A DNA stretch of 64,000 nucleotides from a virus, in the IMG/VR virus record IMGVR_UViG_3300027747_002198, positions 97,800 through 161,799 of that record. One strand, written 5' to 3'. Position numbers and translations under genes: made by a program. This document shows positions 1-64,000 of this stretch, in pieces (within the stretch, counting starts at the first letter, position 1; each line of letters starts with the position of its first letter). The notes beneath the pieces were generated by a model. It was given only the letters and a program-made list of their open reading frames with translations. It searched no databases and was not told the DNA's origin.

Positions 1-1
1 T

Positions 2-415
2 GTTTATGCTGGTGCTGAAGCTCGAGCAGGTTCTTTAGCATCTATTGAAATATTTTCAGCATTGGTTGGTGTAATTGATTCTAAGTTTGCCGGAGAAATT
101 AAAAAAACTTTTGATGAAGGAAATAAAATATATAGAAAAGAGTTGGCTGCGTGGTTGAAAAAGTATGCAGGATCTAAAAAACCAGAACTTGAAAAAGATA
201 GTGTAACTGGTAAAAATAAAAAAACTCCGCTTAGAGAATTATTTGAAAAAGAACGAGCAGAATTGAGTGCATTGAACGTTATCAATAAAATTATGCCAAA
301 AATTAAAAATTGGCTAAATCAAGATAAAGATAGAGCAGATAGTTTTGTTCGTATCATTTATGAATATTCAACTTCTCGAACAAAAGATTCAGGTAAATTT
401 GTTATAGCAAAATAG
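2..415 (+). CDS. hypothetical protein, 5'-truncated by window edge
   Basis: Frame is open from position 2 through the ORF-track ORF 62..415. Confidence 0.6.
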   Translation, partial: VYAGAEARAGSLASIEIFSALVGVIDSKFAGEIKKTFDEGNKIYRKELAAWLKKYAGSKKPELEKDSVTGKNKKTPLRELFEKERAELSALNVINKIMPKIKNWLNQDKDRADSFVRIIYEYSTSRTKDSGKFVIAK

Positions 416-423
416 GATAAATT

Positions 424-702
424 ATGGCACTAATTGATTTTGATAAACTCTCTAAACAATATGAAGATGATAATGACTTTGGATTCTCTGCCGTTTCGGA
501 AGAAGAATACAATGCTGTCATCAATAATACCACAAAAACTGCTGAGGATTACAAGGCACGGCTTGCCGAAGTAGAAAAGATTGTGATACCCTTCCTTACA
601 AAACTTCATTCTACTGGAGATAAAGAATACATATATTGGCCTAATCGTAAACCGGTTATCGAAAAACAAATTGAAAGAATATTGAAACTAACAAGAGATT
701 AA
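424..702 (+). CDS. hypothetical protein
   Basis: ATG with AGGA RBS; tightly packed with neighbours. Confidence 0.75.
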   Translation: MALIDFDKLSKQYEDDNDFGFSAVSEEEYNAVINNTTKTAEDYKARLAEVEKIVIPFLTKLHSTGDKEYIYWPNRKPVIEKQIERILKLTRD

Positions 703-704
703 TT

Positions 705-1418
705 ATGTCTGCTACTGTGATTATACCAACGACTGGAGTGCCAGAAGTTGTTGATGCTGTAAAGTCTGTTTTAAATCAAACTTATCCTACTGATTGTTAT
801 GTGGTCATCGATGGTGATGACTATGTTGATAAAGCTGTTGAATTATTAAAACAATTTGATGGTAATGAACGATTCCATATTACTGCTTTACCTGTCAATG
901 TTGGTGCCAAAGGTTTTTATGGCCACCGAATCTATGCAGCATTTACCCACCTTATTAATACTAATTATGTTATGTGGCTCGACCAAGATAACTGGTTGGG
1001 TAATCGTCATGTGCAAGAATGTGTTGAAACAATAGAAGCCAGAAATTTAGATTGGTGTTACGCTTTACGACAAATACATCATAAGAGTGGAGATTTTGCT
1101 GCCTTTGATGATTGTGAATCTCTAGGTAAATGGCAATCGTATCACGGAATAAATCATATAGATACTAATTGTTATTGTGTTAAAACAGAAGTAGCAACAA
1201 AAATTGCAAGTGTGTGGCATGGTGGCTGGGGGCAAGATAGAGTATTCTTATCCACAATTTCTCAATACTTTCCAAAATTTGATTGCACAAATGAATATAC
1301 GGTACATTACCGTGTAGATGGTGGCAGAGGTTCTGTAACATCAGAATTCTTTGAAAATGGAAATAAAATAATGAATGAAAAATATAATGGAGTTTACCCA
1401 TGGCGCAAAAAGACCTAA
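705..1418 (+). CDS. glycosyltransferase family 2 (GT-A)
   Basis: ATVIIPT...AVKSVLNQTY...VVIDG and WLDQD DxD motif. Confidence 0.85.
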   Translation: MSATVIIPTTGVPEVVDAVKSVLNQTYPTDCYVVIDGDDYVDKAVELLKQFDGNERFHITALPVNVGAKGFYGHRIYAAFTHLINTNYVMWLDQDNWLGNRHVQECVETIEARNLDWCYALRQIHHKSGDFAAFDDCESLGKWQSYHGINHIDTNCYCVKTEVATKIASVWHGGWGQDRVFLSTISQYFPKFDCTNEYTVHYRVDGGRGSVTSEFFENGNKIMNEKYNGVYPWRKKT

Positions 1419-2257
1419 TTATTGGCGGATTTACAGGATACAATTATAATCAACTAAAACCATGGGTCGAATCAATCGATGACTGTGGTTTTACTGGTGA
1501 CAAAGTGATGGTGGTTGGTGATGCCTCACAAGAAACTATCGGTGAACTAATCAAAAGGAACTTTGTTATTGTTCCAATGATGAGAATCAATGCTCCTGTT
1601 CATGTAGCACGATTCTTATCAATCTACGACTTTCTCAAAGCACATTATAACCGATATCGTTATGTGGTTACCACAGACGTTAAAGATGTTATATTTCAAA
1701 CTAATCCAATGGTTTGGTTAGAAAATAATTTAGGCAGTTCCCAATTGGTTGCCGGTTCAGAAGGAATGAAATATAAAGATGAGCCATGGGGTAATGAGAA
1801 TCTAATGCAAACTTATGGTCCGTATGTACATGAGTTGTTCAAAAATAATAAAATCTACAATGTTGGAACAATCGGTGGTGATGCAGAGTATGTTAAAGAT
1901 ATGGTGTTTAATATTTTTTGGAACGCAATCAACCGACCTATTCCTATCTGTGATCAAGCGGTTTATAATGTTCTAATTCAAACACAACCTTTCTTTGATG
2001 CAACAAAATTTGCCGACCAACAAGATGGTTGGGCTTGTCAAGCAGGCACAACAGTAGATCCATCCAAGATTGAACAGTTTAGACCTTTCTTAACCGAGAA
2101 AGAACCAATCTTTGAAGATGGTATTGTAAAAACTTGTGATGGTGTTCCGTTTGCTATTGTGCACCAATATGACCGAGTACCGGAATGGAAGAAATTTATT
2201 CAAGAGAAGTATAAACAAGAAGAACCCGAAGCATTTTTCACTTATAGGACAACATAA
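1400..2257 (+). CDS. putative GT-A glycosyltransferase
   Basis: VVTTDVKDVIFQ, YNVGTIGG, DQAVYN, IVHQYDR motifs. Confidence 0.65.
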   Translation: MAQKDLIIGGFTGYNYNQLKPWVESIDDCGFTGDKVMVVGDASQETIGELIKRNFVIVPMMRINAPVHVARFLSIYDFLKAHYNRYRYVVTTDVKDVIFQTNPMVWLENNLGSSQLVAGSEGMKYKDEPWGNENLMQTYGPYVHELFKNNKIYNVGTIGGDAEYVKDMVFNIFWNAINRPIPICDQAVYNVLIQTQPFFDATKFADQQDGWACQAGTTVDPSKIEQFRPFLTEKEPIFEDGIVKTCDGVPFAIVHQYDRVPEWKKFIQEKYKQEEPEAFFTYRTT

Positions 2258-2259
2258 TC

Positions 2260-2790
2260 ATGGATTTTGAACAATTATATCAAGAAGCTTGTGCCAAAGA
2301 AACTGACATCTTTGAACATTTACCTGTATTATCAGATTTGACTTCACAATGTAAACACGTTACTGAACTTGGTGTTGGTTGGGCTCAAAGTACCCGAGCA
2401 TTTCTCCGTCACGATGTTGAATTACATAGTTATGAATTGATGCCACAACCTGGTATTGTCGAGTTTTTTGAACAGGCAAAAGCCGCTGGACGAAATGTTT
2501 ATTTGCATATTGATGATACTCGTAAAGTTGAAATTGCACCTACAGAATTGTTGTTTGTTGATAGTTTACATATTTACGAACAAGTACAAAAAGAATTACA
2601 ATTACATGCTGATAAAGCAAGTAAGTATCTTGTATTCCATGATACAACATCTTATGCTGTTAATGGTGAATTTGGTGGCAAAGGTATTTGGCCTGCTATT
2701 CAGGAGTTTATGGATACACATCCAGAATGGGAATTACTTGAACGCAGAACTAACAATAACGGACTAACAACTTTGAAACGAGTTGCATGA
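2260..2790 (+). CDS. class I SAM-dependent methyltransferase (Methyltransf_24-like)
   Basis: [28 protein letters not shown] motifs. Confidence 0.8.
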
Positions 2791-3710
2791 AAAAAATATT
2801 AGTGACTGGTGGTGCCGGATTTCTCGGTAGCCACCTTTGTGATAAATTGGTATCTCAAGGGCATCATGTGCTTTGCGTAGACAATTATTTTACCGGCAGC
2901 AAACAAAACATACAACTTCTTTTGAATAAACCAAATTTTGAAATTATTCGTCAAGATATTTGTTTTCCTCTTTATGTTGAAGTTGATGAGATTTATAATC
3001 TTGCTTGTCCGGCTTCGCCTGTACACTATCAACACGACCCAATCCAGACAATGAAAACAAGCATCTTGGGTGCATATAATATGTTAGGTTTGGCGAAAAG
3101 AACTGGCGCAAAGATTCTGCAAGCATCAACATCGGAAGTCTATGGTGATCCACTTGTTCATCCACAAACAGAAGAATATTGGGGTAATGTAAATCCAATT
3201 GGTATTCGTTCTTGTTATGATGAAGGCAAGCGTGCCGCAGAAACTTTGTTTATGGATTATAATCGCAAACATAACGTGGCCACAAAAATTATTCGTATTT
3301 TCAATACTTATGGTCCTAGGATGTCACCTAATGATGGCCGAGTTGTTAGTAACTTCATTACACAAGCGTTAACAGGTAAAGATATTACAATTTATGGTGA
3401 TGGTTCACAAACAAGAAGCTTTTGTTATGTGGTTGATTTGATTGATGGTATGATGAAGATGATGGATTCAAAAGTTGCTGGGCCAATTAATCTAGGAAAT
3501 CCAAATGAATACACAATGTTAGAGTTAGCTGAAAATGTTATTAAAAAAACCAAATCAAAAAGTAGAATTGTTTTTCACGAATTGCCTGAAGATGATCCAA
3601 AACAAAGGCAACCCAACATTACAAAAGCAAGAGAATTATTAAATTGGAAACCATATTATGATTTAGAATATGGTTTACTTGAAACAATACATTATTTTAA
3701 ATTATTATGA
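2787..3710 (+). CDS. UDP-glucuronate decarboxylase (UDP-xylose synthase, extended SDR)
   Basis: [58 protein letters not shown]. Confidence 0.93.
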
Positions 3711-4441
3711 GCATATCTTTTTTCCATATCGCATCAGTATATCCTAAAGCAACCGATGTAATCATAGAGAATGTTAGAAAACATCATCCAAATGATTATT
3801 ATTTTTTGGCTGTCGATGGACTCAGAATGAATTACTTCAATACATCTGACAAATATTTTTGTGATACTATTATCTATGGCCAAAAGATTGGTGGTCCTGT
3901 TCCACCATATGGTTTTACTTTAGAGAAAACTATTGAGTTCTTTGAGAGATTCCGTAGGGCTTGCCGAGGCGCTAACACATCACATATAATAATGATGGAA
4001 GATGACGTATTGATTACTAAACCTATTACAGTTAATCCTGAATGGGAACATGTGGGTGCTGATACACGAATTGGTAATCATTTACCAGATTTTCTTCTTG
4101 ATATGATTGAGATACATTCTGGCAAACGGCCAATACGAACACAATATGGTGCAGGCGGCGGTTCAATTTTTAAAGTATCAACTTTTTTGGAACACTATGA
4201 AAGAAACATTCAATGGTTCAAAAACAACTTTAATATTATTCAAACAATGTATCCGACAATTGGTTATGTTGACTGCTTTATGAATGTTTATTATTGGTTA
4301 GCCGGTAAAGATTATTCTGCTAATCCACACAGAACAGATACACATAACCATCAGCCAGGATTTGATTATGAGGCCTTTATAAGTAATCAACCAAGTGAAA
4401 TTGAAATTATTAACAATTACAAGAAATACTATTATGAATGA
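3707..4441 (+). CDS. putative glycosyltransferase
   Basis: LAVDG and MMEDDV DxD-like motifs; cluster context. Confidence 0.55.
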
Positions 4442-5234
4442 ACTTACTATTGTAACGGCCTTCTTTGATATTGGTCGTGGTGAATGGACTCCTGATAAAG
4501 GTTTGCCTTCTTACCTACAAAGAACAACCGATACTTATTTTGAACGATTTGGCCACATGGCCAAACTTGATAATCACATCATCGTTTATACCTCTAATGA
4601 TTTTGTTGACCAAATCAAAGAAATTCGTGGTGACAAACCAACAACAGTTCTTACAGTTGATTTTCCTAATTCTTTTGTTAAACTCCGTGAAGAAGTTTCT
4701 CGTGTACAAAAAAGTCCAGAATATCAAGCAAAAATAAATCCCATGCAAGTACGAAATCCAGAATATTGGAACGCTGACTACGTTATCGTCAATGCTTTAA
4801 AATCATCTTTTGCAACACAAGCTATTCAAAGAGGAGTTGTTGAAACCGAAATGTTGGCTTGGTTAGATTTTGGTTATTGTCGTGACGAAGATACACTTAA
4901 CGGTGTAACAAACTGGCAGTATCCATTTGATAAAGAAAAAATTCATTTCTTTAATATTAAAGAATGGGTTGAAGGCACATACATTCAAAATGTAATTGCC
5001 AATAATGATGTACATATTACAGGACCAATGATTGTCGCCAGCAAAGAAAATTGGCCAGTATTGGAACAATTAGTGCACCATAGTATCAACGAACTATTAA
5101 AGAATGATTTGATTGATGATGATCAAACTTTATTATTGATGTCATATTTACAAAAACCAGAATTATTTGAATTACATTTCCTCAAAGATAATTGGTTTGC
5201 TGCTTTTAAGGATTATCATGCTGATATATGTTAG
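4434..5234 (+). CDS. HtrL/YibB (WlaTC)-family glycosyltransferase-like protein
   Basis: TIVTAFFDIGRG, AWLDFG, IDDDQTLL signatures; start placed at ATG 4434. Confidence 0.8.
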   Translation: MNELTIVTAFFDIGRGEWTPDKGLPSYLQRTTDTYFERFGHMAKLDNHIIVYTSNDFVDQIKEIRGDKPTTVLTVDFPNSFVKLREEVSRVQKSPEYQAKINPMQVRNPEYWNADYVIVNALKSSFATQAIQRGVVETEMLAWLDFGYCRDEDTLNGVTNWQYPFDKEKIHFFNIKEWVEGTYIQNVIANNDVHITGPMIVASKENWPVLEQLVHHSINELLKNDLIDDDQTLLLMSYLQKPELFELHFLKDNWFAAFKDYHADIC

Positions 5235-5937
5235 TTGTACCGGTAATCTAGGAGATTTTGCTAACGCATTACCTGTTATTTCAGGTTTATCATTATACGA
5301 CAAACGGCCAATCGATTTGGTCATCAAAGGTGAGATGCGTAAGTTTAATGGAATCAAAGAACTACTACTTCAACAACCTTGTATTAATTCGGTTGAATTT
5401 GATGATGAAGTTTATTTCAATGGCGGAATTAATTTAAGTTCTTGGACTCGCATGGACCAAGATGATTCCAATCGACCAATTGAAACTTGCCGTTACGAAA
5501 ATTGGATAAGAGATAATTACAAATTAGATTTTAAGGTCGATGATGATTTTGAACTTCAGTTCACTCCAATGGAAGTTGAAAATACAGGCGATAAAACAGT
5601 TATTGGTGATCGATGGAATCATGCAACAATCGACACTCGAAGAAAAACAAATGTGGTTGAACACGGAGCAAATCCGGATCCAGCAAAAGTATTCTATTTG
5701 GACTATACAAAACCAATTTGTTACAATTTGTCGATAATTAAAAATAGTCCTCGACATTTTGTTACAACTTTTACTGGCATTGGTATTCTTGCTGATCTAA
5801 TGAATAAAGAAACCATTTGTTGTTGGGACGAAGATATGAGGATGTGGGATGGACATCCTGTTGAATACGACTTCATCCGCCATTACTATGGCAATCGTAA
5901 ATCAAAACTTGTTTATGTGAAAGATTTAGTAATATGA
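5218..5937 (+). CDS. GT9 (heptosyltransferase)-like protein
   Basis: GNLGDFANALPVI N-terminal motif; FVTTFTGIGILA C-terminal motif. Confidence 0.55.
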   Translation: MLIYVSCTGNLGDFANALPVISGLSLYDKRPIDLVIKGEMRKFNGIKELLLQQPCINSVEFDDEVYFNGGINLSSWTRMDQDDSNRPIETCRYENWIRDNYKLDFKVDDDFELQFTPMEVENTGDKTVIGDRWNHATIDTRRKTNVVEHGANPDPAKVFYLDYTKPICYNLSIIKNSPRHFVTTFTGIGILADLMNKETICCWDEDMRMWDGHPVEYDFIRHYYGNRKSKLVYVKDLVI

Positions 5938-6641
5938 TTATTAATATTCGTAAAGGTGTTTTCGGCGATTGCATTCGTGGTGGTGATTTAGTTGCTATTG
6001 GAAATGTAGTAGAGCATTTAAGAAAAGTTAATAACAATCCTAACATTAGATTTTGGATTGATCCAAAAGCAACTAGTTCTGATAGATATGTTCAAGATTT
6101 TCATTCATTTTTAATTGCTATGACAGATTATTTTTCCTCATTTGAAGGCCAAGAAGAATTGCCATGGCGTAGAATTAATCTTTGGGATTTTCGTGATATC
6201 TCTGGTGATTTGGTTAAAATACCAAACACTAAAGAAATGAAAAAGAAAATTGTAATCTTTCCTTTGACAGATGCTCCATACAATCAATGGCGTAATTGGC
6301 CACCACATCTATTATCAGAATTAATTAAAAAGTACGATGGTGAAGAATATAAAGATTATGTTAAAATAATTTGTTCTAAAAATTCAGCATATTATGGTGA
6401 AGAATGGACTTGTAGTACCGATATAATAGATAATCTAAACCATATTATGGATGCCGAAATCTTTGTTGGTGGTGACACAGGAACAACACATTTTGCATTT
6501 GCGCTTGACAGAGCACCTAAAGACCTGTTATACTATGGATCCAGTCGAGCATTGGTGCATACATTACCTTTCTATTTACTACAAGGTAAAGGTAAAGTTA
6601 CAAATTATTGGTTGGATTTTGAGGGCTCAAAATGGCAATAA
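5934..6641 (+). CDS. GT9 (heptosyltransferase)-like protein
   Basis: GGDLVA, WRNWP, FVGGDTGTTHFAFAL motifs. Confidence 0.65.
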   Translation: MIINIRKGVFGDCIRGGDLVAIGNVVEHLRKVNNNPNIRFWIDPKATSSDRYVQDFHSFLIAMTDYFSSFEGQEELPWRRINLWDFRDISGDLVKIPNTKEMKKKIVIFPLTDAPYNQWRNWPPHLLSELIKKYDGEEYKDYVKIICSKNSAYYGEEWTCSTDIIDNLNHIMDAEIFVGGDTGTTHFAFALDRAPKDLLYYGSSRALVHTLPFYLLQGKGKVTNYWLDFEGSKWQ

Positions 6642-7285
6642 ATGATACAGCAGCAATTGTTACCGCTTTTTTTGGTAACAATGAAAATTTCTTTTATAAA
6701 CAAAACATGGCTAGAACTCTATGTAGAAACATAAAACGTTCTGATATATTTACTTGTTTGGCTTCACACTCCACTATTGATGAGAAAACTCAATCTTACA
6801 CTAATATTTCAATTTATGATGCAGACAATAGTTTTCAGATTAATGGAAAACCAAACGTAACACACAATCATGGTGTGGCAGAGTTAACTTCAATGCACAA
6901 TGCAGTAAATGCCCTTAAACGATTTGGTTTTAAATACATTATCAAATTTCCATTTGACATTGTTCCTGAAATGGATTTTACTAAACTAATAGACGATTGC
7001 AAAGCAACAGGTAAAAAATTAGTAACGGGAAGATGGGACAACGATATTACTATTGGTACTTTTGCCTTCTTTGCTGAAATTGACTTTTTCTTAGAAACAT
7101 TTTCACTCGATGAAATATATCGGTGTGACAAAGATTTAGAATATGCTTGGTTTGATTCGGTAAATGAAAAAGGTTTATTGGAACAAGTACATTTTTGTAG
7201 TGGTTATAATAATTTTATGGGAAATAATATGACACAATATTCAGAAGGTGCTGGCACGAAAGTGTTGCAGTATCCATTTAGATGA
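6632..7285 (+). CDS. hypothetical protein (glyco-island)
   Basis: 217-aa ORF overlapping both neighbours. Confidence 0.7.
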   Translation: MAINDTAAIVTAFFGNNENFFYKQNMARTLCRNIKRSDIFTCLASHSTIDEKTQSYTNISIYDADNSFQINGKPNVTHNHGVAELTSMHNAVNALKRFGFKYIIKFPFDIVPEMDFTKLIDDCKATGKKLVTGRWDNDITIGTFAFFAEIDFFLETFSLDEIYRCDKDLEYAWFDSVNEKGLLEQVHFCSGYNNFMGNNMTQYSEGAGTKVLQYPFR

Positions 7286-7974
7286 AAACACTTGGTATAA
7301 CTTGTATTGACGCTTACACATATACTCCTACAATAAAAGCGTTAAGAAAAACATTAGAAACACTAGATGGTTTATTTGATATTAAAACGGTATATTGGTT
7401 TAGTGACATTGACTTTCCTGAACCAATTGAGTATAATGTTAATTGGGTCAAAGTTAACCGATTTAAGAAATATACTGATGAATATAATTATATCACACTT
7501 AAACTTTTACCACATGTTGCAAAAGAAGATTATAACCTAATCATTCATGCTGACGGTTTTGCCGTTAATCGTGATGCGTGGGATCCAAAATTCTTAGAAT
7601 ATGATTATCTTGGTGCTCGTTGGCCAAGTGGCGGTGTTGGCAACGGAGGTTTCTGTTTGCGTAGTAAAAAATTACTTGACGCTTTATTAGAACTAGAAGT
7701 AGGTTATAAAACATCCGATTTTCCTCAGGATGTTATAAACAATTATGAAAACTATGTGTTTGATGCATTTGGTGATAAAGTTATTCCGGAAGATAACACT
7801 ATTTGTAAAATTTATAGGCCGACACTTGAACAGAAATATGGCATCAGATTTCCTGATGGAGATATCATAGATAAGTTTAGTATTGAACACAACATGAGTT
7901 CTCCTTGGCTAGGAAAAAGCTTAGGTTTTCATGGAAAACATGGCGTAGCAACACATTATGGAATTGAACTATGA
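7282..7974 (+). CDS. DUF5672-like putative glycosyltransferase
   Basis: LIIHADG, YDYLGARWP, GNGGFCLRSK, PED, LGFHG motifs. Confidence 0.75.
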   Translation: MKTLGITCIDAYTYTPTIKALRKTLETLDGLFDIKTVYWFSDIDFPEPIEYNVNWVKVNRFKKYTDEYNYITLKLLPHVAKEDYNLIIHADGFAVNRDAWDPKFLEYDYLGARWPSGGVGNGGFCLRSKKLLDALLELEVGYKTSDFPQDVINNYENYVFDAFGDKVIPEDNTICKIYRPTLEQKYGIRFPDGDIIDKFSIEHNMSSPWLGKSLGFHGKHGVATHYGIEL

Positions 7975-9266
7975 ATGAAAATAAAGAAATTACCCAAAAA
8001 ATTATTGAAGCATTATCACAGTCGGTTAGACCAAAGTATGTAAAAAATTACGATGACTTTGAAGAAGGTCAATATGTGCAATACTCCGGTCAGCTTTGGG
8101 ATGACAAAGAAGTTTATGCGGCTATTGATGCAATACTACATGGCAGTTGGGTTGTTGCAGGTGAAAAGGTTGCACAATTTCAAAACAAGTTTAGCAAAAG
8201 ATTTAATGTAAAATATTCTCACATGGTAAATTCAGGCAGTTCTGCTGATTTAATTTTGGTTGCCGCAGCCAAAAAGAGATTGCAATGGAATGATGATGAT
8301 GAAGTTATTGTATCACCGGTCGGATTCCCAACAACTATCTCAAGTATTGTACATAATAAGTTAAAACCTGTTTTTGTTGATATCGAATTGAATACACTCA
8401 ACTTTGATGTGAATTTAATTGAGAAAAAGATTACAAGTAAAACAAAAGCGATATTTGTTTCTCCCGTTCTTGCTAATCCTCCAGATATGGACAAGTTGGT
8501 TGAAATCTGCAAGAAACACAACATAGTTTTACTCGGCGATAATTGTGATTCTTTAGGTACTCTATGGAAAGATAAATTGATTACCGACCTGTATTATGCT
8601 TGGTCAACATCATTCTATCCTGCACACCATATCAGTACAGGTGAAGGCGGTATGGTGTGTTCTAATGATGAAGAATATATCAAAGAAGCAAGAAGTTTTT
8701 CTTGGTGGGGCCGTGACTGTTATTGTGTTGGTGCTAATAATCTTTTAGAATGTGGTACTTGCGGAAAACGATTTGATAATTGGTTAGATGATTATGATGG
8801 TATCATTGACCACAAATATGTGTTTACCAATATGGGGTACAATCTTAAACCCTTAGATTTGCAAGGTGCGATTGGTATTGAACAGTTGAAGAAGTTTGAT
8901 TTCTTAGAAGGCTCACGCAGAACATATAAAGAAAAAATACAACAATATATTGAATCTAATATTGATGAGGTTCGTGTTATTCGAGCAACTAAACATTCTG
9001 ATCCGTCTTGGTTTGGAGTTCCAATTTATTGTGAAACACAAGGATTAAAAGAAATGTTGGTTTCACATTTTGAAGAAAACAAAATTCAAACAAGAAACTA
9101 TTTTGCTGGAAACATTTTGTTACATCCTGGTTTCAAACATTTAGATGATTACAAATTGTATCCAAACTCAAACTTAGCATTAAGCAATGTGTTCTTTCTA
9201 GGTTGCTCTCCATTATATAATGAAAAGATATTACACTATATTGAAAAGGTCTGTAAAAAATGGTAA
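7971..9266 (+). CDS. rfbH: RfbH/DdhC-type NDP-4-keto-6-deoxyhexose 3-dehydratase (DegT/DnrJ fold)
   Basis: VNSGSSA, DNCDSLG, SFYPAHHISTGEGG (His in place of the Schiff-base Lys), GRDCYC..CGTCG Fe-S motif. Confidence 0.85.
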   Translation: MNENKEITQKIIEALSQSVRPKYVKNYDDFEEGQYVQYSGQLWDDKEVYAAIDAILHGSWVVAGEKVAQFQNKFSKRFNVKYSHMVNSGSSADLILVAAAKKRLQWNDDDEVIVSPVGFPTTISSIVHNKLKPVFVDIELNTLNFDVNLIEKKITSKTKAIFVSPVLANPPDMDKLVEICKKHNIVLLGDNCDSLGTLWKDKLITDLYYAWSTSFYPAHHISTGEGGMVCSNDEEYIKEARSFSWWGRDCYCVGANNLLECGTCGKRFDNWLDDYDGIIDHKYVFTNMGYNLKPLDLQGAIGIEQLKKFDFLEGSRRTYKEKIQQYIESNIDEVRVIRATKHSDPSWFGVPIYCETQGLKEMLVSHFEENKIQTRNYFAGNILLHPGFKHLDDYKLYPNSNLALSNVFFLGCSPLYNEKILHYIEKVCKKW

Positions 9267-10090
9267 ATCTATTTGGTAAAGGTTTTGTTGGCCTTAGATA
9301 TTGTGAAATGGTACCTGAGGTCCGAGCAAACCAAAGAAATGATTATGATGTTTGTGAAAAAGATGTACTTTACATGATATCAACAATTCATAACTATCAT
9401 GTTTGGACCAATCCTTATCTAGATATTGAAACTAATTTATCGACACTTATAGAAGTATTAGAATCATTTAGAAAATTTGATGGTGGTGGTACATTCAATT
9501 TTATTAGTTCTTGGTTTGTTTACGGTACGGTACCTTTGCCAGCGAGAGAGGATGCTCATTGTGATCCTAAAGGATTTTATAGTATCACCAAACGAACAGC
9601 AGAACAATTACTAATATCTTATTGCGAAACATATAAATTAAATTATAGAATTATTCGTTTACCCAACGTGTTAGGCGAAACAGACAGTAAAGTTTCAAAA
9701 AAGAAAAACGCATTACAATATATGTTGCGTCAAGTTCAAAGTAATGAAACATTAAGTTTGTATGATGGTGGCCATGCACTTAGAGATTATATGTATGTGG
9801 ATGATGTTGTCCGAGCAATACATTTGATTCTAGAAAAAGGTAATCAAAACGAAATCTACAATATTGGTACTGGAGTTGGAGTATCAGTTAGACAATGCCT
9901 TGATTATGCTATAAAAAAGATAAACTCCACTTCAAAAATCGAAGTAATAGAACCGGCCGAGTTTCACAAAGTGGTACAAACGGTAAATATGGTAATCGAT
10001 AATACCAAAATTAAGAACCTAGGATTCTTGCCAAAATACACAATTTATGATATAATTGACAGGTTGTTAGAGAAAAACCCAACAATTTGA
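9260..10090 (+). CDS. NAD-dependent epimerase/dehydratase/reductase (extended SDR)
   Basis: GKGFVG, FISSWFVYG, YSITK (YxxxK), RDYMYVDD. Confidence 0.85.
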   Translation: MVNLFGKGFVGLRYCEMVPEVRANQRNDYDVCEKDVLYMISTIHNYHVWTNPYLDIETNLSTLIEVLESFRKFDGGGTFNFISSWFVYGTVPLPAREDAHCDPKGFYSITKRTAEQLLISYCETYKLNYRIIRLPNVLGETDSKVSKKKNALQYMLRQVQSNETLSLYDGGHALRDYMYVDDVVRAIHLILEKGNQNEIYNIGTGVGVSVRQCLDYAIKKINSTSKIEVIEPAEFHKVVQTVNMVIDNTKIKNLGFLPKYTIYDIIDRLLEKNPTI

Positions 10091-10146
10091 CGAGTATATA
10101 TCTAACCCAACCTTTTGATGGTTTGGTGGTGTAGTTTCAAAAGTTG

Positions 10147-10154
10147 TATAAATA
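10147..10154 (+). promoter_or_regulatory. T4-type late promoter TATAAATA
   Basis: Exact T4 late consensus in the intergenic region ~45 nt upstream of ATG 10199. Confidence 0.8.
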
Positions 10155-10198
10155 AGCAATCGGCAACCAAAGTGTGTTGCATATCTAGAAGGAAATTA

Positions 10199-11371
10199 AT
10201 GAGGTCTTTTACAAGCTTTCTTACCGAAGAAGTTGAGGGTGAAAAACTCAAGCATATAACTCATGCTGAAGATAGACCATTACAACATGGCGCCAAAGGT
10301 TTTACCCACGCATATAATGCTATGCAACAAGTTCACGACCATATTAAGTCTGGTGGAAATAGTTCTGCTTTGACAATGAAATATGATGGTTCTCCTGCTG
10401 TGGTATTTGGTCGTCATCCAGAAAATGGCAAGTTTTTTGTAGCTAGTAAATCTGCCTTCAACAAAAATCCAAAGTTAAATTACACCCACGATGACATCGT
10501 TAAGAACCATGGACACGCACCAGGCCTCGTAGAAAAACTCCACTCAGCATTGAATCATCTTAAAAAAATAGCACCTAAAACTGGTGTATACCAAGGAGAT
10601 TTGATGTATTCTGAGGGAGATAAAACCGATACCAAAAAAGGTGTTTCTTTTACCCCAAATACCATTACCTATACCGCCAAAGATGAGCAGGCAGATAAAA
10701 TTCGTAAATCTAAATTAGGCGTTATTGTTCACACGCAATATCACGGTAATAATATTCAAACTATGGGTGCCGATCCACATCCAGATTTGCATAATTTTAC
10801 ACAGCACCCCGATGTATGGCATAAGTCAGCTAATCATGATACGAAACATATACATTATTCTGAGGAAGATCAAAATCAATTTAAATCCCATCTAGATGCT
10901 GCTAAAAAAATACATGACGAACATAAAAAAAACATGTACAAGGCAACAGAACCCCATCGTGGCGAAGCAAGTCACTTAGAAACATATATTAACCATACTG
11001 TTAGGACCGATGAAACTCCTACTTCTGCTGGATTAAAGAAACATATTCAATCCAAATATGATAAAATGGCTAGTAAGTTAAAAACACCTGCGGCCCAAAG
11101 CAGAAAAAATACTGAAGCAAAATCACATATGAATTATATTGATGCTAATAAGCAACACTATGATAATCTTTTAGCTATGCATAGCCATTTACAAATGGCA
11201 AAAAATGTGTTGGTATCTACACTAAATCAACATGAAGGTGGACTCGAACATCATATTGACAGCAAAAGAAGTGGTCCTGAAGGATTTGTTGTTAATCATG
11301 CCGGAGAGCCAACTAAATTGGTTGATAGAAAAGAGTTTGCTAAAGCTAATTTGTTAAAGGTGAGAAAATGA
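10199..11371 (+). CDS. phage protein with ligase-type nucleotidyltransferase motifs and CTS-like N-terminus
   Basis: TMKYDGSP (KxDG), YQGDLMY, PEGFVV, TKLVDR resemble ligase motifs I, III, IV and V; starts MRSFTSFLTEE. Confidence 0.65.
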   Translation: MRSFTSFLTEEVEGEKLKHITHAEDRPLQHGAKGFTHAYNAMQQVHDHIKSGGNSSALTMKYDGSPAVVFGRHPENGKFFVASKSAFNKNPKLNYTHDDIVKNHGHAPGLVEKLHSALNHLKKIAPKTGVYQGDLMYSEGDKTDTKKGVSFTPNTITYTAKDEQADKIRKSKLGVIVHTQYHGNNIQTMGADPHPDLHNFTQHPDVWHKSANHDTKHIHYSEEDQNQFKSHLDAAKKIHDEHKKNMYKATEPHRGEASHLETYINHTVRTDETPTSAGLKKHIQSKYDKMASKLKTPAAQSRKNTEAKSHMNYIDANKQHYDNLLAMHSHLQMAKNVLVSTLNQHEGGLEHHIDSKRSGPEGFVVNHAGEPTKLVDRKEFAKANLLKVRK

Positions 11372-12372
11372 AAAATTTATTTGATGTAATTGATCGTGAA
11401 TTAATCATTGAAGCGGTCGGCCGTGGATTTCTTACATCTTCAGGTTTGGATTCCGAACGGCAAGAAAAGAAGTATATTGATCCTCATATCGGTGGAACCG
11501 AATATACTCATGAATTAGGCAAAGCACACAAAGATATTCCTGTTGGTTCTAAGTTGAGATTAACGGGCAAAGAAAGAATTGAAGGCAAGTTGCATGTACG
11601 AGCTATTAATGACGCAACTAGAGAAGAACATTTAATACCTGCATCAAAGATACATAAACCAGGTGAAGCACCAAAGAATAAAGGCTTGGATTATGAAACT
11701 CAAACTTTTCAGAGATTTCAAAGAGCAGGTATTACACCTTTAGACGCAAAGAGTGCAGGTTCAACTGGTGGCACCGATGTTACTATTGTTAATAAAAAGA
11801 AAAAAACAACACACAAAGGTCGTATTAAGAGTGCTGAAGATTTAATCCACGGAGAAGTAAAAGAAGGTGTGACGGCAGCTATGGGTCAACTAACAATACA
11901 CCATGATCCAGCTAAAGGTGGTTGGCATGTTGGAGATAAAGCAAAAAATTTAAGGCCAAACTACGCCAAAGCAATTGAAGATGCGGGTATCATTAAAATG
12001 ATGAATAAAAAATATAATCCCGATAAACATGATATACCAACAACTGCAAGTGGTCGTGCCAAATCGATTAGTATTAAACATCCTAATTTAGATCCGGCCG
12101 TACATTATTTAAATGACCATCATGTTCATGTATTGCATGTTGGTAGTGGTTATGGAACATATAAAGTGGGCGAAAAAGATCCTACTGGCCACGGATTACC
12201 AGCAGTTTCAGGCAAAGGCGAATTTATAGTTCGTGAAAAACAAGCAGGCAACAAAAAGGCAAGGACTGTTATGTTCAAACCTGACGGAGTAAAAGGCTTA
12301 AATAAAAGCCATGTGAATCTAGATGATGACGAACATTTAGAACATTTTGCAAAAACATTAGGACATAGATGA
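11368..12372 (+). CDS. hypothetical protein, possible PD-(D/E)xK nuclease fold
   Basis: GLDYE...GGTDV...HGEVKEG arrangement; His-rich. Confidence 0.45.
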   Translation: MKNLFDVIDRELIIEAVGRGFLTSSGLDSERQEKKYIDPHIGGTEYTHELGKAHKDIPVGSKLRLTGKERIEGKLHVRAINDATREEHLIPASKIHKPGEAPKNKGLDYETQTFQRFQRAGITPLDAKSAGSTGGTDVTIVNKKKKTTHKGRIKSAEDLIHGEVKEGVTAAMGQLTIHHDPAKGGWHVGDKAKNLRPNYAKAIEDAGIIKMMNKKYNPDKHDIPTTASGRAKSISIKHPNLDPAVHYLNDHHVHVLHVGSGYGTYKVGEKDPTGHGLPAVSGKGEFIVREKQAGNKKARTVMFKPDGVKGLNKSHVNLDDDEHLEHFAKTLGHR

Positions 12373-14246
12373 AATCATTCTTACAGCTTATCGAAGAACA
12401 AGAAGCCACGAAGAAACCCGTGGTAATGGCCTTTGGTCGGATGAACCCTCCAACAACAGGTCATTTGAAATTAATTGATAAAGTTAAATCGACCGCAGAA
12501 AAAATGGGTGCCAAGCACACCGTTGTGGTTTCACACTCACAAGATTCCAAAAAGAATCCTTTATCTACTGAACAAAAAATTAAACATCTAAAACGGTATT
12601 CACCAGGAACACATTTTGAAGCGGCTTCTAAAGATCAACCAACAATATTGCATCATGCTTCTCGATTACACACAGCTGGTCATGATCATTTAGTTGTGGT
12701 CGGGGGTTCTGACCGAGTTAAAGAAATGCACGATTTATTACACAAGTATAATGGTGTTGAAGGTAAACACGGACATTTCAATTTTAAGAAAATAGAAGTT
12801 CGTTCCGCTGGTCATCGTGATCCTGATGCCGAAGGCGCAGAAGGCATGTCTGGTACCAAAATGAGAGAACATGCAAAAAATAAAGATTTTTCATCTTTCC
12901 GTCAAGGTGTTCCAGGTCATGTTTCCGACCAACACGCCAAAGAACTGATGAATGATGTCCGTAAGGGTATGGGATTAAACGAACAAGTAAACCGTGGACA
13001 ATTTAAAGCTATTTTTGTTACCGGCGGTCCTGGTTCTGGTAAAGATGTTATTATTCGTGAAGCTATTGCCGAATCTAAAGCCGTTGAAATTAACTCGGTA
13101 CAAGCATTTGAATATCTTGCCGATAAACAAAAACTATCAGAAAAATCTGGTGACTTCCGTAGAGAATCTATTCGTAATCGTGGTCCATTAATAATTAATG
13201 GTCCAGCAGACGATAAGGATCGTATTCTCTATATCAAAGAAGAACTAGAAGATTTAGGTTACTCGACCTTGATGATTTTTGTTGAGGCTTCTAATGAAGC
13301 CAGCCAAGAAAGAAATAGCAAGTTATCTAGAATGATGGTCGAATCCATACGTCAGGACAAATGGTTGAAGTCTAAAGAAAATTTTAAATTATATAATCAA
13401 TTATTTGATGATTTTATTAGTTTTGACAACAATAAATCCATCGAATATATAGAAGAAGATATAACAAATACTTACCACAACATTAATACTTTTATTGATA
13501 ATAAAGTACAAAATGAAGTCGCTTTTGACTGGTTAGAAAAGCATAATAGGTTAAATAAAGGTAATATCTTCAAGGAAGAAAAAAATGTTCAAAAAATTAA
13601 TAGATTTCTTAAAATTAAAACCGGTGGCCCCAAAGCAGACGGTCCAGCCTCCATTCCCGCTGACAACAGAGCAGGCAGCCCAAACTCAGACAACGTTAAG
13701 TGGGACGCCAACAAAAGAACAAAAACCTACACGTTCGGCCAAAACGCCGGAGTCTACGCAGAAGCCCAAACGCCCACGCTCGCCAAAAGGTCAGAGCCAA
13801 AAGAGCCCAGCTTCCAACAAGATAAAGAAAAAACAAAGTTAAAGAAACGTGGTGATAGAACAATAAGCCCAGCTCGTGTTGGTCGACCAGATGGTATTGG
13901 CCAAGAATATGATACACGAGCAGGTGGTCAAGGTGCTGCAGCGGGCGCCGGACTTGGCCAGAATGTAGGCGAAACGATAGAATATAGTAACGCAAGTCAA
14001 AATGGTACAACAATGCTTGGGGCTAAGTTAGAACCAAATCCATTAACGGAAAAGAAACCATTTAAGAAGTTTAGAAAGAATATTAAAGAATTTAATGGGT
14101 ATCAAAATGATACCGAATCCGGTCTTGGTGGAGTATTAGGCGGCGCAAGTAACAAAGAAGGTATGGATTCATATAAAGATACATCGAGAAACATACAAAA
14201 CGATTATGGTCTTAAAATAAAAAAGAAAAAGAAACAGGAGAAATAA
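12369..14246 (+). CDS. cytidylyltransferase/NMNAT-like domain fused to P-loop kinase-like domain and low-complexity tail
   Basis: FGRMNPPTTGH, KNPLS, VGGSDRV, MSGTKMR; GGPGSGKD Walker A; starts MKSFLQLIEE. Confidence 0.8.
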   Translation: MKSFLQLIEEQEATKKPVVMAFGRMNPPTTGHLKLIDKVKSTAEKMGAKHTVVVSHSQDSKKNPLSTEQKIKHLKRYSPGTHFEAASKDQPTILHHASRLHTAGHDHLVVVGGSDRVKEMHDLLHKYNGVEGKHGHFNFKKIEVRSAGHRDPDAEGAEGMSGTKMREHAKNKDFSSFRQGVPGHVSDQHAKELMNDVRKGMGLNEQVNRGQFKAIFVTGGPGSGKDVIIREAIAESKAVEINSVQAFEYLADKQKLSEKSGDFRRESIRNRGPLIINGPADDKDRILYIKEELEDLGYSTLMIFVEASNEASQERNSKLSRMMVESIRQDKWLKSKENFKLYNQLFDDFISFDNNKSIEYIEEDITNTYHNINTFIDNKVQNEVAFDWLEKHNRLNKGNIFKEEKNVQKINRFLKIKTGGPKADGPASIPADNRAGSPNSDNVKWDANKRTKTYTFGQNAGVYAEAQTPTLAKRSEPKEPSFQQDKEKTKLKKRGDRTISPARVGRPDGIGQEYDTRAGGQGAAAGAGLGQNVGETIEYSNASQNGTTMLGAKLEPNPLTEKKPFKKFRKNIKEFNGYQNDTESGLGGVLGGASNKEGMDSYKDTSRNIQNDYGLKIKKKKKQEK

Positions 14247-14247
14247 A

Positions 14248-15906
14248 ATGTTTGGTCCGAAAAAAATATCTCAATCTTTGATTGATGCAGTTTTAAAAGT
14301 AACAGAAGATAAAACTGAAGTTACTCAAGCACCTCAATTATTAGATGAGGCAGATAAGGTACCTACACCAACAGGTATGAAAGTATATGGTTCCCGTTAC
14401 GGAAATTCTGCCAAAGCTCGTAGAGATCAAACTAAAGCTGCCGTTGACACATTAAAAGGTCCTAAGGACAAAGAATTAATTAAAGATGATGAAATAGACG
14501 AAACTGGTTTTCATAAAGCTGCTCACGGCGCCAAAAAGGCAGGTCAGTCCCATTTTGAGTTTCAAGGCAAAAAATATCCAGTTACAGCAAAATCTCATGC
14601 TGAAGCCGTTGAAGAAGAAGGCGATTGTGTAACCAAACCCCAGGCAAAAGATATTGCTAAGAAAGAAGTTGGCAAGCACGAAAAAGGCATGCACGGCAAA
14701 TCAGGTGAAGTTGCCAAGCACGAAAAGAAAATGCACAAAGAAGGTATGTCGTTTAAAGAACGTTTACTTGAGCGTGAAATGACTTCTGCTGAATCTCGTA
14801 AAAAAGAAAAGATTGTTATGTCCATGAAGGACAAACAAGAGTATTTCAAGAAAAAATATGGTAAGCGTTGGAAAGAAGTAATGTATGCTACCGCTACTAA
14901 GCAAGCTATGAAAGAAGAAATTGAAGATTTAGAAGATGATGTTGAAGAAATACAACAAGAAGCGGTTAAGAAGTCTGATGTTCCAGCTTTCTTACGCAAA
15001 ATGCGTGGTGACAAGCCATTGACAATGAAAGATGTTAAGTCTGGTGACAAAGATTCTATTTCACACAAAGATAATCTTGCTAAAGCTCGTAACGAAGAAT
15101 TCGAATTAACTGAAAAAAATGATTCGCATACTCATGCCGCTCACTATGAAAATGAAAAGGGTGAATGGACTGGCATGAACTTGTTTACGGCTAAAGATGA
15201 TACTGATGCCATCAAACAAGCTCAAGCAAAATGTAAAGAAGGTTGCCGTCTATCTAAAGTAGAACGCCACACAACAGTTAAAGAAGATGTTGAAGTTATT
15301 CAAGATAAAAATGGACACAGAACTACAACGGATATGTTGAGTGGTCGCCATGAAGGCGGAAAGTTAAATTCATTTAAAAACTTTAAAGTGAATTTAGTAG
15401 TTAGTGGTGAAGAAGAAATTCCTACAGAAGTTGATAGAGGTGAAGATACTAAAGAAAAACAAAAGATCACTACTAATCCTGGCCCAGTAGATATTAAGTT
15501 TGATGATAAATTGGTAACGCCTCCACAGAAATATTTTTCTAGTCAAAAAGCCGTTACGAGTGAAGAAGTTCGTGGTGAGTTGAAGCACATTCGTTCCAAA
15601 GAAAAAGCAATGCGTAATAAAGAAGTAAGTCAATTTGCTTCACACAAAGCTACAAAAACCACACAGCAAGAAGAAGAAGTTCAAGAAGCTAAAGATCCAC
15701 ATATGGATGCCGGCGTTGGTTCCCAACCAGATTTTGCTACCGAAAAAGTTATTGCTGGCGTAGATGGTTGGAAGAAAGTACAGAAGAATGTACAAGATAA
15801 ATCTGGTGCAGTTCATACTCCACATTCTCGTGCTAAAGATTTAGCTCGCCAAGCATTCAAAAAAGTTAAAAGTGAAATGTTAGGTAAAGCGCCAGGGAAT
15901 AACTAA
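14248..15906 (+). CDS. charged low-complexity late protein, probable internal head (poly)protein
   Basis: AGGAG RBS; K/E-rich, with repeated (L/I/V)xE sites. Confidence 0.6.
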   Translation: MFGPKKISQSLIDAVLKVTEDKTEVTQAPQLLDEADKVPTPTGMKVYGSRYGNSAKARRDQTKAAVDTLKGPKDKELIKDDEIDETGFHKAAHGAKKAGQSHFEFQGKKYPVTAKSHAEAVEEEGDCVTKPQAKDIAKKEVGKHEKGMHGKSGEVAKHEKKMHKEGMSFKERLLEREMTSAESRKKEKIVMSMKDKQEYFKKKYGKRWKEVMYATATKQAMKEEIEDLEDDVEEIQQEAVKKSDVPAFLRKMRGDKPLTMKDVKSGDKDSISHKDNLAKARNEEFELTEKNDSHTHAAHYENEKGEWTGMNLFTAKDDTDAIKQAQAKCKEGCRLSKVERHTTVKEDVEVIQDKNGHRTTTDMLSGRHEGGKLNSFKNFKVNLVVSGEEEIPTEVDRGEDTKEKQKITTNPGPVDIKFDDKLVTPPQKYFSSQKAVTSEEVRGELKHIRSKEKAMRNKEVSQFASHKATKTTQQEEEVQEAKDPHMDAGVGSQPDFATEKVIAGVDGWKKVQKNVQDKSGAVHTPHSRAKDLARQAFKKVKSEMLGKAPGNN

Positions 15907-15907
15907 T

Positions 15908-17356
15908 ATGACAAAGTTATCACAAACATTAAAATTTGTTGTTAAAAAGCCTGCTGATAAGGTAACTTTTGGTACCGATCCAAAAGATCCTTGGTCCGCA
16001 AAAGCAGGTATTAACGAAGGTGCACTTGAACAATACTTGAAGTCTAAAGGTATTAATCCTGAGTATGTGAGCAAAGATCAAAAGATTGCTTACGCCAAAT
16101 CAATGACATTTCTTAAATGGAAAGCTGAACATCAATTTGAAGAAGTTATTCCTGAGAGTATGGTGATTGCTCCTTCTATAACACACAAGAAAAAAGCAGA
16201 AACACAAAAGTCTGCTCATGCTCATAAAGAGATTAAAACTCCTCGTGGGCCAGGAAGTCACAATGAAGGTAAAGGGTCACAAATGACCCAATTAACACCT
16301 GAGTCAGTTTCACAAGAAATTCATGGTGAAGCAAAGAAACCTAAATTGACAGCTTTAGATAAATTCCGTAAATCATCTGCTGAGCGCCAAAAGAAACATG
16401 ACGAGATTGAAAAGAAATCTGGTGGTATGACTTCTGCTATTGATCGTTTACAGAAACACATGAACAAAGAAGAAGTTGAACAGATTGATGAACTGAATTA
16501 CGATACAGTTAAATCGCTTTACACCAAGCGTAGAACTATTCGTGATTTACCAAGTAAGAAATCTAAAGATGTTAAAGTAAAAAATGTAAGTACTTCCATT
16601 TCTCGCTTGGCTGGACACAAACCAACACAAAATCAACCATTCGACAAAGTTGATAAAGGTACACATTTTGAATTGGTTCCAAAAAACGAAGAAGTTGAAG
16701 AACTCGATGAACTCAAAAAAGATACATTAAAATCTTATAGAGATAAATCAATGGCCAGTTTAAAAAATGCTCGAAAAAATCGTGATGCGGCAGAACCTGG
16801 TAAAGATATGTCCAAAGGTTTTGCTGATTTGCATGCAAAATCTGACGCTATTGCTAAAAAGAGAGCAAAAGGATTGTCCGGTTACCTACAACGTAAACAT
16901 GGCATGAAACCTGGTTATCCTGATGAGCGTAAAACAACTTCTGAAGATGTTGGTGATCCCAAGGCCGCTGTAAATGCTGACGGTCAACCAAATCCACAAC
17001 TTGAGCCAGTATCCGAGAAGAAGAAACAAATGTCTAAATCTGCTCGTATGATCAAGGCATTATATAAGAAAAAAGGCGTGGTCAAAGAAGATATGCACGA
17101 CCATGAAAAAGAAGATAAATCGGTAGCCGCCTACGGTAAGAAACCAAAGGTAGATAAAGCCGATAAAGATGATAGCAAAGGTGAAAACAAACCACAGGCA
17201 GCTATGACGTTAACTGGTGGTAAAACCTTGACTGGTATCGAGAGAGATACTGTCGAGATTGATCCTATGATGAGAAATCGTCCAGGTCAACCTGATGTAA
17301 CCAAAAAGGATGACAAAAAAGACGGTAAAAAAGAAGATAAGAAGAAAGATAAATAG
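15908..17356 (+). CDS. charged low-complexity late protein, probable internal head (poly)protein
   Basis: Repeats EEVEQIDEL and EEVEELDEL; K/E-rich. Confidence 0.6.
   Translation: MTKLSQTLKFVVKKPADKVTFGTDPKDPWSAKAGINEGALEQYLKSKGINPEYVSKDQKIAYAKSMTFLKWKAEHQFEEVIPESMVIAPSITHKKKAETQKSAHAHKEIKTPRGPGSHNEGKGSQMTQLTPESVSQEIHGEAKKPKLTALDKFRKSSAERQKKHDEIEKKSGGMTSAIDRLQKHMNKEEVEQIDELNYDTVKSLYTKRRTIRDLPSKKSKDVKVKNVSTSISRLAGHKPTQNQPFDKVDKGTHFELVPKNEEVEELDELKKDTLKSYRDKSMASLKNARKNRDAAEPGKDMSKGFADLHAKSDAIAKKRAKGLSGYLQRKHGMKPGYPDERKTTSEDVGDPKAAVNADGQPNPQLEPVSEKKKQMSKSARMIKALYKKKGVVKEDMHDHEKEDKSVAAYGKKPKVDKADKDDSKGENKPQAAMTLTGGKTLTGIERDTVEIDPMMRNRPGQPDVTKKDDKKDGKKEDKKKDK
17348..17355 (+). promoter_or_regulatory. 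late promoter-like GATAAATA
   Basis: Upstream of AAGGAG RBS and ATG 17390. Confidence 0.6.
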
Positions 17357-17389
17357 TACTATAACCGAGGCTAATTAAGGAGAAAAAAG

Positions 17390-18046
17390 ATGCCATCATG
17401 GGGAAATACAGACGCTGCGAATAGTATTCCACTATTTGCACAATTCAGAGAAGTAGCTCCTTCTCTATATTTTATAACCGCTAATAACACAATTGCAGGA
17501 AATACCATTGTATTAACATCAAGCACTGGTCTGTCCACAATTGCAAACGGATCTTACGTTTACGCTATTGAAGCTAACACGGCCGCAACTGCTAACGTTT
17601 CACGTTTGGCTAAAGATTTGTCATATGTTGACCAAAATGACATTGATTTTTATCGTTCAAATAACGTAATTACAAACGCAAATACTCTTGGATCATATAT
17701 TCAGTTGAATAATAACCTTGCTGGAAACTTACAAGGTGGTTCACAAATTTTCATTGGTACTACAGTACCACACGATGCCACCAAATATGAAAACGTTAAC
17801 GATGTTATTTTAGTAACAGCTGGTCGTTTAGCTAATACTAAAGGCACAACTGGTGCTGCTGGTTCAGATACATCAAATACACTTATTGGAAGCACAAATA
17901 GTGGATGGAATCGTATTACTCGTAAGATCAACAACGATGGTACAGTACGTTTCTTGAAAGAAACTTTGGTTTGTCTTGCTAGTCCAGTTGCTTCTAATGC
18001 ATCATCTGCTAACACATCATCTAATGCTATTTTTGGTGGACTGTAA
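17390..18046 (+). CDS. putative virion structural protein
   Basis: MPSWGNTD start; N/T/S-rich; GW...RFLKETLV C-terminus typical of T4-like structural proteins. Confidence 0.55.
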   Translation: MPSWGNTDAANSIPLFAQFREVAPSLYFITANNTIAGNTIVLTSSTGLSTIANGSYVYAIEANTAATANVSRLAKDLSYVDQNDIDFYRSNNVITNANTLGSYIQLNNNLAGNLQGGSQIFIGTTVPHDATKYENVNDVILVTAGRLANTKGTTGAAGSDTSNTLIGSTNSGWNRITRKINNDGTVRFLKETLVCLASPVASNASSANTSSNAIFGGL

Positions 18047-18071
18047 TACTACATTATAAAGGTTTTTGATT

Positions 18072-19016
18072 ATGAAAGTGTTGTTTCATACACACACATT
18101 GAATTATCGTGGTACTACAGTAGCAATTTTAGATTATGCTCGTTACAACCAAGAAGTATTAGGTAATGAAAGCGTTGTTTCTTATTGGGCTGATGGTCCA
18201 GTAGGAAACGATGCTGGTAACGAAGCACCAATGATTGAAAAGTTTAAATCGGAGTTTGAATTAAGACCAGCAACTGGTGGCAATTTGACTCCGATTTGTA
18301 ACGATATAGATGTAGCATATTTTATAAGGTCAGGAGAAGTTGAACCTCTTCCGAATGTTAAAACGGCCGTACATGCTGTATTCGGTCATAGGACTCCACA
18401 CGGAGATTCGTATGCCTATATTTCTGAGTGGTTAGCAGAGCATAGGTGTAAAGATTTAAATCTTCCTTATGTTCCACACATAGTTAATTTGCCCAAGCCT
18501 GATGCAGATTTTAGGCAACGATTAGGCATCAACAAAGATAAAATTGTAGTTGGTAGATTGGGTGGCCACACCACTTTTGATATTGGTTGGGTTCATTCTG
18601 CTGTACGCAGGGTATTGGAATCTGATTCAAGATTTGTATTTGTGTTTTTAAATACGGCTAGGTTTATGGATCACCCTAATATTATCTATTTGGATCCAAT
18701 CCATAACATGCAGGAGAAGTCAAACTATATTGATATGTGTGATGCCTTCTTACACGCTAGGTCAATTGGAGAAAGCTTTGGTTTATCAGTATGCGAACCA
18801 TTATTCCACAACAAACCAACATTTGCCTTTAATGGTGGTGACGATAAACACCACATGATGATATTAGATGGAACAGGTCTACTATATAATGATGAAAACG
18901 ACCTGGTTACGAAGCTATTAAATTTAGAATCTTTTGATAAGGATTATCATTCATTAGTTGCCAAATTTAATCCTACCACGGTTATGGGTAAGTTTAAAGA
19001 AGTGTTTTTAACATAA
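18072..19016 (+). CDS. GT-B (GT4-like) glycosyltransferase
   Basis: RGTTVA, VVGRLGG, DAFLHARSIGESFGLSVCE (ExFG..E). Confidence 0.8.
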   Translation: MKVLFHTHTLNYRGTTVAILDYARYNQEVLGNESVVSYWADGPVGNDAGNEAPMIEKFKSEFELRPATGGNLTPICNDIDVAYFIRSGEVEPLPNVKTAVHAVFGHRTPHGDSYAYISEWLAEHRCKDLNLPYVPHIVNLPKPDADFRQRLGINKDKIVVGRLGGHTTFDIGWVHSAVRRVLESDSRFVFVFLNTARFMDHPNIIYLDPIHNMQEKSNYIDMCDAFLHARSIGESFGLSVCEPLFHNKPTFAFNGGDDKHHMMILDGTGLLYNDENDLVTKLLNLESFDKDYHSLVAKFNPTTVMGKFKEVFLT

Positions 19017-19019
19017 ATA
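19012..19019 (+). promoter_or_regulatory. late promoter-like CATAAATA
   Basis: Immediately upstream of ORF 19029. Confidence 0.55.
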
Positions 19020-19028
19020 GGTTAATGA

Positions 19029-19415
19029 ATGTTTGATGACTTGAATGATGACAATTTCATGATATATGCAATGAAGTGTTATAACTCACCTAATTGCATT
19101 ATGTCAGAATTTGAAAATGATATCAAAAGAACCAAATATCTAAAACGATTATTTCGTAGATATAAGGTCACAAAAAGTTTAAAAGAACGATTGATTTTAA
19201 ATCACATTATTCTATTGAATAATGTTTTTGGCCACGAAGCAGTAGCAAGAATTTTATTCTATAGAATTGATGAACGTGATTATGATGTTTTAAAAACATT
19301 TTTGATGTATTTAAATATTATGCCAGATGCAATTTACGGTATCAGAGGAAAAACAATACACACCGCTGATATTCCCTTAGACGAAAATATTGTAGAAATA
19401 TTGGTAAAGATATGA
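19029..19415 (+). CDS. conserved T4-like phage protein
   Basis: YAMKCYNSP...KYLKRL...ERLILNHII motif, recognised from T4-like cyanophage-type genomes. Confidence 0.7.
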   Translation: MFDDLNDDNFMIYAMKCYNSPNCIMSEFENDIKRTKYLKRLFRRYKVTKSLKERLILNHIILLNNVFGHEAVARILFYRIDERDYDVLKTFLMYLNIMPDAIYGIRGKTIHTADIPLDENIVEILVKI

Positions 19416-20104
19416 TAACATTTAAACAATACTTAAACGAAGTCGCCAAGCCCACAGGAGATTTAAAGAAGGCCTGCTGGAAAGGATATACTGCTGTTGG
19501 CACAAAACAAAAAAACGGCAGAACAGTTCCTAATTGTGTACCAGAAGGTCATGTTGAAGAATTGGAAAAAGGTTTAAAACAATTAGATAGTCACGATTAT
19601 GATACGATTCATAAATTAATGATGGGTATATGTAAAGAACATGGAGTTTCTGGTGAAGAATTACACAATGATTTTAAATCTAAACATGGCAAAACTCCTG
19701 ATAATTGGATTAAAGAAGAAGTTGAATTGGAAGAACTATTCGATATTCTAGAAGAAGTAGTTGATGGTATTGCAGAAGAAAACAATATTGATCCAGATAT
19801 TCTTTGGGAAAATCTTGAAGATGTATCCGATGAAGAACTGTATGAAACTGCTGCTTGGCGCCGTAAAGAAGGCAAAAATCCTACTGGCGGTTTAAATGCC
19901 AAAGGTATTGCATCTTATCGTAGAGAAAATCCAGGTTCCAAATTAAAGAAAGCTGTTACAGGTAAAGTAAAACCTGGTAGCAAAGCTGCAAAGCGTAGAA
20001 AATCATTTTGTGCTCGCATGGGTGGCATGAAAGGCGCAATGAAAAAACCAAATGGCGAACCTACAAGAAAAGCACTAGCTTTAAGAAAGTGGAAATGCAG
20101 ATGA
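19412..20104 (+). CDS. modular internal-protein-like protein (CWKGY module plus DUF6321-like C-terminus)
   Basis: Starts MITFKQYLNE; CWKGY..VG.KQKNGRTVPNCV; AAWRRKEGKNPTGGLNAKG...RRKSFCARM...ALRKWKC. Confidence 0.7.
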   Translation: MITFKQYLNEVAKPTGDLKKACWKGYTAVGTKQKNGRTVPNCVPEGHVEELEKGLKQLDSHDYDTIHKLMMGICKEHGVSGEELHNDFKSKHGKTPDNWIKEEVELEELFDILEEVVDGIAEENNIDPDILWENLEDVSDEELYETAAWRRKEGKNPTGGLNAKGIASYRRENPGSKLKKAVTGKVKPGSKAAKRRKSFCARMGGMKGAMKKPNGEPTRKALALRKWKCR

Positions 20105-20376
20105 AATCTTTTAAACAATATTTGGATGAATCTGGTCGTTGCTGGACAGGTTATAAACCTGTAAGGGGCAAAAAAGCATTTTCTAAAGGTTCATGTGTCA
20201 AAGAAGATGGCATGGGTGGCGGCGCAGTTGCCGCAGGACCAACTAATGTAGTTGGTGGTGGAGCAATCGCCGGTACTGGTGGTAAAGGTGGAGAACCTGG
20301 TGTTGATTTAAGAAAGAAAAAGAAAGTTGCAGATCCACGGATGCCAATGGGCATGGGTAAACGAAAGGACTTCTAA
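20101..20376 (+). CDS. small internal-protein-like protein (CWTGY module)
   Basis: Starts MKSFKQYLDE; ATGA overlap with the upstream gene. Confidence 0.7.
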   Translation: MKSFKQYLDESGRCWTGYKPVRGKKAFSKGSCVKEDGMGGGAVAAGPTNVVGGGAIAGTGGKGGEPGVDLRKKKKVADPRMPMGMGKRKDF

Positions 20377-20628
20377 GTGATCGAAATCCAAGATAGAATT
20401 AGAGAAAAGTTTGGATTAGAAGCGGAAGTCGTTGAAGCAGCAAATGTACTATTTCTGAGAGTTCAAGGTTTGGATAACGTATCTCTTGCTGAATGGATTA
20501 GAATAGAATTCCATAACGTATATGTTAGTGTAAAAAATAGAAGAACATTTGAGTTTTCAGACGATGGATGGATTAAAATAGAAAAAAATGATAACAGTAG
20601 ATCAAATACAGAAGATACTGCCACATAA
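20377..20628 (+). CDS. hypothetical protein
   Basis: GTG start directly after the previous stop; AAGGA upstream. Confidence 0.55.
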   Translation: MIEIQDRIREKFGLEAEVVEAANVLFLRVQGLDNVSLAEWIRIEFHNVYVSVKNRRTFEFSDDGWIKIEKNDNSRSNTEDTAT

Positions 20629-21193
20629 TACATCACCAGATACTTTATGTTCGGTTTTAAATGGGATATTACCCAGGTATGAAATTAATACAAAAAATCG
20701 TATCGCTGGATTTTTGGGACAATGTGCTGTTGAGTCGGCTGAATTTACTAAATTTCAAGAAAACTTAAATTATAGTGCACAAAGTTTAATGAAAGTTTGG
20801 CCTAAGCAATTTCCTAATGTTGATATAGCAAATCAATACGGCCGCCAGCCAGAAAAAATTGCCAATCGAGCTTACGCAAATAGATATGGCAATCGTGATG
20901 AAGCAAGCGGTGATGGATGGTTATATCGTGGTCGTGGTGCTATACAAACAACTTTTCATGACAACTATAAAGTATTTGCAGTTTCTATTGGAATGCCATT
21001 GGACAAAACAGTTGCTTACTGTGAATCTTTATCTGGTGCGGTAGAATCTGCTTGTTTTTATTGGAAAATGCACAATATTAATCAAGCGTGTGATGCTGAT
21101 GATATTGACGACATGACACATAGAATTAATGCAGCTAAGCTAGATTTAGATAAAAGAAAAACATATTACGAAAAGGCTAAGTCGGTATTATGA
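20588..21193 (+). CDS. glycoside hydrolase family 19 endolysin
   Basis: RIAGFLGQCAVES, ENLNYS, IANRAYANRYGN, GDGWLYRGRGAIQTT, THRIN. Confidence 0.9.
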   Translation: MITVDQIQKILPHNTSPDTLCSVLNGILPRYEINTKNRIAGFLGQCAVESAEFTKFQENLNYSAQSLMKVWPKQFPNVDIANQYGRQPEKIANRAYANRYGNRDEASGDGWLYRGRGAIQTTFHDNYKVFAVSIGMPLDKTVAYCESLSGAVESACFYWKMHNINQACDADDIDDMTHRINAAKLDLDKRKTYYEKAKSVL

Positions 21194-21795
21194 TGGGGAT
21201 ATTACTTTGGTTGTTTAATTACATACCGACATTCATTATATACATGATGTTTGCATTAGGTATCGTGCTTTATCTTTTTTCCGAATCGTTTACAATTCGT
21301 ATTGTCCAATTTATTCCAACAAGTGTTCTAACACCAGCATTAATTAGAATAATTGGTATTGTGGTAATGGGTATAAGCATATTTTTATTAGGCGTATCTT
21401 TTAGTGATACAGAATTTAAAAAAGAAATTGATAAAAAAAATGCTGAAATTGCAAAAATAAATGATGAGGCAAAAAACATTTCGGCACAGATAACAACCAA
21501 GTACATTTATAGAGATAAGATTATTAAGGAGAAGGGTGATGAAATCATTAAGTATGTCAGCACTAAAAATGATGCTGATTGTAACCTGCACAACTCTACT
21601 ATTGAGTTGCTCAACGCTGCCGCAAAAAACAACCTTCCCAATCCCACCAGAGCAATTGATGAAACCGGCTCCGGAGTTAACCTTAGTGCCGTTGAAGGAA
21701 CAGTCATCGAAAACTACAACAAATACCACGAAGTAAAGAATCGATTAGATTTATTGCAAGAGTGGGTGCAAGAACAACAAAAGAATAATAAATGA
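21190..21795 (+). CDS. Rz-like inner-membrane spanin
   Basis: N-terminal TM segments then coiled coil with a Cys; follows the endolysin; contains an embedded lipoprotein gene. Confidence 0.7.
   Translation: MMGILLWLFNYIPTFIIYMMFALGIVLYLFSESFTIRIVQFIPTSVLTPALIRIIGIVVMGISIFLLGVSFSDTEFKKEIDKKNAEIAKINDEAKNISAQITTKYIYRDKIIKEKGDEIIKYVSTKNDADCNLHNSTIELLNAAAKNNLPNPTRAIDETGSGVNLSAVEGTVIENYNKYHEVKNRLDLLQEWVQEQQKNNK
21539..21736 (+). CDS. Rz1-like outer-membrane lipoprotein spanin embedded in Rz
   Basis: AAGGAG RBS 7 nt upstream; lipobox LLLSC; Pro-rich mature part (FPIPPEQLMKPAP); +1 frame inside 21190..21795. Confidence 0.75.
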   Translation: MKSLSMSALKMMLIVTCTTLLLSCSTLPQKTTFPIPPEQLMKPAPELTLVPLKEQSSKTTTNTTK

Positions 21796-22040
21796 ATCAA
21801 ATATTAAAAGACTTGTTGACTGGCAAAGACGGCAAAACCCACGACATTGCTCGATGGTCTTGGATGATTTCTATGCTTGCAATTCTTGTTGGCGCAGGTT
21901 ACGAATTAGCACATTCAGCTACCGTAAGTTTAAGGGAGTTTGCAGAATCAATAGGTATTATTGCCGGTGCTCATGGTGCAGCCGTAATGTTAAAAAAAGA
22001 TGCTGAACCCCAAGCAGAAGAAGATACAACAAATAAATAA
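21792..22040 (+). CDS. putative holin
   Basis: 82 aa, two hydrophobic segments and a charged C-terminus; lysis cassette context. Confidence 0.5.
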   Translation: MNQILKDLLTGKDGKTHDIARWSWMISMLAILVGAGYELAHSATVSLREFAESIGIIAGAHGAAVMLKKDAEPQAEEDTTNK

Positions 22041-22049
22041 GAGAACGTT

Positions 22050-22466
22050 ATGGCAGACAATGTTATACAATTAAAAGTTGATGTGGAAGTATTAAAAACT
22101 CAAGTGACCACATTAACTTCCCTTTGTACAAAAATGGATACGGTTATTGAGAAACTTGTGGACCAACAAGAAAAATATACCGCACAAATTTACAAAGATA
22201 TGGAAAATCGTAGAATAGAAAAGAATGCCGAGATCAAAGAGATACACGACCGCATTGATACTGTTATAGATAAAGTTCAAATTACCGAATTGCGTATTAT
22301 GGATGAAATTAAACAGTTGCGAGCAGAATTAACCAAACGGCAAGAAAAAGATTCCGGCAAATTAGATAATATCTCTAGTAGAAACTGGATGATTGTTGGT
22401 GGTATTATTGTTATGGCATATATTATTAGTCATGCGGTACAAATCATAGATCACTTGACAAAGTAA
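22050..22466 (+). CDS. coiled-coil protein with C-terminal TM (holin/antiholin-like)
   Basis: Heptad pattern plus WMIVGGIIVMAYII. Confidence 0.55.
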   Translation: MADNVIQLKVDVEVLKTQVTTLTSLCTKMDTVIEKLVDQQEKYTAQIYKDMENRRIEKNAEIKEIHDRIDTVIDKVQITELRIMDEIKQLRAELTKRQEKDSGKLDNISSRNWMIVGGIIVMAYIISHAVQIIDHLTK

Positions 22467-22483
22467 TAATATTGTAGTATTAT
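22455..22483 (+). promoter_or_regulatory. sigma70-type promoter for primase
   Basis: TTGACA-N17-TATTAT. Confidence 0.65.
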
Positions 22484-22491
22484 TGTACATT

Positions 22492-23502
22492 ATGAGCATA
22501 TACATTGATAGAGCATTTTTGCTTCGGGTTTCCCCGAAGCTTTTACGATTCACACAGAAAAAGGAAGACCTTTATAACTTCCGGTGTCCTCTGTGTGGAG
22601 ATTCTCAAAAAAATAAAACTAAGGCCCGAGGATTTGTTTTTCGTAAGAAAGACGATTACTTCTACATGTGCCACAATTGTGGAGTATCCACCACTTTTTA
22701 TAATTTCTTAGATAAAGTTGATCCTTCATTAACTAAACAATATGCTTTGGAAAGATATAAAAATGGGACACAAAACAATAACACCAAAACGCCTGAATTT
22801 GAACAAGCAAAAACGGAAAAACCAATCTTTCGTAAAAAATTATCATTGGAATCAATTGACTCGTTACCAGAAGAACATTTTGCTAAGGCATATGTTCAAT
22901 CGAGAAAAATTCCCAAAGATTTCCATTCGCAACTATACTTTGCGCCAGATTTCCGTAAATTCATTCAAGAACTTAATGTCGAACAAGAAGGCCTTAAAGA
23001 AAATGACCAAAGGCTCGTTATTCCATTCTATGATACGGACAAAAACCTCATTGCGGTTCAAGGTAGGGCTCTCGGTGAGTCCAAACTCCGTTATATCACA
23101 ATCAAGATTAACGAAGATGTTTCCAAAGTCTATGGACTCGATAGGATAGATCAGGAGAAGATGATCTATGTGGTGGAAGGTCCTATTGACAGCATGTTTC
23201 TAGACAATGCTGTAGCCACTGCGGATTCTAACTTGGAATCAATCATAAGTACATTTAACAAATCTAAAATTACTTTGGTGTTTGATAACGAGCCAAGAAA
23301 TAAAGAAATTGTTAAGAAAATAGAGCACGCCATTGACAATCATTTTAATGTTGTTGTTTGGCCAGAATTTCTTGAAGAAAAAGATATCAATGATATGATC
23401 CTGTCGGGTTTTTCATTGGATGAAATTCGAGATATTATAGATAAAAATACCTTTCTCAATTTGAGAGCAAAAATGGAATTCATTAAGTGGAAAAAGATAT
23501 AA
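22492..23502 (+). CDS. gp61: DNA primase (T4 gp61-like)
   Basis: NFRCPLCGDS..CHNCG zinc finger; QGRAL; VVEGPIDSMF; DNEPRN; KDINDM TOPRIM motifs. Confidence 0.95.
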   Translation: MSIYIDRAFLLRVSPKLLRFTQKKEDLYNFRCPLCGDSQKNKTKARGFVFRKKDDYFYMCHNCGVSTTFYNFLDKVDPSLTKQYALERYKNGTQNNNTKTPEFEQAKTEKPIFRKKLSLESIDSLPEEHFAKAYVQSRKIPKDFHSQLYFAPDFRKFIQELNVEQEGLKENDQRLVIPFYDTDKNLIAVQGRALGESKLRYITIKINEDVSKVYGLDRIDQEKMIYVVEGPIDSMFLDNAVATADSNLESIISTFNKSKITLVFDNEPRNKEIVKKIEHAIDNHFNVVVWPEFLEEKDINDMILSGFSLDEIRDIIDKNTFLNLRAKMEFIKWKKI

Positions 23503-23957
23503 TTGGGTGGATAAAACGAATTTCCGAAAAGCATGATGAACTTGGTGGATTTGCTATTTGTCCTTTTGCAAGAAAGGCACTCAAAGAGAAAAAAATATTT
23601 TGGTCATTCATAGGTTATGAGCCCTCAGCTTACATAAGTAGGTATATGGAGATGATGAATGAAGATTATGAGGTGGTGCTATTTTATAATCTGAAAAAAA
23701 ACTTAACCGATCAGGACTGCATTGAATTAATCAATAAACTCAATAACAAATTCCCCAATATAGTATTTTTAAAAGACCATCCTGATAATCCCGGATTTAT
23801 CAATGGCATTAACACCAGCAATGGTGAATATCCGGTAATTATTGCTCAACCAAAAGGAAAATTAATTGATGCTAGGCTTGCTTTAGAGAAAACAAAGTAT
23901 TATGATGTATGGAGTGATGAATATAAAAAAGAAATTTTGGGTTACGGCCAATCATAA
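23487..23957 (+). CDS. hypothetical protein (DUF1415-like)
   Basis: ICPFAR and DHP motifs. Confidence 0.5.
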   Translation: MEKDIIGWIKRISEKHDELGGFAICPFARKALKEKKIFWSFIGYEPSAYISRYMEMMNEDYEVVLFYNLKKNLTDQDCIELINKLNNKFPNIVFLKDHPDNPGFINGINTSNGEYPVIIAQPKGKLIDARLALEKTKYYDVWSDEYKKEILGYGQS

Positions 23958-23985
23958 GTTTGTAAATCGGAAAATATAAAATAAA

Positions 23986-24603
23986 ATGTTTTATGAAGAA
24001 AATAATTTTTTTTCGGAAGAAGAACGTATTGAAATAAAAAAAAGAGTATTAGAATTAAAAGAACATTGGGAAGTAGTTGGACCTGATTTTTTTACTCTAG
24101 GAGAATCAATATATTTACTGGAACAAAAAATACCAACTAAAATAAATGAAACGACTAAGAAAATTGTAATTGATAATTTTGGATGGATAATTGAAAGGAT
24201 ATGTAAAAATATAGAAAAAATAACGAGCATTAAAACAATTATCCATCCAAAATTACCATCTCCAGGATTTCATATAAGTAAATTACCGTTTGAGTTTAAA
24301 ACTAGAAGATTTCACCAAGATTCATCTATACTAAAGTTTGATAAATCAATTGATTTCAATACAGTACATTCGGTGTTATTATTAATAGAAAAACCTAGTT
24401 ATGGGGCTTGGTTGGATTATAGATTTGAAAACAAAGATGAGGTACAAAAATATTATTATGAATATGGAAAATTTATTAGTTGGAAAAGTGATCTGTATCA
24501 TAAGATAGGTAATTTAAAATGTTTACCTGAAGAACACAGGATAACATTACAATGTCATTACGGTTATAGTAGTGATATGAAAAAGAATTTAGTTTATTTT
24601 TAA
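23986..24603 (+). CDS. putative 2OG-Fe(II) oxygenase
   Basis: FHQD...YHKIG...RITLQCH (HxD..H..R). Confidence 0.55.
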   Translation: MFYEENNFFSEEERIEIKKRVLELKEHWEVVGPDFFTLGESIYLLEQKIPTKINETTKKIVIDNFGWIIERICKNIEKITSIKTIIHPKLPSPGFHISKLPFEFKTRRFHQDSSILKFDKSIDFNTVHSVLLLIEKPSYGAWLDYRFENKDEVQKYYYEYGKFISWKSDLYHKIGNLKCLPEEHRITLQCHYGYSSDMKKNLVYF

Positions 24604-24635
24604 TAATATACAATAATAAAAAAGGCAAAGCTCGT

Positions 24636-26423
24636 ATGGAATATCTAGGTATCAATATAGATTTAGAAAGAGATAAACTGTTTGATGAATTGGGCATCAG
24701 ACGATTAAAAGAAAGTTACATGAAAGAAAATGAAGAAAGTCCACAACACAGATTTGCATACGTCAGCAAAACGTTCAGTTCCAACCCAGAGCATGCCCAA
24801 CGATTATATGATTATAGCTCTAAACATTGGTTATCTTATAGCACTCCCATTCTTAGTTTTGGTCGTTCTAAGCGTGGGATGCCTATATCGTGTTTCCTTA
24901 ATTATATCGAAGATACTGCGGAGGGATTAGTTGATAACTTATCAGAAACTAACTGGCTCTCTATGCTTGGCGGTGGTGTTGGTATTGGTTTTGGTATTCG
25001 GTCTGCCGATGATAAGTCTACTGGCGTTATGCCGCATCTTAAAATTTATGATGCAAGTTCTCTTGCTTATCGCCAAGGTCGCACTCGCCGTGGCAGTTAC
25101 GCCGCTTATCTTAATATTTCTCATCCTGATATCATTGCGTTCCTAGAAATAAGAAAACCAACGGGTGATCCCAATCAGCGGTGTTTAAATCTACATCACG
25201 GTATCAACATTACAGATGACTTTATGGAAATCATTGAAAAGGCTATGTTGGATCCCGAAGTTGATGACTCTTGGACATTAAAAGATCCACACACAGGAGA
25301 AATTCGTGAAGTTGTGTCGGCTAAACACCTGTGGCAACAAATTTTAGAATTGCGTATGCACACCGGCGAACCATATATTCACTATATCGATACAAGTAAC
25401 CGAGAATTACCACAATGGCTGAAGGACAAAGGATTGAAGGTACACCAATCAAATCTTTGTTCTGAAATTATATTACCAACAAATGAACAACGCACAGCAG
25501 TATGTTGTTTATCTTCTTTGAATTTGGAGACCTATGATGAATGGAAAGACAACAAACTTTTTCTTAAAGACGTTGCTGAGATGCTTGATAACGTGCTTAA
25601 CTACTTTATTGATAACGCTCCTGATAGTATCAGTCGTGCTAGATATTCCGCTGAGCGAGAGCGCTCCATTGGCATTGGTGCTCTCGGCTTTCATGCTTAT
25701 CTACAGCGTAACGGAATTGCTTTTGAAGGAGTTATGGCCAAAGTTGCTAACAACAAAATCTTCAAATCAATCAGACGTGGGTTAGATGAAGCAAATCTTG
25801 AATTGGGTAAAGAACGTGGTGAAGCTCCTGATGCTATTGGTACTGGCCGCAGGTTCAGTCATGTTATGGCCATTGCTCCTAATGCCTCATCTTCCATCAT
25901 TATGGGTAATACCAGTCCATCTATTGAGCCCTATCGTGCTAATGCTTATCGTCAAGATACTTTATCGGGATCATTCTTAAATAAGAATCGTTGGCTCGAC
26001 AAAATAATTAAGGAGAAAACAAATGGTAGTGAACAAGATTACGCTGATGCTTGGTCTAGCATTATTGCTAATGATGGTAGCTGTCAGCACCTTGATATAC
26101 TCTCTGAAGCAGAACGTGATGTTTTCAAAACCTCAATGGAAATCGATCAAAGATGGGTTATTGAATTGGCTGGCGACCGTCAAGCATATATTGACCAAGC
26201 ACAATCATTAAACCTATTTTTTAGACCAGATGCACATATTAAGTATATTCATGCTATTCATTTCATGGCATGGAAAAAAGGATTGAAAACTTTATACTAT
26301 TGCCGTTCAGAGAAGATTGGCAAAGCAGATAAAGTTTCAAAACGTATTGAAAGACAAGTTATTAAGGAGTTAGACATGGAACAAATTGCGCAAGGCAACG
26401 ACTGTATTGCTTGTGAGGGATAA
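24636..26423 (+). CDS. nrdA: ribonucleotide reductase class I alpha subunit (no ATP cone)
   Basis: PISCF, GGGVG, QGRTRRGSYA, SNLCSEI, VCCLSS, IAPNASSS, KTLYY, C-terminal CIACEG. Confidence 0.97.
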   Translation: MEYLGINIDLERDKLFDELGIRRLKESYMKENEESPQHRFAYVSKTFSSNPEHAQRLYDYSSKHWLSYSTPILSFGRSKRGMPISCFLNYIEDTAEGLVDNLSETNWLSMLGGGVGIGFGIRSADDKSTGVMPHLKIYDASSLAYRQGRTRRGSYAAYLNISHPDIIAFLEIRKPTGDPNQRCLNLHHGINITDDFMEIIEKAMLDPEVDDSWTLKDPHTGEIREVVSAKHLWQQILELRMHTGEPYIHYIDTSNRELPQWLKDKGLKVHQSNLCSEIILPTNEQRTAVCCLSSLNLETYDEWKDNKLFLKDVAEMLDNVLNYFIDNAPDSISRARYSAERERSIGIGALGFHAYLQRNGIAFEGVMAKVANNKIFKSIRRGLDEANLELGKERGEAPDAIGTGRRFSHVMAIAPNASSSIIMGNTSPSIEPYRANAYRQDTLSGSFLNKNRWLDKIIKEKTNGSEQDYADAWSSIIANDGSCQHLDILSEAERDVFKTSMEIDQRWVIELAGDRQAYIDQAQSLNLFFRPDAHIKYIHAIHFMAWKKGLKTLYYCRSEKIGKADKVSKRIERQVIKELDMEQIAQGNDCIACEG

Positions 26424-26425
26424 AA

Positions 26426-27004
26426 ATGTCAAAATATTTGTTTGTACACATACCAAAAACGGGCGGAACTTCCGTCCGTGAAACACTCTTTACTATCGAG
26501 AAAGATAATTGGAAAAGAACATTTTCTTTACTTTATCACGATCCCATTTCTTTATTGCGGGAAAACAATTTTATAGATGATGATTGTTTTGTTTTTACCG
26601 TAGTTAGAAATCCTTTTACAAGAGCTTTTAGTTTGTATCAATATCATAAAATAATAGTCATGAATTTTAGTGTAGATAAAAGTGCAGTCGATTCTTGGAC
26701 ATTTGAATATTTTTTGGAATGTATAAAAACTAATAAAAATATATTTTTTACACCAACATTGAAATCTACACAATCTTATTTTGTGCGTGATAATAATAAT
26801 AATATTGATGTTAATAAAGTATATAAACTTGAAAATTTGCAAGAACTTTCAAATGATCTTAATGTGCCTATACTAAAACTTAATAAAGGAAATTACACTC
26901 AGTCTGATTATATTAATGCTTATAATGATAAAACAATATCCTTAGTTCAAGAAATATATGCAGAAGATTTTATAAATTTTAACTATTCAACTAACTTTTC
27001 ATAA
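26426..27004 (+). CDS. sulfotransferase family 2 protein
   Basis: FVHIPKTGGTS (5'-PSB), VVRNPFTRAFSLY (3'-PB), YAEDF. Confidence 0.85.
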   Translation: MSKYLFVHIPKTGGTSVRETLFTIEKDNWKRTFSLLYHDPISLLRENNFIDDDCFVFTVVRNPFTRAFSLYQYHKIIVMNFSVDKSAVDSWTFEYFLECIKTNKNIFFTPTLKSTQSYFVRDNNNNIDVNKVYKLENLQELSNDLNVPILKLNKGNYTQSDYINAYNDKTISLVQEIYAEDFINFNYSTNFS

Positions 27005-27009
27005 AAACA

Positions 27010-27996
27010 ATGATTAAAAAACACGATACACAACTAACATCCGAACGGTCATATTTCAAACCATTCAATTATGCTTGGGCATACGATGCTTGGTTAAAAC
27101 ACGAACAATCACATTGGTTACACACAGAAGTTCCAATGCTAGATGATGTTAAAGATTGGAAAAAGAAACTTACAAAAGAAGAAAAACAATTTTTAACACA
27201 CATCTTCCGATTCTTCACACAAGGAGATATTGATGTCGCCGGTGGTTATGTCAAGAATTATCTTCCTTATTTTCCACAACCAGAAATTCGTATGATGCTC
27301 TTGGGTTTTGCGGCAAGAGAAGCACTACATATTGCTGCTTATTCTCATCTTATTGAAACCTTAGGTCTTCCAGACACCACATACAATGAGTTTATGGAAT
27401 ATGCCGAAATGAAAGAAAAACATGACTACGTTATGGACATCTCTGCTAAAAATACTACAAAAGAGAATACTGCAACTCATATTGCTGTATTCTCGGCATT
27501 TACCGAAGGTATGCAGTTGTTTAGCTCTTTTATTATGTTACTTAATTTTCCACGACATGGCAAAATGAAAGGTATGGGGCAAATTGTTACTTGGTCTATT
27601 GTTGATGAAACGCAACATACGGAAAACATGGTAAAATTGTTCAGAACATATATACAAGAAAATAATGAAATTTGGAACGATGAATTAAAAAGTAAACTTT
27701 ACACCATTGCAGAACGGATGGTAGAATTAGAAGATAAATTCATTGACCTAGCATTTAAGATGGGTGCGATGGAAGATTTATCTGCCGAAGATGTTAAGAA
27801 GTATATTCGTTATATTGCAGACCGCCGTCTAATCTCATTGGGATTAAAAGGTGTGTTTAAAGTGAAAAGAAATCCTCTACCGTGGGTAGAAGAAATGATT
27901 AACGCACCAACACACACCAATTTCTTTGAGAACAGAGCAACCGATTATGCAAAAGGTGCTTTATCGGGAGATTGGGGTGATGTATGGGCCAAATAA
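27010..27996 (+). CDS. nrdB: ribonucleotide reductase class I beta subunit
   Basis: FFTQGD, REALHIAAYS, TEGMQLFSSF, VDETQH, NFFENRATDY. Confidence 0.97.
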   Translation: MIKKHDTQLTSERSYFKPFNYAWAYDAWLKHEQSHWLHTEVPMLDDVKDWKKKLTKEEKQFLTHIFRFFTQGDIDVAGGYVKNYLPYFPQPEIRMMLLGFAAREALHIAAYSHLIETLGLPDTTYNEFMEYAEMKEKHDYVMDISAKNTTKENTATHIAVFSAFTEGMQLFSSFIMLLNFPRHGKMKGMGQIVTWSIVDETQHTENMVKLFRTYIQENNEIWNDELKSKLYTIAERMVELEDKFIDLAFKMGAMEDLSAEDVKKYIRYIADRRLISLGLKGVFKVKRNPLPWVEEMINAPTHTNFFENRATDYAKGALSGDWGDVWAK

Positions 27997-28005
27997 GGAA
28001 TACAA

Positions 28006-28191
28006 ATGACTCAAAAACAATTATCCGGCGATTGCACTAGTTGCGAATCAACTTATAGCATAGCATTTATGGAAGAAATGGTCTCACAAGAATTACCGGA
28101 ACATTGTCCGTTTTGTGGTTCTGAAATAGAAGAACTAACTGAAGAATATACCGAAGAAGAAGATGATTTAGATAATGGAGATTGGGACTAA
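28006..28191 (+). CDS. small zinc-ribbon protein
   Basis: CTSC..CPFC with acidic tail; AAGGA RBS. Confidence 0.7.
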   Translation: MTQKQLSGDCTSCESTYSIAFMEEMVSQELPEHCPFCGSEIEELTEEYTEEEDDLDNGDWD

Positions 28192-28701
28192 CTTACACTT
28201 ATCGTTGTGCCAACGACCGATGTTTCCTATTGTAGTAGTTATACCACAGTAACGACATTGTTTGTTTGGTACATTTAGGTGTTTCGAAGCTTCAGGTTTA
28301 CCAAACATAGGATTATTTTTTCCTAATTTGGTTAAACTTTTTTTTATATTACTTTCCGGTGAAAACACTGGTTTATGACCTTTTTTAAATGACCCGGAAT
28401 TGGTTCTCATTATTTTCATAGGATTAGTTTCACTATCAAAACCACAAGAACTTTTTCTACGGTTCATACATCTTGGTTTACCAAAATGTTCATCCAAGTA
28501 TTTTTGTTCCAAAACTTTGAGTGAATCAATGGAATCTGCGTATTCTATAATTTCTCTGGATAAATTGGATAGTTTTTTTATTTTCCTTACCCAAGTACCA
28601 GAACCCATATAACCATCATTTAGATTTATGGTAGAATGTCTACCATAATAGTAGTTTCCGTTGATGTGGGTTGTCTTATAAATGAAATGATAAATACTCA
28701 T
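28168..28701 (-). mobile_element. free-standing GIY-YIG/NUMOD3-type homing endonuclease gene
   Basis: FIYKTT..YYYGRHS..YMGSG; NUMOD3-like ESNIKKSLTKLGKNNPMFGK; CRYCG..RWHNDKCK; start at ATG 28701 after an AAAGGA RBS; inverted relative to neighbours. Confidence 0.85.
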
Positions 28702-28767
28702 GCTGACACGGTCCTTTCGTATTAGAGTATGTGCGGATGCCAGTCCGGCGACATACAACTATTTATA
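28702..28767 (-). promoter_or_regulatory. late promoter plus structured leader (copy A)
   Basis: TATAAATA at 28767-28760, then hairpin, TACTCTAA, SD hairpin, CAGC-ATG; matches the element at 43290. Confidence 0.75.
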
Positions 28768-28777
28768 AGAGAACAAT

Positions 28778-29044
28778 ATGGCAAAAACATTCAAACAATT
28801 TGTAGAAGCAATTAATAAAAATGATTTGTTAAAACAATTAGGTGCCAAGTTAAACGATCCTGAGTTTAGAAAACGGCCGGCGGATCCAAATAAACGCTGG
28901 GAGCGAGGAGACCTTTACAAAGGTCCTAGCAAAGACGATCCTTCCTATACTAAGAACTTTGGACACGGCTATCCCGATGTTGGTAGTAATCGTAGTCACA
29001 ACCGAGATGTTGAAAAAAGTTTGAAAAAGAAAAACAACAAGTAA
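28778..29044 (+). CDS. small internal-protein-like protein
   Basis: MAKTFKQFVEA N-terminus resembles the T4 capsid-targeting sequence. Confidence 0.65.
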   Translation: MAKTFKQFVEAINKNDLLKQLGAKLNDPEFRKRPADPNKRWERGDLYKGPSKDDPSYTKNFGHGYPDVGSNRSHNRDVEKSLKKKNNK

Positions 29045-29481
29045 TGTCTTGGCAACATAATGGAAATGATTTTACGGAAGATTTGATTGGTAATAATTAT
29101 GGATTCGTTTACTTAATTACTAATATAACGAATAACAAAAAATACATAGGTAAGAAATTCTTTTATTCTACCAAAACCAAACAAGTCAAAGGTAAAAAGA
29201 AACGATACAAAGCACCAAGCGATTGGCAAACTTACTATGGAAGTAGTGCCGAACTAGCTAAAGATGTGTTATCATTAGGTCATGAACAATTCACCCGTGA
29301 AATTTTACATCTCTGCCAGTCCAAAGGCGAATGTGGTTATCTCGAAGCAAAAGAGCAATTCATCCGTGGCGTCATGGAAACGGATGAATACTACAACAAT
29401 TGGATTATGGTACGAGTGAGAAAATCACACATCAAGGAATACAATGCTCGATTATCTCAAAAAGCTCAAGGACGATCCTGA
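29044..29481 (+). CDS. GIY-YIG nuclease (EndoII/Seg-like)
   Basis: GFVYLITN..KKYIGKK, WQTYYGSS, FTREIL, YYNNWI. Confidence 0.85.
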   Translation: MSWQHNGNDFTEDLIGNNYGFVYLITNITNNKKYIGKKFFYSTKTKQVKGKKKRYKAPSDWQTYYGSSAELAKDVLSLGHEQFTREILHLCQSKGECGYLEAKEQFIRGVMETDEYYNNWIMVRVRKSHIKEYNARLSQKAQGRS

Positions 29482-29797
29482 GGGTCCCTATGACGCAATC
29501 TTTTTTCTACCAGGCGACAAAGAAGGACAAATTCATATAGAGGCTTCATTACTTAAAGAACCGGGCGAACCTTTAGGTGGAAGTTCTATGGGACACACCT
29601 ATCAAGTAGTATTATTTAAAGATGATGCTGAACATGATAAATTATATAATGTTGACCGATTTGAGGCTATATTTTGCGATCCATACGAATACATCTCCAA
29701 TCTAATACCACAGAACTGGTTTGGTATAGTTGTGAGAAAGACTACCACTTCTGGTGACTTTGTACAACGTATATTTGACAAAATGCAAGAAGTGTGA
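29444..29797 (+). CDS. hypothetical protein
   Basis: AAGGA RBS; 117 aa. Confidence 0.65.
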   Translation: MLDYLKKLKDDPEGPYDAIFFLPGDKEGQIHIEASLLKEPGEPLGGSSMGHTYQVVLFKDDAEHDKLYNVDRFEAIFCDPYEYISNLIPQNWFGIVVRKTTTSGDFVQRIFDKMQEV

Positions 29798-29803
29798 TAC
29801 AAT
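29775..29803 (+). promoter_or_regulatory. sigma70-type promoter for rnh
   Basis: TTGACA-N17-TACAAT. Confidence 0.65.
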
Positions 29804-29833
29804 AGAATTTTGAAACTATTGAAAGTTTATATT

Positions 29834-30676
29834 ATGATTCTCATTGACTTAAACCAGGTATTACTTGCCGGATTAATGGCACAAATTGCCAATCAAAAAG
29901 GTAAACTAGATGAACATTTAATCCGTCATATGGTATTAAATATCATTCGTAACCATGTTAAGAATTTTAAAACAGAATATGGTGAAGTGGTATTGTGTTG
30001 TGATAACCGTAAATACTGGCGTAAAGAATATTTTCCTTTTTATAAAGCCAACCGTAAAAAGAATCGTGATAAGTCCGATTTGGATTGGCACATGATTTTT
30101 GATATGCTTGCCAAATTCAAACAAGAACTAAAAGAAAACTTCCCTTATAAAGTATTGGATGTTGAAGGGGCTGAAGCCGATGACATTATTGGTACTTTAG
30201 TTCCTCGTCACGCACCACACGAAAAGATTTTGATTTTGTCGAGCGATGGTGACTTCCTACAGTTGCAACAGAATTATAATGTTAAACAGTATAATCCATC
30301 ACAAAAGAAATATATTGTATCTCCTAATCCAATTATGGATCTAAAAGAAAAGATTATTAAGGGTGATAAAGGTGATGGTATTCCCAATGTGCTTTCGCCA
30401 TCAGACTGTTTTGTTCGTGACCTACGTCAAAAACCTATTACACAAAAAGTTTTGGATAAATTAATGGTGGAAAGTTATTTGGAACAAGATGAGACCACTA
30501 AGGCTAATTTTGTTCGCAATGCTACATTGATTGACCTTTCTTTTATTCCGGCCGAGATTAAAGAAAAAATCATAAATACATATGAAGAAGTTAAACCTGC
30601 ATCAAAAAATAAATTGTTAAATTATTTTATTGAACATAAACTTAAAAACCTAATGGATGTAATTGAGGAATTCTAA
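29834..30676 (+). CDS. rnh: T4-type RNase H (5'-3' flap exonuclease)
   Basis: MILIDLNQ, WRKEYFPFYKANR, EADDIIG, SSDGDFLQL, KGDKGDGIPN. Confidence 0.95.
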   Translation: MILIDLNQVLLAGLMAQIANQKGKLDEHLIRHMVLNIIRNHVKNFKTEYGEVVLCCDNRKYWRKEYFPFYKANRKKNRDKSDLDWHMIFDMLAKFKQELKENFPYKVLDVEGAEADDIIGTLVPRHAPHEKILILSSDGDFLQLQQNYNVKQYNPSQKKYIVSPNPIMDLKEKIIKGDKGDGIPNVLSPSDCFVRDLRQKPITQKVLDKLMVESYLEQDETTKANFVRNATLIDLSFIPAEIKEKIINTYEEVKPASKNKLLNYFIEHKLKNLMDVIEEF

Positions 30677-31098
30677 TGAAAAATATCTATGAAGTATTTG
30701 ATGAGTTTGAACAAGCATCAAATAAAAAAGAAAGAATGGATGTTATACAAAGAAATTTATCAAAGCCTTTAGTTCAAGTATTAGAATATACATTTCATCC
30801 AGGTTATCAATGGAAAGTCCAAGGAATTCCCGAGGACTACACATTAAAACCAATTCCACAAGGAATGTCTTATTGTCAGTTAGGAACAGAGTTGCGTAAG
30901 ATTTATATGTTTCAGGAAGGAAATCCTACAGCCGAAGTTTTAACCAAAAGAAAACAAGAAGAATTATTAATTCAATTACTCGAATCAATCGAGCCTCGTG
31001 AAGCTGAAGTTGTTATGGGAATTTTTCGAAAAAACCAAGGTGTAATTGGTCTAGATTATAAATTTGTAAAAGAGGCTTTTCCTGATCTTTTACCCTAA
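30676..31098 (+). CDS. conserved T4-like phage protein downstream of rnh
   Basis: KQEELLIQLLESIEPREAEV..VKEAFPDL motif. Confidence 0.7.
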   Translation: MKNIYEVFDEFEQASNKKERMDVIQRNLSKPLVQVLEYTFHPGYQWKVQGIPEDYTLKPIPQGMSYCQLGTELRKIYMFQEGNPTAEVLTKRKQEELLIQLLESIEPREAEVVMGIFRKNQGVIGLDYKFVKEAFPDLLP

Positions 31099-31481
31099 TG
31101 AATAAAAAAGAAAAAATAATAGTAGTAACCGGAGAGTTTGATCCTTTAGATAAAAGAGAATTAGATTTTCTAAAAAAATGTAAGCGTAAAGGCGATTGGT
31201 TAGCTGTTGGAGTTCACTCTGATTGGTGGATGATGTATTCTCTCGGCGGGTTTATGCAAAACTATGAAACTCGTAGAGAAATACTATCAAATGTAAAAAT
31301 GGTTGATGAAATATTTACATTTGACGATTCTGATGGTACTATATGTCAATTGCTTAAAATTGTAAAAATTTGTTATCCAGATGCTGATATTACCTATGTG
31401 TCAGAAATGGATATGCATAATATGCCAGAAACTAAAATTCGAGGCATAACTTTTGAAACTCTGAAAATAGGAGAAAAATAG
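31098..31481 (+). CDS. TagD-like cytidylyltransferase-fold protein with degenerate HIGH motif
   Basis: IVVTGEFDPL..GDWLAVGVHSD..RREILSNVKMVDEI. Confidence 0.7.
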   Translation: MNKKEKIIVVTGEFDPLDKRELDFLKKCKRKGDWLAVGVHSDWWMMYSLGGFMQNYETRREILSNVKMVDEIFTFDDSDGTICQLLKIVKICYPDADITYVSEMDMHNMPETKIRGITFETLKIGEK

Positions 31482-31676
31482 GTGAGTAAGTTTGTAGGTA
31501 AGTTTCGTAAAAATAGAAATTACAATGATGATTATAATTTTGATGTGAGGCGACACCGTGATGAACACGGAGAAGTTAAGAAGTTAATAAATCAATCATT
31601 GGAAGAAGATTTTGCTGATGAACTCGATTATGAAGAAGATGTTGTTTTCCAGCAACAAGGCTTGACAAAGTATTAA
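31482..31676 (+). CDS. hypothetical protein
   Basis: AGGAG RBS; GTG start. Confidence 0.6.
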   Translation: MSKFVGKFRKNRNYNDDYNFDVRRHRDEHGEVKKLINQSLEEDFADELDYEEDVVFQQQGLTKY

Positions 31677-31690
31677 AATTATCATATAAT
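31640..31690 (+). promoter_or_regulatory. palindrome TGTTG-N8-CAACA plus consensus sigma70 promoter
   Basis: Palindrome 31640-31657; TTGACA-N17-TATAAT at 31662-31690. Confidence 0.8.
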
Positions 31691-31717
31691 GTAGTTTCCA
31701 TCTTAGGAGATTATATT

Positions 31718-32062
31718 ATGTTGATATACGGTTATATTCCAAAGTCTAAAAAACGTAAAGTTCCAAAATCCGTAATAGTTCAAGCGGAAGAGTGGAAAAA
31801 ACAAATTATGGCAATATCGCCAAAAGTGAACTATTCCACTTCCAAGAAGATTTCTAAAGCTATACCTTTGCCAAGAATTCCAGCAGGCCGAGAAACTCCC
31901 CAATATCTTTCCTTAGATACAGGATCAGGTGCAGCAACAAAATCAAATCCCAACATTTATACAGGCACAAAAGTCAAAGGTATTGCGACCATGCATAAAT
32001 CCAATGCTGTTCCTGTGTTTACTGATAACGAAGCAGTAGAAATCTCAAGTATGAGAAGGTAA
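31718..32062 (+). CDS. conserved phage protein
   Basis: AGGAG RBS; YTGTKVKGIATMHKSNAVPVF motif. Confidence 0.75.
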   Translation: MLIYGYIPKSKKRKVPKSVIVQAEEWKKQIMAISPKVNYSTSKKISKAIPLPRIPAGRETPQYLSLDTGSGAATKSNPNIYTGTKVKGIATMHKSNAVPVFTDNEAVEISSMRR

Positions 32063-32065
32063 TAT

Positions 32066-32221
32066 ATGATAACTGAACAAGAATGGCAAGAATATGAAGA
32101 ATATTGGCAGACTTTAAGCGCTGAAGAAAAAATAATTGAGCTGGATTGGTTGGAAACAATTGGAAAAGCGAAGAAAAATGGTTCAACCATCTCAAGTATT
32201 CAACCAGACACATTACAATAG
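32066..32221 (+). CDS. small hypothetical protein (not in ORF track)
   Basis: MITEQEWQEYEEYW..., 51 aa, fills the gap. Confidence 0.55.
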   Translation: MITEQEWQEYEEYWQTLSAEEKIIELDWLETIGKAKKNGSTISSIQPDTLQ

Positions 32222-32229
32222 AGGAAATT

Positions 32230-32415
32230 ATGTTACACCGAACAGAAGAATCGCAAATTTTGCGTGGAATTGATGAAATTTTCTTCAATTTGCGTCATGT
32301 ACCAGTCGATGATGTTGCTTATCATCTTGTAAAGTTCGATCCAAAGCTTGCTGACAAGTTGGCAGCCGCAATCGAGCAGAATTTTTTTGAAAAGGACGCA
32401 AAAAATGTCAAATGA
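32230..32415 (+). CDS. hypothetical protein
   Basis: GAGGA RBS before ATG 32230. Confidence 0.65.
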   Translation: MLHRTEESQILRGIDEIFFNLRHVPVDDVAYHLVKFDPKLADKLAAAIEQNFFEKDAKNVK

Positions 32416-32566
32416 TATGAATTTTTTAGCTGCTCGAGCAGACGATGAAGAAATTCCTGCGTGGAAACGCTTAGATATTGTCTGCCGAAAGTGGGCTGTT
32501 CTGTCACAATTCGAAGATGACCTTGCAAAATATCAAAAAATACAAGAAATGTATAGTTTAAAATGA
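32405..32566 (+). CDS. hypothetical protein
   Basis: AAGGA RBS; MSNDMNF start. Confidence 0.55.
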   Translation: MSNDMNFLAARADDEEIPAWKRLDIVCRKWAVLSQFEDDLAKYQKIQEMYSLK

Positions 32567-33234
32567 AAAAAATGTTTAAATCCCGTCAGCCAATTAAAAA
32601 TTGCTTACTTTTAGAGTTCAACACGCAAAAAGATTTGGCGTTAGCATTTTGCCGAGTAGAAGAATACTACGAAGGACAAGAAAAACTGAATAGAAACTAC
32701 ATCTCATTTGTAGATTTTATCGATTTCTTCATGAAAGACGATGGTACAATTAAATATTTTAATTATTGGTCGGGCTTTAATATTCCGGGTGATGTTTTTA
32801 TGGAATGGCACCAAAAAAATATGTCGGACATAACAAAATGGGAATTTGCATTGGCTTATGAAGTTCAAAGAAAATTGGATTTGTCAAAACCATTTTATGT
32901 TATTGGTGGTAAAAAAGGTGATATGAATGTAATTGACCATGAAATTGCTCATGCGTTATATTATATGAATGCTGAATATAAAGATTTAATGGATGCCGCA
33001 AATTATCAATTCTACAAAAATGTAAGAATAGAATATTCTAAGATGGTCAAGAAATTGAAGAAGATGGGTTACGGTGATAATGTCATTAAAGATGAGGTTC
33101 AAGCTTATATGTCCACATCTACCAAAAAAGAGTTGGTAGACGATTTTGGCTTGGATTTCGATAAGATAAAGGGATTCAGAACCCTCTACAAGAAAGTGTT
33201 GTCCCGGTACAACACATCCAAGAAAAACGCTTGA
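32563..33234 (+). CDS. hypothetical protein with HExxH motif
   Basis: FCRVEEYYE, WSGFNIPG, DHEIAHALY, DEVQAY. Confidence 0.7.
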   Translation: MKKMFKSRQPIKNCLLLEFNTQKDLALAFCRVEEYYEGQEKLNRNYISFVDFIDFFMKDDGTIKYFNYWSGFNIPGDVFMEWHQKNMSDITKWEFALAYEVQRKLDLSKPFYVIGGKKGDMNVIDHEIAHALYYMNAEYKDLMDAANYQFYKNVRIEYSKMVKKLKKMGYGDNVIKDEVQAYMSTSTKKELVDDFGLDFDKIKGFRTLYKKVLSRYNTSKKNA

Positions 33235-33258
33235 CGGTACTCTGGATTCCTGTATAAT
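33197..33258 (+). promoter_or_regulatory. palindrome plus sigma70-type promoter
   Basis: TGTTG-N8-CAACA at 33197-33214; TTGACG-N16-TATAAT. Confidence 0.75.
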
Positions 33259-33285
33259 TGTATGTATTGTTAATCAGGAGAGTAT

Positions 33286-35415
33286 ATGCAAATTTTGGAA
33301 TCCAAATCACTATTAGCCAAACTAATGGCTACCGAAAATCTTATCGTTGAACAGCGTAAGGTTCAAACGGCTTCTTTTGACGTAAAGAACCGTGTATTAG
33401 TTATTCCACAATTAGACAAAAACATTTCTGGTTATCTGTACGATATGTTTGTTGGCCACGAAGTTGGCCACGCACTCTATACTCCTCTCGATGGCATGAC
33501 CAAAGCATACGAAATGAAAGTTCCACAATCAATTACAAATTGTGTTGAAGATTCTCGTATCGAAAGAAAAATCAAAAACAAATATCCTGGCATCCGTTCT
33601 TCTTTCGTTAAAGGTTACAAAGAGTTAATCGATAAAGATTTCTTTGGTACTCAAGGTGTCGATTTGAACACCCTTGGTTTTCTTGACCGCCTCAATATGT
33701 TTACCAAAGGCGGACCATCACAAGGTATTAAATTCACCAACACAGAACGTGAATTGGTTGAACTCGTAGAATCTACCGAAACTTATGATGAAGTTATTGA
33801 AGTTTCTAAAAAAATTGCCGAGTATGTCAAAGCTGAAAAAGAAGCCAAACGTAAGCAAATGGCTGAAGAAGGCGTTGAAGAAGATGAAGAATTTGAAGAA
33901 TACGATTTCGATGATGATTCTGATGAAGGCGAATTTGGCTACAACGACTTTGATGGTGAAGATGGCGAAGAATCTGAAACAGACGAATCACAAGAAGGCG
34001 AAGGTTCTGATGACGAAGAAGATGATGGATCTGAAACTGATGAAAAATCTGGTTCAGGTGGCAAAAGTACCGGCGACAAAGGTTCAAAAAGTGATGAGAT
34101 CCGTTCTTTGACTGATGATGCTTACAAACAAAACGAAAGCAAATTATTTGAACAAAGTGGCGATGCATACTATTATGGTAATATTCCAAAAATTGATTTA
34201 GATAGAGCTATTTTTGATTACAAATCACTATATAAAACATATCGTGAAGAAATGGGTAATCGTGATTTTCATTTAGATGATAAGCCTTACCAAAAACTCC
34301 GTACTGATGCAAACAAAGTAGTTTCTTATTTGGCTAAAGAATTTGAGTTGCGTAAGAACGCAGACCAAATGAAACGTGCTTCAACAGCTAAAACTGGTGA
34401 ATTGAACATGAATAAGATTTTCTCTTATAAGTTCAATGATGATATCTTCAAAAAGATTACAGTTTTACCTGGTGGTAAATCACACGGCCTTGTAATGTTT
34501 TTAGATTGGTCTGGCTCTATGTCCAACCACATTGAAAACACCGTCAAGCAATTAATTTCTTTGGTGATGTTTTGTAAGAAGGTAAATATTCCTTACGAAG
34601 TGTATGCTTTCTCATCTGAGTATGATACATATAGTCCTACACCTAAGAAAGGCGACATTGTATTAGGTGAATTTAGATTATTAAATGTTCTCTCTAGTAG
34701 AATGTCTGCTGTTGAGTTTAATTTTGCAGCAAAAACTTTGGTGAATATTTCTTGTTCTCGTTATTGTTATTCCCGTATTTTTGCTATGGGCGGAACACCA
34801 TTGAATGAAGCAGTTATTGCAGCAATGCAAATTGTACCAGAATTTCAGAAGAAATTTAAATTACAAGTTGTAAATACTATCTTCTTGACTGATGGTGAAG
34901 GTCATCGTATTAACAAAGTATACCATGAGAATCAATATGGCTTACATGGTTATGTCGGTGATCCTTTACAGACTTCTAGAAGTTATAATGCGCCGCATCC
35001 AAAATTGATTGCTCGTGATCCTGAAACAAAAAATCAGGTCGTGGTCGACCAATATAAAAATACGGCTGGTTATCTTGAGTTGTTGAAGGCAAGAACAAAT
35101 TGTAACATTGTTGGCTTTTATGTTTTATCTGGCCGTGAATTTACCAGAGCTGCATATGGTCTAGTACCTAAGGCTGCTGATCTAGATGCCTTGAGAATTC
35201 AATTCCGTAAGGATAAATCTCTTGTCATCACTTCAGCAGGTTTCGATGAATATTACTTACTCCGTTCTGAAGCACTAGATACGGATGATGATGTAGAATT
35301 CTCTGTAAAAGAGAATGCAACCACCCGTGGTTTAGTAAGTGCGTTTAGTAAGTATACTAAAAACCGTTTAATGAACCGTGTTATTTTAAATCGTTTTATA
35401 GGAATGATAGCATGA
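33286..35415 (+). CDS. CobT-like protein: HExxH peptidase-like domain, acidic linker and vWA domain
   Basis: GHEVGHALYT, NCVEDSRIE, D/E-rich linker, LDWSGSM MIDAS, GGTPL, LTDGE. Confidence 0.85.
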   Translation: MQILESKSLLAKLMATENLIVEQRKVQTASFDVKNRVLVIPQLDKNISGYLYDMFVGHEVGHALYTPLDGMTKAYEMKVPQSITNCVEDSRIERKIKNKYPGIRSSFVKGYKELIDKDFFGTQGVDLNTLGFLDRLNMFTKGGPSQGIKFTNTERELVELVESTETYDEVIEVSKKIAEYVKAEKEAKRKQMAEEGVEEDEEFEEYDFDDDSDEGEFGYNDFDGEDGEESETDESQEGEGSDDEEDDGSETDEKSGSGGKSTGDKGSKSDEIRSLTDDAYKQNESKLFEQSGDAYYYGNIPKIDLDRAIFDYKSLYKTYREEMGNRDFHLDDKPYQKLRTDANKVVSYLAKEFELRKNADQMKRASTAKTGELNMNKIFSYKFNDDIFKKITVLPGGKSHGLVMFLDWSGSMSNHIENTVKQLISLVMFCKKVNIPYEVYAFSSEYDTYSPTPKKGDIVLGEFRLLNVLSSRMSAVEFNFAAKTLVNISCSRYCYSRIFAMGGTPLNEAVIAAMQIVPEFQKKFKLQVVNTIFLTDGEGHRINKVYHENQYGLHGYVGDPLQTSRSYNAPHPKLIARDPETKNQVVVDQYKNTAGYLELLKARTNCNIVGFYVLSGREFTRAAYGLVPKAADLDALRIQFRKDKSLVITSAGFDEYYLLRSEALDTDDDVEFSVKENATTRGLVSAFSKYTKNRLMNRVILNRFIGMIA

Positions 35416-35657
35416 TTAAGGAAGAAATTGTAACTTTTGTGGGTGATGCAGGACAACGACAAGCTGAATTGTCCTGCTTAACTAGTGCCATGAGTACGCC
35501 ACTTTGGATTGTAGACTTTAAAAAGAATAACGAATGTTTCATGACTAGGTTTTACCATACTGAATCTGAAGCACAATCTATTGCTGAAAAATATGCCTAC
35601 GAAGGAGTTGTAGGTGAACCAAGTAACAAAATGTTATTGAACGAAAATGGCCAATGA
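35412..35657 (+). CDS. hypothetical protein
   Basis: ATGA overlap with the upstream gene. Confidence 0.6.
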   Translation: MIKEEIVTFVGDAGQRQAELSCLTSAMSTPLWIVDFKKNNECFMTRFYHTESEAQSIAEKYAYEGVVGEPSNKMLLNENGQ

Positions 35658-35922
35658 TATTGTATTACCCGAACCTTTTGATCCAAGAAAAATTTATAAT
35701 GAATTAATTAAAAGGTGCAAGCGAGTTAGAGAGTGGTTTATATTTTGTATTGTTGATGAAAGTTGGATTCCAAAGGAAGATTTACCATTTGAAATTGTGA
35801 TCATGAACGGAATATATTGTTGCCGTGTGATTACACCAACTCGTAATGAAGCAATTAAAATTATAACTAATACTCTACCTGTGATTAGATTTATTGATGA
35901 AGGTTTAAATGATGATGAATGA
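35647..35922 (+). CDS. hypothetical protein
   Basis: Packed ORF. Confidence 0.6.
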   Translation: MANDIVLPEPFDPRKIYNELIKRCKRVREWFIFCIVDESWIPKEDLPFEIVIMNGIYCCRVITPTRNEAIKIITNTLPVIRFIDEGLNDDE

Positions 35923-36193
35923 AAAAACAAAAGAAACACTATTAATATTACAAGAAGAATGTGCTGAAGTAATTCAGGCAGCCTCCAAGGTATTTCGCTT
36001 TGGTGAAGAATCCAGATGGCCATCCGAAGATAGTGCTTCAACACATGAATGTCTGGCTATGGAAGTTGGCCAAGTATTGGCCATGATTGATATTCTGATT
36101 GAAAGTGGTTATATTTCGGATGAAGCCGTCAATGGTGCCAGAATATACAAGAAAGAAAAACTAAAGATTTGGTCCAGTATCTATGCCGATTGA
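35909..36193 (+). CDS. MazG-like nucleotide pyrophosphohydrolase-fold protein
   Basis: LQEECAEVIQAASKVFRFG...LAMEVGQV. Confidence 0.7.
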   Translation: MMMNEKTKETLLILQEECAEVIQAASKVFRFGEESRWPSEDSASTHECLAMEVGQVLAMIDILIESGYISDEAVNGARIYKKEKLKIWSSIYAD

Positions 36194-36362
36194 AGAACTA
36201 CTATTACGTTTAAAAACGATTTGGATTTGGTCGCCAAAGCATTCTACTGTTAGAACTAAGGTTGCTGAACTAATACAAAATCTTGGCGGTATTGTACCTC
36301 AAGAATATTCTGAACCTCAAGGTCAAGCACCAATAGTAGTACCAGACCAAGAGAGTAATTAG
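36183..36362 (+). CDS. small hypothetical protein (not in ORF track)
   Basis: MPIEELLLRLK..., 59 aa. Confidence 0.5.
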   Translation: MPIEELLLRLKTIWIWSPKHSTVRTKVAELIQNLGGIVPQEYSEPQGQAPIVVPDQESN

Positions 36363-36402
36363 AACACCAAATTCACAAGAAGTAGATATATACCAATATC
36401 CA

Positions 36403-36549
36403 TTACATACCTCTCATAGAATAGAAATCACGAACTAAACGCTCCACTTCTGTGTGAGTTTGTGGATTCTTAGAACGTACATAGTATTCTAACTGTGAGG
36501 TTGTTTTGAGGAAAGATAAGGCATTGAGAATGGATTTAAAGAATTTCAT
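36403..36549 (-). CDS. 48-aa protein, DUF3563-like (not in ORF track)
   Basis: MKFFKSILNALSFLKTTSQLEYYVRSKNPQTHTEVERLVRDFYSMRGM; AAAAGGAC RBS; TATAAATA on the - strand at 36614-36607. Confidence 0.7.
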   Translation of the reverse strand: MKFFKSILNALSFLKTTSQLEYYVRSKNPQTHTEVERLVRDFYSMRGM

Positions 36550-36625
36550 TTTTGTCCTTTTGAGATTTAATTTAAACACCAATTGTGTTAGTGTTAACGA
36601 TATTAGTATTTATACTTATAGAAGA

Positions 36626-36856
36626 ATGAGAAATCTATTTTTACCAAAAAAATTTAAAGGTATACTAGGCGATGCTTTGGTATGTCTATCCCTTTTGGTA
36701 CTCTTTGCATCTGTAATCTCAATGGGGCTTGACGCAGAGTTCAGTCGTGTGATAAAATATGATTGTGAAATAGCAGAGATATCACCTGATTTTACTCCAG
36801 CGATGAAACAAGAATGTCGTAAACTTAGATATGAAAAACAAAGGTACAAAACATGA
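36626..36856 (+). CDS. small membrane protein
   Basis: TM segment then YDCEIAEISPDF..KQECRK. Confidence 0.6.
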   Translation: MRNLFLPKKFKGILGDALVCLSLLVLFASVISMGLDAEFSRVIKYDCEIAEISPDFTPAMKQECRKLRYEKQRYKT

Positions 36857-37083
36857 CATCATTTACCACCGAAGATAGACTTAACGCAGAAAAACTAAAA
36901 GAAACGCCACCAGATTGGGACGCAACCTCCGCACCTTGGCCGTTTACCGAAGCAGATATAGTAGAAGGCGAAACAGATGATCCTAACCTCTCATCTCCAG
37001 CAGTTTTTCAAGCGCTTCCGGACACTCTCGATCCAATACCATACGAAGAAAAATACAAAGAGTATCTAAAAAGTTCCTCATAA
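36853..37083 (+). CDS. hypothetical protein
   Basis: MTSFTTEDRL start; ATGA overlap. Confidence 0.6.
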   Translation: MTSFTTEDRLNAEKLKETPPDWDATSAPWPFTEADIVEGETDDPNLSSPAVFQALPDTLDPIPYEEKYKEYLKSSS

Positions 37084-37101
37084 CCCGCAAGGTTCTATAT
37101 T

Positions 37102-37389
37102 ATGTTCCAACTTGAAATTCAATACTTCTTCCCTCTTACTGAGCAGATTCCGTTAGGCCTCGATTATACCGGATGTGAGAAACCGAAATTAACGGTAGTA
37201 TCAGAAGGTACGGGAATATATTTGGCTACTCCCACTTGGTCTACGACCATTGCTCCCACTCTCTCAGTCAAACCACAAAACTCAGTTGGCCAACTCAACA
37301 TTGGTGGAATCGAGATTGGCATGGAGAAAGAACCGAAGTGGTATCAGAAGGTACTATACAAACTATTAGGATTTAATTGGAAAAAATAA
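37102..37389 (+). CDS. hypothetical protein
   Basis: Packed ORF. Confidence 0.6.
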   Translation: MFQLEIQYFFPLTEQIPLGLDYTGCEKPKLTVVSEGTGIYLATPTWSTTIAPTLSVKPQNSVGQLNIGGIEIGMEKEPKWYQKVLYKLLGFNWKK

Positions 37390-37586
37390 TGAACTCCTTT
37401 CACATTTTTGATATATCAATATATCAGATGAACCTCTTTTCTTTTATGATGGGAGCTCTATGGGCTTTCTTTAACCAGAGTTATTTTGGTAAAAGAATGG
37501 CAGGACCACTATTTTTATATTTTGGTGGTCTAGCTGTTTATTATTGGGCTCAGTATCAACACCTCTATAATGCGATAAACAAATGA
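37389..37586 (+). CDS. small membrane protein
   Basis: TAATG coupling; two hydrophobic segments. Confidence 0.55.
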   Translation: MNSFHIFDISIYQMNLFSFMMGALWAFFNQSYFGKRMAGPLFLYFGGLAVYYWAQYQHLYNAINK

Positions 37587-37816
37587 AAAAATGGATGGAG
37601 AAAGAGTATTCTCAATGGGTGTACTATGATGATGAGGATGGAAAAATCATTGGATCCGTATATAAAGTTGGTAATACTCAGACTATTTGGGGCGCCAAAG
37701 TATACTTCAATGTAGAAGGTGTATTAGGCCAATATATCGATTCAGACTATGCTAAGAGGGCTGTAGAATATTTCTGGATGGTAGAAGAAAGAAGTGTACT
37801 GGAGAATAAACTGTGA
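37583..37816 (+). CDS. hypothetical protein
   Basis: ATGA overlap; LGQYIDSDYAKRAVE. Confidence 0.6.
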   Translation: MKKWMEKEYSQWVYYDDEDGKIIGSVYKVGNTQTIWGAKVYFNVEGVLGQYIDSDYAKRAVEYFWMVEERSVLENKL

Positions 37817-38376
37817 GTTATGTATATTTTGTATTGGATGAAAAATCTAATGCGGTGAAAATTGGTAAAGCCAATATTATTGAAGAACGTCTGAGTTCAT
37901 TACAGGTGGGCAATCCTAATCCCTTAAAGGTTATTCACTATATTAAGTGTAAATCAGAAGATCATAGCCTCTTAATAGAAAGAAAGTATCACCAGGAATT
38001 TTCAAATCTTTACCTAACTGGTGAATGGTTCAGATACAATGAAGCTGCTTTTAGTGATTTCTTTACTGAGAATACTGGTTTTAAACTGAATGAAAAGAGA
38101 AGTCCACTAATAGTTAATACTGTATTTGGTGAAGAAGAATTATTTGGACCTAAGAATAGTCCTAGTTGTTATTTCTATCCATACTTAACGGCACAGATAA
38201 TGACCAACTTTGAGGACGCTTCTAGAATGAAGATACCGTTTAGGACCATGAAATACCCTACACACGGAAAACCATTATTGATGCCTTATTCGGCTAAAAA
38301 GGATAGGGTCTTTATTTCTTATAAGAAGCATCAAGAGAACCTTGAATTTAAGAAATTTCTGAAGATGGCCTCCTGA
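37813..38376 (+). CDS. T5orf172/MUG113-type GIY-YIG domain protein
   Basis: YVYFV..VKIGKA..ERLSSLQVGNP..E..H..GEWF. Confidence 0.8.
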   Translation: MSYVYFVLDEKSNAVKIGKANIIEERLSSLQVGNPNPLKVIHYIKCKSEDHSLLIERKYHQEFSNLYLTGEWFRYNEAAFSDFFTENTGFKLNEKRSPLIVNTVFGEEELFGPKNSPSCYFYPYLTAQIMTNFEDASRMKIPFRTMKYPTHGKPLLMPYSAKKDRVFISYKKHQENLEFKKFLKMAS

Positions 38377-38497
38377 AAAAATTCCTGGAACTCGTGGTAC
38401 CTCCAGGAAAAAATTTCGAATCCTCTCGTTCCGGCCCAAAAAATAAAAATTTGAAATAATCAGTTTGGGCCAGGAAACACTTTTTTTATCCTAGGAG

Positions 38498-38731
38498 CGT
38501 TGCTCCCATACAACACTCTTAGGCGCCCGCACCAATAAACTCTGAGCGCCTCTGCCAATTCTCTGAGCCATTCGTTGCTCCAATACAACACTATTACCAC
38601 TATCGGCAAAGCATCCGCCATCCTATCTGCCAATCCGCAAAATAACGCTTTACATATTCCACCAAGCGTGTATAATGGTTTTATCAAGTGAAAACAGCAG
38701 TCCGCCTGAAAAGCGTTGTTTCCACACAACA
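38498..38731 (+). promoter_or_regulatory. promoter flanked by three CGTTG-N8-CAACA palindromes
   Basis: Palindromes at 38498, 38573 and 38714; TTTACA-N16-TATAAT at 38649-38676. Confidence 0.75.
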
Positions 38732-38746
38732 TATTATAGGATTATT

Positions 38747-39076
38747 ATGGATTTATCTGGATTATCGATTATTGAATTAAAGCAGATGCTTGCTAGAGTT
38801 AATCACGACCTTAAAATGAATAAACCCACTATTAAGCGTATTAAGCAAGAGAAAGCACCGGTATTATCTGAAGGCGCTGAATGTAATATTATCGCTCAGA
38901 GATTTACTGGTAATAAAGCATTACCTATCGAGCATAATAAAAAGTTAATTCAGGATATCGCTATCCAAACTGATATTCTCGATTATCTCAAAAATGGCGG
39001 CCATATTATCACCAGAAAATCTCGTAAAAAGATTAAACCATTATCAGTAGTATCCTATCATAAAGTATCACTATAA
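38747..39076 (+). CDS. early hypothetical protein
   Basis: AGGA RBS before ATG 38747. Confidence 0.65.
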   Translation: MDLSGLSIIELKQMLARVNHDLKMNKPTIKRIKQEKAPVLSEGAECNIIAQRFTGNKALPIEHNKKLIQDIAIQTDILDYLKNGGHIITRKSRKKIKPLSVVSYHKVSL

Positions 39077-39122
39077 GCAATACCATTTATTTACATTTAC
39101 CATTTTAATTAAGGAATATATT

Positions 39123-39341
39123 ATGACTACATTTATCGACACCGTTTCTACATTATCTATTAAGGATAAGCGTGCTTTAGTAAAATCTCTCCGTGAAATG
39201 ATTAAGGAAGAGGCATTATTAGCTAAAGGCCATAAGCTGAATATTAAGGCTCAAAAAGAAGCTGAGAAAAAGCAGAAAATACAAGCGCAGATTAAAGCTG
39301 CTGCTGATAAACTCGCTAAATTACAAGCTAAATTAGCTTAA
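39123..39341 (+). CDS. early coiled-coil hypothetical protein
   Basis: AAGGA RBS; K/A-rich. Confidence 0.7.
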   Translation: MTTFIDTVSTLSIKDKRALVKSLREMIKEEALLAKGHKLNIKAQKEAEKKQKIQAQIKAAADKLAKLQAKLA

Positions 39342-39347
39342 TAGTAA

Positions 39348-39399
39348 TATAGTGCTTATAATAAGCCTTATTAGATAGGGCTTATTAGTAAGTATTATA
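39348..39399 (+). other. long bulged-A RNA hairpin (copy 1)
   Basis: TATAGTGCTTAT/GTAAGTATTATA lower stem; AATAAGCCTTA/TAGGGCTTATT upper stem. Confidence 0.7.
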
Positions 39400-39613
39400 G
39401 GACGCTCAGGAACGCATAGAATGGTACTGATTAACTTAGAAACAGCTCGGAAAATCTCTCAGGATTAACCAGGATAATCTAGGATAATCTGAGGCACAAA
39501 CTAAGAGCCGCAGTGAGCACCATATTAGCGACTATTATGGCGACTATATTACTTTTAGTTATATAGAATCATTTTTGTTATATTATTAAGTTATTAACAG
39601 GAGCATTATCAGT

Positions 39614-39913
39614 ATGAATATAGTGGAAGATAATGATTTAGACAATATTGTATTATGCCACGAGGTATTGAATATTGCTCAGGAAGTATTATCAGAGCGG
39701 GATTATGATATTGTTTTACATTATATTCTCGATAATGGTACTAATAAGCAGTTAGGTAGTGATTATGGTATATCTGGTTCTCGTATTATTCAGATATACA
39801 ATAGAGCAATAAGGACTATTATCGGTGCTTTATCCTATGAGAAAATGGTATGGATGAATGGTCAATATTATAAAGTTATTAAAAGTAAATTATTAGATTG
39901 TGAAAGGGTTTGA
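39614..39913 (+). CDS. stand-alone sigma70 region-4-like HTH protein
   Basis: LSERDYDIV..GTNKQLGSDYGISGSRIIQIYNRAIRTI resembles sigma region 4.2; AGGAG RBS. Confidence 0.65.
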   Translation: MNIVEDNDLDNIVLCHEVLNIAQEVLSERDYDIVLHYILDNGTNKQLGSDYGISGSRIIQIYNRAIRTIIGALSYEKMVWMNGQYYKVIKSKLLDCERV

Positions 39914-39915
39914 TT

Positions 39916-40062
39916 ATGAGTAAAAAGCATTATATTATCGTAGCAAAATCGTTATTGGAGAATAAAGCATCATTCCAATTATGTTCTGATTTAGCCATTC
40001 AGTTTAAAAATGATAATCGGTTATTTGATATTAACCGTTTTCTTACTGCTTGTGGTCATTGA
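39916..40062 (+). CDS. small hypothetical protein (not in ORF track)
   Basis: MSKKHYIIVA..FKNDNRLFDINRFLTAC, 48 aa. Confidence 0.55.
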   Translation: MSKKHYIIVAKSLLENKASFQLCSDLAIQFKNDNRLFDINRFLTACGH

Positions 40063-40064
40063 TT

Positions 40065-40235
40065 ATGAGTAATATTAAGAAATTGGTCGAAGATTTTGAT
40101 TACTATTTTGACAATAATAATTCTGGTGTCGAAATATGTGGTATTAAGTATTTGGCATCGGAGATATTGTTTAATCTTAATCCAGATGCGTATCAAGTAG
40201 AATTTGATACTTGGTTGGAGAATTATAATGAATAA
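40065..40235 (+). CDS. hypothetical protein
   Basis: Packed ORF. Confidence 0.55.
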   Translation: MSNIKKLVEDFDYYFDNNNSGVEICGIKYLASEILFNLNPDAYQVEFDTWLENYNE

Positions 40236-40459
40236 AGTGGTTATTATTGGTTTGATTATACTATTGGCATATCATTTTGCTGATATTGATAATCAGTTTA
40301 GGGTAATGAGTGGTAATATTAGAATAGAAAAGGCACTATAATGAATTATTCATTTACTTGTGGTGGTATCGATTTTGAGAGTTTAGAATTAGCGGTTGAA
40401 TATGCTAATATTGAATATATGCGGTCTGGTGTTATTCTCGGTATTGAAAAGGTGATATT

Positions 40460-40657
40460 ATGATTAAGGACGGTTCTAGAGTTATTGGTTTATATGGTAA
40501 TAATACTATTATCGGTAAAGTATTAACCAGTAGGTATTATGGTCGTGAGTTTCTTTATACTGTAGCGTTAGATACTCCATTATCATTTAGATGGCGGGAT
40601 AATCCAGTATCGGTAGCATTATTATCGGAAAAAGAAATACATTATGCTCCGTTATAA
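40460..40657 (+). CDS. hypothetical protein
   Basis: AAGGTG RBS. Confidence 0.6.
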   Translation: MIKDGSRVIGLYGNNTIIGKVLTSRYYGREFLYTVALDTPLSFRWRDNPVSVALLSEKEIHYAPL

Positions 40658-40660
40658 TAC

Positions 40661-40754
40661 CGTTGTTCCGATACAACAGGTTAGTAGTTATTCACCAAGT
40701 ATTTGTATCGGAATATGCCATATTGCTTGTGGTGTATTCCAATGCCTGTATAAT
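40661..40754 (+). promoter_or_regulatory. palindrome plus promoter
   Basis: CGTTG-N8-CAACA at 40661-40678; TTGTGG-N16-TATAAT. Confidence 0.7.
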
Positions 40755-40842
40755 GGTTTTATTCATTGAGCAGTATATTAAGCATTAAAACGGTTAAGCA
40801 GCATTCTATTGATTATTGATTTTATTAGAAAAGGTTTATATT

Positions 40843-41592
40843 ATGAATTTATTATCTGTTGGTAATCCCAAAACATTAAAAGGCATGAAGCAAGGTTATA
40901 ATACCTATATTTTGCATTTAGCACCTGCTACATTATCTGGTTTTAATACTTGTCCAAAAGCGACTCACGGTTGCGCTTCTGCCTGTTTAAATACTGCTGG
41001 TCGTGGCGGTATGTTTAAAAAAGGCGAGAATACTAATAATATTCAGAAAGCTCGTATTCGTAAAACACAATTATTCTATGATAATCGTGCGGAGTTTATG
41101 CGTTTATTGGTTGCTGATATTAACTTGGCGATTAAGCAATCTACTAAAAAAGGTCTTATTCCAGTATTCCGTTTAAATGGTACTAGCGATTTATCATGGG
41201 AAAAGTATCCCGTTAAAATGGGTAATGTATATTATACCAATATCTTTGAAGCATTTGGTTATGTGCAGTTTTACGATTATACTAAGGTTCTCGGTCGTAA
41301 AGTTAAGCATATTCCCAATTATCATTTAACATTTTCTGCTGCTGATGGTAATGATAATGATGTATATTCAGCAATTCAGCAAGGTTATAATATTGCTACA
41401 GTATTTGGTATCAAGAAAACAGAACCAATGCCAGAGTATTATAATGGTTTGCCTGTATTTAATGGTGATGAAAGCGATTTACGCTTTTTAGATCCAAAAG
41501 GTGTTGTGGTTGGTTTATATGCCAAAGGTAAAGCGAAAAAAGATAATACTGGTTTCGTTAAGTATCCAACAATTATGTTAAAAGCAGCGTGA
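40843..41592 (+). CDS. GP88-like (radical-SAM-related) phage protein
   Basis: CPKATHGCASACLNTAGRG, RLNGTSD, FYDYTK, YHLTFS, GDESDLRFLD, GLYAKGKA. Confidence 0.75.
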   Translation: MNLLSVGNPKTLKGMKQGYNTYILHLAPATLSGFNTCPKATHGCASACLNTAGRGGMFKKGENTNNIQKARIRKTQLFYDNRAEFMRLLVADINLAIKQSTKKGLIPVFRLNGTSDLSWEKYPVKMGNVYYTNIFEAFGYVQFYDYTKVLGRKVKHIPNYHLTFSAADGNDNDVYSAIQQGYNIATVFGIKKTEPMPEYYNGLPVFNGDESDLRFLDPKGVVVGLYAKGKAKKDNTGFVKYPTIMLKAA

Positions 41593-41639
41593 TTTTATAG
41601 TAACCACTAACAATATAGTGGTTATTAGTAAGATTATGT
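41587..41639 (+). other. long bulged-A RNA hairpin (copy 2)
   Basis: GCGTGATTTTAT/GTAAGATTATGT lower stem; AGTAACCACTA/TAGTGGTTATT upper stem. Confidence 0.7.
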
Positions 41640-41666
41640 AAGTAGTAATTAACTAAAGGAGTTTAT

Positions 41667-42245
41667 ATGCCAAATTGGTGCAATAATGTTGTAGAATTAT
41701 CCCATGAGAATCCAGAAATGATGACAAGAGCGGTAAAGTCATTTAATGATGGTTCTTTTTTAAATGAGTTTGTGCCTGTACCAAAAGATTTGCAGATTAC
41801 TGCAGGTTCTCTTGGTGATACGCCTGAGCAAAAAGCATTAGAATTGCAAGAGCAGGCAAATATCAAAAAGCACGGTTATGCCAATTGGTATGATTATTGC
41901 GTAAATGAATGGGGTACCAAGTGGGATATTGAACCATATGAACCAGTATCATTAGGTGAAGATGGCAGATTAACCATGAGTTTTGATTCTGCCTGGTCGC
42001 CTCCATGCAATGCCTATGAGAAATTGGTAGATTTAGGTTTCTCAGTGCGTGCTTACTATAATGAGTGTGGTATGTGCTTTGCTGGTGTCTGGGAAGATGG
42101 TATTGATGATTATTACCCATATGACGATTGTGCTAATTCTGATGAGGTAGCAGAATTTCTGCCAGAAGTGTTGGATGATATGTTTGGTATTTCTCAATCT
42201 ATGGCGGAATACGAAGCAGAAAACGAAGAAGAAAGCGAAGAATAA
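41667..42245 (+). CDS. DUF1281/Api92-like ferredoxin-fold protein
   Basis: MPNWCNN, WYDYCVNEWGTKWD, FDSAWSPP, YYNECGMCFAG. Confidence 0.8.
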   Translation: MPNWCNNVVELSHENPEMMTRAVKSFNDGSFLNEFVPVPKDLQITAGSLGDTPEQKALELQEQANIKKHGYANWYDYCVNEWGTKWDIEPYEPVSLGEDGRLTMSFDSAWSPPCNAYEKLVDLGFSVRAYYNECGMCFAGVWEDGIDDYYPYDDCANSDEVAEFLPEVLDDMFGISQSMAEYEAENEEESEE

Positions 42246-42544
42246 TGGATTTATTTGAATTGATTGATGATGTAACAGAATTAACCGATACATTTGTTGG
42301 TAAGATGGGTCAAGTGCCTGCCAAGCAATTAGGACTTGACCATCGTTGCGGTAAACTGTTTGTAACACCAGATTGTATTGGTGTTTATAAAGGTAGTGAC
42401 CGTGCATTACAGTATTATGGTGGTTTTGAGTATGTTGATTCTGAATATCGGCATGAATTTGGTGATTATGTATTCTATTCAGCAGAAGCTGGTAGAGTCC
42501 GTGATTGTTTAGAGCATTATTTGAATATTATGGATGAGGTATAA
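42245..42544 (+). CDS. hypothetical protein
   Basis: TAATG coupling; LGLDHRCG..LQYYGGFEYV. Confidence 0.7.
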   Translation: MDLFELIDDVTELTDTFVGKMGQVPAKQLGLDHRCGKLFVTPDCIGVYKGSDRALQYYGGFEYVDSEYRHEFGDYVFYSAEAGRVRDCLEHYLNIMDEV

Positions 42545-42773
42545 TATGGTAATGAGTTTTAAACCTAAATGGCGGGATAATGCCATTGATACATTGGTGG
42601 CAGATGATATTGATACTATTTTAACTGCCAAAGGTGAATATAATGATGAATTCTTTTTATCAGAAATATTAAGCAGTGGTTTCAGAGGTTATAATTCTTT
42701 CACCGATGAAGAATTAGAAAAAGAATTGGTAGAGCGTGATATTTCAACAGTATTTGGAGAAAATGATGACTAA
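42534..42773 (+). CDS. hypothetical protein
   Basis: Packed ORF; start uncertain. Confidence 0.6.
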   Translation: MRYNMVMSFKPKWRDNAIDTLVADDIDTILTAKGEYNDEFFLSEILSSGFRGYNSFTDEELEKELVERDISTVFGENDD

Positions 42774-42963
42774 TCAAAAAATGGTTGAAAAACTAAAAAG
42801 GGCACAAGCATTATTATCTGATGTATATAATTATGCTTGTGATGAAGGATTGGAAGATATTGAAAGTCAAATGAGCTGCGCTGATAGTTGTATTATTGAT
42901 TCATTGGATGCCTTTGACCAAATCGAAGAGCAATTAATTGATGACGCTTCATGGAGGGCATAA
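42763..42963 (+). CDS. hypothetical protein
   Basis: GGAG RBS. Confidence 0.6.
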   Translation: MMTNQKMVEKLKRAQALLSDVYNYACDEGLEDIESQMSCADSCIIDSLDAFDQIEEQLIDDASWRA

Positions 42964-43151
42964 TGGAAGTATATATTGTAAAATCCGGCCAGTTAATTGA
43001 TTTGGTTGGATGGGAATGGTTGAATCTCAGAGCTTTTACTGATTATGATAAAGCAGAAGAATTTATGTGGTCAGTTGAAAAACAGATTTCACCAGAGCGA
43101 TTTGGTGTGAAGGAAGATGTAGAAATTGAAACATTAACATTGGAGCAATAA
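42963..43151 (+). CDS. hypothetical protein
   Basis: TAATG coupling; GGAGG RBS. Confidence 0.6.
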   Translation: MEVYIVKSGQLIDLVGWEWLNLRAFTDYDKAEEFMWSVEKQISPERFGVKEDVEIETLTLEQ

Positions 43152-43289
43152 TGAGTAAATGGGACTTTGTGGTAAGTGAGTTAAAATCGTTGCAACAAGG
43201 TTTTGAGGATCATCAGGCGATTACCGAATTGTTTGTGGAACAAAAGCTGTTGTGTGGATATAAAATCGTTGATAAAAAGGTATACAAAG

Positions 43290-43356
43290 CATAAATAGGT
43301 GTAGGCCACGATATTACCAGTATCCGCCTACTCTAACATTGTAAAGGAATGCCAGC
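43290..43356 (+). promoter_or_regulatory. late promoter plus structured leader (copy B)
   Basis: CATAAATA, GTAGGC/GCCTAC stem, TACTCTAA, CATT-GTAAAGG-AATG hairpin, CAGC-ATG. Confidence 0.75.
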
Positions 43357-43881
43357 ATGATTATATATCATAATCTCCAAACCGTAGACCAAAACCTATT
43401 GCACCAATTGTTTGAATACCATGATGGTGAATTGTATTGGAAAATCAAACCAGCAATTAGAATCAGAAAAGGTGATATTGTTGGTAATGTGCGTGAAGAT
43501 ACTGGTTATCGTGTAGTTTCTTTATTTGATAAGAAATATGCGGTACATCGGTTGATTTTCTTATATCATCACGGTTATATTCCTAAAATGTTGGATCATA
43601 TTGATGGTAATAAATCAAATAATAGAATTGAAAATTTAAGAGAATGTGATTCGTATCAAAATAATCAAAATGCCAAAAGAAGAAAAGATAATACTTCAGG
43701 TATTAAAGGTGTTTACTTGTTGAAAACTGGAAAATATGCCAAAAATAATAAGTGGATGGCATTTTTTAATAGTAACAAAAAAAGAATATATTTGGGAGTA
43801 TTTGAAAAGAAAGAAGATGCTGAAAATATTATTCGTGAATATAGAGAAAAACACCACGGTGAATTTACTAATCATGGATAG
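43357..43881 (+). mobile_element. free-standing HNH homing endonuclease with AP2-like C-terminus
   Basis: YAVHRLIFLYHHG..LDHIDGNKSNNRIENLREC..NNQN..NTSGIKGV..IYLGVF. Confidence 0.9.
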
Positions 43882-43975
43882 TGTTGTTTGGATACAACAC
43901 AATTTGAAGTATTGACCAAAGAATCTGTATTAAACCTAACACAAAGCTTGTAGTATTAACCAATGCCTGTATAAT
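43882..43975 (+). promoter_or_regulatory. palindrome plus promoter
   Basis: TGTTG-N8-CAACA at 43882-43899; TTGTAG-N16-TATAAT. Confidence 0.7.
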
Positions 43976-44002
43976 GGTACTATAAATTGATGAGGAGTTA
44001 TT

Positions 44003-44287
44003 ATGTTGAAATTTGAAGGAATTGCCAAAGTAGGCGACATTATAAGAGCGTATGATTTCCGTCCAATGGCTGGTCGTGACGATGCGTTTATTGAAGGTGT
44101 GGTTATTGATGATAATAATAATGAGCAAGGTTTTAAAGCATTTAAAGTAAAAGTTACTGCTGACAAGTTTCTGAAATATGAAACCAAGGCAACCAAGAAT
44201 AATCGCATTGGTTTAGATATTTTCGTACCACACGAAACTGGTTTTATGGAATTTGATTTTAGAGTAATAAATTTAAGTAAAGTATAA
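44003..44287 (+). CDS. hypothetical protein
   Basis: GAGGAG RBS; VGDIIRAYDF. Confidence 0.7.
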   Translation: MLKFEGIAKVGDIIRAYDFRPMAGRDDAFIEGVVIDDNNNEQGFKAFKVKVTADKFLKYETKATKNNRIGLDIFVPHETGFMEFDFRVINLSKV

Positions 44288-44341
44288 TGTTTGAATGTGG
44301 CATCCTGTCGGGTGTAAGACCACATCTTTTTAGGATATATT

Positions 44342-44656
44342 ATGGATTATCGTTTAAAAGAAATAGCAATGTGCCAAGTATTAGAAAATTATCAGGCACC
44401 AATTGGTTTTCGTTCAAAGTTTAAAGGTGTACCAATTGGTCAATATGAAGATGTAAAACGATTTATTGATTTTACCAAGTATTATGTAATGTTCCGTGGT
44501 CCTCGTAATCGTGGTGCATCATCTACTCGTAAGCGTGATGCTAAAGCGTTTGATATTTACCAGCGTAGCAATCGTGATACGCAATTGATTAGAACCGAGC
44601 GTGAAGCATTTATGCGTGGCGTTGAATGGCAAAGGAATCAGTATGTCAATATATAA
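44342..44656 (+). CDS. hypothetical protein
   Basis: AGGA RBS; FKGVP..FRGPR. Confidence 0.65.
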   Translation: MDYRLKEIAMCQVLENYQAPIGFRSKFKGVPIGQYEDVKRFIDFTKYYVMFRGPRNRGASSTRKRDAKAFDIYQRSNRDTQLIRTEREAFMRGVEWQRNQYVNI

Positions 44657-44966
44657 AGATTTAGATTTATGCGTGCAAGAGTATGTTGCACATTTGCAAA
44701 AAGATTATGATAGTAAAGGCGGCAACCAATTCATAGAGTTTCATTATGAATTAGGTCGTAAATATATCCATGTGATTATGCACCATGTTGGTCAATTTAG
44801 TGTTAATCAACGCAGTTCACATTCATGGATTATGATTGATGACGATAAGAAGTTTAAGCGTGGCGATATATTAAAATCGGCAAGTTGGCGTGCTCCTGCT
44901 CGTAACTTTTCCCGTGGTAATGTATTATGTGGTGGTTTTAAACATATTAAATGGGCTGGCGTATGA
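44643..44966 (+). CDS. conserved phage hypothetical protein
   Basis: GRKYIHV..GDILKSASWRAPARNFSRGNV. Confidence 0.7.
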   Translation: MSIYKDLDLCVQEYVAHLQKDYDSKGGNQFIEFHYELGRKYIHVIMHHVGQFSVNQRSSHSWIMIDDDKKFKRGDILKSASWRAPARNFSRGNVLCGGFKHIKWAGV

Positions 44967-45154
44967 GTAGATTTATTGATGGTTTGATAACTGATATAGT
45001 TAATGATGATATGTTAGTCATTAAGAAAATGAAAAAGGCAGAGATTGTCAAATTCACCGAAACATTATTACAAAATAATTATCGTGAATTACTTGATGAA
45101 TCTATTATTGAAGAATACGAAGAACGGTTTGATACACATTTAGCGAGATATTGA
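44963..45154 (+). CDS. hypothetical protein
   Basis: ATGA overlap. Confidence 0.55.
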   Translation: MSRFIDGLITDIVNDDMLVIKKMKKAEIVKFTETLLQNNYRELLDESIIEEYEERFDTHLARY

Positions 45155-45156
45155 TT

Positions 45157-45408
45157 ATGAGTCACCATTTAGATAATTTTACTGTTGATGAGTTGCAAAG
45201 TTATTTTTCGGATTTCCATAAAGATTATTATGGATTCCGTCCTCGCTTTGCAACACCAGAGCAATGGCAAAACCGTGATTGGTTAGTAGAACATATTAAT
45301 GCCATTCATGACGCCATGGATGAATTGAAGAAAACACCAGAAGGCCGTGAGCAATTGCGTGCAGAAGGCTGGGTTATTGATGAACCTTATATTGATATAG
45401 AGGATTAA
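45157..45408 (+). CDS. hypothetical protein
   Basis: YFSDFHKDYYGFRPR motif. Confidence 0.65.
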   Translation: MSHHLDNFTVDELQSYFSDFHKDYYGFRPRFATPEQWQNRDWLVEHINAIHDAMDELKKTPEGREQLRAEGWVIDEPYIDIED

Positions 45409-45410
45409 TT

Positions 45411-45644
45411 ATGAGTTATGATGCGGATTATGAAAGCGTATACATGGTTGAGTTTGAATCTGGTAGAACCATTCATGTGCAATTCTTTGATGTTCAGGAA
45501 GTAAAAGAGTATTGTGCAGATAACCATACTGGTGATGTTATCAAATCAATCTATAAAGAAGTTTATTGTAATTTTGCAGAAGATGATTGTGATGGCCAAC
45601 CTGATGAAGCTCAAGAATGGCACGATTTTGATCCGGAGTGTTAA
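45411..45644 (+). CDS. hypothetical protein
   Basis: GAGGA RBS; DGQPDEAQEWHDFDPEC C-terminus. Confidence 0.65.
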   Translation: MSYDADYESVYMVEFESGRTIHVQFFDVQEVKEYCADNHTGDVIKSIYKEVYCNFAEDDCDGQPDEAQEWHDFDPEC

Positions 45645-46015
45645 TGTCAATTAGATATTCAACCAATTGGATGGGTGTTATCAATATGCAATGGTATATT
45701 GACCGTGGATTAATCAAAAGAGTAACACGAACACTTACCGAAGATTCTAAATTAACTGGCAGAAAAGCTGGTGAATCATTTGAGTATAATGAGATTACTC
45801 AATCATATTCGTGTGGTCGTATTGATTGCCGTGGTGATGATTTAGGACCATATGGTGCAGAGATTAGTATACCGCCAATGACTGAGCAAGATTGGGGTAG
45901 GTTTAGTAGATGGTTGAATACATTTGAAACTGATGCAATGTGGAAATTCAAAGATATTGTTGAATTGTATGAGAGAGATAATCCAAAAATAACTTGGGCT
46001 GAGGGATATGAATAA
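45644..46015 (+). CDS. hypothetical protein
   Basis: TAATG coupling. Confidence 0.65.
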   Translation: MSIRYSTNWMGVINMQWYIDRGLIKRVTRTLTEDSKLTGRKAGESFEYNEITQSYSCGRIDCRGDDLGPYGAEISIPPMTEQDWGRFSRWLNTFETDAMWKFKDIVELYERDNPKITWAEGYE

Positions 46016-46162
46016 ACATTGTAAAGGATGTAAATCACACTACAATGCTGGTCATGAGAAAACCAGTCCTTATGCCAAAGCTCATAATGATTGGTGTCGT
46101 AAATTTGGTAAAACTGCCAAAGATGCTATTGGTGAATGTAAATTGAAAAATGGAAAAACATT

Positions 46163-46471
46163 ATGAAAGATAATGTTGTAGAATTTGCCAAATGGTGGAA
46201 ATCTGTTTACAAAGAGAAATTGGCCGCTGTATATATTGATGAAAGATTTACAAACGATAAGAGATATGAAATGAAAACAATAACAGAACATAACGACCAA
46301 GCCATTCAAACAGTTGCTCAATTAGCAAGCAGAACTATGGCTGGTGTTTTGTGCGACAAATGCAAGGTGGAAATGTATTACATGAACCCAAATATGGTGT
46401 TGGCTTGTATTCCACCAAAAATGACTGTGGTTTGCCCAAACTGTAGTGAAGTTAATTACAAAATTAGATAA
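46163..46471 (+). CDS. zinc-ribbon hypothetical protein
   Basis: CDKC..CPNC; start uncertain. Confidence 0.55.
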   Translation: MKDNVVEFAKWWKSVYKEKLAAVYIDERFTNDKRYEMKTITEHNDQAIQTVAQLASRTMAGVLCDKCKVEMYYMNPNMVLACIPPKMTVVCPNCSEVNYKIR

Positions 46472-46487
46472 GAAAGGCACGATAAGA

Positions 46488-46718
46488 ATGAACGAGAAGA
46501 TTAAAGAACTTGCTATCAAATCATGGTTAGTTAGTGAACATAAAGGTAAACTACTGAGTTGCTATCGGGAAGATGTGGACTTGACAAAATACTTGGAAGA
46601 GTTTGCTGAGTTAATTGTTCAGGAATGTGCTGAATGGATTAAAAATACTGATTCAGATCCAGACATTGGTGAGGAAGATGCTAGAGCATTATTAGAACAT
46701 TTTGGAGTAGAAAAATGA
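46488..46718 (+). CDS. hypothetical protein
   Basis: MNEKIKELA..FAELIVQEC..HFGVE motif. Confidence 0.65.
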   Translation: MNEKIKELAIKSWLVSEHKGKLLSCYREDVDLTKYLEEFAELIVQECAEWIKNTDSDPDIGEEDARALLEHFGVEK

Positions 46719-46909
46719 AAGTAAGATATGTAACACGACAGAATCATGTGACCCAAGAGGATATAGATTTTTATGGCCGTGAGCACCAAATAGGCTGGAG
46801 AGCGGTTAAAGAAAAGTTAGAGGACAAGGTTGGTCCTATATTACAGTATTGGGACTATGAGAATCAAACTTGGGTAGATGCTGAATCAGTTACGGAATAT
46901 AGAAAATGA
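46715..46909 (+). CDS. hypothetical protein
   Basis: ATGA overlap. Confidence 0.55.
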   Translation: MKVRYVTRQNHVTQEDIDFYGREHQIGWRAVKEKLEDKVGPILQYWDYENQTWVDAESVTEYRK

Positions 46910-47094
46910 ACACAATTTATCCAACAACCACGATTGAATCACAAGGCCTTCAATACGCTTCAATAATTGATATGGGTGATAAGGTTAGGATTCAATTGTA
47001 TCCTAACCAAGTGAATAAAACAATGTTTATTAATATTGATAAACGAGTGGTATCTGAATTGATTAGAGCTTTAGAAAAGGTAGAACAATGGTAA
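46906..47094 (+). CDS. hypothetical protein
   Basis: ATGA overlap. Confidence 0.55.
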   Translation: MNTIYPTTTIESQGLQYASIIDMGDKVRIQLYPNQVNKTMFINIDKRVVSELIRALEKVEQW

Positions 47095-47357
47095 TGAACG
47101 CAAATGAATTAGCAGATGAATTAGAAGACTGTGAGCCATACAATGTTATGGATACCCATTTATTTAAAGCCACTGCCACCATGCTACGCCAGCAACAAAC
47201 AGATTTAGATATTGCATTGAATTATATCAAACAATATGAATTACAAATAAAAGATTTGAAACAACAGGTGGCATTTTTAGAGGACTGGCGTGATACATGG
47301 TCACCTACTATTAAGCAGTTGATGAATATTAATGTAAAGGTTAATGATGGGAATTAG
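47094..47357 (+). CDS. hypothetical protein
   Basis: MNANELADEL..ATMLRQQQ motif. Confidence 0.6.
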   Translation: MNANELADELEDCEPYNVMDTHLFKATATMLRQQQTDLDIALNYIKQYELQIKDLKQQVAFLEDWRDTWSPTIKQLMNINVKVNDGN

Positions 47358-47742
47358 TGCGTATAAAGAAGTTACAGAATGGAACAATCCAGAGTTCCGA
47401 GTACCTCAAAATGTATATCTTTTTGATGGTAAGTCCAATGCTTTGGCATATGTTAAAGAAAGTGGTGGTGAGATTTTTATATTTAAAAAGCCATTACCAA
47501 TTGATACTCGCAGGCGTAAGTTTATCAAGGTCAAACATGAAGCTTTGGACTCGTATGGCGCAACGGTGGTGCTTGATGTACCTAACCTTGAGAATACGCC
47601 TCATTGGTCAGTTAAGAGTGATTCAGGCAAGACCTATACAGTCACATTGGAGAGTGGTAGATATACCTGTAATTGTATTGGATTTGCATATAGGGGAGCT
47701 TGCAAGCACTCAAAACAAATTAAAGAGGAACAAGAGAAATGA
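47344..47742 (+). CDS. SWIM zinc-finger protein
   Basis: YTV..YTCNCIGFAYRGACKH (CxC..CKH). Confidence 0.75.
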   Translation: MMGISAYKEVTEWNNPEFRVPQNVYLFDGKSNALAYVKESGGEIFIFKKPLPIDTRRRKFIKVKHEALDSYGATVVLDVPNLENTPHWSVKSDSGKTYTVTLESGRYTCNCIGFAYRGACKHSKQIKEEQEK

Positions 47743-47973
47743 AGTGCAAACACAACGGATGTGAAAAAGAAAGGTTTTGGCGATTATGGGCTGTTGGGTA
47801 TTGCTATGACCATGCTTTTAAATATGCAAGAAAGGCACAAGAGAAATGAAAATTAATTTTTATAAAACATCATGGTTTAAAGGCGGAGCATTTCATTGGA
47901 ATAATATTCGCCTCAATAATGGTGATGTATATACAAGTTATCGATTTGGACCAATATTAATAAAGGTGAGAAA

Positions 47974-48216
47974 ATGCTAATTAAGTTATTAAATGTAAAA
48001 GAAAATCCTGATGGTTCTGCCAATGTGGATGTTAAATATGATGAAGAAGGAATGAAGCTTCTTATCGAGCGTGGAGTTATCTCCATTTTGGAAGATTATA
48101 TAAAACAAGAAAAAGGTGGACATGAACCACAATCCGAACGCAGAACATCTACGCCAGCTTTTATTCAAGCAAATAAAAGACATAACATTAAAAGGCGGAA
48201 TAAGCTTGTATTATGA
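47974..48216 (+). CDS. hypothetical protein
   Basis: AAGGTG RBS; ENPDGSA motif. Confidence 0.55.
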   Translation: MLIKLLNVKENPDGSANVDVKYDEEGMKLLIERGVISILEDYIKQEKGGHEPQSERRTSTPAFIQANKRHNIKRRNKLVL

Positions 48217-48426
48217 TATACTAGATGAAATTGAACGCTGTGATATTATGGACGAAGAAGATTTAGACAGAAGATTATTAAAGAAATGAATAATGAAACC
48301 CTTTTTGATTATACTAAAATATAATGGTTATACTAAAACCACTATAATAAACCATATTGATGCTGGTTCAGCATTGGCTTTAGCATATAAAAAGTTCCCT
48401 GATGTATTAAAATGTAGGATTATAAA

Positions 48427-48654
48427 ATGATGAATATCTATATTGGTAAATATTGGGTGCCATTCCCATCCTCCGAATACGGTGGTACTTGGAGTGTGAT
48501 TGCTGAGAATGAGGAACAATGCGTGGAACTACTTAAAGGTGGTGCATGGGATGACCGATACGAAGATGAGATTGCTGGTGTGGTCGCTGATTCCAAGCGC
48601 TTTGGATTGACTGGTGACCCAGCACCAATGGTCGTGGACACCTTCTATACCTGA
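48427..48654 (+). CDS. hypothetical protein
   Basis: YWVPFPSSEYGG motif; AGGA RBS. Confidence 0.65.
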   Translation: MMNIYIGKYWVPFPSSEYGGTWSVIAENEEQCVELLKGGAWDDRYEDEIAGVVADSKRFGLTGDPAPMVVDTFYT

Positions 48655-48657
48655 TGG

Positions 48658-48718
48658 TGTTGTACCGATACAACAGTCGCAATATATTTCTTGACTTACC
48701 TAGTGGTACCTGTATAAT
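48658..48718 (+). promoter_or_regulatory. palindrome plus sigma70-type promoter
   Basis: TGTTG-N8-CAACA at 48658-48675; TTGACT-N16-TATAAT. Confidence 0.75.
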
Positions 48719-48741
48719 GGTTGTTTTAATTGTGAGAAATT

Positions 48742-49605
48742 ATGTCCGATATTAAATTCGTAAATGGAAAATATACCGCCGTGATTAACGGCAAAACCGT
48801 GAAGCGTACCAAGATTGAACACTTGCAATATGAATTGCGTAAAGCAGGAACCAAAGTTACTGGCGCAGTGATGGAATCCAAATTTACAATTAACCAGCGT
48901 TTTGGTTTTCTTGCAGATATGGTTACAATGTTGGCGAAGAAAGACCAAGCATCCGTTGTAGTAACAGGACCTGGTGGTTTAGGCAAATCACATACTGTTA
49001 CCACTACATTGGCCAATTCTGGTTTGATGGATGTTACTGGTTTGGATATTGGTGATGATGTGCCTGCCAATTCGTATCGTGTAGTTAAAGGTTATTCAAC
49101 AGCAAAAGGTTTATACAGAACCTTGTATGAAAATCGTAATAGTATTGTTGTATTTGATGATTGTGATTCAGTATTAAAAGATGCAACATCATTGAATATT
49201 TTAAAAGCTGCACTTGATTCATATTCACGCCGTATTATTTCTTATAATGCGGACATTCGTGATGCAGATTTACCTAATGCGTTTGAGTTTACTGGTGGCG
49301 TAGTATTCATTTCTAATATGAATGGCACCACACTAGACCAAGCCATTATTACTCGCAGTTTGGCAGTTGATTTGAGTATGACCTTAGAGCAAAAGATTGA
49401 GCGTATGAAACATTTATTAACGCAAAAAGATTTTATGCCTGAGTATGATTTGGTTAGTAAGAATGATGCTATGAGTTTAATTAGTAAGTTGAAAGATTCT
49501 GTTAAAGAGTTATCATTGCGGACATTGATTCAAGTTACCAAAATTCGTAAATCAAATCCTAATGGTAAATGGAAAGAATTGGCAGAGTACGCCATCGTTG
49601 GTTAA
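48742..49605 (+). CDS. AAA+ ATPase
   Basis: GPGGLGKS Walker A; VVFDDCD Walker B; LNILKAALDS; FISN. Confidence 0.85.
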   Translation: MSDIKFVNGKYTAVINGKTVKRTKIEHLQYELRKAGTKVTGAVMESKFTINQRFGFLADMVTMLAKKDQASVVVTGPGGLGKSHTVTTTLANSGLMDVTGLDIGDDVPANSYRVVKGYSTAKGLYRTLYENRNSIVVFDDCDSVLKDATSLNILKAALDSYSRRIISYNADIRDADLPNAFEFTGGVVFISNMNGTTLDQAIITRSLAVDLSMTLEQKIERMKHLLTQKDFMPEYDLVSKNDAMSLISKLKDSVKELSLRTLIQVTKIRKSNPNGKWKELAEYAIVG

Positions 49606-49634
49606 TTTAATAATGTATATTGTGAAAGGTAATT

Positions 49635-50798
49635 ATGAATAAAAATGCTAAGGCTTTTGTTGAAGCCGCTGAAGAAATTTTTGGTGCTGGTTCTGTATTG
49701 AACAGAGAAGATATTGCACGAGTTGTAAAAGAATCTGGTTGTAATTACCCCTACTGGTTTACAACCAAACAAGAATACCGCAACGGTATTCGTGGTGAAT
49801 ATCTATTACCTAACATTGGTACTAAGCCTAAGGCGAAGGTCTCCAAAGTTGTCCAAGAAGAACCAGAAGCGGTTGCTGCCTATGCTCAGGTGTTGCAGTT
49901 GAAACAACCTAAAATGATTGACACTAGCGATTCTGCCGTGCCAACCAAATTCCCTGATTATGTTCCTTTTGGCTTTTATAAAGATTTGAAAGGTATTATC
50001 AATTCATCCGATTTCTATCCTGTATTCATTACTGGTTTATCAGGCAACGGCAAAACCTTGATGGTCGAGCAAATTTGTGCCGAATTGAATCGTGAATGTT
50101 TGCGTGTGAATATTTCCATCGAAACTGATGAAACTGATTTGCTTGGCGGCTTTGCTCTGATTGATGGCAACACCGTATTTCGTGATGGCCCCGTGATTCA
50201 AGCAATGAAGAAAGGCGCTGTTCTATTGATTGACGAAGTTGACCGTGGTTCTAATAAGTTAATGTGCTTGCAAGGCATTCTCGAAGGCAAACCATATTAC
50301 AACAAAAAGAATGGCGAGAACATTTATCCTGTTTCAGGTTTTACTATCATCGCTACTGCTAATACCAAAGGTCGTGGTAGTGAAGAAGGTAAATATCTTT
50401 CACAGATTCTTGACGATGCCTTCCTCGAGCGGTTCCCTATTACTGTTGAACAGGAATATCCTGATGCAAAAACAGAGCGTAAGATTTTATCACCATTGAT
50501 TAGTGATAAAGAGTTTGTGGAAAACTTATGCAAGTGGGCAGATGTGGTTCGCCAATCGTATGAGCAAGGCGCTACTGATGAGATTATTTCCACTCGCCGT
50601 TTGGTACACATTGCTAAGGCGTTTAACATTTTCGGTGACCGTATGAAGGCGATTGAATTGTGTGTGAATCGTTTTGATACCGAAACTAAATTGGCATTCC
50701 TTGATTTGTATTCCAAGGTCGATGCTTCGGTAGAATCACCTGCTAATACAGCAATCAATTCTACCACTTCAGAGGTTGCCAACCAACCTCAAGTGTAG
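49635..50798 (+). CDS. cobS: CobS/MoxR-type AAA+ ATPase
   Basis: GLSGNGKT, ETDETDLLGG, LLIDEVD, ATANTKGRG, AFLERF, ISTRRLVHI. Confidence 0.9.
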   Translation: MNKNAKAFVEAAEEIFGAGSVLNREDIARVVKESGCNYPYWFTTKQEYRNGIRGEYLLPNIGTKPKAKVSKVVQEEPEAVAAYAQVLQLKQPKMIDTSDSAVPTKFPDYVPFGFYKDLKGIINSSDFYPVFITGLSGNGKTLMVEQICAELNRECLRVNISIETDETDLLGGFALIDGNTVFRDGPVIQAMKKGAVLLIDEVDRGSNKLMCLQGILEGKPYYNKKNGENIYPVSGFTIIATANTKGRGSEEGKYLSQILDDAFLERFPITVEQEYPDAKTERKILSPLISDKEFVENLCKWADVVRQSYEQGATDEIISTRRLVHIAKAFNIFGDRMKAIELCVNRFDTETKLAFLDLYSKVDASVESPANTAINSTTSEVANQPQV

Positions 50799-50804
50799 TA
50801 TAAT
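50776..50804 (+). promoter_or_regulatory. sigma70-type promoter
   Basis: TTGCCA-N17-TATAAT. Confidence 0.55.
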
Positions 50805-50859
50805 GGTTGATGTAGTTGTATTATATTTTATTATGTTTAATTTGAAAGAGAGTAAAAAA

Positions 50860-51207
50860 ATGGCTTTAACAGTTCGCAAAGGCAAAATCAATCGCCACGA
50901 AAAAATCACTCAAGTATTATTGAGTGGTAAACCAGTATCACCTGACGAGATTGCTGCCGTATTCAAAGGTACTGACCAAGAGTCCGTATTGTATCGTTTA
51001 TCAACCAACATTTACAATATTCGTAAAGATGGCGGTATTGTAAAAGTTATCAAAGATGGTCGTAAAGTAACTGGTTATCAGTTGGTTAACTTCACCGAGT
51101 TTAATGCTAATGGCCGTTATGTTGGCAAGCAAGTAAGTTCTCCAAGCGGTGTTGCAAAGCAAACTTCTGACGAATCATTTACCGAATCTCAAAAAGTTTC
51201 TGCTTGA
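50860..51207 (+). CDS. winged-HTH DNA-binding protein
   Basis: KITQVLLSGKPVSPDEI..YRLSTNIYNIRKDGGIVKVIKDGRKVTGYQL. Confidence 0.6.
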   Translation: MALTVRKGKINRHEKITQVLLSGKPVSPDEIAAVFKGTDQESVLYRLSTNIYNIRKDGGIVKVIKDGRKVTGYQLVNFTEFNANGRYVGKQVSSPSGVAKQTSDESFTESQKVSA

Positions 51208-51218
51208 TATGTATGTTA

Positions 51219-51251
51219 CCTAGGCGGGAGTATACCGTCTAGGACTTTTTT
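51219..51251 (+). terminator. intrinsic terminator
   Basis: CCTAGGCGG-N7-CCGTCTAGG followed by ACTTTTTT. Confidence 0.75.
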
Positions 51252-51259
51252 GGAACAAT

Positions 51260-51457
51260 ATGAAAATCTATACCGTTAATTTAAATGGTCGACCGGTCAA
51301 ACAATTTACCGACCAAAATGAGGCAGGTTTATTCATGAAGAATTTGCAAATTGACCAATACGAGAAGGCCAAAATGCTTGACTATATAGATGCCGCTGTG
51401 TTATTATCCGATATGAAAGATTCTAAAGAAGTATTAAAACACATTATGGAAAAATAA
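51260..51457 (+). CDS. hypothetical protein
   Basis: Packed ORF. Confidence 0.55.
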   Translation: MKIYTVNLNGRPVKQFTDQNEAGLFMKNLQIDQYEKAKMLDYIDAAVLLSDMKDSKEVLKHIMEK

Positions 51458-51470
51458 TATCAAGGTGTTC

Positions 51471-52292
51471 ATGAAGAAAATATTGGTTACTGGTTCAGAA
51501 GGTTACATTGGTTTACACCTTTGCGACTTTCTACATTCTCTTGGTTATGATGTGTATAGATTAGATATTAAAGGCCAACCAGATTTTAAAATTAATATCA
51601 GTAATCAATTTGCAATGCCGAGGGCAACACAAAGATTAAAATTTGATGCCGTGATTCACCTTGCAGCTCTTGTGCGAGTGAATGAATCTGTTGAGAAACC
51701 ATCGTTATATTATGATACTAATGTGAATGGTACTATCAATGCTTTGCATGGTTTTGATTATGATAATTTCATATTTGCTTCAACAGGCACGGCATCAAAC
51801 CCAATTAATCCTTATGCACTATCAAAACGATGTGCAGAAGATATTGTGGCGGAATATTGTAATGAACATGAGAAACAATTTACCATGTTCCGTTTTTACA
51901 ATGTGACTGGTACTGGTGGTGCACCGGCCACCAATCCTGATGGTTTGTTTTACAATTTGATCAAGGCAAAGAATGAAGGCACTTTTAGTTTATTTGGTAC
52001 TGATTATGATACTCCAGATGGCACTGCTATTCGGGATTATATTCATGTGATTGAAGTTTGTTATGCAATTCAAAAAGCAATTAATGTACCATCATTTAGA
52101 ATTGAGAATTTAGGTACAGGTGTTGGTCATACTGTTAAAGAAATGATTGAACAGTTTAAAAAGTCCAATAATTGTGATTTTGTTGTAAATGAAATGCCTC
52201 GTAGAGAAGGTGATTTAGAAAGATTGGTGTTGGATAATCCATCCAGTTATTATACAAAAATGTATTCTTTTGATAGGTTGATGAAATTATGA
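51471..52292 (+). CDS. GalE-like NAD-dependent epimerase
   Basis: TGSEGYIG, IHLAALVRVNES, YALSK, FGTDYDTPDGTAIRDYIHV, RREGD. Confidence 0.88.
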   Translation: MKKILVTGSEGYIGLHLCDFLHSLGYDVYRLDIKGQPDFKINISNQFAMPRATQRLKFDAVIHLAALVRVNESVEKPSLYYDTNVNGTINALHGFDYDNFIFASTGTASNPINPYALSKRCAEDIVAEYCNEHEKQFTMFRFYNVTGTGGAPATNPDGLFYNLIKAKNEGTFSLFGTDYDTPDGTAIRDYIHVIEVCYAIQKAINVPSFRIENLGTGVGHTVKEMIEQFKKSNNCDFVVNEMPRREGDLERLVLDNPSSYYTKMYSFDRLMKL

Positions 52293-52597
52293 GCGATAGA
52301 TTTGATTTTGAACAACAGATTTTAAAATGTTGGAATGTAACCGATGATTTGCGTGAAGTATCCGAATACTTTTTAGATCACCACGATTCTAATTTTAATA
52401 AAGATAAAGTAGCAAATACATTGACTGGTTATGCCGAAATGTATGATATGAAATTTAATAAGTTGTGGAATATATTTGAAGATGTGCATATGAATTTAGT
52501 TCGTGAGAATAAAATGTTGAATGAAGAATGTGCTGCATTGCGTGAGCAATTAGGCCACAGCGAGAATGCAGTTGAACGAATTGTAAAGGATTGGTAA
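52289..52597 (+). CDS. hypothetical protein
   Basis: DRFDFEQQILKCWNVTDD motif. Confidence 0.65.
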   Translation: MSDRFDFEQQILKCWNVTDDLREVSEYFLDHHDSNFNKDKVANTLTGYAEMYDMKFNKLWNIFEDVHMNLVRENKMLNEECAALREQLGHSENAVERIVKDW

Positions 52598-52598
52598 T

Positions 52599-53027
52599 AT
52601 GGAACCGAGATTGATTGCACAGAGAATTCAAACACCTGACGGCACCATTTTGCATTCAAAACATAGGCACGATTTTGTAAGCCATGTTGATGCTAATGGT
52701 GAAACTTATTTCGTTGATGGTGGTTTTGAATACAGGCGTGGTACCGTTAATAAAGTACCTGCTAAAGATATGTGTGTTTATACTGATGATGACCACCAAA
52801 AGATTCGTGAGGCATTTTGCTGGGGCACCAGAGGTAAAGATGGCAGGCAACCTGTAGAATATAAGCCATTGCAAACACTAAGTACCGAACATATTGAAGC
52901 AATTATTGAAACGCAACATCATATACCAGATTTTGTTCGCAAAATATTCTTAGATGAAATTGAATATCGAAATGGTATGGATGAGAATACACAAAAATGG
53001 TACATGGAAAATCCTGATAGAGGTTGA
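52599..53027 (+). CDS. conserved phage hypothetical protein
   Basis: SKHRHDF..VDGGFEYRR..WGTRGKDG. Confidence 0.7.
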   Translation: MEPRLIAQRIQTPDGTILHSKHRHDFVSHVDANGETYFVDGGFEYRRGTVNKVPAKDMCVYTDDDHQKIREAFCWGTRGKDGRQPVEYKPLQTLSTEHIEAIIETQHHIPDFVRKIFLDEIEYRNGMDENTQKWYMENPDRG

Positions 53028-53196
53028 TTATGATTGAATTATTTTGTGCAGTTATTATTGGTACTATATTTGGTTACTTTTTTAAAAAAGATAACCCAAC
53101 ACTTAATGTGGAATTATATAATCAGGTTGAGAAGTTAAAAGAAGAAGTTGCTTATTATAAAGATTTGTGTAAATGGCACGCTGACAGGAATAAAAA

Positions 53197-53826
53197 ATGA
53201 AAGTATATTTAAGTAATTATCGTAATCATTGGTTATCACCTTATGTTATTCTCAAAAAGGTTTGCTTTTGGGAAAAAGATGAGGACCATATTTACAACCT
53301 CAAAGAAGAACCGAATAATCCATATGAAAAGTGGGTTAACTTTTTAAATCCAATTTGTGTTGGTGTTCAAAAGATTCTGGATGTAATTCATCCAAGATTT
53401 AACTATGTGAAGATTGACCGATGGGATACTTGGTCAATGGATCATACATTGGCTCATATTATTCATCCAATGTTGGTACAGTTAAATAAAACTAAGCATG
53501 GCGCCCCATATACTGACGATGAAGATGTGCCAGAAGAATTAAGAAGCACTAATGCTGAACCAAAAGAGAATGAATGGGATACTGATTCGAATCATTTTAA
53601 ACGATGGGAATATATTCTTAATGAAATGATTTGGTCATTTGAACAAGAACTTAAAGATGATGATGAAGGACAATTTTTTGACCATTCAGAAAATAATGGT
53701 AAATCACCGTGGGATAAAGACTTTGTTAGTCCTAAACTTGACCGTGATGGTTTAGAAGCACATCAAAAACGAAAGGCGAATGGTTTTAGATTATTTGGTC
53801 GTTACTATCAGAACCTATGGGATTAA
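53197..53826 (+). CDS. conserved T4-like phage protein
   Basis: IDRWDTWSMDHTLAHII..KHGAP..RWEYILNEMIWSF..GFRLFGRYYQNLWD. Confidence 0.75.
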   Translation: MKVYLSNYRNHWLSPYVILKKVCFWEKDEDHIYNLKEEPNNPYEKWVNFLNPICVGVQKILDVIHPRFNYVKIDRWDTWSMDHTLAHIIHPMLVQLNKTKHGAPYTDDEDVPEELRSTNAEPKENEWDTDSNHFKRWEYILNEMIWSFEQELKDDDEGQFFDHSENNGKSPWDKDFVSPKLDRDGLEAHQKRKANGFRLFGRYYQNLWD

Positions 53827-53827
53827 A

Positions 53828-54064
53828 ATGATACCATATTATTATTTGTGGCAGGCTAAGAAGTCATTAGAAGGTGCCAAAAAAACGATTGAGTTAATGG
53901 GTGATTCTTCCAATTATATGTTAGAGGCACAAAAAGATATGCTTGAATTGGAAGTGGATCATTTCCGTGAGAAGTCTGCCAAATTTACCATTTTTCTATT
54001 GACTTTGGTAGTATTTTGTGTTAGCCTGTATTATCTTTATCTAAAAGGAATTTTTAATGTTTAA
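53828..54064 (+). CDS. small membrane protein
   Basis: C-terminal TM. Confidence 0.55.
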   Translation: MIPYYYLWQAKKSLEGAKKTIELMGDSSNYMLEAQKDMLELEVDHFREKSAKFTIFLLTLVVFCVSLYYLYLKGIFNV

Positions 54065-54299
54065 AGTTTTGAGTGAGTTTTTGAAGAAACATTTTGTTAT
54101 TATTATTGGTTGCCTTGTGCTTTGTGCTTTTGCATACAACAGTTACAAAGATTTTACCAATCCACCAGAGTTAAGAGAGTTTAAAGGTTCGATTCAAAAT
54201 CATTTAATTTGGTCAATCAAAGGCGAATGTTATTTTGTCCGACCACATAATGGCAGTACCGTTTATCTCATCAGAGTAGAGGATTGCGACAAGAAATGA
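54057..54299 (+). CDS. small membrane protein
   Basis: N-terminal TM; AAGGA RBS. Confidence 0.6.
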   Translation: MFKVLSEFLKKHFVIIIGCLVLCAFAYNSYKDFTNPPELREFKGSIQNHLIWSIKGECYFVRPHNGSTVYLIRVEDCDKK

Positions 54300-54472
54300 A
54301 AACCAACAAGGATTTTAACCTAAGTAAAGAAGCCAAACGAAGGCTTGCTACAATGTCTGGAGAAAAAAGGTTATTGTGGAAAAAATCATTTATTGAAGCA
54401 CAAGTTGCTGAAAAAATGGCCAAGTTAGCAAAATTGAAAGAACGACCAAAAACCAACCAAGGAGAAGAATGA
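54296..54472 (+). CDS. hypothetical protein
   Basis: ATGA overlap; basic. Confidence 0.55.
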   Translation: MKTNKDFNLSKEAKRRLATMSGEKRLLWKKSFIEAQVAEKMAKLAKLKERPKTNQGEE

Positions 54473-54807
54473 TGGCGTATTTTATTGAAGTGAATGATAT
54501 TGACAAAGGATGTCCTGTTATTATTAATATGGATGCTGTAATGGAAATTGCACCAATTACTGCTCCAGCAGGATGCGAAATCACATTCTTAGAAAGTGAT
54601 GATTGTGATGCATTGCGCCGTGAAAAAATTAATTCGGCTGCAGCTGTTAAAGGTCGCCGTGTGATGCGTGTATCAAATAGTTACACCGAGTTTAAGCAAT
54701 TTGTTATTCAAAAAGTTTCATCTGAAGATATTGCTCGAATCAATGGTCGTACCAAAGACGTTGTGAAAGAGAAACCAGTTACGAACCTTGATATCCCCAA
54801 GTTATAA
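54469..54807 (+). CDS. hypothetical protein
   Basis: AAGGAG RBS. Confidence 0.65.
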   Translation: MMAYFIEVNDIDKGCPVIINMDAVMEIAPITAPAGCEITFLESDDCDALRREKINSAAAVKGRRVMRVSNSYTEFKQFVIQKVSSEDIARINGRTKDVVKEKPVTNLDIPKL

Positions 54808-54851
54808 GTCTGATAAATAAGAGTATAATTCAATACTCTTAGGGTTTCCCC

Positions 54852-56171
54852 ATGCTTATTCTAGTAATCGATCCATCAGCTCTTAATTTAGACTTTTGCT
54901 TGCGATGCATACACTTTGGTCATACCGTAAAATGGTATACCAAAGGTTCTCGTTCTAGCCATATTGGCAAAGACCTTGTTGATAAAGTCGATAACTGGAA
55001 AAAGTATATGGATGTGGCTGACCTCATCTTCTCCGCAGACAACTTAGAATTTATGTCGGAGATTGATGAGTATATGAAGAAAGGCTATCCAATCTTTGGA
55101 CCTGGAAAACGTGCGGCCAAACTTGAATTAGACCGTATGTATGGTCAAAAAGTCATTGAGGAGTTTGGTGGAAAAACCATTCCATCACACGAATTCAAAA
55201 ACTTTGATGCTGCTATTCAGTTCGTCAAAGACAATCCAAAGCGTTATGTGTGCAAACCTTGTGGTGAGGAAGAAGATAAAACCTTATCATATGTTGCTAA
55301 AGATGAAGCCGATTTGATTGGTTTTCTCAATAAGCGTAAAGAAAAGGGTGGCGCACCACATTTCATTCTCCAAGAATTCAAAAAAGGTTACGAAGCTGCC
55401 GTTACTGGTATCTTTGGACCAGGCGGTTGGATGCCTTTCTGGTGTGAAGGTGTAGAGCATAAGAAACTCATGGATAACGACCTAGGACCCAATACAGGCG
55501 AAATGGGAACGGTTATCCGCTATGTTAAAGAGTCTAAGTTGGCTGATATGTTGATGAAGCCAATGGAAGAAACCCTACACAAGATTGGTTATTGTGGTAT
55601 TCTTGACATGAATGTTATTATCGATGAAAAAGATGGCACACCATGGCCAATGGAATGGACTGCCAGACCGGGTTATCCAATGTGGAACATTATGATGTCA
55701 TTACACAAGAATGAAGATCCTGCCGAATGGATGCTTGATTGTGTTAAAGGCGAAAACACATTAGAGGTCGAGTTTAAAACTTCTGTTGGTGTTGTGATGG
55801 CAAATGCCGATTTTCCATGGAACAAAAAAGATGATGAAGAATATTTGGACTTTGCTATATTCATGGATGAAGTTACCGAAAAAGAATTAGATAATGTTCA
55901 TCCTGCTGAAATAAAATTGACACATACTTGCAAGATGATGGATGATAAATTAGTTGAAGATTGTCCTGAGTGGGGTACAGCAGGTTCGTATATTCTTATT
56001 TGTACCGGTGTTGGTGATAATGTTACCGAAGCCAAAGATAAAGCTTACGATTTGGTAAAGAAAATTAAACTTGGTAACGATGTTGCTTGGCGTACCGATA
56101 TTGGTAAGAATATGGAAAAAACTCTACCAAAAATTCAAAAATATGGCTTTTATAAAGGCTGGAAGTATTGA
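54852..56171 (+). CDS. PurD-like ATP-grasp ligase
   Basis: IFGPGKRAAKLELDR, VCKP, ILQEFKKGYE, EHKKLMDNDLGPNTGEMG, EWTARPGYP, WRTDIG; GATAAATA at 54812. Confidence 0.8.
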   Translation: MLILVIDPSALNLDFCLRCIHFGHTVKWYTKGSRSSHIGKDLVDKVDNWKKYMDVADLIFSADNLEFMSEIDEYMKKGYPIFGPGKRAAKLELDRMYGQKVIEEFGGKTIPSHEFKNFDAAIQFVKDNPKRYVCKPCGEEEDKTLSYVAKDEADLIGFLNKRKEKGGAPHFILQEFKKGYEAAVTGIFGPGGWMPFWCEGVEHKKLMDNDLGPNTGEMGTVIRYVKESKLADMLMKPMEETLHKIGYCGILDMNVIIDEKDGTPWPMEWTARPGYPMWNIMMSLHKNEDPAEWMLDCVKGENTLEVEFKTSVGVVMANADFPWNKKDDEEYLDFAIFMDEVTEKELDNVHPAEIKLTHTCKMMDDKLVEDCPEWGTAGSYILICTGVGDNVTEAKDKAYDLVKKIKLGNDVAWRTDIGKNMEKTLPKIQKYGFYKGWKY

Positions 56172-56196
56172 CATTTAACTTTGATTGTGTTATAAT
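56168..56196 (+). promoter_or_regulatory. consensus sigma70 promoter
   Basis: TTGACA-N17-TATAAT. Confidence 0.75.
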
Positions 56197-56202
56197 TACA
56201 TT

Positions 56203-56811
56203 ATGAATATATTTTACCTCGATAAAAATCCCCAAAAGTGTGCACAGATGCACGTTGATAAACATTGCGTGAAGATGATACTCGAATATGCTCAACTTCT
56301 TTCTACTGCTCATCGTTTGCTTGATGGTACACCAACTGTTGGCCTCAGCAAAGCAGGTCGCAAACAAACTCGATATGTTTTATCTGATAGTCGTGACAGC
56401 ATTTTATATTCTGCTACTCATAATAATCATCCTTCTGCTGTGTGGTGCCGAGCATCATCTGCAAACTATATGTGGCTAGCTGAACTGTTAGAAGAATGTT
56501 GCAAAGAATATACCTATCGTTATGGTAAAATTCATAAAGTAGAATCTAGCGGATTAATGCAAGCACTCAAAAATAATTTTCCAAAAAATATTCCTAATAA
56601 ACCATTTACAGGTCCTACGCCTGCCATGCCAGACGAATGTAAAGTTCCTGGTGACCCATTAAAATCGTATCATAATTATTATTCCATGAACAAGCAGCAC
56701 CTCTGGTCATGGAAAGGTAAGATAAATAGTAGAAATAGACCACAATGGTTAAATGAAATGCTAATGCAAAAGTTACATGACACTAACCAAGAACTAGGAT
56801 TGATTTATTAA
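56203..56811 (+). CDS. pyrimidine-dimer glycosylase/DenV-like family protein
   Basis: MNIFYLD..DKHCVKMILEYAQLLSTAHR..THNNHPSAVW..EYTYRYGKIH..PAMP. Confidence 0.75.
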   Translation: MNIFYLDKNPQKCAQMHVDKHCVKMILEYAQLLSTAHRLLDGTPTVGLSKAGRKQTRYVLSDSRDSILYSATHNNHPSAVWCRASSANYMWLAELLEECCKEYTYRYGKIHKVESSGLMQALKNNFPKNIPNKPFTGPTPAMPDECKVPGDPLKSYHNYYSMNKQHLWSWKGKINSRNRPQWLNEMLMQKLHDTNQELGLIY

Positions 56812-57089
56812 TGCCATCATATGATTTTCTAAACAAAGAAACTGGTGAACGAGAAGAACACCGTATGTCCTACACCGCCTTAGACCAATTCAAGGTCGAT
56901 AACCCACACCTAGAACTACATATATTTGCCGAGAACCTTCCTATCATGGGTGATGGTGTTCGTATGTCAGTTCCAGGTATTGGACAACCTCATGCTGCAT
57001 TTGAATCTGGAGTTATTCAACGAATGCAAGAAACAATTCCAGGTAATACTATGAAAGGTCATAAGACCAAACGACCGAGAGAGTGGTAA
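56811..57089 (+). CDS. FmdB-like regulatory protein
   Basis: MPSYDFLNKETGE N-terminus. Confidence 0.6.
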   Translation: MPSYDFLNKETGEREEHRMSYTALDQFKVDNPHLELHIFAENLPIMGDGVRMSVPGIGQPHAAFESGVIQRMQETIPGNTMKGHKTKRPREW

Positions 57090-57109
57090 AATAACAAAGG
57101 AGATAATAA

Positions 57110-57280
57110 TTGTCAAACAAACGTATGCAATCAAAACAACAAAGATTATATTACGAACAAAATAATAAAGAAAAGGTTAGACAAGAATTAGAAGAATTTG
57201 TGAAACAAGAACGAGAAGTAGAACGAAAATCAGCAATAATCTCAACATTTGATCCACATAGGAATTCGTATTATAATTGA
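57110..57280 (+). CDS. small hypothetical protein (not in ORF track)
   Basis: AAGGAG RBS; TTG start; 56 aa. Confidence 0.5.
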   Translation: MSNKRMQSKQQRLYYEQNNKEKVRQELEEFVKQEREVERKSAIISTFDPHRNSYYN

Positions 57281-57288
57281 GATAAATA
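57281..57288 (+). promoter_or_regulatory. late promoter-like GATAAATA
   Basis: Intergenic, 30 nt upstream of the adhesin-like gene. Confidence 0.6.
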
Positions 57289-57318
57289 GTATTATTAACC
57301 ATTTCAAGAATAATACAA

Positions 57319-58452
57319 ATGGCACTAGCACCTACAGGATCCATCTCAGCATCACAAGTCAATTCAGAATTGGGCAGATCATCTACCGCTCAATTTAGTT
57401 GGGGTGATGCGACTTTTAAAAAATTAGTCATGGAATCTGGACCTATTGATTTAGGTGCAGCAAGAGGTTCTGCTTATATCAACAGTAACCGAGAAAATTT
57501 AAACTTATTTTCTGCCATTGGTTCACCTTCTGTTACAACCACTTACAAAATCTTATTTGAATCTGGTGTTACTGTTGGTGGCACACATGGAAATAGTGCA
57601 TTATATGTTGGAGATTTTCCTGCAGGATCTACCGTACTTATCAATAATTATGGTAACATACTAGGTGCTGGTGGTTATGGCGGTGGTTATTATAGTAGTG
57701 GTGAACAAGGTGGCACAGCAATCAATGCAGCATATGGTAATGAATCTATTGTAATTAATAATTATGGTTTGATATATGGTGGCGGTGGCGGCGGAGGTTC
57801 CGGTGGTGCCGGTGGTACCGGTGGCCAAGGTGGTGGAGGATATTATTACCAAGGTTATGAAGTATATGACCGAGGAAACGGTTATTATGTGGTTCAGAAT
57901 TTAGATAAAAACGGAGGTCAAACAGGCTACGCCGTGTATTGGGCAGGAAATAATGTGACGGGTAACGGGTTTTATTACCAAGGCGGTTACGAACAAAGTG
58001 ACTACTCATCTAACAAATATGCATCATGGACTTCAGCAAACTATTGGAACGTAGGAAGTTATTATCCAGTATATACCAATGGTGGTGGCGGTGGCGGAGG
58101 CGGATCTGGTGGTGCCGGGGGTCGTGGATATGGATATGATGGTGGAAATAGTGGTGGATCTGGTGGAAATCCTGGAAATGGTGGTGGTGCGCCAGATACA
58201 AATGCAGGTTGGGGTGGACAAGGTGGTACCGGTGGTACTGGAGGCACAGGCGGCGGATGGGGTTCTGCCGGCAATCAGGGTGATACAGGAAATTACGGAT
58301 TTACCGGAGGCAACGGAAACAACGGCGGCGGATATGGCGGATCTTCTGGATATGGTGGTGCATCCGGTGGTTCTGCTGGATTATATCTATATAAAGCAGG
58401 ACAAAATGTAACACTTAACAATTATGGAGGCCTCGCAGGAGGATTAGCATGA
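57319..58452 (+). CDS. glycine-rich tail-fibre adhesin (gp38-like)
   Basis: MALAPTGSISASQVNSELG N-terminus; INNYGNILGAGG, GGTAI, INNYGLIYGGGGGG polyglycine motifs with Tyr-rich loops. Confidence 0.7.
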   Translation: MALAPTGSISASQVNSELGRSSTAQFSWGDATFKKLVMESGPIDLGAARGSAYINSNRENLNLFSAIGSPSVTTTYKILFESGVTVGGTHGNSALYVGDFPAGSTVLINNYGNILGAGGYGGGYYSSGEQGGTAINAAYGNESIVINNYGLIYGGGGGGGSGGAGGTGGQGGGGYYYQGYEVYDRGNGYYVVQNLDKNGGQTGYAVYWAGNNVTGNGFYYQGGYEQSDYSSNKYASWTSANYWNVGSYYPVYTNGGGGGGGGSGGAGGRGYGYDGGNSGGSGGNPGNGGGAPDTNAGWGGQGGTGGTGGTGGGWGSAGNQGDTGNYGFTGGNGNNGGGYGGSSGYGGASGGSAGLYLYKAGQNVTLNNYGGLAGGLA

Positions 58453-58763
58453 GTCAATTTAATTATACAATAGACGAATTCGATGCGGAATTAAAAACAT
58501 TAAAAGTAACTTTTGATGATGGTAGTTGGGCTAAAATTCAATTAAGAGAACCAATACCAACAACGGAACAAGAAGTTGATGATGTTGTTAAACATTACAC
58601 AGCCACAAAAGAGCAGGTTGCTGCAAGAACAGGAACAGCAAATGTAAATTTTATTGGTGCAATGGTCGGCCAAAATAGAACCGCAGAAAGATTTAGTACA
58701 AGTACGGCTACGTTTTTGCCTATTCCGCCAGATATTTCAAATCCAAATGAAGTCATATTATGA
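58449..58763 (+). CDS. hypothetical protein, possible fibre-associated chaperone
   Basis: ATGA-coupled to the adhesin. Confidence 0.55.
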   Translation: MSQFNYTIDEFDAELKTLKVTFDDGSWAKIQLREPIPTTEQEVDDVVKHYTATKEQVAARTGTANVNFIGAMVGQNRTAERFSTSTATFLPIPPDISNPNEVIL

Positions 58764-59278
58764 TTTTGGCATCTACAAAAACTACGCCAAATTTTAGTTA
58801 TGGCATAGGAATAATGTCACCTGGAGAAACAATAACATGTTCAATGTCTGCAGATGGTGAATTTAATCAAATAATTTATCTTATTGATGACACAGAAGCA
58901 AATTGCACTCCACTAGATGCAGGTTCTGCGTTAGGTACAAAACATTTAACTCCTGGTGTAAATGATTTGTCAGAATACATGAATGTGCCTGTTGAATTTA
59001 AAAATTGGTATTTTGGAACAGATTTGGATGTAGGATCAAAATATTTTGCAATTAAACCTAGACCAATGACAGATCGTTATAAATTATCGGTAATTGAAGA
59101 TAACCAAACTATTACAGGAAGTTCGAACGGAACATTTATTATTTCTTTTACGTCTAGATTAGTGGTAAATGGCAACACTAAAATTGATGCTTTAAGAAAC
59201 GCTACAGTTCCCGAGGGAAAAACAGTAACCGTCAATGTGACACCTGGTGAAATGGGATTTTTACTTGAAAAGGTATAA
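58760..59278 (+). CDS. hypothetical beta-rich protein (paralog 1)
   Basis: Shares QIxY..GVNDxxEY..IxPxPMxxRYK with the next gene. Confidence 0.7.
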   Translation: MILASTKTTPNFSYGIGIMSPGETITCSMSADGEFNQIIYLIDDTEANCTPLDAGSALGTKHLTPGVNDLSEYMNVPVEFKNWYFGTDLDVGSKYFAIKPRPMTDRYKLSVIEDNQTITGSSNGTFIISFTSRLVVNGNTKIDALRNATVPEGKTVTVNVTPGEMGFLLEKV

Positions 59279-59281
59279 CGA

Positions 59282-59860
59282 ATGGTTGTACATAAAATAT
59301 TAGACGCAAAAAGATTTATTGCTTGTCACGGTTATGCTTCCGCAAATGAACAAATAGTTGCACCAAATACATTTTCTGGTGGTTTTGGCCAAATAATGTA
59401 TATCTTAACTGGTTCAGCAACAATTTCTCCCACAGATTCAAACTCACCAGTATTACCTAAAACATTTCATGTTGGCGTAAATGATATTACCGAATATTAT
59501 GGTACACCCTGTACATATACAGCAGGACCGGATGGAGGAACTTGGATTTGTATTAATCCAATTCCAATGAATGCTAGATATAAAATGACAGAGTTGGTAG
59601 ACGGCCAAGTAATACATGGAGATTTAGTGGAAAAAACCGTAATATGTTTTTCTGGCACAATTGAAGCAAACGATAAAAAAATAGAAAATATGAATTATGC
59701 AAGAATTACAAGCAATAAAGTGGTTAAAATAAAGATACCAAATAAATCTGTAGCCGTTTTATTGGAAAGAATACAAGGAACAAATATTGAAAGATTGTCT
59801 GAAAATCCACCAAAAAATGTGCCGGACATTTATAAAGATGTCGTTACACGAGAATTATAG
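59282..59860 (+). CDS. hypothetical beta-rich protein (paralog 2)
   Basis: Shares QIxY..GVNDxxEY..IxPxPMxxRYK with the previous gene. Confidence 0.7.
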   Translation: MVVHKILDAKRFIACHGYASANEQIVAPNTFSGGFGQIMYILTGSATISPTDSNSPVLPKTFHVGVNDITEYYGTPCTYTAGPDGGTWICINPIPMNARYKMTELVDGQVIHGDLVEKTVICFSGTIEANDKKIENMNYARITSNKVVKIKIPNKSVAVLLERIQGTNIERLSENPPKNVPDIYKDVVTREL

Positions 59861-59871
59861 TTAATATAAAC

Positions 59872-59900
59872 TTGACATATATAATTAAAACCATTATAAT
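59872..59900 (+). promoter_or_regulatory. consensus sigma70 promoter
   Basis: TTGACA-N17-TATAAT. Confidence 0.75.
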
Positions 59901-59908
59901 ATACGAAT

Positions 59909-60937
59909 ATGAAAACCCGTCCACTTAAAAATTATAGTTCATCCGTAGGTGTGGAAGCCTATGATGTTGATTTTAAATGCCAAGAAGAAATAATGGCATT
60001 AGGTAAACTTGTTTCTGAACAATGTGTCGTTGCCGTTAATCAAGAAATTCCTACACAAACACTCCTTGAAACTATGACCTCATGGGGATCACCTAGTCAA
60101 GCATTAATTCATAGTTATGTTGTACAACGAAAATTAAGTGGTCGACATTGGAGAGAAATATTATTAAACTTAGGTTATATTACGGATGACATTAAAGATA
60201 TGGCAGCCGCCGTAAGTATGGTGAGTTATAAAAAAGGTGAAAAGAATCGACCAAAAGGAATTTTTGCAAATGGTGAATTGGATTGGCATAGTGACCAATG
60301 TGCCTTTGACGATTCCCCTAGAGTTATTGGATTACAGAGCGTTTCAGATACCGTAAATAGTGCTACACAATTTTTATGCACGCATGATGCGTTTGAAGCA
60401 TTGAGCTCTGATATGAAAAGCATGGTAAAAGAATTAGTATGTAAACATAAATGGCAAGATAATGTAATGGCGCCAGGTTTAAATGAGGTGCAGACATTAA
60501 TCATTCATTATAATATGGTACCCCTCGATGGCATGGAAACTAGACTGTATGCGGAATCGGTTACTGGTCTATCGGGCATTAAATTCCCAAGCCACAGTTT
60601 TGATGGATTTGTAGGAATGTCTAGAGAAGAAAGTGATAAAATATTAAAAGAACTTGCTGGTGATATTTACAAAGACAAATATGTACATACGCAAAATTGG
60701 CAAGATGGACAAATTGTGTTTATGGACCAAGAAATTACATTACATAAACGACCAACTAATATTTTAGATGGTGATAAGAGGACAATGGCAAGAGCTATTA
60801 CTTATTGGGACAAATTATATCCAGAAAAATCTCCACATAAAACTGTACGAGTTGATGGCGTAGAATATTCACTTGATGATTTTTGTAAATTGGTTGACGC
60901 AGACAGAAAAAAAAGGTTTGAACTTACAGGTATTTAA
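59909..60937 (+). CDS. TauD/TfdA-family Fe(II)/2OG dioxygenase
   Basis: WHSDQ, TQF, WQDGQIVFMDQEITLHKR..RTMAR. Confidence 0.85.
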   Translation: MKTRPLKNYSSSVGVEAYDVDFKCQEEIMALGKLVSEQCVVAVNQEIPTQTLLETMTSWGSPSQALIHSYVVQRKLSGRHWREILLNLGYITDDIKDMAAAVSMVSYKKGEKNRPKGIFANGELDWHSDQCAFDDSPRVIGLQSVSDTVNSATQFLCTHDAFEALSSDMKSMVKELVCKHKWQDNVMAPGLNEVQTLIIHYNMVPLDGMETRLYAESVTGLSGIKFPSHSFDGFVGMSREESDKILKELAGDIYKDKYVHTQNWQDGQIVFMDQEITLHKRPTNILDGDKRTMARAITYWDKLYPEKSPHKTVRVDGVEYSLDDFCKLVDADRKKRFELTGI

Positions 60938-60943
60938 TATATT

Positions 60944-61777
60944 ATGAAAAAAATTCTTATTATGGGTTTGCCTGGTTCAGGTAAAACAACATTGGCCGAG
61001 GCACTAAAAAAATATTTGGAAGAAAATGGAGAAATCTCCTACAATAGAGCTCTATTAGAACCTGTAGATTGTAATGTAAAAGTAAATTGGTTTAATGCTG
61101 ATGTGATCCGTAAAAAATATAATGATTGGGATTTTTCAAACGCTGGTCGTATTCGCCAATCATTAAGAATGGCACAGTTTGCCATAGAATCTGGTGGCGA
61201 TTATGTTATCTGTGATTTTGTAGCACCTTTAGTTGAAATGAGAAATAACTTTAAAGCCGATTGGACCATTTGGATGGATACAATTGATAAAGGTCGTTTT
61301 GATGATACCAATAAGGCTTTCATTTCGCCAGAGGTATATGATTTCCGTATCACAGAACAAAATGCCGACAAGTGGGCTGAATTTATTGGCAACCACATTA
61401 TTGAAAATCGTAGGCGTCCTACATTCGATTGGCAAAAAGAAACTGTGCAGATGTTAGGACGTTGGCAACCGTGGCATCAAGGACACAGAGCTCTATTTGA
61501 AAGAGCTATTGCCAAAACCGGCCAAGTGTGTATAATGATAAGAGATTGTCAAGGTTGGCAAGGTTCCAATCCATTTGCAATTGAACAAGTTAAATCCTAC
61601 ATTAAAAAAGATTTGGATCCATTATTTCAAGGCCAATATGAAATACAAGTTGTACCAAATATTACCAATATCACATATGGTCGTGATGTTGGATATAAAA
61701 TTGAAAAAGAAGAATTTGATGATGAAACAACAAATATTAGTGCGACAAAAATTAGAAAAGAAATGGGGTTAAAATGA
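60944..61777 (+). CDS. adenylylsulfate-kinase-like P-loop domain fused to a cytidylyltransferase-like domain
   Basis: GLPGSGKTT, NADVIR, DFSNAGRIRQ, DFVAP; GRWQPWHQGH..ISATKIR. Confidence 0.8.
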   Translation: MKKILIMGLPGSGKTTLAEALKKYLEENGEISYNRALLEPVDCNVKVNWFNADVIRKKYNDWDFSNAGRIRQSLRMAQFAIESGGDYVICDFVAPLVEMRNNFKADWTIWMDTIDKGRFDDTNKAFISPEVYDFRITEQNADKWAEFIGNHIIENRRRPTFDWQKETVQMLGRWQPWHQGHRALFERAIAKTGQVCIMIRDCQGWQGSNPFAIEQVKSYIKKDLDPLFQGQYEIQVVPNITNITYGRDVGYKIEKEEFDDETTNISATKIRKEMGLK

Positions 61778-62427
61778 CCTTCAATTTCTGTCCACCCAAA
61801 GTCCTTGCTGACTTAAAATCCGAAACTTTTCCCGATGGTAAGCGCTATTATACACTAGAAGATGGTACAAAATTACCATCGGTAACTACTGTGCTTGGTG
61901 CTCAAAAGAAAGAAGCCATCATGAAATGGCGCAAACGAGTTGGTGAAGAAGAAGCCAATCGTGTATCACGCAAAGCAACTTCAAGAGGTACTAATGTTCA
62001 CACTTTATGTGAACGATATTTAAATAATGAATCTTTAGGCGATATTATGCCTGATGCGGTTGAAATGTTTCGCTCTCTCAAACCATTGCTAAATAGAATT
62101 GATAACATTCATTATCAAGAATGTGCATTGTGGTCTAAACAATTAGGCATGGCAGGTCGTGTAGACTGTATCGGTGAGTTTGATGGTGTATTATCTGTGA
62201 TTGATTTTAAAACATCAAAGAAGATTAAAACATCAGCAGACATTGAAGATTATTATTGGCAGACTGCTGCATATGCTTTGATGTACGAAGAAATGATTGG
62301 CGTACCAATTGATAATTTAGTAATTATTATGGCAGTTGAGGATGAACAACCATTATTGTTTAAGCAAAAAACTGCTGATCACATTCATGGTTTAGTGAAA
62401 GCAATTAATTTTTATAAGAATCAGTAA
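61774..62427 (+). CDS. Cas4/RecB-like PD-(D/E)xK exonuclease
   Basis: PSVTTVL, RGTNVH, AGRVDC, IDFKTS, QTAAY. Confidence 0.9.
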   Translation: MTFNFCPPKVLADLKSETFPDGKRYYTLEDGTKLPSVTTVLGAQKKEAIMKWRKRVGEEEANRVSRKATSRGTNVHTLCERYLNNESLGDIMPDAVEMFRSLKPLLNRIDNIHYQECALWSKQLGMAGRVDCIGEFDGVLSVIDFKTSKKIKTSADIEDYYWQTAAYALMYEEMIGVPIDNLVIIMAVEDEQPLLFKQKTADHIHGLVKAINFYKNQ

Positions 62428-62575
62428 GATTTCCTGTTTAGATTAAAACAGGTGGTGGGTCGGACTTTTATGTAAAAAAATGGAGAAATTAATATCTATA
62501 GTTACCAATGCCGTTAGTTAAACTGTTGTGGAGAAGCCTCCAGTACCAATTTCATCATTATTACCACAATAATCA

Positions 62576-62604
62576 TTGACTTTCACTAAATACTACTGTA
62601 TAAT
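62576..62604 (+). promoter_or_regulatory. sigma70-type promoter
   Basis: TTGACT-N17-TATAAT. Confidence 0.65.
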
Positions 62605-62630
62605 ACAAATATAGAGTAAAGGAATTAATT

Positions 62631-62762
62631 ATGAAAGTTAACAAAATCATTAAAAAAATGTACGAAGCTTGCATTAAACACGATAAAGAGAAAGAAAAGA
62701 AACTCTGGTTTAAAGCAATTAAAAAATCTCTCAAAGGTAAACATACTGAATCTATAAAATAA
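62631..62762 (+). CDS. small basic protein (not in ORF track)
   Basis: AAGGA RBS; MKVNKIIKKMYEAC, 43 aa. Confidence 0.55.
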   Translation: MKVNKIIKKMYEACIKHDKEKEKKLWFKAIKKSLKGKHTESIK

Positions 62763-62894
62763 ATTATTTGCTGTACCTGACGGCCGAACCGATTACTCTG
62801 GTAGCGCCGTCAGTTTCTTAAAACCCTCCACAAAAGTCAGAAGTACTTGGAGACCAAGATAACGGTTTATCGTTATCGTAATCAAAAAGGAGAT

Positions 62895-63428
62895 ATGATG
62901 CGCTTAGCAAATCAAATCCGTAGTACAATTATAGTTTTATTATCACTAACATTAATTACTGTAATGAGTGTTAATCCAATTTCAACAGCACTTGCTCAAG
63001 AAATTATTTCTCAACAAGTCAGTAATAATTTTAATCGTGAAGTTCAATGCCTTGCTGAAAATATTTACTATGAATCGGGTAATGAATCTTATGAAGGCAA
63101 ATTAGCCGTAGCACAAGTAACGATCAACCGTGTTAACTCAGGTAAATTTTCTTCATCTATTTGTGGTGTTGTTAATCAGAAAGATACTATAAATGGTTCA
63201 ATCGTATGCCAATTTTCATGGGTATGTTCTTCATTAAAAGGTATGATTCGGAATAAATACCAATGGGAAGAATCTCAACTAGTTGCAAAAAGAGCATTGA
63301 CAAGTAATGTTGCTCACGATTTAGTATATCAACAAAATGCGTTATATTACCACGCAAACTATGTTAATCCTGGTTGGAAATTAACCAGAGTGGGCCAAAT
63401 AGGTAACCATATCTTTTATAGAAAATAA
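62895..63428 (+). CDS. SleB-like cell wall hydrolase (Hydrolase_2)
   Basis: Signal/TM, CLAENIYYES, VAQVTINRV, CQFSW, ALYYHANYVNPGW, IGNHIFY; AAGGAG RBS. Confidence 0.9.
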   Translation: MMRLANQIRSTIIVLLSLTLITVMSVNPISTALAQEIISQQVSNNFNREVQCLAENIYYESGNESYEGKLAVAQVTINRVNSGKFSSSICGVVNQKDTINGSIVCQFSWVCSSLKGMIRNKYQWEESQLVAKRALTSNVAHDLVYQQNALYYHANYVNPGWKLTRVGQIGNHIFYRK

Positions 63429-63432
63429 TAAA

Positions 63433-63633
63433 ATGGGTTTTTTCAGAATAAGCAAATATACCAAAGATGGTGACATTATGCTGAATTATTTTAAAGAATT
63501 AAAAGGTGGTGGTATGAGAACGGGCTTGCCTCCTATCACATCACAGACTATAATGATGAATGAAGATGAAATTAACGATTTGATAAAGGTACTACAAGAT
63601 TATGCCAACGAAGGACGAAATACGCAATTTTAG
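63433..63633 (+). CDS. hypothetical protein
   Basis: Fills the gap before gp33. Confidence 0.5.
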   Translation: MGFFRISKYTKDGDIMLNYFKELKGGGMRTGLPPITSQTIMMNEDEINDLIKVLQDYANEGRNTQF

Positions 63634-63823
63634 TTTGATGATAGATGAACTAGCGGTAAATTTAAAATGTACTCGCATGGATGCTATTCTACATCATTGC
63701 AAAGAAACTGGTTTGGAAGTAGAAGTTGCCAGTACATTAATTTCTACCGCACTTAAAGCTCGTATTAAAGAAGAAGCACAAGAACTTAACCTAATTAAGA
63801 AAACTTCTCGCTTGCCAATATGA
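63602..63823 (+). CDS. gp33: late transcription co-activator (T4 gp33-like)
   Basis: FSLMIDE..MDAILHHC..LKARIKEEAQELNLI..RLPI; adjacent to gp59. Confidence 0.85.
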   Translation: MPTKDEIRNFSLMIDELAVNLKCTRMDAILHHCKETGLEVEVASTLISTALKARIKEEAQELNLIKKTSRLPI

Positions 63824-64000
63824 CCGATAATACCGGATTTGAAGCGTATGCATTGTGGAATGCCTTGAAGCTTCACTTTACTTCTGATTCATACGATTAT
63901 TTTAAATACAATGGTAAAACGAATGTGTCAAAACAAACTTTTACCACAAATAAATCTAAATATCATTTTTATAGGCTTTCTCGTAAATATCTACCAGAAG
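63820..64000 (+). CDS. gp59: helicase loader (T4 gp59-like), 3'-truncated
   Basis: GFEAYALWNALKLHFTSDSYDYFKYNGK..KYHFYRLSRKY. Confidence 0.85.
   Translation, partial: MTDNTGFEAYALWNALKLHFTSDSYDYFKYNGKTNVSKQTFTTNKSKYHFYRLSRKYLPE

What the first reader, a model, noticed from the sequence alone, without database searches (positions are those of the whole stretch)
43290..43369. Same structured late leader on two unrelated homing endonuclease genes (GIY-YIG and HNH)
Seen: the HNH gene (43357,+) and the GIY-YIG/NUMOD3 gene (28701,-) share no evident protein similarity, yet have equivalent 66-67 nt upstream elements. A: TATAAATAG-TT-GTATGT-cgc-CGGA-ctggca-TCCG-c-ACATAC-TCTAA-TACG-aaaggac-CGTG-TCAGC-ATG. 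B: CATAAATAG-GT-GTAGGC-cac-GATA-ttaccag-TATC-c-GCCTAC-TCTAA-CATT-gtaaagg-AATG-CCAGC-ATG. Stem sequences differ but pairing is kept (covariation). ATCCGC, TACTCTAA, the AAAGG SD in a hairpin loop and CAGC-ATG are identical. Codons 2-4 (TATTTAT in A, TATATAT in B) are complementary to the promoter's ATAAATA. Known: T4 I-TevI and related endonuclease genes use a late promoter plus an RBS-occluding hairpin. Inference: this is a portable cis-regulatory RNA module shared across endonuclease families. Read-through RNA could close over the AUG, while late-initiated RNA cannot. It could instead be an endonuclease-associated ncRNA or a mobility end. I do not recognise it as a named RNA family.
Basis: partly seen in the sequence, partly recalled or inferred. 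Interest (0 to 1): 0.85.

Follow-up and report, generated by a model that had tools for sequence, protein, structure and literature searches.

The report
Shared leader of phage homing endonucleases
The two look-alike stretches are members of a large family, absent from Rfam, of "late promoter plus folded mRNA leader" cassettes that sit in front of selfish DNA-cutting (homing endonuclease) genes of several unrelated enzyme types in uncultured T4-like water phages.

Summary
Two pattern scans of IMG/VR and a covariance model found about 150 leader matches (138 unique) on 123 viral loci. A further 34 came from whole-record searches of five phages, with up to 13 copies per genome.

The architecture is constant:
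- an [A/C]TAAATA late-promoter box, 3 or 5 nt before the leader
- hairpin P1/P2 with two invariant bulged C
- invariant UCUAA
- a 4-bp hairpin P3 with the Shine-Dalgarno in its loop
- invariant CAGC, then AUG
- TATTTA within the first 13 nt of the ORF

All three helices covary strongly: 94-96% of cells are paired, against 20-56% when the partners are slid.

The downstream genes are GIY-YIG, several HNH families, TnsA-like PD-(D/E)XK, and proteins with only NUMOD3 motifs. TATTTA is kept in three reading frames within one HNH subfamily, so it belongs to the nucleic-acid module rather than the protein.

No match was found in Rfam, GenBank phages (blastn), five cultured relatives, or 51 gp41-1 "fractured gene" loci.

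The general strategy, a late promoter plus RNA structure before phage endonuclease genes, is known from T4. This homologous, portable, multi-helix leader appears undescribed.

Other first-stage readers of this scan noted the same element in other genomes.

The parts
28760..28767 (-). Copy A: late-promoter-like box TATAAATA, 3 nt before P1
   Evidence: Read. In the scan that did not require a promoter, 64 of 74 leaders have [A/C]TAAATA ending 3 or 5 nt before P1, against a background rate of 0.035%. ATAAATA is depleted genome-wide and nearly all copies lie 20-60 nt upstream of start codons.
28699..28756 (-). Copy A: structured leader. P1 is 28756-28751 / 28732-28727. CGC is 28750-28748. P2 is 28747-28744 / 28737-28734. 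UCUAA is 28726-28722. P3 with the SD loop is 28720-28708. CAGC-AUG is 28705-28699.
   Evidence: R1 covariance-model match, 67.2 bits, E 2e-17. Covariation is shown.
28690..28696 (-). Copy A: TATTTAT in codons 2-4, the exact reverse complement of the box core. On the + strand, 28689-28696 reads GATAAATA, 82 nt upstream of the ATG of orf28778.
   Evidence: TATTTA is kept in 115 of 138 leaders and in three reading frames.
28168..28701 (-). Homing endonuclease gene A (177 aa), with a GIY-YIG-like N-terminus and a weak NUMOD3 match
   Evidence: PHROG 314, E 5e-23. NUMOD3 at E 0.004. The region is absent from the relative G003.
43290..43297 (+). Copy B: late-promoter-like box CATAAATA, 3 nt before P1
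43301..43359 (+). Copy B: structured leader. P1 is 43301-43306 / 43326-43331. CAC is 43307-43309. P2 is 43310-43313 / 43321-43324. UCUAA is 43332-43336. P3 with the SD loop is 43337-43351. CAGC-AUG is 43353-43359.
   Evidence: R1 match, 71.4 bits, E 1e-18.
43362..43368 (+). Copy B: TATATAT, a variant of the TATTTAT element with one mismatch to the box complement
   Evidence: About 10 of the 138 leaders carry this variant.
43357..43881 (+). Homing endonuclease gene B (174 aa), HNH_3 family
   Evidence: Pfam PF13392, E 8.4e-16. PHROG 99, E 3e-59.
40276..40339 (-). Possible decayed solo leader, followed by no endonuclease gene
   Evidence: Weak R1 match, 17.9 bits, E 0.005-0.006. TTCTAAT and ATCAGCAAAATG are recognisable. 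Membership of the family is uncertain.

Best explanation
Each copy is a self-contained expression cassette of a homing endonuclease gene, and a member of a large homologous family carried by uncultured T4-type phages (gp23-type capsid, genomes of 140 to 360 kb).

The cassette has four parts:
1. A T4-type late promoter box ([A/C]TAAATA).
2. A leader of about 58 nt that folds into a bulged hairpin (P1, a lone R:Y pair flanked by two invariant bulged C, then P2). This is followed by an invariant single-stranded UCUAA, a short hairpin P3 that holds the Shine-Dalgarno in its loop, and an invariant CAGC just before AUG.
3. The start codon.
4. UAUUUA(U) in the first codons, which is the complement of the promoter box.

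Proposed working (inferred):
- The phage late RNA polymerase starts about 6 nt after the box. That is at the first base of P1 in the 5-nt-spacer subfamily, and 2 nt inside P1 in the 3-nt subfamily to which A and B belong.
- The late mRNA therefore begins with a 5'-terminal hairpin, which may stabilise the message and keep the leader from mis-pairing. Its ribosome site is exposed.
- RNA that starts further upstream still contains the box. The box can pair with UAUUUAU, closing a three-way junction held together by P1/P2 and P3 around the SD and AUG. This would silence translation until late.
- This is the logic shown for T4 gene e and I-TevI.

Shown here: homology, structure by covariation, exclusive association with endonuclease genes of several folds, the fixed position of the box, and nucleotide-level conservation of TATTTA.

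Inferred: promoter activity, the start site, stabilisation, and the occlusion step.
For: Family size:
- About 150 model matches (138 unique) on 123 viral loci.
- A further 34 matches in five whole phage records, with 12 and 13 copies in two of them.

Structure:
- Seed alignment: 95.8% of cells paired, 12 of 15 pairs with double changes; slid controls gave 30-43%.
- Second set of loci, aligned to the model: 93.7% paired, 15 of 15 pairs with double changes.
- Mutual information ranks P1, P2 and P3 pairs highest; the few other high pairs are neighbouring columns that reflect alignment shifts.

Promoter box:
- 135 of 138 leaders have TAAATA, with a spacer of 5 nt (81) or 3 nt (46).
- 64 of 74 have it in the scan that did not require it, against a background of 0.035%.
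- NATAAATA and CTAAATA are the known late boxes of T4-like phages, at -13/-12 to -6 (PMC1524935).
- In this genome ATAAATA is about 3.5-fold depleted and nearly always lies upstream of start codons.
- The genome encodes a gp33-like late coactivator and a gp23-type capsid protein.

Endonuclease link:
- Pfam and PHROG tallies of the 129 downstream proteins are all endonuclease families or endonuclease-linked DNA-binding motifs, apart from two unnamed PHROGs.
- The same pattern in prokaryote genomes gave 1 strong match in 100 loci, against 75 matches across 94 viral loci.

TATTTA:
- Exact in 115 of 138 leaders, at offsets giving MxIY, MYL or MIFI.
- All three frames occur inside one HNH subfamily, just before its conserved NKYT core.

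Precedent: a late promoter forming the 5' strand of an inhibitory structure in T4 gene e, I-TevI/II/III, segB and mobE (PMC3014915; PMC2988022).
Against: - Promoter use and the start site are therefore untested.
- The box/codon helix is only 6-7 A-U pairs. Its mean predicted pairing probability is 0.31, and it is above 0.5 in 30% of leaders. It does not appear in the minimum-energy folds of A or B.
- The bases flanking the box and TATTTAT do not covary.
- About 55% of cassettes point away from the upstream gene, as copy A does. There, sense read-through is unlikely, yet TATTTA is equally conserved: 59 of 70 against 34 of 39.
- The SD lies in a loop and is not sequestered, unlike in the T4 cases.
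- The invariant unpaired bases (two C, UCUAA, CAGC) are not explained by this model and suggest a binding partner.
- In the 3-nt subfamily the predicted start removes 2 bp of P1.
- No gp33 homologue was detected in the 360-kb phage that carries 13 copies. This is a weak negative, because the query was only 66 aa.
Confidence: 0.6

Rival explanations
1. The TATTTAT in the first codons is not (or not only) an RNA pairing partner. It is a second late promoter on the opposite strand, so the cassette carries two face-to-face promoters about 80 bp apart. The outward one would transcribe the neighbouring phage gene displaced by the insertion, or make an antisense RNA across the leader that damps endonuclease expression.
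For: - T4-type late promoters need only the 8-bp box (PMC1524935).
- In this genome nearly every ATAAATA on either strand sits upstream of a gene.
- The reverse-strand box of copy A (GATAAATA, window 28689-28696 +) lies 82 nt upstream of the ATG of orf28778.
- About 55% of cassettes are divergent from their upstream neighbour, whose start lies a median of 47 nt from P1.
- PMC2988022 discusses invading endonucleases that bring promoters affecting their neighbours.
- An earlier first-stage note (e1-5744206) proposed the same reading on another genome.
Against: - TATTTA is as well conserved in co-oriented cassettes, where an outward promoter would only make antisense RNA.
- The base corresponding to -12 is free in the MYL frame class. 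There it mostly gives GTAAATA or TTAAATA, forms almost never used as the sense box.
- Base frequencies at the -13 and -5 equivalents differ from those of the sense boxes.
- Copy B (TATATAT) has no such box.
Confidence: 0.3
2. The leader is an operator for a trans-acting RNA-binding protein, of phage or host origin, that recognises the bulged hairpin and the invariant single-stranded UCUAA and CAGC. This protein would regulate translation or stability of all endonuclease mRNAs of a genome together. This reading can coexist with the promoter/leader cassette.
For: - C7, C9, UCUAA and CAGC are invariant although unpaired (entropy about 0), while the helices vary freely.
- Up to 13 copies per genome would form a regulon.
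- Bulged hairpins are classic protein sites; this last point rests on general knowledge, not on a test here.
Against: - No candidate protein was identified.
- The P2 loop is variable. A two-site GGA (CsrA-like) pattern is present in only 27 of 145 P2 loops.
- The invariant bases could equally serve ribosome binding or tertiary folding.
Confidence: 0.25
3. The element acts at the DNA level. It would be a recombination or mobility end of the endonuclease cassette, or a cleavage or operator site of the endonucleases themselves.
For: - The cassette, including the leader, is present or absent between related phages: the copy A region is missing in G003.
- The box often overlaps the stop codon of the upstream gene, so the element marks the insertion boundary.
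- I-TevI binds an operator over its own late promoter (PMC2988022).
Against: - Compensatory changes that preserve pairing, including G-U pairs, together with a Shine-Dalgarno and a start codon in fixed register, point to RNA.
- Endonucleases with unrelated DNA-binding and catalytic domains share the leader, so a common DNA recognition site is unlikely.
- No matching element was looked for at the 3' end of the cassettes.
Confidence: 0.07
4. The element is a free-standing small RNA or a self-cleaving ribozyme that merely lies next to endonuclease genes.
For: It is a compact conserved fold with invariant unpaired bases.
Against: - No known ribozyme or RNA family matches, even at E of 1 or less.
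- No terminator follows it.
- The conserved block runs without a break into the SD, the AUG and the first codons of the gene.
- No pseudoknot covariation was found.
Confidence: 0.03

Closest known systems
T4-type control of homing endonuclease genes by a late promoter plus an RNA structure at the ribosome site (I-TevI, I-TevII, I-TevIII, segB; mobE of Aeromonas phage Aeh1). Reviewed in PMC2988022 and PMC3014915. The same logic applies to T4 lysozyme gene e.
   Same: - A late promoter box lies immediately upstream of an endonuclease gene in a T4-like phage.
- There is RNA structure in the leader.
- The promoter sequence is complementary to part of the translation start region, so only RNA begun at the late promoter would lack the inhibitory strand.
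   Different: - The T4 and Aeh1 cases are individual hairpins that bury the SD. No shared sequence family is described for them.
- Here one homologous three-helix leader is shared by hundreds of genes from at least three nuclease folds.
- The SD is displayed in a loop.
- The promoter's complement lies in codons 2-4.
- blastn found no likeness to any GenBank phage.
seg43(25) leader of Aeromonas phage 25 (PMC2988022)
   Same: A stable hairpin lies just upstream of the ribosome site and does not sequester it.
   Different: It is known only as a single predicted hairpin. No homology to it was tested here, because no sequence was at hand.
Hairpins and two complementary motifs in 5' UTRs of GIY-YIG and Vsr-like endonuclease genes in metagenomic 'fractured gene' (split intein) loci (Dassa et al. 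2009, PMC2677866)
   Same: - The source is environmental phage-like DNA.
- The hairpins are shared by endonucleases of different families.
- Ten of the hairpins include TATAAATA.
   Different: - 51 gp41-1 split-intein loci fetched here give no model match.
- Their leader places TATAAATA in the hairpin loop and lacks UCUAA, P3 and CAGC.
- The paper's other loci (nrdA-5, DnaE-1) could not be compared, because no supplementary text is held. Partial overlap therefore cannot be excluded.
HEARO / omega-RNA (HNH endonuclease-associated RNA, Rfam RF02033)
   Same: It is a structured RNA next to an HNH-type nuclease gene.
   Different: It is a guide-RNA scaffold of IscB in IS200/IS605 elements. It is much larger and has no promoter/SD arrangement. 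There was no Rfam match here.

Membership tests
T4-type late-promoter / RNA-structure control of homing endonuclease genes | Late promoter box (TATAAATA, or its NATAAATA / CTAAATA variants) immediately upstream of the endonuclease gene | tested here: met
   135 of 138 leaders carry the box at a fixed 3- or 5-nt spacing. The box is used genome-wide upstream of genes. The box variants are described in PMC1524935.
T4-type late-promoter / RNA-structure control of homing endonuclease genes | An RNA structure that sequesters the SD or AUG in transcripts begun upstream | tested here: inconclusive
   The SD lies in the loop of the 4-bp hairpin P3. The candidate closing helix (box paired with UAUUUAU) has a mean predicted probability of 0.31 and no testable covariation.
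T4-type late-promoter / RNA-structure control of homing endonuclease genes | The late transcript starts inside or after the 5' strand of that structure | not testable with these tools
   The start is predicted from the -13 to -6 rule to fall at or just inside P1, downstream of the box.
T4-type late-promoter / RNA-structure control of homing endonuclease genes | The gene product is a homing endonuclease of a T4-like phage | tested here: met
   Downstream genes are GIY-YIG, HNH, HNH_3, TnsA-like and NUMOD3 proteins. A gp23-type capsid gene is present in G000 and G005.
Any Rfam 15 family, including HEARO and the known small ribozymes | A covariance-model match at the gathering score, or at least at E of 1 or less | tested here: not met
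   No match in the whole window at the gathering score. No match to the leader in five leader-bearing loci at E of 1 or less.
Dassa 2009 endonuclease 5'-UTR hairpin motifs (fractured genes) | The same conserved stem motifs upstream of endonuclease genes between split-intein halves | tested here: not met
   No R1 match in 51 gp41-1 loci, whose leader has a different layout. The paper's other loci were not available.
Intrinsic (Rho-independent) terminator | A GC-rich hairpin followed by a run of U | tested here: not met
   No terminator-like site at either leader on either strand. The hairpin is followed by UCUAAC.

The most novel reading that the evidence does not exclude
The leader is a universal 'expression plug' for selfish endonuclease genes. 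It has been exchanged among at least three unrelated nuclease superfamilies and carries its own first codons with it. Its inverted promoter repeat and invariant unpaired bases form a switch, possibly read by a dedicated RNA-binding factor, that confines translation of all endonucleases of a phage to transcripts begun at their own late promoters. That would make it a new class of cis-regulatory RNA defining a regulon of mobile genes.
Probability: 0.3. Interest if true: 0.75.

Novelty: new variant of a known kind. Interest (0 to 1): 0.66.

Why it matters
Free-standing homing endonuclease genes are usually seen as bare ORFs that borrow host signals, or that have individually evolved hairpins. Here one homologous promoter-leader-start module serves GIY-YIG, HNH and PD-(D/E)XK enzymes, with up to 13 copies in a genome. 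This has four consequences:

- Regulation itself appears to be a transferable part of these selfish elements.
- The family is a clean, covariation-supported candidate RNA family for Rfam.
- It is a sensitive marker for finding endonuclease cassettes and late promoters in uncultured T4-like phages.
- It is a compact natural part (late promoter, 5' hairpin, displayed SD) whose logic can be tested directly with reporters.

The conservation of TATTTA in three reading frames is a rare clear case of a regulatory sequence dictating the N-terminal residues of unrelated proteins.

Tried and rejected
- **Chance likeness.** Rejected by the model scores and the number of homologues.
- **Rfam.** No match at the gathering score or at E of 1 or less.
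- **GenBank phages.** megablast of the two regions and blastn of three leaders gave nothing relevant.
- **Cultured relatives.** R1 found nothing significant in five Kyanoviridae: Sf-CH11, S-CREM1, Melnitz, Mosig and S-RIM32.
- **Prokaryote genomes.** The same pattern gave 1 strong match in 100 loci, on a 2.2-kb MAG contig.
- **Identity with the gp41-1 fractured-gene hairpin.** No.
- **Terminator on either strand.** No.
- **CsrA-like paired GGA sites.** GGA occurs in only 19% of P2 loops.
- **Pseudoknot or other long-range pairs.** Mutual information showed none beyond P1-P3.
- **Extension or covariation of the box/TATTTAT helix.** None.
- **Context dependence of TATTTA.** None.
- **Third copy in the window.** It is only a weak, probably decayed match.
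- **tRNA genes in the window.** None.
- **Literature.** A search for the motif string and for endonuclease-linked RNA motifs found nothing relevant. PMC2655525 is not held.

Full report
**1. The observation**

Both stretches read as described.

Copy A lies on the minus strand. Its box is at 28767-28760, the leader at 28756-28699 and TATTTAT at 28696-28690. It precedes a 177-aa gene that matches PHROG 314 'homing endonuclease' (E 5e-23). That gene has a GIY-YIG-like N-terminus and a weak NUMOD3 match, but no Pfam GIY-YIG hit.

Copy B lies on the plus strand. Its box is at 43290-43297 and the leader at 43301-43359. It precedes a 174-aa HNH_3 gene (E 8e-16).

The two proteins are unrelated (BLASTP E 3.8). 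Folding each RNA alone is not significant (z -0.13 and -1.02), so two copies by themselves would prove little.

**2. The family**

The window is the last 64 kb of a complete 161.8-kb viral genome with terminal repeats and 35% G+C.

A pattern spanning the box, UACUCUAA and AUG hit at least 118 IMG/VR contigs, of which 65 showed the full architecture. A second pattern that did not require the box hit at least 120.

A covariance model (R1: 58 positions, 15 pairs) then found:
- 75 matches in the 94 new loci of the second scan
- 63 in the first 100 loci of the first scan
- 12 strong matches in the window and the remaining 18 loci

That makes 138 unique leaders on 123 loci.

Whole-record searches of five of these phages gave 5, 12, 3, 1 and 13 copies. 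The last is a complete 360-kb genome with a gp23-type capsid gene.

As a control, the same pattern in 100 loci from prokaryote genomes gave one strong match, on a 2.2-kb MAG contig.

**3. Structure**

On the seed alignment 95.8% of cells pair and 12 of 15 pairs show changes on both sides. Sliding the partners gives 30-43%.

On the second set of loci, aligned to the model, 93.7% pair and all 15 pairs show double changes, against 20-56% when slid. That alignment is fitted to the model's structure, which favours pairing somewhat.

Further P1 variants in whole genomes keep the pairing fully (GUGAGU/ACUCAC, GCGGUU/AACCGC) or with one A·C mismatch (GAGAGC/GCCCUC).

A mutual-information scan over 149 leaders, with flanks, ranks P1, P2 and P3 pairs highest. 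The few other high pairs are neighbouring columns that reflect alignment shifts, so there is no sign of a pseudoknot.

Invariant but unpaired are two C flanking a lone R:Y pair between P1 and P2, then UCUAA, then CAGC before AUG. The P2 loop is variable.

**4. The promoter box**

135 of 138 leaders have TAAATA, preceded by A (NATAAATA) or C (CTAAATA). It ends 5 nt (81 leaders) or 3 nt (46 leaders) before P1.

In the scan that did not require a box, 64 of 74 have it at these spacings, against a background of 0.035%.

The two spacings go with two subfamilies:
- 5 nt with P1 = GUAGUU
- 3 nt with P1 = GUAGGU, GUAUGU or GUAGGC; A and B belong here

Both box types are the late promoters known for T4-like phages, placed at -13/-12 to -6 (PMC1524935). 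By that rule the start falls on the first G of P1 in the 5-nt subfamily and 2 nt inside P1 in the 3-nt subfamily.

In this genome ATAAATA is about 3.5-fold depleted (35 copies against about 125 expected). Nearly all copies lie 20-60 nt upstream of start codons. The genome encodes a gp33-like late coactivator. No gp33 homologue was detected in the 360-kb phage, but the query was short.

**5. The genes served**

The 129 downstream proteins of at least 80 aa fall into these groups:
- two GIY-YIG clusters (52 and 29 members)
- one large HNH cluster (31 members)
- the HNH_3 type of copy B
- small groups

Pfam tallies show NUMOD3, GIY-YIG, HNH, HNH_3, HNH_5, HNH_4, TnsA-like endonuclease, DUF7487, AP2 and the I-TevI DNA-binding domain. 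Of the 25 PHROG families matched by the most members, 23 are homing or HNH endonucleases and two are unnamed.

Of the three clear endonuclease genes in this genome, two carry the leader. The third (HNH plus NUMOD3, G000:C1:56372-56830) is coupled to the upstream gene by an ATGA overlap and has no leader.

**6. The first codons belong to the module**

TATTTA occurs within 13 nt of the AUG in 115 of 138 leaders. It sits at offsets that translate as MxIY (92), MYL (14) or MIFI (6).

Within a single HNH subfamily the conserved core NKYT... is preceded by MYLx, MIFI[DN], MNIFII or MSIYLS. The hexamer is kept while the residues change. HNH proteins of another subfamily carry MxIY, followed by linkers of varying length before their conserved RKIYE.

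**7. What the inverted repeat does is not settled**

The bases flanking the box and TATTTAT do not covary. The predicted probability of the box/codon helix averages 0.31. It is absent from the minimum-energy folds of A and B.

A crude ORF-based classing of contexts gives 70 cassettes divergent from the upstream gene, 39 co-oriented and 19 unclear. TATTTA is equally kept in the first two: 59 of 70 and 34 of 39.

In 18 of 40 co-oriented cases the upstream gene's stop codon lies inside the box.

The rival reading is an outward or antisense late promoter. It fits copy A, where GATAAATA on the + strand lies 82 nt before orf28778. It fits poorly with the free -12 equivalent in the MYL class and with copy B.

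**8. Mobility**

In the related phage G003, nrdB is 76% identical at the DNA level. There the small ORF after nrdB is followed directly by the SegE-like gene. Gene A, its leader and orf28778 (about 850 bp) are absent.

**9. Comparison with what is known**

Late promoters combined with RNA structures at the ribosome site are established for T4 gene e, I-TevI/II/III, segB and Aeh1 mobE. A hairpin that does not cover the SD is noted for seg43(25) (PMC3014915; PMC2988022).

Dassa et al. 2009 reported hairpins with two complementary motifs before GIY-YIG and Vsr-like genes in metagenomic fractured genes (PMC2677866). I fetched 51 gp41-1 loci. None matches the model, and their leader is built differently. 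The paper's other loci could not be checked.

There was no match in Rfam, in GenBank phages by blastn or in five cultured relatives. The closest cultured relatives, by RNase H at about 50% identity, are cyanomyoviruses and Methylophilales phage Melnitz.

**10. Verdict**

This is a real, widespread, covariation-supported cis-element: a portable late-promoter/leader/start module of phage homing endonuclease genes. It is a new variant of a known regulatory kind.

The structure, the association with endonuclease genes and the nucleotide-level constraints are shown. Promoter activity, the start site, stabilisation by the 5' hairpin, and the promoter/codon switch are inferred.

Noticed in passing
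window 28192-29043: Gene A, its leader and the divergent 88-aa orf28778 (no family match) together form an insertion relative to the related phage G003. There the small ORF after nrdB is followed directly by the SegE-like gene.
   Followed up: partly
window 29044-29481 (+): A 145-aa protein with a SegE_GIY-YIG domain (E 4.6e-39). It is conserved in G003 next to nrdB, so it is a resident GIY-YIG nuclease (in a denA-like position), not part of the cassette.
   Followed up: partly
window 26426-27004 (+): A sulfotransferase-like ORF (Pfam Sulfotransfer_2 E 2e-6; PHROG 3347) is wedged between nrdA and nrdB. It is absent from G003.
   Followed up: partly
G000:C1:56372-56830 (+), outside the window: The third homing endonuclease of the genome (HNH plus NUMOD3) has no leader. 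Its start overlaps the upstream stop (ATGA), and it begins ATGATATATCAT, much like copy B.
   Followed up: partly
window 40276-40339 (-): A weak leader-like match (17.9 bits) in a 225-nt gap, followed only by a 4-codon ORF. It may be a decayed solo leader left after loss of an endonuclease gene.
   Followed up: partly
whole genome G000: ATAAATA is about 3.5-fold rarer than composition predicts (29 on the + strand and 6 on the - strand, against about 72 and 53). Nearly all copies sit 20-60 nt upstream of start codons, consistent with purging of spurious late promoters.
   Followed up: partly
window 37813-38376 (+): A 187-aa protein with MUG113 / T5orf172 domains and a weak Pfam GIY-YIG hit (E 0.03). 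It has a GTG start and no leader.
   Followed up: no
window 63623-63820 (+): A gp33-like late-transcription coactivator (34% identity to that of phage Melnitz). gp59- and gp32-like genes follow across the genome ends.
   Followed up: partly
L063 2935-3252 (-): A permuted tmRNA gene (Rfam RF04321, 95 bits) lies on a leader-bearing viral contig.
   Followed up: no
window 31640-48718: Another first-stage note (e1-5652899) reports an eight-copy YGTTG-N8-CAACA palindrome near TATAAT promoters in this window. One copy, at 43882, lies just after gene B. It was not examined here.
   Followed up: no
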